Assembly: GCF_003704095.1 (NCBI RefSeq) | Contig: NW_020846693.1 | Coordinates: 186,001-250,000, forward strand | DNA: 64,000 nucleotides | From: Pocillopora damicornis | Taxonomy: Eukaryota | Direction: 5' to 3' | Shown: positions 1 through 64,000 of the stretch, in pieces | Layout: each line of letters begins with the position of its first letter | How positions within the stretch are numbered: position 1 is the stretch's first letter | Program-made: the position numbers and the translations under genes | Notes under the pieces: model-generated | Database searches by the model: none | What the model saw: the letters and a program-made list of their open reading frames with translations, nothing else | What the model was told of the DNA's origin: nothing

Positions 1-245
1 ATGTTTAAGGGAAGTTGACATAAGATCTTCTTTTGGCTAAAATATGGTAATATATATTTGTTCAAAGACAAATCAGATATCTGCATCAAAAAGCTTACAA
101 TTTTCCTCAAGCTTTGCTTGTAATAAATTCATTGTCCATATTTTATGTGAAAATGCAAAAACAATTTTTCTACGAGACTACATCTACTCTAACAATACTG
201 ACAAAAGTACACTACTTCCATGGAACATACTGTAATAACCTATAC

Positions 246-2950
246 CTGCCAATGATGTTTGTCAACAAAAAGAAACAATGATTGCGATGGATTGCTAAGG
301 ATCAAACCAGTGTGCTCCTTTCTGGTCAAAAGTCGTAGCAACTGTTTCTCGTAGTCGTGGTTTTCAAATTCAAACTTGCCCTAGAGATAACAGCCAAACA
401 AACCTAACATCAATTCAGTTGTGGGTGAGGAGAGTAAAAAATATTGCAAATTACAAATAAATCTACATTAGAAACAGTTATATTCAGGGGGGGTCTTCTC
501 TTACATTTGTACTCCCACCCTATCCTTACATTTTGGATAATATTACAAAACTTCACCTGAATGAGTCTATATTCAGAATTTTCCTCCCCTTTCCATCGTG
601 AAAACAGCAGACATACTATCTTGTCAATGTCATTGCGAGGCCACAAAAAGAAATCAATTTCCTGCACACATCCAATGACATCCTAGGAAATGATCAAAAG
701 ATAAATGTTACCCACCTTTGACAAGTATGGTACAAAGGGTTACAAGCTTTTTGTTTATTCCATAATTCTATAAAAAATCCAATCTGTGCAAAGCTTCATT
801 TTTAAGGACAATTTAAGGTTCCGTTGGGACAAATGTGTATCCCACAAATGAATTTAGGAAGTTGGATAGAATGCACCTATTAAAATTAATTAACAAGGCC
901 TAGCTAACACACAGTCTAACTTAGAGTTTCATACTTTTCTTAAACACTGATATCTTGGAGCATGAAGTTGAACAATGTCTTTCTCCAACAGCTGTTGTGA
1001 GCTCTCAAGGGAATACACCTCTTCCTTCAAAAGAAAATATATTATCTACTTGTAAAACTCTTACAATTATCTTTGCATTTAAATAGGAAGCTTCAAGCTG
1101 GTATTTTCTCTGTCTCCTATGGAATTCACTAGCTCTTCACTCTTAAACCAGATAGGGGCTGCTGTGTAATTTAAGTTGACCCTTTAACTATGATGAGTGA
1201 CTAAGATAGAATTTCTCTATACATTAACAACGTAAAATCAATAAATGAGAATAAAGAAAAATTTAATTTAGGAGATTATTAGTTTAACTAACATCATAAG
1301 AATAGTTAGGAGAATTACTCGTATGGTCTTGGGAGCAGAAGGGTTAAATGCACTACGATGCAGCTTCCAGAGAACAAAAGACCACTCTAATGACTGATTT
1401 ATCAGACTATAATAATTATATATATGTACAATTTATGTGTGAGAACTTAACTAAACTGTCACTCTTAAGAAACCAGGGCAAATGGCAAATTTAACTGTTG
1501 TACTCATTTCCTATCCCTCATCAGCACTAGCATAAACAAACGTTTATTTTCACCTTGACACCTTTTAAGATGCTGTCTTCATAGTTATTTGTCATCACTG
1601 GGATCACCTCTGCCACTTCAAACAATGCAGACTTCTTCTTCTGTAACAAATAACATTGACTACTTTTAAGAGGACTAGTGCTTTCACATGTGCATTTCTT
1701 TCAGTGGGTGGGTACTTGCATCAACAGCCCCAGTTGTTTGAAGATCGGATAATGCTATCCACTGGATAAATCTCTATCCAGTTGATAACGCTATACATTT
1801 TGCTATCACTTATCTACTGGATAGTGATTTATCTGTCCGATAGAATTGTCCACTGTTTACACAACTGGACCCAGGATGGTAAAGAGTCCAACTACTGTAG
1901 CTAATAAGTTGGTAAAAACACTAGGAAGTTAAGAGCAATCAAACAATATGAAAACAAAATCCTAGCGATTTAAAGTTGACTCCTTGTGTATTGAATTGTC
2001 CATAAACACTTTGGTTTTGGGGGAGTTGAGGTTTTGGAAGATGGGAAGAAAAACAAAAGGCATGTTTTACTTACAGCTGTAAAGATAATTATTGCTTTAT
2101 CATTCTAACTATGCAGAAAGTGTTCCACTACATCAATGTTTAGATAAAAACCATGAGGTGATCAACAGTTCTGAAGGGAATACAGCAATATGTGCTGATA
2201 TACCCCTTCCAGTTATTAAAGGTACAATTTTGAGGAAAGTGACCTCAAGAGAAATATTACTTTAAAATGGGCAGGTATTGTTTTGAGTGGTGGAGGGTGA
2301 GAGTTCTTGACTCCTGGCTCTGAGGAGCAATCAACAGGAGTAGAAAGGATATACATTTGAGCCCTATTAAATCCTGACTTTTTATTCCTTTATTTATTCT
2401 GAGGTTCACTTTTTTATGTCAATTTAAAGTGAGAATCACTCATACTGAATATAGACTTATCACATTTGTAATCAAAATACTCACATCTGTATACTATAGC
2501 AATAACAATTCTAGTATGATCGTTTCATAAATCATAAAAAAATTACACTATTCATTTTGATTAGTGTTTTGTGCTCCAATGTTTTCGTTAGATCAAATTT
2601 TATTTAACATTATTACAGACTAATTTTCAAACTTTGTGATAACCAACAACATTCGAACTTGCAATCTCAATAGAAGATAACTATTGAACCACAAAACAGT
2701 ACGAATAACTTAATGTATATGAAGAGTGTAATAGAAACCTTTTTACGACGGTGAAATTGCGTGAATTGTTAATAAAATCCACTTATTTATTACTATATCT
2801 GCCACTAAATAATTTGCTTACCTTATCTTTAAAAACCACTGCAAAGTACATTTTGAAGTCAAATTGCTCGGCCAAAGATTCCCGTTTTCGTCGCAGTTGC
2901 GATCGCAACCGGTTGAGCGTTGCTGATTTCCTGGAGGCAGGGTCAGCCAT
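246..2950 (-). CDS. C6orf62: C6orf62 homolog (uncharacterised conserved protein), 5 exons visible, last exon(s) left of the window
   Basis: GT-AG exons 2822-2950, ~1554-1640, ~935-1024, ~557-682, 246-380 splice to [133 protein letters not shown]..., which I recognise as closely matching vertebrate C6orf62. Confidence 0.9.
1176..1347. repeat. Short MITE-like element (TTAACCCTT...AAGGGTTAA family)
   Basis: Starts ttgacccttt, ends gaagggttaa; internal gagtgactaagatagaatttctc resembles the reverse complement of the end of the copy at 61087-61292. Confidence 0.5.
1726..1874. mobile_element. Palindromic MITE in a C6orf62 intron
   Basis: Imperfect terminal inverted repeats (ccccagttgttt ... acacaactggaccc) with internal tatcca/tggata repeats. 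Confidence 0.65.
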
Positions 2951-3346
2951 TCGAGAACAAGGATTGTATAACCAAGAGAAACTTACGGTTGTGGCCGAAA
3001 AAAAAACTATAAACTTCTGTCGGCTGACAGTGTAGGTTAGCTAGCTGTAGGAAGCACAGTTGGTAGTTGACTGGCTATATTCCTAAGAAAAACTGCGAAA
3101 ATTTAGCCTTAGATGTTTCGGAGCTATTTTATACTGTCTTGAGTTTTCATTTTCGGCATTTTGATGGTCCTCACAGCGCCTCGATGTCCTAATATTCATG
3201 AAAAGTTCTGTTCTATCTGCCGTCTGTCCTGTCTTCTCACGGCGAAAAATATGGCATCCCGTGACGTCGAGGCCTCGTTTTGAGTTTGCTATTCGACACC
3301 CTTTTTTAAATTTGGCTCCGTCACGCAACATATACAGCCGTTCCTA
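2951..3346. promoter_or_regulatory. Probable bidirectional promoter between C6orf62 and FAXC
   Basis: Divergent start codons at 2950 (-) and 3347 (+), about 400 bp apart, CpG-enriched relative to the flanks. Confidence 0.6.
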
Positions 3347-3950
3347 ATGGCGTTCGAACTTTATAGCGTGATATTTGCTGTTCTTTTCGCCTGTGGTTGT
3401 CTAGTTCTTCTGCTGGTGGTGCAAGCCGTTTTAGTTTCCATGAGACTGAAGCCAAAGAAGAATCAGAGCCCACGGCATGGAAAGGTTGTCCTTCATCAAA
3501 TGCCTCCAAATTCCCGAGTTTTAAATGTTTCTCCATCTTGTCTAAAGCTAGAGACCTATTTACGAATGAACAAAATCCCCTATGAAAGCGACTACAGCTT
3601 TAGAATGTCGAGCAAAGGCAAAGTGCCATGGATTGAATATAATGGAACGTCCGTTGCGGATTCAAACTTTATTGTCCGTTTTCTCAACGAAGAATTTCAA
3701 TTGGACCCCGATGCCCATCTGAGTGTCGAGGAAAAAGCCATCGCGCATACCATGCTCGTAACACTTGAGGAGAATACGTATTGGTACGACCTCTAATAAT
3801 ACATAATACACTTATCTGTTTTNNNNNNNNNNNNNNNNNNNNNNNNNNNNNNNNNNNNNNNNNNNNNNNNNNNNNNNNNNNNNNNNNNNNNNNNNNNNNN
3901 NNNNNNNNNNNNNNNNNNNNNNNNNNNNNNNNNNNNNNNNNNNNNNNNNN

Positions 3951-3984
<34 letters not shown>

Positions 3985-5398
3985 TAGTGATTCCATGTTT
4001 GATTTTCTTTTTAGATACACAGTTGCTTTTCAATAGGGGTGGAGTTTGCACCTTGTCAAAAGCATAATCAAGGTGGGAAGAGGGAATGCATTCCATTATT
4101 TTTCTCAAACAGGAACTTGCACAGAATTAGGCTGTAGAACAGGCCTAATTTTTTTCGGCATTTGTTAGGTGAAGAGAGGCAAGTGCAAAGCACGAGTCAT
4201 GTGCAAGGGTAGGAGAGCAATAAAACTTTTTTAAAAAGAAAATAGGTCATGTATTTCAGGGTTTTTTCCTCTCATACAAGTGTCTCAAAATGTCTTTTTG
4301 CTGCAAATTAGGTGATGTCTACACTTGGGCAGGAGCCCATTATTCGGAACTTCCATCCTTCATACTTACCCTCTGAGTCAACCCTGTCCTGTATCTTTTT
4401 GTTTTTAGAAGCACCTTTGGGGGTGTTTACATAAAAGCCAATCATATGAGAGCTGTGGTCCTCTATTGTTTACGTCACATGCAGGCCACATGTTTTTGTG
4501 GGAAATTATAGAACTCCCCTATATCTCAGTTCTAAAAATAAAAGAATATGGGACAGGGTTGACTTGAGGGTACAATTGGTATGGAGGCTCCGGGTAATGG
4601 GCTCCTGACTCCAGCTGTGTAGACAAGTTACATGGACTGAACAAGATTAATTACATTCACTCCACATGTTTTCCAAGGGTTATGATCAGATCTTTTTCAA
4701 ATTTACAGCACTTGAAATGAACAAAACTTCAGCAAACCATTTGTAAAACTTAAGCAAAATCCAGTTTAAACCTTCCTTTCCTAACAGAATTCCAGTTTGG
4801 CTTCAGCAAGGCTCCCCTCCCTCCTCTTCCTCACTGCCTCCAAGAGCTTGCACAGTTTTCTGTTTGTCAAGGATCTGATCCATACACAAAACCACTTCCC
4901 TACAGCACTGTAATAGTTCTCCTTTGTCTTATGTAATTTTCCATTTAATCTTGTAACAGGACTCTGATATATCATAGCTTTGTGGCTGATCTGGCAGATA
5001 CAAGGTCGATGTCACCTCTATTGGGAGTAACACCAATTCCTCTAAATTATGTTATGTCATGGTTAGCATCTCATTATCTGCGCCAGAACCTCTGGGGTCA
5101 CGGAATTGGGCGGCACTCTAGAGAGGAAATTTACAGCATTGCAGAGAGGGACCTAAGGGCTGTATCACAAGTGCTAGGAACAAAGAGGTTTATCATGGGA
5201 AGCAAGCCATGCCTTTTAGATGCTGCAATATTTGGATTGGTTGCAGTATTCCTTTGGAATGTTCCACACAGCCCACAGGCAAAACTTATCAGGTCACAAT
5301 TGAAGAACTTGGAAGCACATTGTTATACCATCAAGGAGGAGTATTTCCCAGACTGGGATGAATTAATATTGAAAAACACAAATTCTCTTGATTATTAA
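3347..5398 (+). CDS. FAXC: Failed axon connections homolog (FAXC/metaxin-like GST-fold protein), 2 exons
   Basis: Exons 3347-3783 and 4960-5398 join in frame (TG|G). N-terminal hydrophobic segment, SPSCLKLETYLRM..IPYE, SSKGKVPWIEYNG..VADSNFI, GHGIGRHS.EEIY..AERDLRAVS..LG.K.FIMG.KP...DAAIFG motifs. Confidence 0.88.
3951..3980 (+). repeat. (GA)n microsatellite abutting an assembly gap
   Basis: Direct reading. Confidence 0.95.
4317..4624. mobile_element. MITE with ~90-bp imperfect terminal inverted repeats in the FAXC intron
   Basis: gtctacac...caggagcccatta...gagtcaaccctgtcc...tttttagaa at left mirrors ttctaaaaat...ggacagggttgact...taatgggctcctg...gtgtagac at right. Confidence 0.7.
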
Positions 5399-6203
5399 CC
5401 CTGGTTTAATGTCCATCAAATCACCACTTTTGTTAACAATATTGACCTTCATTATCAATACTCTTCCTATCAGTACAAGTAAATTACTAAACTTTGATGT
5501 AACAGTTTTTTTCTTGTGATCTTAAAACCACTTCCAATTTTTTTGTGCCAATTCAAGGATAGCATTCAGTAAAAAATTAATGCAACAAAGAAATATTATC
5601 TTTGGTATAATGGTATATTTTCTAACTGTATGAAAATTTGACAGAGGGTAACAAGAGACCCCCCTTGAATTTTCATCATTCCTCTCTTCTAACACCTTTC
5701 AGCTGCATTACCAGTGTTGTCTGGACTCAACTTTGAGCTCACTGATGATCTGAGTCTACTGGCTCAAGCACAGGAGTGTATGCCTCTTCTATGTCTGAAT
5801 CTAAGTATTTATAGGGATTTGCATCTAGTTTTCTCAAGATATCCAACTATACACAATTTATGCAAAAAAATTAAATAAAATTGTGAAGTTGAATGAGGTT
5901 CAGGTCACTGCTCCAATTTCAACTGTTTTGCACTGATAATCAGCTGTTGTTTAATGAGCGTAAAGACTTCCATTGAAAACACCATATCTTATCATTTCTC
6001 TGAATTGTAGCTTGTACTAATATGAAATCTCAACACAAGGCATATTTCAGGGAAGAGGCCCCTGGTATGTGAATACTAAAACTCATGTCAGGGAGACTTG
6101 AATAACTGCAAACCAGTAAGGTTGAGCTTGCCTATGAAAAAGGATTACTGTTTTTTCCAAAGTGGCCTAATGATTGTAAATCCTCCAGTGCTGGTGAACC
6201 AAA

Positions 6204-7082
6204 CTAAGTTGGTTTAATTGTGTCACAAGGACCTCCACTACAAGGCCAATTTCCGCAATGCCACTGGCCACTTTTATAAACAGGCTTTGGTACTGGTAAA
6301 TCATTTTCTGGGCAATCTGCCAAAGAATTACATTCACTCCAATTACAAGCAACTTTTCGACCTTGATATTCATATTTTGCCTTCAATACCACATAACCAC
6401 GACTCTTTCCAGTAACACTATCCAGTGGTAACATGGACTGGAAGAGCACTTCCATAGGAACCCAATAGGGCGGATATTTGAACCGGGCTGTGTCAAACAT
6501 CAATACAGATTTTGATTCTTTGTCCATTGCAGCAACAGGACTGAAATGACCGTCGCCTGTTTGTCCCAAAGTCTTCCTCGAGTAAGAAATTGCCATGAAC
6601 TCCTCTGGATTTTCCTCATCAAACGTTTCTCCTTTAACCTCCTTGCCACCAGTGCAGACTCGCTCTAGAATCTGAATAAATTTCTTGTATTGTTCGTTCG
6701 AGTCGTTCGGTCGAACAAGGGTGGCTTCTGCTCCATTGCAGTGTGCTAAACAAACAAATTCTTCCAAAGTGATACCCGATACTTTCACGTCTTCTAGCGG
6801 ACGACAACACTCTAAGAGTTCCTCGGTAAACCATCGCCAAATAGTTCTCCAGATACGTTGAGGATCTATTCGCAGGGCATTTAAGATAATCGCTAAAGTA
6901 CTGACCCCGCAATAAGCTGGTTCAGCTTGAGTATTAAAGCACGAAGACAAAGATAGGTAAGGAACAGCATGACCAGTTTGCAGAGCACGGCAGAGGCGAG
7001 TCTTGGACTCCGTAGATCGGTAGTCAACCAGATTTTGAGGGAGAGAACGCCCATAAAATGTTCTAGGAGTGTTAGAAGACAT
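6204..7082 (-). CDS. PCS: Phytochelatin synthase (glutathione gamma-glutamylcysteinyltransferase), intronless CDS
   Basis: FNTQAEPAYCGVSTL (catalytic Cys), WRWFTEELLECC, GITLEEF.CLA.CNG, GQTGDGHFSP (His), FDTARFKYPPYWV (Asp), D..TGKSRG. Start placed at MSSNTPRTFYGR (7082) by comparison with paralog starts; the open frame extends to 7196. Confidence 0.93.
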   Translation of the reverse strand: MSSNTPRTFYGRSLPQNLVDYRSTESKTRLCRALQTGHAVPYLSLSSCFNTQAEPAYCGVSTLAIILNALRIDPQRIWRTIWRWFTEELLECCRPLEDVKVSGITLEEFVCLAHCNGAEATLVRPNDSNEQYKKFIQILERVCTGGKEVKGETFDEENPEEFMAISYSRKTLGQTGDGHFSPVAAMDKESKSVLMFDTARFKYPPYWVPMEVLFQSMLPLDSVTGKSRGYVVLKAKYEYQGRKVACNWSECNSLADCPENDLPVPKPVYKSGQWHCGNWPCSGGPCDTIKPT

Positions 7083-7412
7083 TGCATCCAGTGAATGATC
7101 TCTGTTTCCCCAAATTTTTCTCCTACTCGCTTGGTAAATGTTTGATGACCACCCAGGTGTTTTTCTGAAGCGTAACAAGTACATTCTCAGACACATTCCC
7201 AGTACTTACCGAGTCTTGGCCGGCTCGACTTGAATCCGGTCTTGTGGTATAACAATCATATAGTGTCAGACAAAAAATTTAACTCAGTTGAACCCTAACG
7301 AACATTATAAAATAATTCAAATAGTACGCGCGCTCTGATTGGCCATAAAACCATTTTACATGAGCGTATGTAAACATTGTTTTCGTTCCTCTTTCATTGG
7401 TTTTTTTATAAA

Positions 7413-7598
7413 AGAAATGTGAAATGGTTTCCGTGTTTACATAGCCTGATGTAAACACGCGGGAGGTTGGGAGAAAACTTGAGAAGCTGGAAACCACTCC
7501 GCTTCGCGTCGTGGTTTCCTACGCTTATCTCGTGTTCTCCCAACCTCCCGCATGTTTACATCAGGCTATGTAAACACGGAAACCATTTTACATTTCTT
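7413..7598. repeat. Long hairpin/palindromic non-autonomous element upstream of PCS
   Basis: aaatggtttccgtgtttacatagcctgatgtaaacacgcgggaggttgggagaa is mirrored by ttctcccaacctcccgcatgtttacatcaggctatgtaaacacggaaaccattt around a central gaaaccac...gtggtttc. Confidence 0.8.
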
Positions 7599-7940
7599 AA
7601 ATCAAGAACACACTTACAAAAAATCCAACTCGCCACTAGATAAAGGAATAAATAAACAAACAGAATTAAGTTATTCAAATTCTGTCCTCATTAGGAACCT
7701 GTCATTGAATTATTATAAAGAATATTAATGTTTATTGTTGAGACATAGCGGGATAGATCAGCCGCGTCTCATACTTGCTGGTGGCCAAGATTTTGTATTT
7801 TGGTGTTGAAGATTTTTGCAATTTGACGGCAACAGAAGACCACATTGAGACCATCAAATCAAATGGCAAAGTGGGCTTCATTAAGTTCGAAAGAATCATG
7901 GTTGAAAAAGCTTTCCCGTCATTTTTACAGAAGGCGCTCG

Positions 7941-8076
7941 ATGTCGACTCTTTCATCTAAAACGGTTTACGGATCTCCGTTGTCTCGTTTTCTCGTTGAC
8001 TACCGATCTAAGGAATCCGAAACTCGCCTCTGCCGTGCTCTGCGAACTGGTTATGCTGTTCCTTACCTATCCTTAT
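7941..8076 (+). CDS. Phytochelatin synthase paralog, 5' fragment (cut by gap)
   Basis: MSTLSSKTVYGSPLSRFLVDYRSKESETRLCRALRTGYAVPYLSL aligns to the PCS N-terminus ...LVDYRSTESKTRLCRALQTGHAVPYLSL. Confidence 0.8.
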
Positions 8077-8176
8077 NNNNNNNNNNNNNNNNNNNNNNNN
8101 NNNNNNNNNNNNNNNNNNNNNNNNNNNNNNNNNNNNNNNNNNNNNNNNNNNNNNNNNNNNNNNNNNNNNNNNNNNN

Positions 8177-8243
8177 ATCGATAGTCAACAAGAAAATGAG
8201 GCAACGGAGATCTGTAAACCGTTTTAGATGAAGAAGTCAACAT
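8177..8243 (-). CDS. Second phytochelatin synthase paralog, 5' fragment (cut by gap)
   Basis: MLTSSSKTVYRSPLPHFLVDYR; upstream sequence similar but not identical to that of the 7941 copy. Confidence 0.72.
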
Positions 8244-8529
8244 CGAGCGCCTTCTGTAACAATCACACGAAAGCTTTTTAAACTTTGATTCTTTAGAACT
8301 TAATTTAAGCCCATTGTTTCGACTGATTTGATGATCTCAATGGGGTTTTCCGTCACCTTTCAATTCAAAAGGCCAAACTTATGACCGCAAATTGTGAAAA
8401 ATACAGTACCTTTACTGTTAACCGTCATCAAAGCCAGGCTGTATTAGACGCCTGTTCACGCCACTTAAAGAACGAAATGGAGCGAAGCCCCATAACGAGC
8501 TTTGCCTGCCGAAAAAGTCATGCAAATTA

Positions 8530-8655
8530 GGGTTGGGTGTATAATAGCATGATTTGGTTTTGTCAACCGAGTTGATATGTGATTTGGCCACTGTAAATAA
8601 TCTTAAGCTGATGTTTCTCGCGTTAGCCCTTTGTCACAGAGAGTCCACTCTGACG
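8530..8655 (-). repeat. Degenerate copy of the Penelope-type repeat also seen at 20796-20993
   Basis: Reverse complement reads gtgacaaagggctaacgcgagaaacatcagc...tacagtggccaaat...tcaactcggttgac. Confidence 0.6.
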
Positions 8656-9199
8656 CGTTTCCAGGCGTTCAGTTTATAAAACGGAGGGCAATATGATGCG
8701 ATATTAAACGGTGCGGTGGGCGCAAAGGTGCGAAAACACAAGGGAGGTTTGGGTCGAATCGAGTAATGTTCACTGCACAACACGATCCTAAATTCTTCCG
8801 TTTTTATTTATAATCTTTCCCTATCCAACTGCTGCATGTACGGGCGAAGATAACAGTAATGATGTTTTTATTTCCAGCAAAAAATCTCATGTCGTTTAAA
8901 GTACTATTATTAAAAGTGCCGTTTTATTGTCACCTTCAGACATAAAACCGGACGAAAAAACAATTGAGTAACTTCGTGAATAGAAGAGAGCGTCAACAAC
9001 AAAAGTTCGTCGTTAATGAGGTCTCTACTGAGTCGGATGGAAAATGGTCTCCTTGCCATTCTTAAATTGCTTTTTGGCAGCTTCTACAGAGAAGAATATT
9101 TCTAACAAACACTGAGACATTTCTACAATATGATTCATATTGCTTAATAAACAGGTTGTAAAAGAAAGGGAATTAAAATTTAAAGAAGACGAATTTGCA

Positions 9200-9362
9200 T
9201 TAGCTGCAGACTTTGTTAATACTCATGCTCACGACTGTGTTTTTTATTTCAAAAAACTGAATTCGTCTTTTGCCATGATTTACGAAGTCACTTTCATAAT
9301 TCCATTCTTGTTTTGCCTTCAATACCACATAACCTCGACTTTTTCCAGTGACACTATCCAAT
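9200..9362 (-). CDS. Phytochelatin synthase paralog, 3' fragment
   Basis: LDSVTGKSRGYVVLKAKQEWNYESDFVNHGKRRIQFFEIKNTVVSMSINKVCS*; first 17 aa identical to the intact PCS. Confidence 0.75.
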
Positions 9363-9462
9363 NNNNNNNNNNNNNNNNNNNNNNNNNNNNNNNNNNNNNN
9401 NNNNNNNNNNNNNNNNNNNNNNNNNNNNNNNNNNNNNNNNNNNNNNNNNNNNNNNNNNNNNN

Positions 9463-9544
9463 ATTGGATAGTGTCACTGGAAAAAGTCGAGGTTATGTGG
9501 TATTGAAGGCAAAACATGAATGGAAATTAAAAGGCCCTGCGTAA
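9463..9544 (+). CDS. Phytochelatin synthase paralog, 3' fragment
   Basis: LDSVTGKSRGYVVLKAKHEWKLKGPA*. Confidence 0.75.
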
Positions 9545-10522
9545 ATCATGCGAAAAACGGATGCGAGTAATATGAAACACCGGCAGCCCAGGCTCCAGCT
9601 GTCAGATGATCATTTTGCAAACTAAGAGTCATGGTGAAAATTTAAGAGTTTGTAAGGGAATACTTACGACCGCTTCCAGGAAGTAAAAAATACAGTCAAA
9701 TTCTCAATACAAATACCTCGCCTTACTTTCATAGTGTATTACCTGTTTGTGACCGCTTACTATATTGTAACGAGGCATTTTAGCGAGATATACACCTCTA
9801 GGTTTAGTACTCCTTCTCCTCGCAGTACATCATCCTTAAAGAATTTCAGTTCATTTTGAGTGAAAAAGTTCGTTCATTTTTAATATCTTTACATAAAAAA
9901 TGTCATCTCTTTTATCAAGGGGTTACTCATCATACCAATTTTCCCCATTTGATTCACATGGTATTTTTTTGTACTTCGAATGCGAATACAGCAAGTAAGT
10001 TCTCCATCCCGCATTTTAGGTCTGGTGAGACTATATTATAGCCAGGTTCAAAGCAGGAGAAAACTCCGTAAATATTCCCAAGAATGTTTTAATCCCGATA
10101 ATTAATCATTTATGTTTTTTTCTTGAAGGGAGTCATTGACAATTATTGATATCCCTGCTTTTTTTTCGATTTAAAAATATTCGTTTGGAAGGATTCGCGC
10201 GCGCTATTCGAACTTGTGCGCGAGGGGAGCGCGGGCTCATACTTTGCAGACCTCTCGTATCGCGCTCCAACTGAAAACTCGCGCGCTTCATCGCTCGCGA
10301 CGCGCAACGCCAATGAGAAACTGCTCGCAAACCATCCCTGGACGCTCAACAATTCAAAACTAAAACTTTGCTTCTGATAGATGCCAAACTTCTTAATCGT
10401 GAAAAAACGTAATATGAGAACATCACAAATTTTTTGTGCAAGACATCCTAAATCATTCTATGTTTCATGGAATAAAGTTTTAATGTTCAACTTTAAACAA
10501 ACGGTATATGTGACATTTCTTT

Positions 10523-14464
<3,942 letters not shown>

Positions 14465-15704
14465 TTCGGACGGTATAGAATTTAATGGCAGAGAAGAAAG
14501 AAAAACGGAAGCTGGAAATAAATGATCCCTCCTTCGACAAGTAACCGACGAACAGAGATGACTCCAAATCAAAAACTGAACTGATCATGTACCAGCTCTC
14601 TATTATATATGGTGACAATGACGTCAACGTCACCTGGAATAATAATATAAACTCAGGTATATTACAAACCTGTCTTATAAGGGGTGTCCCCTTGGGAGTT
14701 CTCTGCAGGCCAGAATTTTTAGTTGACCCTTTAACCCTAAGGAGGGGCTGGCTTCTAATTTCTCCTCGCATTATCGCCCCCAAAATGGCTAGAGGTCATG
14801 ATTGTCAAGCAAATTCTCCTTGTCAGTATTACAGGAAATGTAACGAGAATAGAGTATAGGAGAATATAAATATTAGAATCAGTCGATGTCTCATAGTGGT
14901 CTCTCAGAACGGCAGGTCGTAGCTTCTTGGAACAAATAATTTTATCGCAGCACCAGCGGGGGAGGGGACAAAGTTTTTACTTTTTTTATATTGGAACCAC
15001 AAACCGGTTGAAATTATGCGTTTACCTAGATATTTTTTTTATGGATTTCTGGAAAGGTTGTTTTTTCCACAAGACTGTCCAAGCTTCGTACATGGAGGGC
15101 ACTCCTTCAGCTAAAAATGGTACAATCTGTAAACCGGAATCGCCAGACCTCTAATACGGTGTTGCGGCTCTTTGAAAGGTAATATTCATTACCGATTTTT
15201 GTCTAGAAGGATAGCGGCCTAAATCAGGATCACTTCTTAGGGTCGTAATAGGGCCTGCTCAATAACTAGGTAACTCATTCCCAAACCTAAAATTTAATAA
15301 AACATCCTATTCCACCGAGGAACTTAACTGGTATTTCATGGGGAAATCTAGGAAATAGGGTGGGGGAAGTCATTATGGTCAAAGTTTAGAAAGTAAGGTT
15401 GTTCATAGTTCCCACTGGCACAGGGTTTAATTCATCTCTAGAAAAACAAATTGTATTATCATTTCCTTTTGTCATATTTAGTAAGTGAGAATTCTCGGCC
15501 AAAACTGTTATTAGGGCCCTACAAATGTTGTTGTTCCAAGGAAATTTCATGATAAGCTGTCACAAGCAACACAAATTCATAAAAACCACACTTCACTAGT
15601 CATGAAACAAACATTTATTCCTCAATCTTACAACACAATATCACAGAACTCAATCTCAAAACACAAAAGCATTAATTTTTTCTTCCAGGGTGGTCTTGTT
15701 TTGT

Positions 15705-18173
<2,469 letters not shown>

Positions 18174-20077
18174 GTTGATGCAGAATTATAGCAAAATGAA
18201 CTGTAGAAAAATTTCTCTGTTCAATATATCGGGCGAAAGAGTCTTATATCGAAATGCGACGGCTTCGACGAAAGACAGTGCGACCGTTGAAATTAATGCA
18301 ACCTCAAGTTTAGGCGCGTTTATAAGGGCGCTCTTCGTAGCAACCACGTGTTGTGGGTTAGTGACACAATGAATAATGCATAAATTTGCTTAATGCACTT
18401 TCGGATTTGATTGTCACTAGTAACGGGAGGGCTTAAGGCAAGTCTACGAAACTCCTCAAAAATTCTGAATCAAAGAGGCTTGAATGTCAAATAAATCAGT
18501 TTATGAGCGAATTGAAATAATGATCCAACGTTAAGTAGAGTACCGATGCGTTGAAGAGAAACGTTTGATCGAGATTGCTTCTTACCTATACCCTCCCCTG
18601 CTAGAACACGCAGTTTGTCTTCAAGAGATATTGTTTATCGTGGTTTGGGGTGTGTTTGGTCAGTGCATAAATTATGTTCATTTAGTAAAACCACACCCGC
18701 TTGTTGCTTGGAAACAGGTTAACCACTTGACATGTGAAAAGCATCCAGGGAGGTGACGTAAAGTTTTTTTACAACCTTCTCCCTCCAAGGGAGAGTAGTT
18801 TGCCCTCTGTTCAGAATATATCAAAGATGGTGACTCGGTCATACGGGACGACGAGACTTTATGCACAAGAAAGCAGAGATATTTTCTCTTTGGTCTCTAG
18901 CCGATACCATAATTTATTTCACTGGATACAGGAGAAAGAGCTGGTTAGCGGAAATAAGCTGGAATGAGCGAAGAGACAGCTATATTCGCTCTCTCTCTCT
19001 CTTAGCAGTCTTCCATCGTTTTTTCCTTTCGCTCCCTTTGTTCTTTCGCTTGTTTTCCTCATCGATTGCCTGAAGCAAACTTGGTTTTCTCTCCTTTGCA
19101 ATTTTCTTTTTACATCAAGTATTTGAGTAGCGTTTCAGTGTAATATTCACAAGCAACAGACATTGTAGTCATCGTTATGTAAATTTTACTTTTGTACTCG
19201 TGAGGGAGTACAAAAGGCTGTGCCTAGTCTAGTACCCAGATCCTCTCGGGGAATTATAACTGCTTACAACTGCTTAGCCGTGAAAGCTCTAGGCATACTT
19301 GATTATGCTTATCGTCTCGTTCGAGAGGGGTTTATTTTAAAATCTTCCGAGATTGAAAGAAAGAGAAAAAGAAAAACGATTTTAATTCGACAACAGTTTT
19401 GATGGCAACTCAGGCTCTTGAAGAGCCTGGCAAAAGTTCCCACGGATAGAGGCTTGCGCGCGGATAGCAAAGGCCCCAGTTCCCCTAATTCTTTTTCTCG
19501 CTCTCCCTGCTTCAGCTCTCGCCTCAACAGTAAAGACTATCGGGATGAGAATACTTTTTCATGACAAACCCTGCCAATTTCATTTGCCGCATAATTTTGA
19601 TAAATCGCGTTACTTTTTATCTAGGCATTTTACAGGTTGTGGTTTGTTTTTCTCTCATTTGGTGTAATGGTACATGTTATCACGACTTTTATGATTATAG
19701 CATATAAACCATTTTTTTTTAAGGCGAGCCCTCGTCTTGAACGCTTCTGGTTGGTCTCCCAAATGTTGCTCTATGTTTAGTGAAAGGCGTCGCCTCATCT
19801 TGGTAACGAGACTTGTTTTTGCTCAAAGCAGTGAGTTGTAGTAAGGTGAACCAAAACTTGAACCTGCCGGGGTTTACATTTCGCGGAGCACCGCACCAGC
19901 ATTAACCTGTAGTTTCCCGCAGTTTTTAAGGAAAATAAGATTCACTGAAACTGGCAAAACACTACTACTGTGAACCTTGTTCGAGAAGCACCGTTACTAC
20001 TTTTCGATAGGGATATAAGTCAAAATTTTTTATTTGAGACACACTATTTTCATCCAAACAACTTTTTTCAACTGGAA

Positions 20078-22274
<2,197 letters not shown>

Positions 22275-24212
22275 AAATCTTCATCTGCTGGCTTGGGTGT
22301 GTGTGGGGGAGGGGAGGAGCAGGGGAAGTGTTGTCGAAGCAAAGTAACCTTGATTGGCATCTTGTTGCCAAACGAGACTCACGGTTTTGAACGAAATCTA
22401 CCCCAATCCTAAGAGCTTCGTTCCAAATAGGTACCAAGATATTTAATTCCATTTGATGAAAGATTGTATTTATTCTAGAAAGTTCGTTTATTTTACCAAC
22501 TTGTTATATTCCTTAAGAAGGTGCGATTTTGAAATGAGTATGACAGTCATCGGGGCGATCCTAGGAAAGTCCTGAAGTTTGAGAAGTATATACATATGTT
22601 GTTAGCAAAGGTGTGATATCATAATAAATTACCACCTTTTGCGATAATGTATTAAACGCTACGCCTCTTCATTTGAGTCCAAGATTAGAATGCGAGCGGC
22701 TGGCAGTTGTATTGATCCCTGACTTACTAACCCTGACCATCTCCCACTCACTGCCATAGGAAGCTTAGTTGCAAAATACTAAAGTTTAACCAACTTGCAA
22801 TGTGGCATACAGATTAAAAATGTGATAAAAGAGCGTAAGACTGCAATCCTTGTTCGTTTGTTAACACTGATCAAAAGAGACACGGAGGGGGAAAAAAATC
22901 CTTCAGACGTCATTTGCCATCAAAGCAAATGTAATATGTGCTTTCGTTAAAAATAAAAAAAAAACGGGTGAATTATTTAAAAATACCTTGAGCTGGTCTA
23001 CACGAAAGTAAGTCAATGCACTTACAATTGGCGCGTGTTGTTTGGTTTTGTTATCGGCAGCGTATCCCGAAACTAAGACGAACAGAAAAATTTTATTAAA
23101 AAAAACGCACTAATTGTTCATTGTTTCGCAAAACATTGATATTTTTCTCGAAGGAAACTTAGTTTCGAGTTAAAAACAAGAAAAGTGAAAAGGGCCCCGT
23201 TCCCCTTCATTCGTCCACCCTCAGCCCCGCCCCCTTGACTCCTCCAAGCTTAGCCCCGCCCTTGGTAATAATTTGTAACATGCATCACCTTTGCGACAAT
23301 TATTACGCAAAAAGGACAGTAAATCTGTTAAATACATATTTCAGCATGATACACTTACCAACAAGGGTGTACAAAAATCTATTCACGTTTAAAATGTGAA
23401 ACTGCATTCCTAGTATTTACTTATCTATTCTGGTTTTAGGCACTATTTGGGTAACATTGTAATTTAATCAGAGAAACAGCATTTGAGTTCATATTTGTAG
23501 TGAAAATGGTAGCCTGTGTTCAACTTAGATCCAACCACGACAAATTACTATACCGCAAAAAACGTTCTCAATTTTATGCCGGAACTCCCAAACAATGGCA
23601 GATGGAGGTCTAGTTACATTCATTATAATTCATTAAAAAAATTTGCATATATGCAGGCAGATAGTTTTCATATGCTGAGCACAAATTGACAGATGTCTTG
23701 AGAGAATTTTTTTCTGGCTTTATGCAAGAGCAATCCATATTCTTTTCTCCCTCGAAGGTTTCAATCTGAAAATGCCCAGAGCATTTGCTTTTAGGTTGCT
23801 AAAACAAAACCGGCGCTAAATGAAATTTTCATGAATGGAAAATCACATTGTTACTTAATAGAAACAGCATCACACGGCGGCTTACTTTGGGGACCACAAT
23901 TAATATGAAATTTTTCACCCTAAGCCAATCAGATAACGTAAATAAAATATTATTTGTGCCGACATAAGTCTCCAGCTGATTTATCTTTTCAATCTTTTTG
24001 ATTTTATGTTAATTTTCGTCACCATATAAACTAAAACCACTTAGTTTCCCCGTCACCTGCCATGCAAAGGAATACAATAGCCTTGCTTCATTGATTATGT
24101 TCAAACCACTCCCGTTTTCGAAAGACGTTGCTGCTATTTCGGAGCTCGGAAACTCACCAAAGTTTTCCCTCGCTAATTTTTGGACAAGATCCCCAAATAA
24201 CGTTATTTTAAA

Positions 24213-26712
<2,500 letters not shown>

Positions 26713-27784
26713 GAACTATCGTCTGCTGCAGTTCAATTCCATGTTAAAGTCTGTAATGGCGCAGAGAATTAGAGAACGTGAAAAGAAAAATAAAACATGT
26801 CCAATAAATAATTTGTATGCATATTAGAAAAGCGATCAAGTCTAAGCAAGTGGGTCGTCAGCCGGCCGGCATATTTTGGTTTCTATGACGCAAAACGATC
26901 AGCAGCACTGTTACTCCTCCTCAATCGTGGGGGGATGTTAGTCAATTGCAGACTACTCCTGACCTCCCACCTCCCCTCCCCTCCCCCTCAATTCGCCGAG
27001 TATCATTGTCAGGTTGGTGGTGGCCATTCATACCCCTCAGACGTTACCTCATAGTACACTTGAAAACACTTAACGTAACGGTTACGAATTTATGATTCCA
27101 TGAGTGTGGATTTCAATTCTTGATGAGAAAATAAAACGACTGTAATGTTTTTCTCTTATCTACGATTATCGATGCGAGAAGAAACTCGTGAGAAAACTTA
27201 GAATCGGCATTTTTTTTCCTGCAAAAAGAGATAGGTTGCTTTTCCTACTCCCTTCGCATTTGTCTGCTTCAGTATAATAAACAAGAAGAGACTGGAGAGA
27301 CTGTCAGAATCACGAGGCGCATTTTACTAGAGAAAGAGTAATTCGTGCGTGCAACATTAGGCTTGATCCACACCATGTAGGATTTGCGATAGAGAGGTCA
27401 AGGAAAAGAGAGGATGGTAAGTGCTTTGCTTTGAGGGAGCTTGCACGTAGACTAAAGAAGAACGGCCTCTTTTTTGGAAAAATTCTCTTTAAATTCTTAC
27501 AACTTCGGTTTTCCAAGAGCGGTTAAGTAAGGCATGTTTCCTTATCTTTCCCCTCTATTTCCTAATCATATGTACTAGACTATTACAATGTATACATAAA
27601 AGAAATGGGTTGACTGAGAAGAAAAAAAGACTGGGCCGGGCGATGTGCCTGAACTCGCTATGAAGTCTGGGATAGTATTTGTGTGAAAGGGGTTTGTCAA
27701 GTGAGTCTCTCAAGTGAGCGTATCAATGTTTTTGTTACAAAATTGAGGTTTTTGTTGTCTATAACTTATCGTATGTACAGCAGC

Positions 27785-30700
27785 ATGGAAGAGACACATC
27801 AAAGTTCTACTGATCATCGAGGGTAAGTATATCTCTCGAAAGGTCGTAGAGAATTTCGTCTGTTTTTTATTTAATCCTCGCGTATTTTACCACTTACATT
27901 AAGTCTGCATGTGTGAAGTTGAGCAATACTGTATAATTTTTGTGTACAAGAATAATTACAAAGTATTTATAAACCTTAGTTTGTATAAGTGTTACTCAGA
28001 AATTTGTTTCAAATCCGCCAGCTCGTAGTAAATAGTAGATAACGTCTTTGAAAATGGACGAGTTAACCCTCTGACAAGACAGTCAGCTGTATTATACCTG
28101 TAAGACGTTCTTCACGTGATGTTTAATGTCATTAGTCCTATTTCATTCCGTTATTTAAGACAGATTTGGCTGATTTCAGGAATTATGCAGAATTGTTAAA
28201 AACGAGAGCTGCCCTTTTCAAATATGCGATGGCATTTTTTTTTCTTTTATCAAATCTTGAAATTATACATAAAGAACCTCAAAGCAATCTTTAAAAAAAT
28301 TGCTAGATTTAAACCCCTGATTTTGCTTTCTGGCCTCTTTAAATTTTTACAGTGGCTAATAGAAATTATCACAACATTCCATCTTACTATCATTTTCATA
28401 AAAGGTTTTGTTTTAAGGCAACTGTTTATTTGATGGCGGAAAAGAATATTGAACAGTTGCAGTTGTGTTCAGAAGACTCCTCTCTAATAAAAGAGCCTGT
28501 TCTTAGGGTTCAGAGAGTGAAGGGAGATCAATAATATGCCTTATTTTGGTGTGTCAGTATGTTCATTCAACAGAGGTGTCTGGGGTATACAGGTTCACTT
28601 ATAGTAGATATTGGAAGAAAACTTTGGCACTGTGCAATGTGTACACTCGATACACATGATTCAAAGACATCCATCCATGAATTGTAAAACCAAACTTGCT
28701 CATGGTAAGTGAGAAAACAAAACCTGAAAATGAGGGTTTTCTACAATTTTTTACCAAGAATTAATAATTATCTTTTGGTTTTATTTCCAGGCTTAAACTT
28801 CAAAATATTATTCAGAAATTGTCTGAACACTGTGATATAAAAAACCCACAAGAATTGGTGAGTGTATCTGTAAGTACAAATACAAAAGTATTGAAGTATC
28901 TACTGAATGTCTTTCATTTTGTTTCTCCTCAAATATGCAATGAATGAATTACTATTTGTTGGAGGAGTTCACTCAAGGACAAGTATACATTGTGCACAAG
29001 TTCTCTATGAAAATTCTATGCCCTTGAGTGTCAATTTGTATGCATGTTTTTCAAATCTCTTCTTTTTTGTGAGCAGTTTGTTATAAATGGCTGCAAACTT
29101 TATTTTCTTGAATGCAAAATCCTTTGAGAAATTTACACTGAAGTTAATTGAATGCCTCTGTGATGGTCTTGTAGGATGTTGAAGACTCTGATCTTAAAAC
29201 CAAGAGGTGAGCTTTTTCACTAGATTGTGGAGATGTTCATTCACATGTCTTTGTTTTTGCTAACAGCTCCATTCTTTGATAAGTCCTTGCTAGCTCAGTG
29301 CTACCCTTTGGTAGTTCTATAGGGAAGGAAGCCGCAGTCACTGAATAAAGTGTTAGGAGTCTCAATTCTTTCCTTTGTGGCTGTATTAAACAATCTTGAG
29401 GGTTATTCATCAATCATATGGCTGTATTTCAACATTGTATTTGGGGCAGAGGGAGGGCCTTGTGACTAGTAGAAGTTGAGTTCATTGTTTTAATACTGAA
29501 GAAAATGTACATGGATGTAGACACTGCATTGAAAAAAAACATTCTAAAAAATGTTTTGTCCCACAGAAGAAAGCAAGAAAGCATCATAACTACTTCGAAT
29601 GGAACTGGCAATTATACATTAGAAAAGGACATGGACAGACAAAGCAGTGACTCTAAGGCAAAAAGTAATATTTCAGAATCGGTGCAGCATGAGGTGAACA
29701 GTGTTAAGAGTTCTACACCACCACGTGAGAGAATCAGTGCACGCATAAGAAGTTTAAAATCTAAGAAGGTGGCTTATGAAGAAGAGTGGGTTGACCCTGA
29801 TCATATCAGACTATCAGGGCAAAAGATACCTGTGCAGTCAAATAAAAATTCAGCTCATGAAGAAGTCATCAAGACTGTTACAAGAAAGAGAAAACGGAAA
29901 GGAGCAAAAAACTTTCAAAGTATGGAGGATTACGTGAATGAATCACCATTGATTCAAGTTGGTAATCTAGTTGGACTGCGTCAGTGTCGTTTGTGTGCAG
30001 TGATGTTTGTGGAAAAAGATCAGCTGATCAATCATATGAAGGCTGTACATCATTTAGGTGAGTGAGAGTAGTTTTTATCAGTCATGTTATCTTTGGACTT
30101 ATTAACATAGGCCTGACTTACATCAGTGAAATAACATTCATAATCAAGCTTGAAAGGCAGGGTTACAAATTTTGGACAGTCACAATTATTTTCATACTCA
30201 TTGAGGCTCTGGTGAGTGGCAAAACATTGTAGTTCTGATGAGTGGCAAAAACATGTTCAAGGTCATCTTGGAGCCAGTAAACCAAGTGGTGTCTTGTGGT
30301 CTCCTCACCATATAAAAATGATGCTGTAAATTTATCTTGTGTTAAAAAAGGCAAATAACTGGTGATGATGATGAAGTTTATGGAAGGGTATACAGGGAAA
30401 TTATATCCATCCTTATTATTGCATATATGTGTTCAAATTGTACATGCCCCCTCAGAGGTAGAGGTCAAGAATGATATGACCTTTAAAAATGAGACGTTTT
30501 TGACAAAGCTTGTGATTCTCTCTCACAGCCCTGCTACTTAGTTTTTAAAATCACGAATACCAGGTTACTGGTTATAAAACGCTAGCCTTACTATATGTAA
30601 ATATCTTTCATATATGCTTTAGTCTAAGTTTGTTAGTGTATTTGTAGGTTGTACACCACAATGCTTTATGCTGTGGTGACTACTAACCTCAACAACAGTC

Positions 30701-33154
30701 AAGTTCACCTTGCTTTCAAATTACTGATTTTCCTCATCTTGTTTATGTTTTTGAAATTGATCTGGTTTGTAGATGACAAAATAAACATCTCTAAAGAAGG
30801 TACCGCAGATGTTTCACAAAGTGACAACAAAGCAAATGGTAAGATGTGGGTAATCCCATCTGCTAGTTCTTCAGATTGACTTCTGATGCACAGTTTCTTA
30901 GTTACTTTTAACACTGACTCCAAACAACATTTATAAGTGACAGTGAACATTTAAACAAATTGCTGCCCTAATACTTTCCAACAAACTCCCTTGTGTAGCA
31001 GCCCTCTTCACACAAATTGTTTTTACTCATGCTATAGCTTGGACCACCAGCTTGTTTTTCTGTGACTTGTTGCAGGGACAATTCTGAGGCAAGAAGCAAT
31101 AATTTCACACTGTGTTTTTGTCTCACATTGCAAATATTCCCTGAAATATGTTGCTGTGGCATGTGACAAAGCCTGGTAGATTATTGAGCTGTGATAGTAT
31201 ATTCTAACATCAGCAAACATGTAATTTTTTTTAGCTGTCTGTTATAGAACTCTGTGACATCAACATCTTTAAGCATTTACTCACACATGTTTTGTTAGTC
31301 CCACAAGATAATAATTTGTAGCAACAGCTGTGCACAATTTTGAGAATATTCTTGTCTTGTAAAATTTCAGATGAGAAACCTTTCAAATGCTCTCAGTGTG
31401 AATCGTCATTTAGAAAAAGTAGTGGCCTAAAGCAACATGTAACAAGGCAACATTCCTTGAGTACACCACAGAAGTTACCTCCAGCTCCATCTAACCAGGT
31501 GTCCACAAAGAAGGGTTGCCCTACAAGTGACAGGCCTTATGCATGTCAGGTAACACACGTCTTCTTTGTGAAAAGGATTATGGTGCAATCTTAAATTAGT
31601 TTCATTACTGGGTAAACCAATGTGCTCTCCAATACTCTCATTGATCTTAGAAATGAGATCTAAATAGTTCAAAACTGATGTTAAACCATGAGGCACAACC
31701 AAGTGGTTTCACTGCTAAGTTTTTCGACTGGGGTGCACCTTAGACTTTCTGCAGTCTAAAGTAATACAGACTTCGTGAGTGTCTCTATCCTAATCTATCC
31801 CTATTATTACTTTTTATTGATGGTGTTATCACGTGACAGATCAGAACACTGTTCATTGGTAACGTTCATAGTGCCACCGTGGGATGAGGAAAAGGTTGCA
31901 GGTTGTAAAACCTATCAATCACTTTGAGAAGATTGCAAACCAAACAGAGTTGTTTGGGCAGCTTCTCACCAGCCAGCCATATCTGAAAGTCGCGAAACTT
32001 CAGATAAAAAACGACACCTGAGCTCTCTCAAAATCAACTACTGATAGTTTATTTATTTCTCAAGATTTATTTCTTAATCATCCGTTACTATTCTGACTCG
32101 AATAGCAAAACTGTATCATTACCCTGATCTCTGAACACTAGCAACCCAAACTACGAAGACCGAAAACTCGAAAGTCAGCTTTCAGAATTCGCGACGTCCG
32201 CGATCGTTCTATGTTTATCCATGTTAGTTATAAGCAACTGGTGTCTCAAATGCCCGTCGATAAAGCATGACAGGTTTTTTCTATAAGTTAAACACTTTGC
32301 CCATTTGGTTTTTACTCCGAAGCGACCTGATAATGATTTGTCAGTCCATGATTGATCTACGTTTATCCATTTAAGTTGTATCGTGAATGCCTGTAGAATA
32401 AGCATAACGGTTTTCTTTTCTATAAGTTAAACACTTTGCCCTCATGGTTTTTACTCCGAAGCGACTTGATGATTATTTGTCAATCCTAAGGAATTTTACT
32501 GTAATCGTTGTAACGATAACAAATGGAGGAAATCGTTTGTTTTAGGTATGCGGTAAAGCATTCAAACGGAAGCACCATTTACAAGAGCACAGCTATATTC
32601 ACTCCGACGCAAAACCTTACAAATGTGACACTTGCAGCAAAACATTTAACCAGAGAATTTGCCTGACCAAACATCTTCCATGCAGAGAACTCGAAAAACA
32701 ACAAAAGAAACCAAGCTGCAGTAAAACTGGAGACGGCAACACAGCAAATTTGTTAACACAACATCAACCTAACGACAGAGAAACAGAATTATCTTCAAAA
32801 GGAGTTGCCAAAAGTGCAAGCAAACTCACTAGTGATTCTGTTTTACTGTCAAGCAACAATACACACGTCGAGTCTGCAGAAGAGTCACATCGTGTAAATG
32901 ACAAAGAGCATGAAAATGGCACACTCTCGGTTCATATAAGTGGTGGACCCTTGCGTGACAATCCAGTGTCACAAGACACTGCGAGACTTTTGATTGGTCA
33001 CGCTAATAACGGTGTACATTCTCAAGAGATTGTGAAAGATGAAAAAAAAGTCATTGGCTTATCTCCAAGCACGGCTGCTAAAAGTGCAGTAGCAGCAAAC
33101 GATCGTACTTGCTCAGTCAAGGAGCCGACGCAGTTGCCACAGGAAGCAACTTAA
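27785..33154 (+). CDS. C2H2 zinc-finger protein (about 4 fingers), ~7 exons
   Basis: Exons 27785-27822, 28791-~28857, 29175-29206, ~29567-30057, ~30773-30838, 31371-31549, ~32546-33154; fingers [98 protein letters not shown]. The 5' exons are less certain. Confidence 0.75.
32263..32487 (+). repeat. Local ~80-bp direct duplication in the last ZNF intron
   Basis: ttttctataagttaaacactttgccc...tggtttttactccgaagcgac...atttgtca occurs at ~32275 and ~32415. Confidence 0.8.
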
Positions 33155-35697
33155 AAGTACTCTACGTCTGCTTCTCTGATTTTGGCTTCCTCTAGCCCTG
33201 TTTGTGATAGTTGAATCTCGATATGCTGTAAAATCAAGTCTGCGATAATGGATGGTTTATACGAACAGCTCTATCACATTTCTGTTTTTTTTTCAATCAA
33301 ATTATCAATTGTTTTTGTTTCATAATCAAATTTGTTGTAATGTGTCGCAAAACAACATGATTATTTTTTATCTTTTTCAGTTTTCATGACTTGTATAACG
33401 ATATCTACATTTATATGCAATCTTTCTTGCTCAAACGTGACTTGCAACTTCGTACCTCACTGCATTCACATCTTTCTCACAAATCTTAATTGGAACTAGT
33501 TTCAAGCGATGAAATGATGGAACCTGAGTTATTTTCCAGAGAATATTGGTCTACACGTGCCGTTTCCAATAAGTTGCATTTCAGTAACTCATCACGCACG
33601 TTCAGTTTATTTCCATCTAAATGCGTATGATTTTTGGGGGTTAAAGTTATTCATCGAATTGTTTACAGAACTTAATCATCCATCCATGCCATAAAGGTTT
33701 AAAATCACTTCTGTAATCGTAATTTATGAAGAAAAGGAAGTGAGAAGGTTTAATTGCCTATCACTCAACTACAGATGTGACGTTTTTCAGAATTATCATC
33801 ACTGGCTTAGCCGGCGTGTAAGGGCATGTACTTAAATCAGGGGAACAATTAATATACTCGATAAGATATCACATTATGTCCAGAAAGTGATATTGAACCA
33901 GGCAATCACTGGAGAAATAATCACTAGACGAGAGGTTGTGCTCACTCTGTTTTGGCCAGCCATAATGATCGATTAAATATTTTGTAATAACTCATTGGCT
34001 ATGTCATTGTTTGTTTAGTTGTTGTTGGGGGAAGGGGGGGAATGGCTTCTACATCAGAGTCTTCGTGGAAGTGGGAGGCAGCCTTATTTTTTTGTAAATG
34101 ATTTTGTCGAGGGGCTAAGGGGAATCACATGTCATATGGGAGTCCTCTTGTGTAGGTGCGGGAAAGTGGAGACCCTGAGGGTGAGTAGTAATACTGAAAG
34201 TCGCCTCAATCACATAAACTTTAAAAACAACAATTAAGGTAGTAGTGTTAGTTGTGGGTTACACGAGGCATGAATGGTCCCCTAAGGCTTTTACCTTTTT
34301 TTATGGAAAAAGGTTGGTTCTGTTGATTGCACCTGCAATGGCTGACCTCATCCTTGAGTCGTTATACTTCAAGATTTGCTTAAGCTATCAGGGCAAGCAA
34401 GTGTACTATGCACTGACAAAGAAATCCGGCATCACTTAAGTTCACTAGTTAAAGTATTTAGTGCATAATTGGACCACACACATTTGTAAGAGAGAGTGGT
34501 GCATCATTTACTCATTAGTATTGGAGTGGAAAGTGCCATTTTGGAAATGTATGTAAACTAAGACTGATAGTTACTTTTAAAGTCTTCTGACTTTTGTGGT
34601 TGCTGTTACACCAGATAATTCCTTTTTTCCACGGTAGTCTTAGGATGATGTAGCAGTTTGCCCTGTTCTGTATCTGTTCTTGCGTTGTTGGTGTAGGTTA
34701 TTTCGGTTGCTTTAGTGCATGTTACACGAGGTACTTCAAAGCGATAAACATTTTTATTTAATATTGCGCTGAATTAACCTGAGTGACGAACTTTTAATTA
34801 ATTTAATTAATTCTCACCCAGAATTTCACTTAACATTATGCCGGCGAAAACATGCACTGTCATTTCCTTGGTCCTAAACATGAAAACAGTTCATCTTTTT
34901 CCCAGAATTTTTTTTACGGGCGTGTTTGTTCAACTATTTTGATATTGTGGTGAGTTTAAGGCTATCCCAGACAAACCTTCCACATAATGCATGATTAAGA
35001 AAGAAAAGGTAAATTTAAACTAGAATCCAATCATGAAATCGACTGTGAAATCCCTTATTGACTAAAACGTTCTGTATCAGTATCATTACTGATATTCTCT
35101 ATTTCCTTTTTTCTAATAAATACAAAAAAAGTCTAAAAACAAATGTAATATGAAGGGTTATCATTCGCTATGACATTAACGACCTCTGAACCCAGCACTC
35201 CACATTTAATCAGCATCGATTTGAGTAAATCAGATTTAAGCTTTTACGGATATTCATAAGCTGATGAGCAAAGTGCAACTTTCTAGATCTTTCTAAATCT
35301 AACCCCTTTTTTCATTAACGATGGCAGAAAGTACTCAATTGCAAAATGATAGGGTGTTTTCTCGAGTTACAATATAGTTTTTAATTTAGTTTATATACGC
35401 GTTTTGATCGGCTTTGACTATGATCTATTGTAGGACAGACGCATAGATAACGTCACTATCAAACAACATTTTGCTTTTTTATCACGTTTATCAAATAAAT
35501 ATATAAAAAAACATCGATCAGTTTATATGGATCGCGTTTTCAGTGCGCAGACAAGAAAGGTACTCAAACAATTTAATCATGAGGCTGAATTGATTTGTGT
35601 TCGCGTTTTCTGATTCAGTATTTTCTTCAATCCATAAGCGTAAATATTTATTACCTGTCGAGTCATTAAGCAGTTTTTGAATAAGCAAAATAATTCT

Positions 35698-38600
35698 TCA
35701 CTGATATGGATCTGTCTTGAGGTCTACAGTTCTCCGCTTTCGCCAGCAACGAAGACACATAATCACAATCAGATCAACGAATTCACACAAAGTCAGCAGA
35801 CTACAGCCGAGAAATAATCCCATGTTACCTCCTACGTCCGCTAGAGAGGAAAACAGACAACAAAAATTATTCATATAATATTTATATATTGTAATGGAGC
35901 TCCTCCATCGCTGCGGAGGCCCATGTCCACGAAAATATGCCAACTTGTGAACCCAACCCTTAGATTTGGCTGTTACGTGATGTTTGTACGTTTTGTATTC
36001 GTATGCGCGACAGTGATACAGATATCATTCTCCGGCAACTCATGGCGCCAGTCTGCGCCTCAATGAATGTGCGCTTGCTGCAAGTTCTGTAAGGAAGACA
36101 CCGTCAGCCAATGTATTCCTTTACCAAGATATGTTTGAGTTCAGAACGTAACTAGAAACATTACTCACATCCAAAATCATTAAAATCATACGCGGGTTTC
36201 TCCCTCGTGACTTCAGTGTCCAGACTTTCGTAGTAAATGTTTACTTGAGCCATTCTTTGCCTACGGATGTAACGATACAAAAACATCTGGAGGTTTGGTC
36301 AAATAAGTACGTCGCATAGTACTTAAGCTTAATTGAAAACTTTTCATAAGAACTCCGTACAGCGTTCAGTACGAGACTTCTGTATCGTGCGACTATCAAA
36401 CTTTACCATCTTATTCTAATGATAACATTTTTATTTGTATGAAGTTTTAATGAAGTCCTTGAAAACATCTCTTCAGTGATAAAGATCGAACTATGCCCCA
36501 AACGCTTTGAAGTAAGTCTGGACTGACACTCACACAAAAAACCTTCACCGACGGGCAGGTCTGGTTGGAGTACAAGTATCCAATTATGTTTTGTGGTATT
36601 CAAGATTCTTGATTTTAGGACTCCCGGAAGTAAGAATGTAATGTCGCGTTTGTTACCTGATGTAGTTCTGGAACTCGACAACTTTCTCTGTGTTATTAGT
36701 TGACATGTTGTACATTGGGAATATTGTCTCCCATAAGTGATTTGACGGAGCGTACGCCATGGAGGCCTGGACTTGATAGCGTATCTCCGTACATGGCACA
36801 GGGCAGGCACAACTATTTGGATTAAATTTACCTAAACAGAGAGGTAAGAGAGATTAAAGCATTCGTATACATTCCGTTGGGATAACCATATCGGAAGTTC
36901 TTATTCACCTGGGTGCATTTGAAATATGTTTTTTTGAACTGTGACACTACTTTGGGGAGTGTGGCGATAACGCTCTTCGGGAGCTAGTGATGTTTTGTAA
37001 AGATGTTTATTGTTTACCTCTGAGTTAGTGAAAGAGTGAGTGAGATGCGCGTTTCCTGATGTGTCAAAAGCTTTCACCTACCATATTTTGGGAAGACGCA
37101 GGTAAAGATTTCCTTTGCAGAGCAATATCTCGTTTTGTTCTCACCTGTTGGAATATTAAAATTTTTAACTTGAACATAAGTTTAACTCCTTATTTGATTG
37201 ATTACTTGATCTGTATCTCTCGGGGATTAGCATCATCTTAAACAGCATATTGCTTACCAAATGAAGGCATAGATAGCAGTCGACAACCGCACTCTTCATA
37301 GGTTATGTTGGTGTAACATTCCAATAGACATGCGTACTGTGAGTACATTTTGAAAGCTGCCAAGTTCTTGTCGCTGCAGGCGGATTTAAATGGCGCGGGA
37401 AGACTCACCATCTTAAATGACAATTAAAACTTGATCAGTGACATAATTATACATTGTAGTACATTGCGTAATTTGGGCATTGCTGATCGTAGCGATCTGT
37501 AGGACACAGGACATGGGTAACACATTGCTTAGCTCAGTGAGATGTCTGGAAGGTAAAGAAGGCTTAGTCCTCTATACAGGAAACTTGGTTGTACCAACCT
37601 TGCTTCTGCGCACGCGTATGTTTGTGGTAAACCCTGGAGTAATATCCAAAGCGAGGTCTTCAATGTTTGGATACAAGTCCTTCTGATCATGAATCAGAAT
37701 CTTAAAACCTGTTGCGTCGTAGCTGTATGGCCCGTAATACTCTTCGGGTTGTGCATCCAAGTAAAGTGACAAGGCTTGCACTTTTCCTGATGTTGTCACA
37801 TAAAGCTTTTGGTGACCCCGCTGATCAGAATTAAACGTATAGCACACCCCCCGCTGTAAGCAGAAAAATCGTGTTATTTACATAGTGAAATAGTCTAGAT
37901 CATTTTCTCCTCTTTCCCTCTCTTCCTCAAAAATGCACTCAATGGTTCTCTTATAGCAACAAAAGCAAACGATTTCACCCAGTTGTAGGTAGAAAATCCT
38001 TTTATTTTCTCAGTCTTAGGAAAAACTGACTGACGTAGAATAGTTCTTTTTGTATCTGTAAAAGCTTTTTTTTTACCCTGTAAATCCTTTGTTGTTTTGC
38101 GGAATAAAAAACAGAGAACAAATGTTAACACACGAGATCATAGACAAGAATGAGCTTCAATTAAAAAAATTTATTACCCTTTAAAATACTAATGCGGAAT
38201 GCTAGTGACACTTCGTCAACTGGAGAGAAACCACTCTGTTGGAAGGAATTCATAAACCAATAAGCTAATCACAAAATTTATAAACCTCACCATGAAAGAA
38301 ATAAAAGAGGAGAAGTTAGCAGAAGTGCATGGTTGATTTTTCCACTCGCAGTCTTTCATCATCTCAGATAGGTTGTGACCGTGCTTCATCACACTCTCCC
38401 CAGGATCAAAGTCAGGGCTCGTCTTTTCTTCCAAGAGTTTATTCCCCAAGATATGCAACTTTACATGATCTTGTTGGTCTAGAAATGTTTGCGCGTCTGT
38501 TCCCAAAATTTTACTTTTTCGCATCATATTCTGGTTGCAAATAGTAATTGCAGGGTACAAAAGCTTCTCAGCATGTTCAATATCTTTGCCAATGACGCTT

Positions 38601-38863
38601 TCGTAACTTCGTAATTTGCGCCAGTTGTCTCGAAACTGGAAGAACAGAGCACATATACCCAGGGAAATCAATGTGATCCAAATAATCCTTCGTATCCGGG
38701 AGGCAGAGTCCAGGACAAAATGAAAACCGTGCAGGGTGGTATAGCCGCTGAAGTCTTTGATAACACGCGTAGCTTCATCTGTTTCTGATTTCCATACTTC
38801 CTTTACTTCTTTCACGCAGTTATCTCTTTTCTGTTGTACTGCTTTTAATTCTTCCATTTCCAT
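35698..38863 (-). CDS. DEG/ENaC (acid-sensing ion channel-like) subunit, 7 exons
   Basis: Exons 38291-38863, 37599-37853, 37258-37411, ~37082-37144, ~36657-36831, ~36169-36260, 35698-~35841; TTLHG gating motif, TM1, YPAITICNQN, G.CYTFN, G.KILIH.Q, Cys-rich thumb (C.CPVPC), TM2 FGSDVGGNMGLFLGCSLLTLCEF. Confidence 0.92.
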
Positions 38864-41700
38864 AGTTTCATTGGCTTTTTATCCTGGTAGTTTGGATGTT
38901 AGAGAATACCCTCTTTCTGTCTGTCCTGGAAAGCGAATTTAAAACAAAGTTAATCGCCACACTAAAATCTGCGGCATTGTAAGACCCAGCCATATTTTGC
39001 GATTCATCATGGCAAAAAAAAATTCTCGTGGAGTTATAAGATTGTGTCTTACGGAAGTTCTCAAAGTGATTCAGTGAGTCCACTTGTGCTTTTGAGCCTG
39101 TGACTTCTTCGTTGTCGCTCTTATTGTAAAAGCTCAGTTTTGCATGTATTTAGTGCCCCGTAATAACAACACCATCAGCCACTAAAGTGCACATTGTAAC
39201 ACCTTGGTATAATAACTCGTTAGCTGTTATTGAGCAGCAATTTCTGCTTTATATAATGAGGCACCACGCACATCAGAGAGAGCGACGCAACTAATGTTAT
39301 ACTAAAAAGAAAAGCGACTCTCTACCACGAGAATTAGCGTCTAATATGCTGTTTCCCCTTTTTTTGTCATCAGATCGGAGTTTATGGAAAATTACAGGAC
39401 TTAAAAGGCAGGGCCCTATCACGCAATTATGGATTCTAATGAAGTTGGTTTAATTTGTTGAGGGGAAAACGTCAACGATGATATAATAGAGCTTGGCCAA
39501 TAGAAGTCATCTGGACAATAGAGGTCTAGGAACTTTTTGATGATCATCTAAATTAATGACATAACTCTCATTTCCAAGCAATATAACAGTTCACACAGGG
39601 GGTCTTTTGTCTTGTTGTTAGCTGGATATCCTCAGCAGTTGGCTGTGTTTTTCAAAAAGCCATCAGAGGTACAAAATGTCCAACCATTGTATGGCAGATG
39701 ATGATTAAGTTCCATCCACCGGATGTTTTCGAACGATTGCACTCACACATTAGCATCCACAAAGTAAATAGAACGTGCGGCTATTAAGAGGTCGTTAGAC
39801 ATTTAATTTGTCTTTTCCTGGCAGGAATTGAATAAACCGTTAGTGCTGGTGATTCCTTTTCTCGTTCTTAGCATTTTTCTGTGGATTTTTACAAATGTTG
39901 TACAGTATAGCCCTTTCACAGAGAAAATCTGGCCTGCTGTAACCATATGTTAACAAACTATGGATTCTTTTTAATTTCACATGAAAAACAACAATTTGTT
40001 CGACTCATGATGCAATCATATTTGAATGAAATATGATATAATCATATAAACCCAGCCTCGCTTGGCACCCATTGGCAGAGGCCCGCGGAATCGCAACCCA
40101 CTCTTTTCATCTTTTCTGTGTAATCAACCAACCCCGTGACCATGATTATTTTACACCTTTATGACCAAAATATCGAAAGCGTGGAAATTTTCTCTTCAAA
40201 CAAACAAGTCCTCCGATCGATCTGTTTTTAATTTTCAAACATTTGTTCATGAAAGATATGACTATGTATGGAAGCCAGCAGTCGGGAAATCTAATGAATC
40301 TATGTTGCTAAGACAGTTCAAACAAAACATTAAGTCCATTGATTTACAATCAATTTGTCAGTGAAGTCATTTTCTAATTTCAAAGATGTTGTTTATCGCC
40401 GGCGGATTAAGTGATTACCATAAGATCACGTGCCTGTTGTCATGGCTTCAAATTTCAAAACTTTATATTCTCTCTAACATCTGATAAACATTCGCTATAT
40501 TTAGCTACCATAATTATTCCACTTGTTGTAAACTTTTGAAATTTTTACTTTTTAAGTCCCTGTATGTTACCTTTGTGAAAGAAAATTTGATTTTTGTAGG
40601 CTTGAGTTTAATAGGCTTACCGTGAAAATAATAGCCACACTGTGGGACGGGAACATCATTAAAATTCTCAACAAAAGATAAAATACACGACGTCATGGCA
40701 CAATGAAATGCACCAGTAGAGATCTGTAAACTGTAATTCATGTTTGCCTAATACCCAGCGAGAATGAAATGCTTTTTGGTGTTCAAGCTGTAATTTCAAA
40801 GAAATGTACTGTTTTCAATGGCATAAATCTATTTTACCTCAACAGTCGTATGTGTATTGGAGGTCCAAAATCAGGACTGTCTAGGAAAGCACCTCTCCGT
40901 TGCTGTCGTTTAAGTAGTATACGCCAAACTGTAATAAAACATGCCAAATCACCATGATCGTTATTAATTTCATCTTATTTTAGAATTGATTTTGAACGTC
41001 AGAAAACTATCTCTGTATAACAAGAATTAAACCCGACACATAAAAATACAAGGACTGTAAGAAAGACAGAAAACTAGGAAACTTCATGTTCACCTTGGCA
41101 TTTAACTGTAAAAAAGAAAAAACAGTATGGCGCTAAGCACGCACTGCGGTATTCTGTAAGTTTCTGACAAACCTGGTGGTTTTCAGTGAGTACACTACAG
41201 CTTGGTACAATTTAAATTTGACGCACATTTAGAAATTGGATGACGCATCAAGAATAAAGGCCTCAATGGTTGGAAATAGCCATGTTTAACTGGGCAAACG
41301 AACCATCCTCATAGTTATGGTGTTGTTATGGTGGAGACACGAATTTATCGATGTCTTTACCTCACGAATGCATAATTCTATTTCAGATCTTCGATTTTAT
41401 GACAAAGCAATAAGTTTTGAACAAGTTCATAATCTCTTACCCTTTTAAGTTGATAGATGAAGGACCAGTTGATTAGGAGTAGTCCAGAACAAGTTTGAGT
41501 TGCGCAAATTTAATAGACATCCATCGCGTTGAAATTTAGTGTGCTTGTGCGAATTTGTAATTAACACTGTTCGTTGTTGTATTTACCAACAACTGCTGTG
41601 CTTTTGTTCTCACACCTGTCGAGAGGAATGTTTACAGTTCTTATGAGCCAAAAGCTACCATGAAATGAATGGTACAATAACTTAGAGTGCCTACAAACGG

Positions 41701-41813
41701 ACGAAGAGCTCGGTTTTAAAAACAGGTCCAAGACTATGGCGTAGCATTTCCACTTTTAGTAGGTTTCATTTACGGTGTAAACAATACCGTCTGTCCTGTC
41801 GCACCCTTTTTAA
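41701..41813 (+). repeat. ~110-bp sequence duplicated at 42625-42750
   Basis: ttttaaaaacaggtccaag.ctatggcgtagcatttccacttttagtaggtttcatttac.gtgtaaacaatac.gtctgtc.tgtcgcaccctttttaaa present twice. Confidence 0.85.
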
Positions 41814-44643
41814 AAAATTAAAAATGGACGGGTTGTCGAATTATTCAAGAAAAAATTAAAGTCAGTCGAATCTCTAATTGATCAGAAAAACGATCTGTTT
41901 TCATTTTGTCACAAGTTCGTTTGTTCATGTCATTTTAGCGAACAGGTACTGATTTTTTTTTTCAATTCTTTACGGTTATTTTTTTCACTCGCAGCGTTAA
42001 AAAGAGACCTGCTATCAAACCCACGTAAGTATCTGCCATTTGCCAAAACTGCTCCTCCAATGATAGTAAGAGGCTTGATATCACCTCTTTTAAATTGAGT
42101 AAATAAAATACTGTTTGAATCCTATTAAAAATGATCTAGCTACAGCCTTCAATTAATGCTCAAAATCAAAATAAATTTTAAAAAAATCATATGACTATCC
42201 CTCACACATTATGGATAGATGAATAAAATATTTTGGCGGCTTCACCGCTCAGGAAAATTGTGCTGAGCAAAATAGCCTGCGTTTAATCGTAAACACTTCC
42301 TTTAGGCCGAGATAATTTGGCTTGAAGTTTTAATTAAAAAAGACTGCATCGGAAATTACTCAGATTTTCCTGCTCATAGCATTTGTTTTTGACAAAAAAT
42401 TTAAATGAAAATGGGCTAATTTTAGTGTGGCCTTCACGTATGTTATACACCACATACCAAAAACAGAAATTAATTTCTTAGTTACTTACGACAAACAAAC
42501 AACAAACGAGCTCTCTAGTCGTTTTGTGAACCTTTAATTTCACGTAACGAAGAGGGACTGATACACGTCAAAATCAGTTGGATTAAAATAAAAATGAGCT
42601 AATTAATGCAACAAGTAATACACTACGAAGAACTCGGTTGAAATTTAAACTTTTAAAAACAGGTCCAAGGCTATGGCGTAGCATTTCCACTTTTAGTAGG
42701 TTTCATTTACAGTGTAAACAATACAGTCTGTCTTGTCGCACCCTTTTTAAATGCAACAAGTAATACAAAATGACCATTCAGTGAACTACACAATCAATAA
42801 CATTTTTTGGGGCTTGGAAATAGTTCGAATAATATTGATTAAATGCCGCCGGGGCTGAACTTGCTGTGTACAGGCAACAACATTTATCAGAGAGAAAAGA
42901 AAGGTTTTTTGATTGTTCCCGACTAAACCCAGTGTGTTTGAATGATACACTATCAAGCTATAGGGGCTTTTTTTCTCGGAGTGTTATGATTGTTAGTCAA
43001 GGATAAACATAATAAATCAGAACTTGAATGATTGTTTTTTTGAGGAGACTCCAACACAATGAAATTACGCCTGGCAAGGATGTAACGACTTCAGTAATTC
43101 AAGTCAGGGCCGTTGTGTTTTAACCATGGCACGTAGCTTGGGCATGCGTCTATGTGTGTTTTCAATTGGTGAAGAAGAGAAGGCGAAGGTGATTGGCAAT
43201 TTCAAAAGGATTCCTTACGTTCAGTGACCAGAGCTATCAAATTTCATCCACTGCCTTAACTTTGTGTCCAAAGCTTTGCAGTCTATCGAATGATCACAGT
43301 GTCTGACACGCTTACATGCTGCCAGCTTCAGGTTCCTTTCGTTTTTCGCAATTAAGCCAGTCGGCGAGGGGTCCAAGAGCAGACTTATTGAAGCTGGTTT
43401 GTCAACAGAGGGAAAATTCAAGCCATCTCACCCGCTGACCCTGTAAATAAGGAATCAATTATTGATCAAATCAGTAAATGTTGTGGCAACTACATGGTCG
43501 TTCGTGAATTAAAGGAAATTTTACCAATCGATTTTAACACTATACCCTATGGGCCTCATAATAGCTACGATATGCGCAAATAGCGTTTCCTACATTGTAT
43601 GCAAGCAGTTCCCCCTGCAGGAGTAGGACAGGCCCGAGACTGAGGAGATTTCAAGCAGCTTCCGACAACAACGACGACGACTACTCGAACATGTGAATGT
43701 CCGCAAACATGCGCAACATGTGCAATGGTCGTTACGAGCATGCACCGTGACTCTGAAAAAGGCTAAAACCCAAAACTCATCGTCCAGTGTCAACCAGGCC
43801 TAGGAGTTGAAATTTCTTCTTAATAGCTTTAAACATCCGTCGTATTTTCCCTGGCTTTCGAGAGAAGCCTAAAATATCATTTGTCTCTGCTAACTCTGTT
43901 ATTTTATCTCAGTCAAGTTTATATATTACGTGACTCGACCAAATTTAGTGTGTTGTACTTAGGTATCCGAAATACAAACCTTATTCTCAACCTCGATCTT
44001 GAGCTTAGCTCACCAAGCTGCTCTACTTTCTTAACTCTCATAAGGTCACCACAACTCCATATAATCTGCGTCTTAAGCAATCGAGACATCCAGCGATCTT
44101 TTATTGAAAGGTTAGTACAAAATTTAATTGTCTCAATACCTTTCTCCTTAATATCTTTTATAAGAGAATCTCCGGTTTGAATATTTTAATTGTACCCCAA
44201 CGTTACTGTGGTCTTACCCTCAAAATCAGTTGTTTCCGCGTTCCGGACCCATGTGGCGCTTTGTAAAATTCTAATCTAAAGTGTCTAAAATTAAAGTGAA
44301 TAGCGGTATGAATAATAATCCCCAGGAAACGGAAAACGTAGGAGGAAATTTCCACGTGGTCGACACGTTGAAGCTATCAAACTCAACTTCAATAAAAATT
44401 CAATCTGTTGACATGTAAATTGAAGTCACAAATCTATTCAATTATTACGACTCACGGACACTTTTTGCCGGCCTAGTTAGTAGGGTAACCGATAGCGAAA
44501 TCGGAAGAACTGCGGTTTGAATCCTGCTCACGTGGGACTTAGCTTTGTTCCTTCGTCCTGCGTCAGTAATTTTATTGTATTCAATACAACTATCAAACTT
44601 TGAACCATGTTGGTGACATGCCATCGTATAGAATTGCCCAGCG

Positions 44644-44651
44644 TATATAAA
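44644..44651 (+). promoter_or_regulatory. TATA box of neuropeptide precursor gene 1
   Basis: TATATAAA about 90 bp upstream of ATG 44736. Confidence 0.55.
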
Positions 44652-44735
44652 GAGTACTTTAAATAGTTTTCAGATTTAAACCACTGTAAAGCATACGTCA
44701 GGTCTTCTACTGAACTTTTCGAAGAAGAAAGAACC

Positions 44736-45450
44736 ATGAAGAGGTCTCTAGTCTGTTTAATGGCTGTTTTCTGCCTTTGCTTTCAACTTACGCTCTGTCA
44801 GTTAAGCGTTTCCCTACCGCATGGACGAAGTTTTAATCCTGGATCTTTTGTCCACAAGGTAAGTTTAAACACCTCTAAGTACTAACATACTTTGGCGCTA
44901 ATTAGATTTCCTCTTGTTAAATTAATTCCTTCCGTGCCCATGAAGTGGTAAACTTTTTGCAAATCGGAAGCTTGTAAGACTGGCAACTCGAAACAATATA
45001 TTATATGCAACGAATCGCTTTACTTTCACCCAAATTCCAAGGCTTAAAAAATGAATTCTGCTTTCGAGAACTTTTGGTTCAGTCTTGATACTTTTTTCCC
45101 GTCTTTTTTTCATCCCTCCAAAACCTGACCCTAATATTTCATTTCCCAATTATTTTGTTCTCTTTTTTTGGGTGGAGAATTAAATAGTCTGCTTATTTCA
45201 CCACATTTTCCTGAAAGATCGTACATTCCACGTAAGGATTTTTTTTACTAACAAACACCTTCGTTTCATCTTTTAGAAAACTGTAGGAAATGACGAAAAG
45301 AGAGGCGCAGACTACATGAACAAATATGAGAGGACCCCGGGAGAATATGAGGCAAGACCAGTCCACCGCTTGGGAAAAGCTCTGCACAGTTATTTCAACA
45401 GTGTTTCCAGTGGACGAAACTTCGCAAGAGACGCTGATAATGATAACTAG
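44736..45450 (+). CDS. Putative neuropeptide precursor 1 (98 aa; predicted pGlu-LSVSLPH-amide)
   Basis: Exons 44736-44858 (AAG|gtaagt) and 45277-45450 (ttttag|): MKRSLVCLMAVFCLCFQLTLC-QLSVSLPH-GR-SFNPGSFVHK|KTVGNDEKRGADYMNKYERTPGEYEARPVHRLGKALHSYFNSVSSGRNFARDADNDN*; upstream TATA, AATAAA at 45535. Confidence 0.75.
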
Positions 45451-45923
45451 ATTCCTCAAGTTAGGAAGATTGTAATCCACATGTAACCTTATAGTTAATT
45501 ATAGTTACTACAGTGAAAACTGATTGAAATGAGAAATAAATATTTTAAATTGAAGTGAAATCACGATGAGTTGTATTTACAGCGGGGTCAGTTCAGTTAA
45601 ACACTGATAAGCAGAAAATGTTTGATCAGCCTGTCGTCCGGACTTCCATTAAATCTACTATCAATCTTTGAAACTCTACAATTGTTTTAAAATTTTATAA
45701 CTGCATGATGGTTGCGTATCGGGTGGGGGGGGGGGGNNNNNNNNNNNNNNNNNNNNNNNNNNNNNNNNNNNNNNNNNNNNNNNNNNNNNNNNNNNNNNNN
45801 NNNNNNNNNNNNNNNNNNNNNNNNNNNNNNNNNNNNAATTAATACATGCGTGTAAATTTAAAGAGGATCGCATCGTGGAAGCGTTCAAACAGACTTAAGT
45901 TTTCGTTGCGTGAAGATCTAAAA

Positions 45924-46527
45924 ATGTTTTGTGGTCTAAAATTGTCCTGTTGTTGGTTGGTGTGTTGTGTTCTTGTTGTGCTTCAGGTTCAGTTCACATC
46001 TGGTCAACTTGCACATAATTTTTATGCTGGCCGCTCGATCGTCTCTGATTCAGCATTCAACAAGGTATGATTGTTTCAAGGTTTTTTACTATTAGCGTCA
46101 GCAAACTGTCCAATCAGTTGTAATAACGAGAGAAAGTCAATGGGTGGGGTGGGTAAGGCTGCGTCGACTGAGATTCTGAACATGCAAAGAAAGGATTTCA
46201 TGTTTATTTGAATTGTAACATTTTGGAAATATTTTCAACAAATTGAACTACGCCTCGGCAGGCAAGCAGAATGCTTAACAGTACTGAACATTCTAACACA
46301 AAACTAACGATAATGTATTCGAACATTTAGCTTAGCTTGAAAGACCGACAATAAATAATTATTTCACTTGCCTTTTATGATTTTAGGAACCCCTAAAAGC
46401 TGAGGTAAAGGAAGTGAAAGAATTGGCCGATATTCCACTTGAAAAGAAAGCAAGATCCAGTAATGAAAAACCGTTTTACCAGCTTTTCAACACCTTGAAG
46501 ACCCGAAGAGCTCCAGTTCTTGAATGA
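45924..46527 (+). CDS. Putative neuropeptide precursor 2 (93 aa; predicted pGlu-LAHNFYA-amide)
   Basis: Exons 45924-46064 (AAG|gtatga) and 46387-46527 (ttttag|): MFCGLKLSCCWLVCCVLVVLQVQFTSG-QLAHNFYA-GR-SIVSDSAFNK|EPLKAEVKEVKELADIPLEKKARSSNEKPFYQLFNTLKTRRAPVLE*; AATAAA at ~46671. Confidence 0.75.
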
Positions 46528-47190
46528 AACTACAACACAAACCGTTTCTGACCCGAGCCGTCACCGAGCAAAGTCATACCTCGATAGCGAGTCATAAAAC
46601 TTTTCTTGTTGTATTTGTAATATCATAGCCCAGAAAAATGTTGACCTTCTTTATTTTCAGATTATTCTGGTAATAAAATGAATATTATGCAAGCTATAAT
46701 ATGTTTTCTGGTTAAACATAGTTTTTAACATCTTCTGTCCAACAAGAAAACTGCTCTCATTCATTGAAACTGTTTGAAAGAGCCACCATGGTGTAAAATG
46801 TTTTGAGTCATAAAACTCGTATGTCGACTCTTGAACCTGGGCATAACAGAAAAACACGAACTTAGAATAAGTGATATCAAAGCATATAGGAAGACAAGGA
46901 GAGAGATTTCTTCGGATTACAAAAGACGCATTGCGGCAGTTAAAAAAAATTGGATTAATGCGAAGTATGATTTTCACATTAAGATTAATAAGAGCGTATC
47001 GCTTATCAGATACTTCCAAGAACACGAATTGTTCAAATTAATTGTTTTGAACTGCGTCAGCTCAAACGACATGTCTAACTTTGAAGTTACTCGTCGAATT
47101 GAGTGGGAACATAATTCAGGGATGTCTCAATTAGGAACATTTTTACTTGAACAGAAGAAGATAAAAAAAGGGTGGGTAAAAAATGCCCCT

Positions 47191-47301
47191 TGCTCCCGGG
47201 GGGGCTCGAACCCCCGACCTTCGCATTACTTCAGCACCCTCGGCGCCAAACGCCTTTACTGCTTATAAGTACGACGCTCTAACCGACTGTGCTACGGGAG
47301 C
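47191..47301 (-). tRNA. tRNA-Ile (anticodon TAT) with ~37-nt intron
   Basis: GCTCCCG/CGGGAGC-A acceptor stem, TAGCACAGTCGGTTAGAGC D arm (A box), CT-TAT-A anticodon loop then intron, GGTTCGAGCC T arm (B box), downstream T-run terminator. Confidence 0.92.
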
Positions 47302-47464
47302 TTGGGTTGGTGGGAAGGGTGTAGTTTACATAATTATTACAAGATTCCCTCGGCCGGAACTTAAAAACTTGCGTAAAACTGGTACCTAACATTGAGAAAA
47401 TATGGCGGTTCTCGTAGTGGTGAACTTCTAAAAGCCATCCCTGAAAGAGACATCTGAACCCGCA

Positions 47465-50400
47465 ATGTCGGATCATTTTTACTTGTTTGCTGGTTTAGGA
47501 AGCGCTGCTGTATCAGCTTTATTCTATGGTGTGTACAAAAACAGGGAAGGTGCCATACGAAGCTTGCAGGTTCGTGCGTGTTCTATCTTGCGTTTCTGTC
47601 TATAATTCAGACCGGTTTCGCTTGAGATTTTTCTATATGATTCTTTGTAAATCAATAACATGAATGTCCTTTTATCCAAGGATTAAAATTTTTGTGATAT
47701 AGACAAAGGTTTCCTCAAGTTTTGAGACCGTACGATCTTTCCAACAACAAAAAGAACGAAAAAATGATTCGATTGCATTATGTACTTCTGAGCTTCAGGG
47801 AACTTTGACACCCCATTTAGGAATCTTATGTGTCTTTTTTTGTTACATAAGTATGTCGACACAGGTGAAGGAAATGATGGGACTCTTTGAAGTTATTCTG
47901 ACTGTGTAGGACTTTTCCTTGCCGATCAATTAGGCTACTGACCCTTACCAAGATCTCGCCCCACCACGCTTCCTTTCTTTACAATTCCAGTGTGGCCCAA
48001 GGCCTCTGTTTTACCACCGTGATCTTGATCGCTAGTCTAAAAATTTACCTATAATAATTAAGTTAGGTTACCAGGAAGAAATTTGGAAGACTGCACCCAG
48101 TTAAATCATGATGACCCTGTTGAAATTTCTCCTGGTAACATTAACTCAGCTGAATCTTAGCTCATATCTCGTCTAAATTTTAAATATGAACAGACGTCTC
48201 AAGGGTCAGCCTAATCACCAAACTAATATCTAGGGGCCATTTGGAACTGACTGAAGGTGTACATCTTCTAGCATAAAATTATGGATAAGGTATAACAATA
48301 TCACACCCCTGAATGAAACATGAAGGCCACAAGAATAAAGGAAATGATCACCAACCAAAGAAACTCTAGATTGTGAAACAAATTTTCCTAGTCAGCACTG
48401 TACGCATTCCAGTGAGGAGAATATGCACACTGATGTCAGGGTGTAAAGGGTTAATGATGGACACCCGGGACCCCATAACTTAAGTTCTGTTTTTCAATCT
48501 TGGCTAGGTCATTTTTTTGTGTTCTTGAGCCAAACACTTAACTCTGACAAAGTCTCTCCATTCAGGAGTATGAATGGGTACCACAAAACTGTGGGGGAAG
48601 CTTGTTCAATTACATTGGTATAACCTGCAATGCTTATGAATGCTTTGGTTTTATTCAGAATGCAGTAGAATTTGAAATTGGATCACAACTGAGGAATGCC
48701 CTTTTGGCCTCTGACACCCACTCAATACCTTATGGTGTTATCAGAGGAGAGACAAAGCCTCAGAAATCTAATGAGGTGATCAGAAGTTCTCATGTTGCAG
48801 ATGTTACTGGAGTCATGCAGCGTGTCAGAACACGTGAACATAAGAGTGAATGGAGTCGAACAACAAGGCTGTGGTAGGAAACAATAATGATAATGATGAT
48901 GATGATGATAATACATGTTCTTGTAAAATTGTGCAATGATGACTCACTTGATATTTTGGTGCAGCACAACATCAAAAAGCCTTGTTGATGTATTCGGTTC
49001 TTTTAATAGTTGAATTAGTTTTTTAAAACATAAACTGAACACAATTTTAAACTGTTTTCCAAACATATAAAAATCTATTTTCAAAGTGTTCAGATATTGT
49101 AATAAAGGTTAAGGTTACAAAAATGCCAAGTTGTTGTGTCCATGTGTGCCTGTTGACCACATGTTCTCTCTGCAGTAAGCATGTTTTGACATGCTTGCTG
49201 TAAAGAGAACTTGTAGTCAGTGGTAAAAGACAGAATCATGACCAAAGTTTGAGTTTTCTTAATACAGGGTGCATGCTAAATTTGAGGTTCATTTTATGCT
49301 GGTTTCACTGTACACACTGATCCAGATATTGTAATAAATGTTTAGGGTTACAGAAGGGCCAAATTTTCTTGTCCATGTATGCTGCTGACTAACATGCATA
49401 CTGCTAAGAGAACTTTTAGTCAGCAGTTAATGACAGAATCACAACCTAAGTTAGGGTTACAAAAGAGCTAAGTTTCTTTGTCCATGTGTGCTTAAAAGAC
49501 ATGCCTGCTGACTATTAACATGCTTTCTGTGAAGAGAACTTGTAGTCAGAAGACAGTACAATTCTAGAAGACAGAATCGTGACCTGAGTTTGAGTTCTCC
49601 TCATGACGACTTCAACACGGACAAAGTGGGTAATTCTGTGAACCCCACTCAAGTGGGGTTCGTGCATATGTATGAGCACTGTTACTCAGTAACGCATGAC
49701 GTATTTTACGTCATGTTCCACTGAGAGTCTTAGATGGAAGCTGTGTAGTAAAACTTGTTTGGATGCTGTCAGAGAAACTAGGATAGATCGAGAAATTCAA
49801 AGTGAACTTTGTTAAATTAATTATTATTTATTTTGTAGTTGGTGTTTTGACCATAATTTGGAAAGCTTTGTTTGCTAAGTGGATAAAGATAAAGCAGATG
49901 TTGTTTAGAAAATGGTTTTTAACTTTGAAATTCTTAAAGATTTTGTCTTTGAATGATTATGCAAATTCAAGTTTGAAATTGAAGCAAACCGTGATTTGAG
50001 CTTTTTGTTTACACAAGTTTGGGTGATATTTAAAAGTAAAAGCTGGTCTTCTTTAAGTGAAGACATTGTTCACTGAAGGGAAAGGTTTCTTCGCTTTCTT
50101 TTCCGATCCAGCAATGTTTGATCCCTGATCTCTTGTGGATCACAAATGCGGCCATTCCACTCTGCATTCCAGCTGTCAAAGGACAGAATCATTGTCTACT
50201 TCTTCAACAGCCCATGCACACCAAACTCCTCCTTCATCGACTGCTTCAGCTTTGAAGCCCACAGTTTGTGGAAGTGCCATCATGTTTTTAGTCAACTGTG
50301 CATTTAACTCATGCGATCAAAACAGGTTTGCAATCAATAAAGCTGGCCAATTTGTTTTGATGAATCTGCAAGCAGTCACAAGGATACTAAGTGGTGTCCA

Positions 50401-51261
50401 GTATCCCTGGGTAATTTTAGCATCTCATTGCACATGTGTTCATTAAAACCAGAATTCTTAATTAATTGCACACTTTGTCCATGTTGAAGTTGTAATGTAA
50501 TACAGGTGCATGCTCAATTTGGGGTTTATCTTATGCTGGTTTAACTTTTTGTATCCACTTACAGGCATGACATGGAGAGAACTATCAGCTCAGCATCATC
50601 TTCAGTTCCATTCTGTTTGTTTAGAAATGGTGACTGTGTTAATGTCATGGAACCGCTGTCAGCTGAACAACTTACCCTCAAAGTTATTCATGACAAGTTT
50701 GAACCAGTTAGTAGCTCGGTGGCAGAGTCCTTAGTACAGTGGGCCAGTGGTGACAAGACCAAAGGCTTCCAGACAATTGAACAGATGTTACCAGTTGGTA
50801 CAACTCTCACTGGAATTGGAGAAATCACACTTACTGATGATGGCATCAAGATAGGACCCCCAAAATCTGGTCTGACTTATTATCTATCTCAATTCACATT
50901 AGATGCTATTGTGAGACAGCTGCAGTCAGGAAAGAAGGTTTGGAAAATCTTGAGTGCCATCTTTGCCTTTGGAAGTGGCATATTGTTCTTGGTGTCCCTG
51001 TTTCTTTATTTCAAGAGACGGCGTGACAGGGAAGTGGAACTGGACTTGATGCGGAGAATGCGAGAGGAGGTGAATGTTTTGGGTGAGGGTGAAGTATTAG
51101 ATCAGCAAGAAGCCTGTGTTATTTGCATGGACAGACAGCGCAATGTTGTTATTTTAGACTGTGGCCATATTTGTTGCTGTATAGACTGTGCTCAACGGGT
51201 CAACAACTGCCCTGTGTGTCGCCGTGTTATTGCAAGGTTGATTCCCACATTCAATAGTTGA
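47465..51261 (+). CDS. MUL1: Mitochondrial ubiquitin ligase activator of NF-kB 1 (MUL1/GIDE), 3 exons
   Basis: Exons 47465-47569, ~48659-48873, ~50564-51261; N-terminal TM, PYGVIRG, SVPF.L, GFQTIEQML.VGT.LTGIGEI, YYLS, second TM, C-terminal RING CVIC..R.RNVVILDCGHICCC..CA.....CPVCR. Confidence 0.9.
49091..49600 (+). repeat. Three degenerate tandem copies of a 150-230-bp unit in MUL1 intron 2
   Basis: ggttaca...gtccatgt...aagagaactt.tagtcag...gacagaatc recurs at ~49110, ~49345, ~49453. Confidence 0.7.
50070..50283 (-). pseudogene. Frameshifted Tudor/MBT-like domain fragment antisense in MUL1 intron 2
   Basis: MMALPQTVGFKAEAVDEGGVWCAWAVEEVDND[frameshift]ILSFDSWNAEWNGRICDPQEIRDQTLLDRKRKRRNLSLQ*. 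Confidence 0.4.
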
Positions 51262-52363
51262 AACTGAAAGTTCTTGTCTCTACTAAGTTATTGTGATATC
51301 AAACTGAGAGTTAGTGTTAATTCACATGGATCACATGTAGGTTTAATGGTTCCAAACTCTGCTAAAATTTCCAGCACCAACCTTTAAATCACTTTCTATG
51401 GCCTTGTATTTGGCAAAACTATGGAACAAGTTTTAACCAGAAGTTTGCAGAGACTAGAAAAATCTGTATGTAGCATGTATATTGTATGTAGTACACTTCA
51501 TTGATTTCAGTGAATTTTTTTCTTTGTTTAATTTTTTTTCAAACCAGTTTGTCTTGTATTTGATATGCTATTCTGAGACAAGGGAAAGTAAGAAACAAAC
51601 TGGTTTGAAACATCTTAGAAAAAGAAAAAAAAATGTTCAACCGCTAAGTGTGCTGTTATGTTTAGAATGTTAAGGCTGAAGTATTTGCATAGAACCGAAT
51701 GAGCAATGTGGGTTGTGTAACAATAATTTAGGTGTGACAGGAATTAATAATGGAAAAGAAATAATTTAGTGGTAGTTGGAGTAAACTGACATTAGGAATT
51801 TGAACACTATCTAGATCAAAGGCTCTACATTTCATTGGTTTTTGTAGTGGTTCAAAGTGGTAGAATTGCTTTTGTTCAGTTTATTTCCTACATTTACTTG
51901 GAGTCAAGTTGTATTGTATACTAATAAAAAGAACAAAGTTAATGATTTTAGGAATATGTCCTTGAGCTGGTTTGAAACAAAACTTGTCATATTTTCTCCC
52001 ACATGAATGGCCCTATATTCCTGTGTTTCTCTTCTCACATACACCAACACTCTGATGTAAAGAACTAGGCAATGTCAAATTTGTTGTGTTTGTCATCTAA
52101 CAGAGGGTAACTTACACCAAGATTTTAGGGCCCTTTTTATATTGAGCGTTACAAAACTAAAACGAGACTAATCATAAGAATTCTAATGGTTTAGCATCTG
52201 GGAAAAATCTTTTTGTTTCTCAAAAGGATCTTCTTGGAGCTAGGTAGGTGCTCATACTCTTTANNNNNNNNNNNNNNNNNNNNNNNNNNNNNNNNNNNNN
52301 NNNNNNNNNNNNNNNNNNNNNNNNNNNNNNNNNNNNNNNNNNNNNNNNNNNNNNNNNNNNNNN

Positions 52364-52950
52364 TAATCTTTTACCTCCTGTTTTTGATCCTTACTTTAAT
52401 TCTGTTATAATACATAATTATAATAACAGATTATCTAGTAAAATGTCCTATGCTATTCCAAAAGTCAGAACAAATTATGGAATTTTCAATATAAGATTTC
52501 AGGGTTCTAAAGTCTGGAATGATATAAGTGATCACATAAAGCTTCTTCCTTTGAAAAGTTTTAAGAAAAACCTTAAGCTAATCCTTATTGAAAAATTCTA
52601 ATAATTTCCGTAGCCTTCTGTCGTTCTTTACTCTGATTTTCACAGCGTTTTTGATCTTGTTTGTATGACCTTGAATGTGCATGTCTTTGTGTGTGTGTAT
52701 ATGTCTTTGTGTGTGTGTATGTTATGTCTGTGTGTGTGTGTATGTTATGTCTGTGTGTGTGTGTGTGTGTGTGTATCTTATATCTGACCCAAATCATTGT
52801 ATTAGATAAATTACCTAAGTATAGCTGCCCTTTTCTTCTAGCCCTTATGGTTATTTGGGGCACCTAGTACTCCTCTACATCTTTTATTGATATATTCTTT
52901 TTATTATTATTGTATCATATTTGGGTATGAATAAATTGTTGTTGTTGTTA
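52364..52950 (+). mobile_element. 3' end of a non-LTR retrotransposon (LINE), 5' part in gap
   Basis: IHNYNNRLSSK.SY.IPKVRTNYGIFNIRFQGSKVWN.I...IK......FKK.LK is a typical post-RT C-terminus; 3' UTR ends AATAAA(TTG)n. Confidence 0.75.
52688..52774 (+). repeat. Interrupted (TG)n microsatellite
   Basis: Direct reading. Confidence 0.9.
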
Positions 52951-53335
52951 GTGATAAAAATTTCTCAACTTTATTGCCTTTTACAGTCTGAAATTCTGAT
53001 CTTTTTAGTTTCTATTTCTTCGGGCGACTTGACTTTTTTTTTCTGGTGACATAACCAAAATCTCGGGCAACATGACTATGGGCGAGATGACTACCCTCTG
53101 ACGTAGTTTTACCGCTTCAATAGACATTTTAGGTCATCTACATGACATAGAGGGCTTCGGTCAGCGGCTGCAGAGAAGTAATGTTTATGATAGGCGATAA
53201 GCACGATAGGCACGCTAGATATTCTGAACATAGCACGAATATGTGTCGAAAAAATCCCCATGAGATGTAGTGGATTTTCAGGAAAACTGAAGTGCAGTTA
53301 ACTCTTTGTGAGGCCGCCCCAAATGGTGCGAAAAT

Positions 53336-56300
53336 ATGCCGAAGACGTACGATGTTCGCGTGACAACTCTCGATGCAGAGTTAGAGTTTTCTGTCGAGGT
53401 TGATATGTTGACAACATTTTGAAGTTTACATGAGATCTATTAAATCTAAATTTGCTTCATTCTCTGTTAAAACTGTTCCTTTGTAAACGTATGTATTTTT
53501 TCGTCTGTATTTCCTTTAGAGGAACTGCACTGGAAAGGATCTGTTTGATCTGGTTGTGCGAACATTAGGCGTGCGAGAAACTTGGTATTTCGGTTTGCAG
53601 TTTGTAGACAAGAAAGACATCGTTACATGGTTAAAATTCAACAAGAAGGTAAGTGTGGATAAAGTAAACAATTGTTGGCCTAAAGGCGATTTGGTTGATC
53701 GAAACTGAATAGGTTTCACTTAATTCTCAGTCGCAGTTCATCAACCTTCGCCCTGGTGTACACATAAAGATAGCGAGTAACTTACGGTTAATATTTACCG
53801 GTATCTTCTATCGACTGCTCATCAACTCATAGAAACTTCCCACGTTCACGTTCAATTAGTACAGATGTGACGGGTTGAGTCACACCCTGAGTCTTTAAAA
53901 CCATTAGTTGTTTTTTAATTGTGTAACTTGATATTCACACTTTCTCACTCCCTTCTTTCGATGCAGTTCATTTAGTAATGAAAATCATTGTGATGCTCGC
54001 AGCGCTCGATAACATGTAGTTTGATAATGAAGTGACTGCTTTCAAATTAGTGGCTAGTCGCTCGACCGATTTCATGCTGAGTTAATGATATATCAAAGAA
54101 CCATATTTAAAGCCGTTTTGAATTGAGTTTAGATTTTCAGAACGATCTCAAGAGACAGAGCTTGGGCTTAAACTAGGACTAAGTGATTCCATGTACACTG
54201 CAGGTGGCCGTCACTTATGTTTATTTTTCGATTGTGTTTATCTTGTTCGAACGAGCACTTTCCACTCCTGCCCCCTGAATGGAACAAAGCCCAACTTCTG
54301 CCAACCGCCGTTCTAAAATCTATTTGTTTTAAGCATAATTCAACTGACTAAATGAAATTATTTTAAGAAAATGAGAATTATGTGATGAAGCCTTAGAAGT
54401 GTTTGGATGCATTTAAAGTAGAATTTAATTAATTTTCATACATATGGTTTTGCTTTTAGAAGGAAATTACTTCCTCTTCTGACTTGAATATTTGAAAGTA
54501 GTAATCTGTCATAAACATGCCAGTCAAAAGTCTAATAAAACTATTTGTATGTCAATGTAGCATTCGGCTTAACTTAGATTATAAATTAAAGCACTTCAAT
54601 CTGCGTTGAAAACTCCTGCCCTTATTCTCAAAGTTCTAATATTATTTTTCAATTAAATGCAGCATGCAAATTGTTATGACTTCATTTCAAAAAGACATCT
54701 GAGTTGTTTTAACTATGATTTATTGTCTAGACTTTTTGCCACGACACAAAATCTTGTCCTACATTCTAAGTCAGCTGTGTTTGCACATGGCAAAACTGAA
54801 CTCATAAGCAAGTGATGTCACTATCTCTTTGAAGCCAGCCCTTGTGACTATAATTTACAATGACAGATTCTTAAAATGAGAAACAGTGTTTGATAATAGG
54901 GAGACCTTTTTTAAAACTGATGTGACTTAACTGGTGTGATGCACTTTTAAAATACTTTTAAATTGTTTATTCATCTCAAAAGGTTTTAGATCAAGATATT
55001 CCAGTGGTGAAGGATGAACCAGTTAGCCTTAATTTTCGCATTAAGTTCTTCCCTGAGGATGTGGCAGAAGAGCTGATGCAAGAAATCACTCAGCACTTGT
55101 TTTTCTTACAAGTGAAAGAGGCCATTCTAAATATGGACATTTTCTGTCCCCCAGAGGCTTCTGTTCTGCTGGCTTCATATGCTGTGCAGGCTAAGGTAAT
55201 GATTTACCTTCACCCACTTATAGAAATATTACTGTGGGATTGTGGCATTTAAATTTCCCCAACCACTGTTTATAATGTAGTTTGAAAATACATTATTGAA
55301 GGATATGGAAAGAGTAAATAAAAAACTTTTTCAGAAAATGAAGAAATCTTTTTACTTCCCATAATTTTAAGGACACTGGCTGTGACTGTGATTTTGTCAT
55401 GTTTAAGAGTAGCTTATTGTTTAGAATGTTGACATGGTAATTAATACAACTTTTTCTTCCAGTATGGGGATTATGACAAAGAGTTCCACACACCAGGATT
55501 TCTGGCAAAAGATTTGCTGCTACCACAGAGGGTTAGTACAAATATGTCTCTTTTTGACAGGAATGGGGAGGTTTGGCCTCATGGTCAGGACAATGGATGT
55601 ATAATCTGGAATTCCAGTCCTAAAAATAATTATACTCATCAAATATAACTACTGTACTAGTGCACCCAATTCACATATGACTACTCCTGTAATTTCTTTG
55701 ACTTTCAAATTAAGTGACTTTCTTGTAAGTGATTAGTTTTTCTTAAACATTGGGCTTTTGTGGGAATTTTGGATTATGAGAACTATTTTTTTGAGTCTTG
55801 TAAACTGTTTGTGTATAGATAGGATTAAATAGTACCTGCCTAAGAACCTGCAATAATTGAAAGTTGCTTGTAAAAGATACTTCATGGTCAAGGTTACACC
55901 TTAATCATTGTTCCTCTTTTACTCTCAGGTTATTGACCAATATCAGATGACCTCAGACATGTGGGAAGAGAGAATCACCTCATGGTATGCTGAACACAAA
56001 GGAATGAGAAGGTATGTTCAATCTGATCTCAGACTTTAATCAGAAATTGGCTTTGGCAAGTTGTCTTAAACTGATTTTGCTTGTTCACTCACTCATGCTT
56101 GCCTAGTCAATCCAAGGGCAGAAAAGAAAAATTATTGCTCTGAAAGACATATAAATTGTCAAAGGTTGCCAGCAAAACCTGAGATTGGGAGCTCATTAAA
56201 GAGCGATGCATACTAAGGGTTTGGAGAAAAAATTATTTTTAAAAAGGGACTAAGATGTATTCGTGAAGGGGAGGGGGGGGGGGAATGAAAGCCACAATCA

Positions 56301-59300
56301 GAAAGACTGGAAGTATATCATATGCTGGGTGGATGAAGTTACCTTTCTCATATTTAATTTATGTGATTAGAGACGAAGCTGAGATGGAATACTTAAAGAT
56401 TGCACAAGATCTTGAGATGTATGGTGTAAGCTATTTTGAAATCAAGGTAAGCCTGTAAATAAACTATTTAGTTAGATATCAATGTTATTAGGCTATGGTA
56501 TTGAAGGACAGGAGTATTAACTGTAACTTGATGCAACATTTTTATGATTATTTGAGTAGTGAGTGACTTAAGCAAATGGTAAGAGAATGGAGAGGAATCT
56601 CCTGTGGCCTCATTGTATTGTATGTCTCTTGTTCATATCATGGCTTCTTCTGGCTTCTGCTGCAATTCTGAANNNNNNNNNNNNNNNNNNNNNNNNNNNN
56701 NNNNNNNNNNNNNNNNNNNNNNNNNNNNNNNNNNNNNNNNNNNNNNNNNNNNNNNNNNNNNNNNNNNNNNNNNNNNNNNNNNNNNNNNNNNNNNNNNNNN
56801 NNNNNNNNNNNNNNNNNNNNNNNNNNNNNNNNNNNNNNNNNNNNNNNNNNNNNNNNNNNNNNNNNNNNNNNNNNNNNNNNNNNNNNNNNNNNNNNNNNNN
56901 NNNNNNNNNNNNNNNNNNNNNNNNNNNNNNNNNNNNNNNNNNNNNNNNNNNNNNNNNNNNNNNNNNNNNNNNNNNNNNNNNNNNNNNNNNNNNNNNNNNN
57001 NNNAGCTTTTTTTTCCTCTCTCTCATTGCAGAACAGAAAAGGAACTGAACTGTGGCTTGGTATTGATGCACACTGCCTCAACATTTACGAAAAAGAAAAT
57101 AAGCTCAACCCTAAAATTTCCTTCCCATGGAATGAGACAAAGAATATCTCCTTTCATGACAAAAGGGTAAATCCCTCTTATTTGTAATTATTATATTGAA
57201 CTTGAGCAATTACCATAGCTTCCACCAAATACTGAATCTTGGATTTAAATAACCTATATCTTGGGTCCCAATAAACACATCTAGAACCTCGTGAGTTTAT
57301 TTCAACATCTCTGCTATGTTACCTTTATTACAGGGAGAGTAATTTTATTAGTAGACATTCGTTAGGATTAGAAATTTATCTAATATACACTGAGAAAACT
57401 TTGCTATTCTGCACAAAAGAGTTTAAATAGAGCTAAATTTTTTTCCAGTTTCAGATCAAACCAGCTGATAAGTCTTCACCAGATTTCATTTTCCACGCAG
57501 CAAAACTAAGAGTTAACAGAGTGGTACGTTCAAGCATGAATTACATTCAAACTGTACTTAGTATTTTTTAACAAAACTGTAAACAAACTGATTGCAATTC
57601 CCCTGAATGCAGATTCTTGACTTGTGTGTGGGTAACCATGAACTTTTCACGCGAAGGAGAAAGCCTGATACGATGGAGATACAACAGATGAGATCACTGG
57701 CCAAAGAAGAGAAAATGAGAAGACAGGTTGGTATGAAAACTGTCTTAGTGAGACATGCTTGTATTTCAGCGAGTCGTTGTCAACCTCAATTTTCTTACCG
57801 AGGGCCTTCCCTATCCTAGTGAAAAACTAAGAAGAGGAACAGATTTATTCCCAGACAGCCAGGCGCATTTTTTACTTGTATGGTGTTTGGCTAGCATGCC
57901 GGCTTGCCCCTTTTTTCAGCGATTCAACCTGCTAGTTGAATGGACGCGGAAAAGAAAATAAACTTTCCCTTTTTCTCTGAATTTGTGTTTGTATTGATAG
58001 ATAGAGAGAGACAAGCTCATGAAAGAACAGCAAGCGCGTGAAGAAATGGCGCAACAAAAGGAAGAATTGGAGAAAAGATTGACTGAATTTCAAGATGAAG
58101 CAAATCGATCTAAAGAAGCTTTGGTAAATATTTTTAACCTACAAAGTTGAAAATCTCAAAGCTGTTGTCGACTCACCTCCGAAACTGAACTGTTGAAACG
58201 AACTAAAATCATGCGACCGATGTGGATCCTTCTCTGAAATAGGGAACGGGAGTCACAAAAATGACTCTTCGGGAAAACTCATCCATCCTAGTCGCGTTTG
58301 GATCTAGTTTTGCCTCTTGTGTCCAACATACTTCTAAGACCAGCAAATGTCGGAAGCGTCTGTCTTGATAGAGCAAGAGAAATGGCCGCAAATTTACCAG
58401 ATTTTCTTTATCTGTTTCAGATTAAGTCTGAGGAAATGGGGGAATTGTTAGCAGAGAAAGCCAGAGTCGCAGAGGAAGAAGCGGCGCTGCTCGGGAAGAA
58501 AGCTTCTGACGCTGAAGAAGAAATAAAAAGACTCAGATTATGCGTTAGTAAGGTACAGGGAAGGCCTTTCCTTCAGTTAGCGGGAAAATACAAATGCCAA
58601 GTAGTTTCCTGTCTTTTTTTTTGCGGCCATTCCAGACGACCGAGCAATCCCCGATTGTCACTCAATATTTCTGACACATCAGAACTAACCTTAACACATA
58701 GATGTTTTTATCTACAGTCAGGAGACGAGCGAATCGCGATTGAAAGAAGAGCTCGTGAAGTCGCTGAAGAAAGACTGAGACGAGTCATGCAAGAGGCCGA
58801 AGCCAGGTCAGGCTCACGTGATTAACTATCTTTTCCTGATGGAGCAATTATCAAGTCAGTGTCGAGGGTCATTGAATGAGATTTAAGTACTTTAAAGGTC
58901 ACTAAAGATGTCAAAAGCCGTGGTATTGTTTCCTTGCAAGTCTTATGGTCGTTTTGCTTTCCCGTAGAGCGAGGGAAGCTTTGATGCTGAGAGAAGATTT
59001 AATGAAGTCCAGACAAGCTGAGAGGCTAGCTAAACAAAAGCTGATGGAAATGACTTCGTCTCCTGATTTTTTCTCTGTAAGTGGAAGAAAGCTTGTTGTG
59101 TTTGGATGCATTCATAATCCGGTTTTACCCTCCCTAAGGCCTTTTCAGAGTCAGGGCGCGGTGGTCCAAGTATTAGCTCGCTAAAACTTCGATCGAGAGG
59201 GGTGGGTCCAAGTCTCAGCTGGGTCTGCGTGTTATATTCTTTCACCGGATCTCTCTCCACCCATCCACCCAGGAGAGACAAATAGTTACCATCAAACATT

Positions 59301-61439
59301 ATCATGGAAACCTGAAGAATTGCTGTGATATTGACCAGCATCCCATTCAGAGTGAGTGTCGATACCCTAGTCGCCTCGTGATATGGAAACCGGGTTCAGC
59401 TTCGTTAGGAATGGGTTTAAGTTCCTAAGACATCTTAAATTCTGCTATGATTTGCTGCCAGCGCTAACAGCATATTATCCTCTATTTGCGCAAATCTTGT
59501 TTTCAGTTTTGTAACATTAGTGCCGTATTTTTCAGAGGTACGGGGATCCAAGGGAAATAATAGCCGACATTGACCGCAGTGTTGAGCAGTTAACAGATGG
59601 CGAGGTTTCTCAGCTTTCACGAGATTACGAGAGAGAGAGGTAATCGTTAATTTTGTTATCTCTTGAAATGAGCGTTATTCTTTCATAAGCCCAGTACCAG
59701 TGTATATTCATTTTTAAGGTGGATCGCGGATGCTTTTAGTGTGCTGCTTTGAAGAATTAGTATCACGACTTCTATGAAGAAAGAGTGCATAATTTTATAG
59801 ATATATGTAGTAGTCACTTATGATCATTGATTAGGAACCAAAAGTATTTTGAGAAGATATTTCTTGAGAGAATTACTCACTCGATTGTTTGAGTGTTAGT
59901 AAACAACTATAATATTTAGTGTGGTGAAATTCCTTTTTATTTTTCTTTCCCAGAAACAGAAATATACAGCAGCAGTTAAGAGATCTCAAATCACAAATGG
60001 AGGTACAGAAGGTTTTACTTACATTCCATCAACTCATTAATTTAAGCTGAATGCCACACTTCCTAGAAAGTTTGATCGTGTAGTCTAGTCGTCGTCCGGG
60101 TTAAAGTAACCACGAGAAGGATTGTTTTCGGTAGCAGTGACTGACTTTGGCTGGTACTTATGAGTTTAATTGCGCCTGTATAGTTTGTCCGCAGACTTTA
60201 GAACAATTATTGCGAGGTTATCCTGCGTGGCAGGACTCTTTAGCCTGACGGCGGAGACGCGCACTCCACTTCGTGTTAGCAGCACTGCTCTACTTAACTC
60301 AGTCACAGCTACTTTTCTGAGATGTTGCCAAGTGGCCCGCCCGTGACTGTATTTGTAACTTGTAACAAATCTTTTCCAGGGACTTAAGATCGATGACAGA
60401 CAAACACGCTGGGATTACATTCATGATGAAAACATGAGACGCGGGGAAGATAAATATTCTACCTTACAAAAGGTAATGCCAACGTTTGTGCGCTTTTCGA
60501 TTGTAAGACATAAAAGCGAAAACGTATGTTAACCGCTATGGCCAATCAGAAAATAGAAAAGTATCCCAAGGAGCCAGTGAGAACTCAAAATAAGTTCAAG
60601 CAAACTACCTTAAACACTGGAAAGCGCAAGCGACTTGTTCATAACTAATTTGCGTTTTGCGTCTGATTGGTTGCGAACGTGGTGTGGGTTTTCTCGACCA
60701 ATCACGTAGCCTGGTAAAGCAGAATCAATGCAATGCCAGAGAACTCTCGACATTCAGTTGATCACTGCCCCATAGTGACGAAGTTTTGTGCCTGTGCGAA
60801 TTAAAAGTGAAGTTGTATCTTTATTGTTGTAACCCTGTTAATTCTACCACCTTCATATGGCTCGACGTTTGCCTCAATAATGGAATTAAACTTCTGGTGT
60901 TCTTATGGGTTTATAATATAGATAGATTTCTCTCGGTATTGTATACTTTAAAAACTTGTCACCTTCCTTATAAAACTTGAACAACGTTGATTGTTGACAA
61001 TGAAATGATTTCAATCGTTCGTTATTCAAAGCGGTTCAATAGAAGAAATCTGTCGAAGAGAAGCCCCCTCATTAACTTCAATACGTTAACCCTTAAACTC
61101 CTAGATCAAATTTGTATTTCTCCTTACTGTCAACCATACAATTCTTATGTTGGTTCAGAGAATTTTGTATTTAATTAACTAACTATTCCCAAATTGATAT
61201 TTTCTTTGTTCTCATCACTTATCTGGTTGATATTGTATTTATATTGTAAGGAGAAATTCTATCTTGGTCACTCATGGGAGTTAAAGGATTAATTGCGCTC
61301 CTAAAGCAGTTATCATGTCGCTGTTGTGTGGTTGTTTTACTTTAACATCATTGACTATCTCCGTTTTTTTTTCTTGTGCGTGTGCCAGATTCAAACAGGA
61401 ACTTCTACAGCAAGGATTCAATTTTTTGAAGAGTTATGA
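53336..61439 (+). CDS. NF2: Merlin (neurofibromin 2, FERM-domain protein), about 17 exons
   Basis: [18 protein letters not shown]|..[78 protein letters not shown] (merlin-type Blue box)..[30 protein letters not shown]..coiled coil..final exon 61389-61439 [16 protein letters not shown]. Confidence 0.93.
61087..61292. mobile_element. MITE bounded by TTAA with short TIRs in the last merlin intron
   Basis: ttaacccttaaactcc ... gggagttaaaggattaa; related sequence at ~1176, ~48300-48454 and ~63690-63800. Confidence 0.65.
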
Positions 61440-64000
61440 TAGAGTATCTTTGAAGAAAAAAGACTTTTTCCCAGTATTTAATTCATTATGCGTTACTGAG
61501 ATATTTAATACAGATTGTACAAGTTCATTCATCGTTCTCCACGGTGAGCGAGGCTCCTAACAGAAGTCGTTATGAACAAAGGATATTTTTTTATTTTAAT
61601 AAAACTAGCGCTTTTTGTTGGTAATTTTATGAATGGTTCCCTACAAGATGAAATCTGTTTAAAATCTGTAACACCATGCAATCTGATTTACAGTGTCACC
61701 AACGTTTGCATTAGGGTTATAACTTTTGTGTAAATTTGCTTAGCTCTTTCAAAGAAAATTCAAATGGAGACAGCCCTGCAGGTAATGGCAACCAATTAAT
61801 CATATTTTGGGAAAAAGAGCTCAAATTTTGTTTGGCTGTATGCAATAGAGATAGATACGTATGGGTTTTTAATGGACGGGGGGGGGGGGGGGGGGGGGGG
61901 GGGGGATAGCTGCCTAGATTTTAAGCCCGCCTTAGTACGTAATATATGTTGTATCAACTGACTGCTTAGAGCATTGGTTTGTAATACTTACATTAACTTA
62001 GAAAGAAGTTAAAAACGGCATATCTTGAGTATATTTCAAGAAAGTGCAATAGCCATTCAAGTAATAGTTTGGATATTGATTAATTTATTTGAAATGGTAT
62101 ACGTAAAAGGCACGACAACTTGCCTGTCACAGATAGTAATCCCGTTAGTGGGTTTCTTTACTCTTCTCAAGTAAACCTAGTAAAATTACACGTTCAATGT
62201 ATTTCAGTCGTAGATTAGGTTTTAGCTACTCAGGTTACTTTCCAAGTAGGATCGCCTGTCCCCATTAGTGTGTCAATCGAGATTCGAAAAAAAAAGATCG
62301 AAGACTATGGACGGCTGCGTTATATTTCCCAATCAGTTTTCGGCATGGCATGTGTATCCCTTTGTAATTTCACTTTTCGCTGGATAACGGACAACTAAGT
62401 TACAATTATTCTCTCCTTGTAGCATCAATGAATTTACGGTGAATCGGATTGACATCATCCCAACGCTTTAGCTATATGAATCTATGTGAAATAGATTTAA
62501 CTGAATATTTATAGTAGTATTAATAGCACATTAGGGTCGGTAAAAAGCTATCTTTATTTCAAAAGGCGAGTGAACTTACTGGCCGGGGGAGGAGAGTAAG
62601 AAAGGGTCTCGTCCCAGATTTCCATGATACGACGTGATAGCTTTCTCCGCATTCACAAACAACATCCTGAAATAAAACAAATGAAAACATGGAAGCGTAC
62701 TGCTATTACCTTGTCAATACACTTGTCGAGCAAATTTTTCTTGAATTTTTCTTGTAAAGAAAGGAAAACGAATTTAATTTTCGTCTTTACTGAAAAGGTT
62801 AGACCCAGAATTTCGCCGGGAACCACAACGGGATTGCGCTGAGGTTCCCCCCGGAACCATTCCGGAAACCCACCCGATATCGCGCCGGGATACCACCAGC
62901 ATTGTGCCGGATTCCCCTGCCCGTCAACTCCTTGCAAGCATTCGAAAATTATTGGAATTTAACTGAATCAGGACGTGTTCTCAAAATTGCCCGATCAACT
63001 GCGCTGGCAGAATTTCCAAGACCTTGCCTTCCTAAACCTTACCTTTGAGTATGATGTGCTCACTTGAGAGGGAGGGCACATGGACCAAGATACAGCAATT
63101 TGTTCATGTGAACACTTATGCTGGGTGAAAACTTGAAATTTTTAGTGAAGTTCATTTTGGTAACTAAACCGAAATGTCTTACCTGAACATATATAGGGAG
63201 GACTGCCTTTCCTGCACTGCCGTGAGGGAATAGGTTGTACTCGTCTCCAGTGCCTCATCTGATTTAAACATGGCGGATGTATCTGTGTTGTCACTAGCTC
63301 TTTAGAAATATTTTACTTTATTTTCATTAACAGAGCGATTTATAGCCTCTTATATATAAGCAATGGATGATACTGTTAGTAAGTACAATTTTTGCTTAAT
63401 TCAGTGTATTGCAGTTTATTCTACTTAGAAAAGGAAACATCCTAAAACTATGTAGAGGGTGCGCGAACTTGACAACAAATATAGTCTGACGACCAAGACG
63501 CTCATATTACCGACTGCACTGTGCCAAAACATGCTCAAGAAATGAAGCAACCTCTTTTTCTGAACTACCGTATATCAATTATTGCGTATGCGCTGCAAGA
63601 TGTCATCACCCTTTCATCCCAAAGATTTCAACACAGTTTGACATGCAGGTCTTATGATTTGAGTTCTGTGAATGTAGTGATCAATCAAACCATGACCCTA
63701 ATTTGATGCTTTGCTAACCTTATAAAATGTTTTCTTGACAATGTGCTGATATTTTGTGGAGAAATTTCATATTGATCATACACAGGAATGAAAGGATTAA
63801 CAGTAAAAAGAGTTAGGAAATTTAAGGATAAAACATGACCCAGGAACCACATGAACCTTAGTGTCTTGTCATGCCTGTTATGTAATAATGTTTTTATTAC
63901 TCTGCCTGATCTTTTAGCTAATGCATTCTGGTTGTGCATTGTGTCTCTATTATGGGGCTCCACAAATCCTCTTATAAGACAAGGAAGTAAAGGGATAGAG

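What the first reader, a model, noticed from the sequence alone, without database searches (positions are those of the whole stretch)
6204..9544. Hidden three-copy phytochelatin synthase cluster; contig 8177-9362 is probably mis-oriented
Seen: besides the intact PCS there are two distinct 5' fragments (7941 +, 8243 -) and two distinct 3' fragments (9200-9362 -, 9463-9544 +), each cut at a 100-N gap. Flipping 8177-9362 gives start-gap-end-spacer-start-gap-end, i.e. two tandem + strand PCS genes whose near-identical cores collapsed, divergent from the intact copy. Established: PCS makes metal-chelating (gamma-Glu-Cys)n-Gly from glutathione and is patchily distributed in animals. Inference: a local PCS expansion that automated annotation would miss.
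Basis: partly seen in the sequence, partly recalled or inferred. Interest (0 to 1): 0.7.

Follow-up and report, generated by a model that had tools for sequence, protein, structure and literature searches.

The report
Coral metal-detox gene trio, two degraded
This coral carries one normal phytochelatin synthase gene (a metal-detoxifying enzyme family) plus two shortened tandem copies hidden by a backwards-placed piece of the assembly; in related corals one copy is transcribed but has an altered catalytic residue and the other is likely a dying pseudogene, so the extra copies likely add little metal-binding capacity.

Summary
Observation confirmed, interpretation only partly. The window (a Pocillopora-type coral) has an intact single-exon phytochelatin synthase (PCS; 6204-7082, minus) and four fragments cut at two 100-N gaps. 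The 8177-9362 contig is backwards: one RNA contig joins 8076 to 9362 on opposite strands across 526 letters, exactly completing a 274-codon gene A. Full proteins A-start/C-end and B-start/D-end exist in relatives. The copies are old paralogs, not alleles: Stylophora has both. Only their 3' halves are near-identical (115/116 aa; gene conversion), and the cores are absent from this assembly. The expansion is functionally weaker than proposed. Both copies lack the Cys-rich tail. Copy A has Glu for the triad Asp in 17 of 18 listed proteins. Copy B has Ser for the catalytic Cys in 17 of 17 and is truncated in 15 of 17. These states come from relatives; the window's own cores lie in the gaps. Copy A is already annotated in P. 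verrucosa. Side result: tail-less PCS paralogs of other stony corals also lost the catalytic Cys separately, some keeping open frames.

The parts
6204..7082 (-). Intact single-exon phytochelatin synthase, 292 aa: Cys-His-Asp triad, CC and CxxxC motifs, 58-residue tail with 6 Cys
   Evidence: same 90% cluster as named Pocillopora and Stylophora proteins
7083..7196 (-). In-frame N-terminal extension of the intact gene (ATGs at 7184 and 7196); Arg/Lys-rich, possible mitochondrial presequence (inferred)
   Evidence: 7 K/R, 2 D/E in 34 aa; similar extension in Stylophora
7303..7602 (.). High-copy palindromic repeat between the head-to-head intact gene and copy A; not part of the genes
   Evidence: Summed contig depth about 1,000-2,500 times the flanks in 4 of 4 DNA runs; 86-nt inverted arms at 7402-7487 and 7523-7608
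7941..8076 (+). 5' end of copy A (codons 1-45); optional upstream in-frame ATG at 7863
   Evidence: Identical to residues 1-45 of P0185; RNA contigs cover it in 3 of 3 RNA runs laid
8077..8176 (.). 100-N gap; after flipping it stands for 526 bp of copy A's catalytic core
   Evidence: RNA contig X19 record 14 has 526 letters between 8076 and 9362; 136+526+163 = 825 = 274 codons plus stop
8177..9362 (-). Mis-oriented 1,186-bp contig: end of A, 956-bp spacer and start of B, correctly read on the minus strand
   Evidence: single-copy contig depth (77.6 against flanks of 66-93 in run X1)
8177..8243 (-). 5' end of copy B (codons 1-22)
   Evidence: Identical to the start of P0191 and of the frameshifted form P0299
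8791..9199 (-). Likely 3' UTR of copy A, with a minus-strand AATAAA at 8803-8808
9200..9362 (-). 3' end of copy A (last 53 codons and stop)
   Evidence: Identical to the last 53 aa of P0185; joined to 8076 in an RNA contig
9363..9462 (.). 100-N gap; stands for 598 bp of copy B if its frame is open, less if it carries a common deletion; state unknown in this individual
   Evidence: Arithmetic; alleles
9463..9544 (+). 3' end of copy B (last 26 codons); stops about 10 codons earlier than the Stylophora orthologue

Best explanation
This is a three-gene phytochelatin synthase cluster whose middle contig is placed backwards: one canonical gene that likely makes phytochelatins, plus two tail-less tandem duplicates of which, judged from relatives, copy A is transcribed but likely a weakened or retuned glutathione-processing enzyme and copy B is likely a dying pseudogene. 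Steps. (1) Shown: true order is intact gene (minus), 858 bp head-to-head, A (plus), 956-bp spacer, B (plus). (2) Shown by orthology: A and B predate the Pocillopora-Stylophora split, where both keep Cys-His-Asp. (3) Inferred: gene conversion in Pocillopora made the 3' halves nearly identical and spread the Asp-to-Glu change to both. (4) Inferred: these near-identical stretches broke a short-read assembly, the cores were dropped, and the 1.2-kb unique spacer was scaffolded in the wrong orientation. (5) Inferred from plant mutants: B, with Ser for the nucleophile, cannot form the acyl-enzyme and is decaying. A keeps Cys and His and the second-site residues but lacks the Cys109-type cysteine and the tail, so it would at best act as a slower, probably metal-independent transpeptidase or glycine-removing peptidase of glutathione conjugates.
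For: Orientation: joint 8076-9362 'opposite strands' with 526 letters between in 1 of 3 RNA runs; 15 listed proteins (165 contigs) start with A and end with C, including P. verrucosa XP_058963872 on a 20-Mb contig; P0191 and P0195 start with B and end with D; fused gene models in P. meandrina (CAH3111239) and Stylophora (PFX20387) run A then B on one strand. Paralogy: 5' half B-StylophoraB 80% against A-B 68%; tails match the Stylophora copies. Conversion: 3' half A-B 115/116 in Pocillopora against 92/116 in Stylophora. Decay of B: Ser in 17 of 17 listed B-type proteins, 15 of 17 truncated at 89-100 aa, by at least two kinds of lesion. A: full-length in 16 of 18 listed, Glu in 17 of 18. AtPCS1 C56S makes no phytochelatin and does not cleave a glutathione conjugate (10.1101/568113, passages). 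E52A and Y55A have very low activity (PMC3855540, passages); B has Val/Ile and His there.
Against: The window's own A and B cores are in the N gaps, so triad states and B's frameshift are taken from other individuals and species. No single contig joining B-start to D-end was seen in the runs laid; that join rests on predicted proteins from short-read assemblies, which can be chimeric (P0209 is B-start, A-core, D-end). The B counts are biased: truncated forms were searched for on purpose and only 15 members per cluster are listed. B is open in 2 listed proteins (6 contigs) and in the P. meandrina model, and 1 of 3 RNA runs has a contig over B's start. I found no test of an Asp-to-Glu PCS; a fungal-relative PCS (Rozella, P0089) also has Glu, so A may be fully active. 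P. meandrina has a third short copy with Asp (P0196).
Confidence: 0.8

Rival explanations
1. All three genes are working phytochelatin synthases, a dosage expansion for metal tolerance.
For: True for the ancestral state: both Stylophora copies keep Cys-His-Asp. The catalytic domain alone makes phytochelatins in Schistosoma PCS (PMC3561135, passages). Phytochelatin-domain proteins were reported enriched in robust corals (PMC11639872, passage). Copy A has RNA contigs in 3 of 3 runs.
Against: Copy B has Ser for Cys in 17 of 17 and is truncated in 15 of 17 listed proteins; A has Glu for Asp in 17 of 18. Both evolve much faster than the intact gene (77-82% to Stylophora orthologues against 94-97%).
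Confidence: 0.07
2. The Ser-bearing short copies are kept pseudoenzymes with a non-catalytic job (binding glutathione or its metal complexes, or a defence role like that of catalytically dead Arabidopsis PCS1).
For: Nucleophile loss occurs in at least three places on the tree; one clade for all 9 such rows is rejected (p-AU 1e-41), minimum 5 changes. In other corals frames stay open: 12 of 13 members of the P0054 cluster are 237 aa with Ser (1 is partial), 6 of 6 in the P0042 cluster carry Ser, and Orbicella faveolata XP_020625648 is full-length with Ser. AtPCS1 C56S still restores fungal resistance.
Against: In Pocillopora the Ser copy is mostly truncated. Tail-less paralogs with Cys also show split or truncated members (P0053 cluster), as expected of birth-and-death decay. 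Cys-to-Ser needs a single base change. No dN/dS could be computed. The plant paper suggests the moonlighting role may use the C-terminal part, which these copies lack.
Confidence: 0.1
3. The assembled orientation is real in this individual (an inversion allele), or the fragments are allelic haplotigs or ends of four separate genes.
For: No read or contig of this very individual was seen bridging a gap; the bridging RNA contig has 2 differences from the window over 184 letters.
Against: Both contig ends fall at the edges of sequence shared by A and B, next to 100-N gaps. A and B are direct repeats in relatives, which do not produce inversions by recombination (established). Spacer depth is single-copy. 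A and B each have a Stylophora orthologue.
Confidence: 0.03

Closest known systems
Phytochelatin synthase family, Pfam PF05023, EC 2.3.2.15 (AtPCS1 type)
   Same: The intact gene has the whole domain, the Cys-His-Asp triad, second-site residues and a Cys-containing tail.
   Different: Its tail is short (58 aa against 140-260 in most fungal and bivalve hits). Copies A and B have no Cys-rich tail and altered triads.
Stylophora pistillata PCS-like XP_022798881 and XP_022798882
   Same: Orthologues of A and B, same order and strand, on the same 376-kb scaffold as the intact-type gene.
   Different: They keep Cys-His-Asp and are not homogenised in the 3' half (79% identical to each other).
Nostoc NsPCS (Alr0975; PDB 2btw, 2bu3, 6tho, 6th5, 6tjl)
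   Same: Catalytic-domain-only protein; the best PDB match to copy B, 6tjl, also has Ser at the nucleophile (that 6tjl is an engineered mutant is recalled).
   Different: Distant (E 1e-16); the coral short copies arose from the coral gene by duplication, not from bacteria.
Recently duplicated PCS genes of Arundo donax (PMC6793451)
   Same: PCS duplicates that diverge fast after duplication (outline and highlight only).
   Different: By its section headings all three plant copies make phytochelatins; here one copy is predicted dead.
Catalytically dead AtPCS1 C56S (10.1101/568113)
   Same: Same Cys-to-Ser change as copy B.
   Different: Engineered, full-length with its C-terminal domain, and shown to keep a defence function; nothing of the kind is shown for corals.

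Membership tests
PCS PF05023 - intact copy | Domain score above Pfam's curated cut-off | tested here: met
   259.4 bits against 24.9, profile 1-210 of 210
PCS PF05023 - intact copy | Cys-His-Asp catalytic triad | tested here: met
   Aligned to NsPCS and across homologues; AtPCS1 numbering taken from papers by motif spacing
PCS PF05023 - intact copy | CC and CxxxC motifs and a Cys-containing C-terminal region | tested here: met
   motifs as described in PMC11314372
PCS PF05023 - intact copy | Makes (gamma-Glu-Cys)n-Gly from glutathione | not testable with these tools
   Needs an assay
Active PCS - copy A | Catalytic Cys and His | tested here: met
   In full-length relatives whose ends are identical to the window's fragments; the window's own core is in the gap
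Active PCS - copy A | Catalytic Asp | tested here: not met
   Glu in 17 of 18 listed A-type proteins; effect of Glu untested
Active PCS - copy A | CxxxC motif and Cys-rich tail (metal-activated type) | tested here: not met
   First Cys of CxxxC is Tyr; 38-residue tail with 1 Cys
Active PCS - copy B | Catalytic Cys | tested here: not met
   Ser in 17 of 17 listed B-type proteins and in the P. meandrina model
Active PCS - copy B | Catalytic Asp and second-site Glu52/Tyr55 equivalents | tested here: not met
   Glu; Val or Ile; His
Active PCS - copy B | Open reading frame over the domain | tested here: inconclusive
   Open in 2 of 17 listed proteins, truncated in 15; biased sample; unknown in this individual

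The most novel reading that the evidence does not exclude
Stony corals have repeatedly turned tail-less PCS duplicates into natural Cys-to-Ser pseudoenzymes, and some of these (the Orbicella-type clade, open alleles of Pocillopora copy B) are kept for a non-catalytic role such as binding glutathione-metal complexes or defence, a natural counterpart of the unexplained moonlighting of catalytically dead plant PCS1.
Probability: 0.12. Interest if true: 0.65.

Novelty: new variant of a known kind. Interest (0 to 1): 0.33.

Why it matters
Practical: it fixes a scaffolding error and shows that PCS copy counts in corals mislead in both directions, since this assembly hides two copies while domain counts would score dead or altered copies as detox genes. 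Biological: phytochelatin function in animals is little tested, and pocilloporid corals offer a natural series from one locus (canonical; tail-less with intact triad in Stylophora; Asp-to-Glu; Cys-to-Ser) that can be assayed side by side. If Ser copies in other corals prove to be under selection, they would give a handle on non-catalytic PCS function. As it stands the case looks like ordinary duplication, gene conversion and decay.

Tried and rejected
Allelic haplotigs: rejected by Stylophora orthologues and single-copy depth. Cores lying elsewhere in the assembly: not found. More than one spacer in this individual: contig depth of the spacer equals that of the flanks in 4 of 4 DNA runs, though depth is only a rough guide. 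A DNA contig bridging either gap: none listed in the 4 DNA runs laid; contigs break in the shared stretches, so this is no evidence either way. The joint 8071-9465 in run X17 is the intact gene's contig matching the fragments at about 92%, not a A-D join. Pocillopora DNA for the cores: the metagenome scan gave 7 loci, all intact-type genes of other corals at 76-81% identity, so no dN/dS was possible. Independent origin of the pocilloporid short copies and the other corals' short clade: not resolved (p-AU 0.278). The 82-row careful tree did not finish; the quick tree was used, then a careful 49-row tree with partial and redundant rows and non-cnidarian rows left out. Reading this individual's B allele from where contigs end: inconclusive. 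Structure and complex prediction not run: they would not tell Asp from Glu activity. Romanyuk et al. 2006 is not held and is cited only through other papers.

Full report
Setting. The window is G000:C3328:186001-250000 of a 234-Mb assembly in 4,393 contigs. The intact gene falls in a 90% cluster with named Pocillopora verrucosa, P. meandrina and Stylophora pistillata proteins, and the short copies cluster with Pocillopora proteins, so the animal is a Pocillopora-type stony coral (inferred).

Observation. The two 5' fragments are homologous to each other with about 130 bp of flank (82% over 195 bp), and the two 3' fragments share 54 identical bases next to the gap. A search of the whole assembly with a full-length short copy finds only these pieces, so about 1.1 kb of coding DNA is missing.

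Orientation. RNA contig 14 of run X19 lies on 7853-8076 and on 9179-9362 on opposite strands with 526 letters between. 136 + 526 + 163 = 825 bases, the length of the 274-aa protein P0185, whose first 45 and last 53 residues are identical to the window's fragments. This joint was seen in 1 of 3 RNA runs; in the other two the contigs break inside the core. Fifteen listed proteins (165 contigs) have the A start and C end. Two listed proteins (6 contigs) have the B start and D end. Fused gene models from P. meandrina and Stylophora run A then B on one strand. RNA contigs of three studies extend from A's stop on the minus strand to 8791-8819, near a minus-strand AATAAA at 8803-8808, which fits a 3' UTR of A lying backwards in the assembly (weak hint). 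The spacer has single-copy depth. I put mis-orientation at about 0.95. No contig of this individual bridging a gap was seen.

History. In the 5' half, Pocillopora B is closer to Stylophora's second copy (53/66) than to Pocillopora A (44/65), and the tails pair the same way, so A and B are older than the split of the two genera. In the 3' half Pocillopora A and B share 115/116 residues while the Stylophora pair share 92/116. That pattern points to gene conversion in Pocillopora (inferred) and explains why short reads could not assemble the cores. The short copies diverge faster than the intact gene (77-82% to Stylophora against 94-97%). In two metagenome loci of another coral the intact-type gene lies convergent with the same GST-like neighbour, and one also has tubulin upstream with no second PCS in 11 kb, so the A-B pair is an addition to an older locus. 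P. meandrina has at least three short copies (two in CAH3111239, one in CAH3111236), so copy number varies.

Function. The triad Cys56-His162-Asp180 defines active PCS, and C56S removes both phytochelatin synthesis and conjugate cleavage (10.1101/568113, passages; PMC11314372, passages). The intact gene has the triad, the second-site residues described in PMC3855540 (passages), CC and CxxxC, and a 58-residue tail with 6 Cys; it likely works as a canonical PCS. Copy A keeps Cys, His, Gln, Glu, Tyr and Lys but has Glu for Asp in 17 of 18 listed proteins, Tyr for the first Cys of CxxxC, and a tail with 1 Cys; it is full-length in 16 of 18. Absence of that Cys goes with metal-independent activity in Schistosoma and Nostoc enzymes, and a tail-less Schistosoma enzyme stays active (PMC3561135, passages). 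I therefore expect A to be a slower, probably metal-independent glutathione transpeptidase or peptidase (inferred; no Asp-to-Glu test was found). Copy B has Ser for Cys in 17 of 17 listed proteins and is truncated in 15 of 17 (139 of 145 contigs), mostly by a frameshift after residue 81 that reads as a deletion of about 29 bases, in others by a larger deletion; hybrid A/B copies show a further frameshift. These counts are not allele frequencies: I searched for short forms on purpose, 15 of 23 and 15 of 87-90 members were listed, and many contigs may come from few campaigns. One of 3 RNA runs has a contig over B's start, with intergenic cover nearby that may be DNA. All core states come from relatives, because the window's own cores are in the gaps.

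Wider pattern. Among 127 cluster representatives, a motif scan called the nucleophile Cys in 112, Ser in 6, Asp in 1 and could not; all 7 non-Cys ones fall among short-tailed rows inside the stony-coral part of the tree. With Pocillopora B, loss needs at least 5 changes on the tree, and a single clade is rejected, although that test is easy to fail because Cys-bearing sisters are interleaved. Some Ser clusters keep open frames, including Orbicella faveolata XP_020625648. Others, with or without Cys, show truncated members. Whether all short copies share one origin is unresolved (p-AU 0.278).

Literature. Searches for phytochelatin with coral, sea anemone, Pocillopora, Nematostella/metazoa, the EC name, and pseudoenzyme/pseudogene with coral genera listed no paper on coral PCS paralogs or their catalytic residues; only the top listings were seen and most subscription papers are not held. 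PMC11639872 notes that phytochelatin-domain proteins are enriched in robust corals, especially merulinids (passage); its supplementary tables S13-S15 were not read and may list copy numbers. PMC6025448 mentions a zoantharian PCS transcript (passages). PMC6793451 was seen as outline only. The scan's own index returned two notes on other organisms, neither bearing on this locus.

Verdict. The assembly diagnosis is right and now has direct support. The biology is duplication, gene conversion and decay within a known family, with one canonical gene, one altered expressed copy and one probable pseudogene. The repeated Cys-to-Ser loss in coral short copies is the only part that could be more than ordinary. 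Interest 0.33.

Noticed in passing
window 7083-7196 (-) and 7863-7940 (+): Both the intact gene and copy A have in-frame, Arg/Lys-rich, acid-poor N-terminal extensions, also seen in Stylophora and Nematostella models; possible optional mitochondrial targeting, as described for Schistosoma PCS. Not tested with a predictor.
   Followed up: partly
window 10583-26709: Four near-identical tubulin genes, two on each strand (alpha type recalled from the sequence). The third (about 20364-22214) has a 100-N gap at 21327-21426 and lacks one exon match, probably the same kind of repeat collapse.
   Followed up: partly
window 3284-5395 (+): Two-exon-or-more GST-like gene (GST_N_4 and GST_C_6) convergent with the intact PCS; the same arrangement is in loci L008 and L009 of another coral. 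Two glutathione-related genes side by side, link untested.
   Followed up: partly
window 7303-7602, 8577-8640, about 9644-9790: High-copy non-coding repeats; the first is a roughly 300-bp palindromic element that may be a miniature transposon.
   Followed up: no
proteins P0011, P0073, P0319, P0320 (Desmophyllum pertusum): Two adjacent PCS pairs in a deep-sea coral by locus tag; P0011 is a mis-joined model ending in a tubulin exon, suggesting PCS-tubulin linkage there too.
   Followed up: no
proteins P0032, P0063, P0066; P0057, P0070: Sea anemones also have several PCS paralogs, including short-tailed ones with changes at the Glu52 position.
   Followed up: partly
window 29466-33151, 35701-38878, 50545-51258, 58292-58822: Other genes: C2H2 zinc-finger protein, amiloride-sensitive sodium channel family, GIDE/RING E3 ligase, ERM-like helical protein.
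   Followed up: no

What the first reader, a model, noticed from the sequence alone, without database searches (positions are those of the whole stretch)
44736..46527. Tandem pair of paralogous neuropeptide precursors encoding pGlu-Leu-x6-amide octapeptides (AKH/GnRH-like architecture)
Seen in sequence: two adjacent two-exon + strand genes, neither shown intact in the ORF track, have identical geometry. Each has a Cys-rich hydrophobic leader ending Q-(L/F)-T-x-(C/G), then Q-L-x6, then G-R, then exactly 10 residues (S...K), a phase-0 intron and a polar second exon. The second exons carry dibasic sites and a shared FN(S/T)(V/L) motif (ALHSYFNSV vs PFYQLFNTL). Both have consensus splice sites and a downstream AATAAA; gene 1 has a TATA box. 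Established: N-terminal Gln cyclises to pyroglutamate, and Gly followed by a basic residue is the convertase/carboxypeptidase E/PAM amidation signal. A single peptide directly after the signal peptide is the layout of the bilaterian AKH/corazonin/GnRH superfamily, whereas the classic cnidarian RFamide and GLWamide precursors are multi-copy. Inference: the products are pQLSVSLPH-NH2 and pQLAHNFYA-NH2, a locally duplicated family with conserved processing frame but divergent active sequence. I do not recognise either peptide, but single-copy pGlu/amide precursors may already be catalogued in sea anemones, so novelty must be checked.
Basis: partly seen in the sequence, partly recalled or inferred. 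Interest (0 to 1): 0.9.

Follow-up and report, generated by a model that had tools for sequence, protein, structure and literature searches.

The report
Two conserved coral secreted-peptide precursor genes
Two small neighbouring genes in this stony-coral genome are real, spliced and conserved across several coral families, and they look like precursors of short hormone-like peptides missing from published coral catalogues, though a link to insect AKH or vertebrate GnRH is not supported.

Summary
Both two-exon genes exist exactly as drawn. RNA contigs from three to four independent studies carry the GT..AG joints 44859-45276 and 46065-46386, and gene 2 ends in a poly(A) tail. The N gap (45737-45836) lies between the genes and touches neither coding sequence. 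Pocillopora meandrina has an annotated 93-aa protein that matches the gene 2 model.

The same tandem pair, followed by a MUL1-like E3 ligase gene, occurs in Pocillopora, Desmophyllum, Oculina and one unnamed coral contig. A second unnamed source carries the pair without that flank, and Cyphastrea contigs carry gene 2 only. In all 15 sequences, the only family-wide signal-peptidase site is followed by Gln-Leu/Ile. Gly plus a basic residue comes 8-13 residues later, and a phase-0 intron follows.

The best reading is secreted pGlu...amide peptide precursors, probably neuropeptide or hormone genes. They have the single-copy layout already known from cnidarian Antho-RWamide genes.

- The peptide cores are no better conserved than their flanks.
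- Gene 1's peptide varies even within Pocillopora.
- The AKH/GnRH motifs are absent.

Neuronal expression and the mature peptides remain untested. I class this as a new member of a known kind, of moderate interest.

The parts
44644..44651 (+). TATA-like box of gene 1
   Evidence: TATATAAA read. RNA contig 5' ends lie at 44652-44693. Contigs cannot fix the true start site.
44736..44798 (+). Gene 1 predicted signal peptide (21 aa, ends ..LTLC)
   Evidence: The n-region is MKR and is followed by a hydrophobic core. C21|Q22 is the only (-3,-1) site just after the hydrophobic core that all gene-1 relatives share. SignalP was not available.
44799..44828 (+). Gene 1 predicted peptide Q22-H29 plus the Gly-Arg amidation and cleavage signal
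   Evidence: Codons 26-28 differ in all four RNA runs and in P. meandrina: S26Y, L27R and P28S.
44859..45276 (+). Gene 1 intron (phase 0)
   Evidence: The GT..AG joint skipping 418 bases is present in RNA contigs of X2, X7 and X10.
45277..45450 (+). Gene 1 exon 2 coding part (57 aa plus stop)
   Evidence: It aligns with exon 2 of relatives through the motif G-x-D/E-E-x-R-x-A-x-Y. An ORF fragment of it is present in Logan/ENA assemblies (P0002).
45535..45540 (+). Gene 1 AATAAA
   Evidence: RNA contigs end at 45521-45555.
45737..45836 (.). Assembly gap, intergenic
   Evidence: It lies between the 3' end of transcript 1 and the 5' end of transcript 2. In P. meandrina the aligned flanks are about 794 bases apart, so the true gap is probably longer than 100. 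The letters were not read or filled.
45924..46004 (+). Gene 2 predicted signal peptide (27 aa, ends ..QFTSG)
   Evidence: G27|Q28 is the only family-wide (-3,-1) site. The last 10 residues are 83-92% identical across species.
46005..46034 (+). Gene 2 predicted peptide Q28-A35 plus Gly-Arg
   Evidence: It is invariant in four RNA runs. Q-L and G-R-S are invariant in six species.
46065..46386 (+). Gene 2 intron (phase 0)
   Evidence: The GT..AG joint skipping 322 bases is present in X1, X2, X7 and X10. The same splice is implied by the annotated P. meandrina protein P0001.
46387..46527 (+). Gene 2 exon 2 coding part (46 aa plus stop)
   Evidence: It has KK and RR sites and the L-F-N motif shared with relatives.
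46672..46677 (+). Gene 2 AATAAA
   Evidence: The X2 contig ends at 46696 with a loose run of A.
50572..51258 (+). Last exon of the MUL1-like E3 ligase, the conserved downstream neighbour (synteny anchor, not part of the peptide genes)
   Evidence: Pfam GIDE 5.9e-27 and zf-C3HC4_3 3.7e-14. The same gene follows the gene 2 ortholog in L006, L007, L008 and L010.

Best explanation
The locus holds two tandem, probably paralogous genes for small secreted peptide precursors (98 and 93 aa) of a stony coral.

Proposed mechanism:
- The signal peptide is cut just before a Gln.
- The new N-terminal Gln cyclises to pyroglutamate.
- A convertase cuts after the basic residue that follows Gly.
- The exposed Gly is converted to a C-terminal amide.

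In this genome the products would be an 8-residue pGlu-Leu-...-His-amide from gene 1 and a pGlu-Leu-Ala-His-Asn-Phe-Tyr-Ala-amide from gene 2. The rest of each precursor is disordered, carries further basic sites, and may give additional peptides.

Shown: transcription, splicing, polyadenylation, conservation of the reading frame, the intron phase, the processing frame, and the gene order across at least four families of robust corals. Inferred: the cleavage site, the two end modifications, the secretory route, and the peptidergic (neuronal or endocrine-like) role.

The layout is that of known cnidarian single-copy preprohormones such as Antho-RWamide, but the sequences form two families of their own.
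For: Transcripts and both introns are seen in RNA contigs from four studies, and gene 2 has a poly(A) tail.

The gene 2 model equals a 93-aa annotated protein of P. meandrina (98% identical over the 47-aa exon 1; the full-length sequence matches the model). Orthologs were found in Desmophyllum pertusum, Oculina patagonica, Cyphastrea sp. and two unnamed coral sources.

Gene-1-like genes lie directly upstream of the gene 2 ortholog in five of those sources. There are one or two copies per source, and they have the same exon structure.

All 15 exon-1 sequences share the same frame. Gln follows the only shared (-3,-1) site, Leu or Ile is at +2, Gly plus Lys/Arg comes 8-13 residues later, and a phase-0 donor follows.

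The gene 1 and gene 2 exon-1 profiles match at probability 81% and 49% (E 1.3e-5 and 1.7e-4). This genome's Antho-RWamide-2 precursor scores about 1% against either.

No folded domain is predicted. AlphaFold pLDDT is below 50 beyond the leader, and there is no Pfam hit.

The nearest language-model neighbours of P0001 are mostly peptide-hormone precursors, at scores of 0.85-0.89. This is a lead only.

The genome carries PAM-type monooxygenase and proprotein-convertase domains.

The published catalogue of coral preprohormones required three or more similar copies, or a known peptide as query. It would therefore miss such genes.
Against: There is no peptide-level evidence and no cell-type evidence, so neuronal expression is assumed.

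The predicted peptide cores are not the best conserved parts. In gene 2 the end of the signal peptide is far more conserved. In gene 1, exon 2 is more conserved than the peptide.

Gene 1's core carries clustered amino-acid changes within Pocillopora. Its coding divergence from P. meandrina (7/297, five of them non-synonymous) is about the intron rate. That fits weak constraint or diversifying selection better than a conserved transmitter.

The family was found only in robust scleractinians. Nothing was seen in sea anemones or complex corals, although the searches were weak for such short proteins.

Signal-peptide cleavage rests on a rule of thumb, not on SignalP.
Confidence: 0.6

Rival explanations
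1. The genes encode secreted peptides or small proteins with a non-neuronal role, for example gland or epithelial products used in defence, mucus, symbiont or microbe interaction, or calcification. The pGlu/amide ends would serve only as protection against exopeptidases.
For: Gene 1's peptide changes quickly, with clustered non-synonymous differences within Pocillopora, and it differs in length between corals. The family was seen only in stony corals. Both genes are readily assembled from whole-colony poly(A) libraries of four studies. Exon 2 is as conserved as the N-terminal peptide, or more so.
Against: The predicted peptides are short, have no cysteine and are nearly uncharged, unlike known cnidarian toxins or cationic antimicrobial peptides. 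The strict Gln...Gly-basic frame directly after the leader is the hallmark of cnidarian preprohormones (PMC7523074).
Confidence: 0.27
2. The functional products come from the second exons, for example the segment after the KK/KR site of gene 2 with the L-F-N motif, or the conserved start of gene 1's exon 2. The N-terminal pGlu peptide would then be a by-product or a pro-segment.
For: Exon 2 identity outside Pocillopora is 0.63 in gene 2 and 0.67 in the first 33 columns of gene 1, which is above the peptide cores at 0.49-0.51. Dibasic sites are conserved. A weak helix is predicted at residues 74-87 of P0001.
Against: Pocillopora's second exons are strongly diverged from those of other corals (21-39% identity), while Q-L and G-R-S never change. 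The Gly before the internal basic sites is not conserved: G46R in P. meandrina gene 1.
Confidence: 0.15
3. The two genes are cnidarian members of the bilaterian AKH/corazonin/GnRH superfamily.
For: They share the layout of signal peptide, a single pGlu peptide of 8-13 residues, Gly-basic, and an associated peptide. Progonadoliberin appears among the language-model neighbours at 0.85. Thiel et al. 2024 report a small anthozoan orphan receptor group with affinity to the GnRH/vasopressin receptor cluster (PMC11087051).
Against: There is no Pfam GnRH or AKH hit at E up to 1. The AKH positions Phe/Tyr-4 and Trp-8 and the GnRH His-Trp-Ser-Tyr motif are absent. Unrelated cnidarian precursors have the same layout. 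The atlas score is below the level at which shuffled proteins also score. Orthologs were found only in robust corals.
Confidence: 0.03
4. These are chance ORFs in non-coding transcripts.
For: The two Pocillopora proteins are not significantly alike. They have no Pfam family.
Against: The ORFs, the intron phase, the processing frame and the gene order are kept across corals whose gene 1 and gene 2 relatives are only 29-60% identical in exon 1. Gene 2's coding divergence is below the intron divergence.
Confidence: 0.02

Closest known systems
Antho-RWamide (LRWamide) single-copy preprohormones of Hexacorallia (Koch and Grimmelikhuijzen 2020, family #10)
   Same: There is one peptide per precursor, placed directly after the signal peptide. 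It has an N-terminal Gln that becomes pGlu and a Gly-Arg amidation signal. Several genes occur per species, and the family is present in P. damicornis. The Nematostella members activate GPCRs (PMC11087051).
   Different: There is no (L/I)RW C-terminus. This genome's RWamide precursor shows no profile similarity (probability 0.6-1%). It is uninterrupted over the 75 residues read, where these genes have a phase-0 intron 5-13 residues after the basic cleavage residue(s) (10 after Gly-Arg in Pocillopora).
Phenyllactyl-peptide preprohormones of sea anemones (Antho-RNamide, Antho-RIamide, Antho-KAamide)
   Same: They have a single copy directly after the signal peptide, and the N-terminus is blocked after signal-peptide removal.
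   Different: Those start with Phe, which is converted to phenyllactyl. They are tri- to tetrapeptides and were not found in Scleractinia.
Bilaterian AKH / corazonin / GnRH precursors
   Same: The overall layout and the pGlu/amide ends are shared.
   Different: None of the conserved core residues are present. There is no Pfam match. No receptor evidence exists. The layout is not diagnostic, because it recurs in unrelated families.

Membership tests
AKH/corazonin/GnRH superfamily | Single peptide directly after the signal peptide, with N-terminal Gln and a C-terminal Gly-basic signal | tested here: met
   The feature is predicted from sequence, and it is also met by unrelated cnidarian families.
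AKH/corazonin/GnRH superfamily | Conserved core residues: AKH has an aromatic at 4 and Trp at 8; GnRH has His2-Trp3-Ser4-Tyr5; corazonin has Phe3 and Trp9 (from general knowledge) | tested here: not met
   The cores read have no Trp at these places. Gene 1 of Pocillopora has no aromatic residue at all.
AKH/corazonin/GnRH superfamily | Match to the family profiles (Pfam GnRH, AKH) | tested here: not met
   No such family appears at E up to 1 for P0001, P0004, P0005 or the exon pieces.
AKH/corazonin/GnRH superfamily | Signals through a GnRH-receptor-type GPCR | not testable with these tools
   This needs receptor assays. An anthozoan orphan group near this receptor cluster is reported in PMC11087051.
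Antho-RWamide / LRWamide preprohormones | Peptide ends in (L/I/M)-R-W-amide | tested here: not met
   No R-W precedes the Gly in any of the 15 sequences.
Antho-RWamide / LRWamide preprohormones | Sequence kinship with the RWamide precursor of the same genome | tested here: not met
   hhalign probability is 0.6% and 1.0%.
Cnidarian single-copy pGlu/amide preprohormone (a kind, not a homologous family) | Signal peptide whose cleavage exposes the peptide's first residue | tested here: met
   By the (-3,-1) rule, this is the only site shared by all 15 sequences. SignalP was not run.
Cnidarian single-copy pGlu/amide preprohormone (a kind, not a homologous family) | Gly plus basic residue(s) right after a short peptide, conserved in orthologs | tested here: met
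   The Arg column is invariant in both families, and G-R-S is invariant in gene 2.
Cnidarian single-copy pGlu/amide preprohormone (a kind, not a homologous family) | Gene is expressed as a spliced mRNA | tested here: met
Cnidarian single-copy pGlu/amide preprohormone (a kind, not a homologous family) | Mature peptide detected, and expression in neurons | not testable with these tools
   No peptidomic or cell-type data could be linked to these genes. They are absent from the P. damicornis catalogue.

The most novel reading that the evidence does not exclude
The pair is an anthozoan peptide-hormone system whose pGlu/amide products are the missing ligands of the small anthozoan orphan GPCR group that Thiel et al. 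2024 place next to the bilaterian GnRH/vasopressin receptor cluster. That would make it a cnidarian counterpart of the GnRH/AKH/corazonin system that sequence comparison alone cannot recognise. A second, less ambitious novel reading is that gene 1's fast-changing peptide is a species-specific signal under diversifying selection.
Probability: 0.04. Interest if true: 0.85.

Novelty: new member of a known kind. Interest (0 to 1): 0.42.

Why it matters
Coral nervous and endocrine signalling is poorly charted. The published coral peptide catalogues were built to find multi-copy precursors or relatives of known peptides, so single-copy genes like these were missed.

If the predicted peptides exist, they add two families to the scleractinian repertoire. 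One is well conserved in its frame. The other evolves fast. They would provide synthetic ligands for receptor screens and for tests on polyp behaviour, settlement or spawning.

The conserved position upstream of the MUL1-like gene gives a simple way to look for the pair in any anthozoan genome.

Tried and rejected
- Direct blastp of the two Pocillopora proteins, exon by exon, showed no significant similarity. Only the family profiles show kinship.
- Exact-string literature searches for the peptides and their relatives found nothing relevant, only collagen papers.
- The weak own-genome hit C4130:80432-80521 has no start codon and is probably chance.
- Pfam gave only a sub-threshold conotoxin leader hit on the Cys-rich signal peptide of P0001 (E 0.11), which I rejected.
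- ARAGORN found no tRNA at 43500-48000, although tRNA-like words occur there.
- AlphaFold on a three-sequence alignment gave a low-confidence model (pLDDT 58). I used it only to say that no fold is evident, and ran no fold search.
For gene 2 the database protein P0001 served as the full-length stand-in.

Full report
**Observation**

- Gene 1 has a 41-codon first exon (44736-44858), an intron with GTAAGT and TTTTAG ends (44859-45276), and a 57-codon second exon that ends with a stop at 45448-45450.
- Gene 2 has a 47-codon first exon (45924-46064), an intron (46065-46386), and a 46-codon second exon that ends at 46527.
- Both first exons read hydrophobic leader, Gln-Leu, six residues, Gly-Arg, ten residues ending in Lys, and then a phase-0 donor.

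**Expression and the gap**

RNA runs that hold the stretch are labelled coral or marine metagenome. I laid contigs of four runs from four studies on 44500-46800.
- The joint skipping 418 bases (GT..AG) is present in X2, X7 and X10.
- The joint skipping 322 bases is present in all four runs.
- Transcript 1 covers about 44652-45555, just past the AATAAA at 45535-45540.
- Transcript 2 covers about 45879-46696 and ends in a run of A, after the AATAAA at 46672-46677.
- Run X1 also covers the introns and some intergenic DNA, so it probably contains unspliced RNA or DNA. I did not use it for transcript ends.

The N gap (45737-45836) therefore lies between the two transcripts, and neither reading frame depends on it. 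The in-frame ATG at 45846 lies upstream of the contig starts, so Met at 45924 is the likely start. I neither filled nor read the gap. I note only that the aligned flanks are about 794 bases apart in P. meandrina.

**Host and relatives**

The assembly has 234.35 Mb in 4393 contigs. From memory this fits Pocillopora damicornis, and the RNA labels agree with a coral.

A search with gene 2's first exon returned one protein, a 93-aa unnamed product of Pocillopora meandrina. Using that database protein as a full-length stand-in, I found the following:
- an 82-aa protein of Desmophyllum pertusum;
- an 88-aa protein of Oculina patagonica;
- two read-through ORFs from ENA assemblies.

A metagenome scan added contigs of a Cyphastrea sp. 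metagenome and of two ENA sets of unknown species (Cyphastrea identified through bioRxiv 10.1101/391565).

Gene 1's exons were searched separately. Only an ORF fragment of exon 2 turned up in the protein database.

**Conserved locus**

I fetched the DNA around the gene 2 orthologs. In Desmophyllum, Oculina, one ENA coral contig and P. meandrina, the gene is followed by a GIDE plus RING (MUL1-like) gene. The window has the same gene, with its last exon at 50572-51258.

tblastn then showed one or two gene-1-like genes immediately upstream of every gene 2 ortholog that had enough flank. This includes the unknown-species contigs L015 and L016. Every copy has the same two-exon structure, with a phase-0 donor after a Tyr/His-Lys motif and a clean acceptor.

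The tandem arrangement is therefore old. It is shared by at least Pocilloporidae, Caryophylliidae and Oculinidae. Cyphastrea (Merulinidae) contributes gene 2 only. All of these belong to the robust scleractinians.

**What is conserved**

Alignments A5-A8 and a rule-based scan show that, in all 15 first exons, the only (-3,-1) site shared across a family lies right before a Gln. Leu follows it (Ile once). A Gly plus Lys/Arg follows 8-13 residues later.
- In the gene 2 family the peptide reads Q-L-(A/T/S)-(H/Q)-N-(F/L) plus two or three variable residues, and Gly-Arg-Ser is invariant.
- In the gene 1 family most corals have a 12-13-residue peptide with a G-x-(V/L/H)-G-x-V core.
- The Pocillopora form is four or five residues shorter.

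By mean pairwise identity, the peptide cores (0.43-0.54) are not the best conserved parts:

| Region | Gene 1 family | Gene 2 family |
|---|---|---|
| Peptide core | 0.43-0.49 | 0.51-0.54 |
| Signal peptide | 0.57-0.65 (whole) | 0.83-0.92 (last ten residues) |
| Exon 2 outside Pocillopora | 0.67 (first 33 columns) | 0.63 |

The processing frame is strictly kept, but the core is not privileged.

**Variation within Pocillopora**

All four RNA runs and P. meandrina differ from the window in codons 26-28 of gene 1: S26Y, L27R and P28S.

Against P. meandrina, gene 1's coding divergence is 7 of 297 sites, five of them non-synonymous. That is close to its intron rate of 3.3%. Gene 2 has 2 of 282 against an intron rate of 2.5%. 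The counts are small, but they suggest that gene 2 is constrained and that gene 1 is relaxed or diversifying in this genus.

**Paralogy**

The two window proteins alone are not significantly alike. Family profiles of the first exons match at probability 81% (E 1.3e-5) and 49% (E 1.7e-4). The match runs through the end of the leader, (F/V)-Q-(Y/F)-(V/I)-(H/R)-(C/G), then Q-L.

As a control I located this genome's Antho-RWamide-2 precursor by a degenerate pattern. It scores 0.6-1% against either family.

The second-exon profiles are not alike. Taken with the shared intron phase and the conserved adjacency, an old tandem duplication is likely, at roughly 75%.

**Mechanism**

The best-supported reading is a pair of secreted peptide precursors processed in four steps: signal-peptide removal, Gln cyclisation, cleavage after the basic residue, and amidation of the peptide through the Gly.
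- The genome carries PAM-type monooxygenase and convertase P-domains.
- The precursor has no Pfam family and no predicted fold beyond the leader helix.
- Its nearest language-model neighbours are mostly peptide-hormone precursors, at scores too low to be more than a lead.

Cleavage, the end modifications and any neuronal role are inferred, not shown.

**Comparison with what is known**

Koch and Grimmelikhuijzen 2020 already describe hexacoral preprohormones with one peptide directly after the signal peptide, including two RWamide genes in P. damicornis. The layout is therefore not a bilaterian hallmark.

Their P. damicornis list does not contain these two genes. Their method needed three similar copies or a known query, which explains the omission.

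The AKH, GnRH and corazonin core residues are absent, and their Pfam profiles do not match. Thiel et al. 2024 report an anthozoan orphan receptor group near the GnRH/vasopressin cluster. That keeps a small door open, but it is not evidence.

**Verdict**

The genes are new members of the known kind of cnidarian single-copy preprohormones. The finding is useful for coral neurobiology but not surprising in principle.

Noticed in passing
window 44811-44819: There are four variable nucleotides within seven bases, all of them amino-acid changing, in the predicted gene 1 peptide. They appear across four RNA runs and in P. meandrina. The window's Leu-27 was seen in none of the four RNA runs or in P. 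meandrina.
   Followed up: partly
window 35698-38863 (- strand): A DEG/ENaC (Pfam ASC) gene lies head-to-head about 5.9 kb upstream of gene 1. It was not seen in the 5 kb upstream of the Desmophyllum pair, so conserved linkage is unproven. Any ligand-channel relation is untested.
   Followed up: partly
window 47187-47310 and 47443-47585: These stretches are conserved at the DNA level with Desmophyllum, Oculina and the ENA coral, with tblastx hits in all frames at 73-88% identity. They lie just upstream of the MUL1-like coding exons and are probably its first exon or UTR, or a conserved element. T-arm-like words occur there, but ARAGORN finds no tRNA.
   Followed up: no
G000 C4168:141788-141807 and 142974-142993 (L011, L012): Two nearly identical Antho-RWamide-2 precursor copies lie 1186 bases apart, and each runs into an assembly gap. 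This may be a real tandem duplicate or an assembly or haplotype duplication.
   Followed up: no
G000 C115:60208-60315 (- strand; L021): This is a weak third relative (E 0.007). It is a 41-codon first exon with a leader ending ..ETQG, then Q-L-T-H-N, a G-R-S-L, and a GTAAGT phase-0 donor. It has two Cys residues in the post-leader part. Its expression is unknown.
   Followed up: partly
window 1709-1876: A short element is shared, in several frames and both orientations, with unrelated positions of the Desmophyllum and ENA coral loci. It is probably a dispersed repeat.
   Followed up: no
L007:787-1917 and L007:4102-6014; L008:2591-3456 and L008:5466-6142: Oculina and the ENA coral each carry two gene-1-like copies. 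One copy has a basic-rich 13-residue peptide, so the gene 1 family has duplicated again in some lineages.
   Followed up: partly
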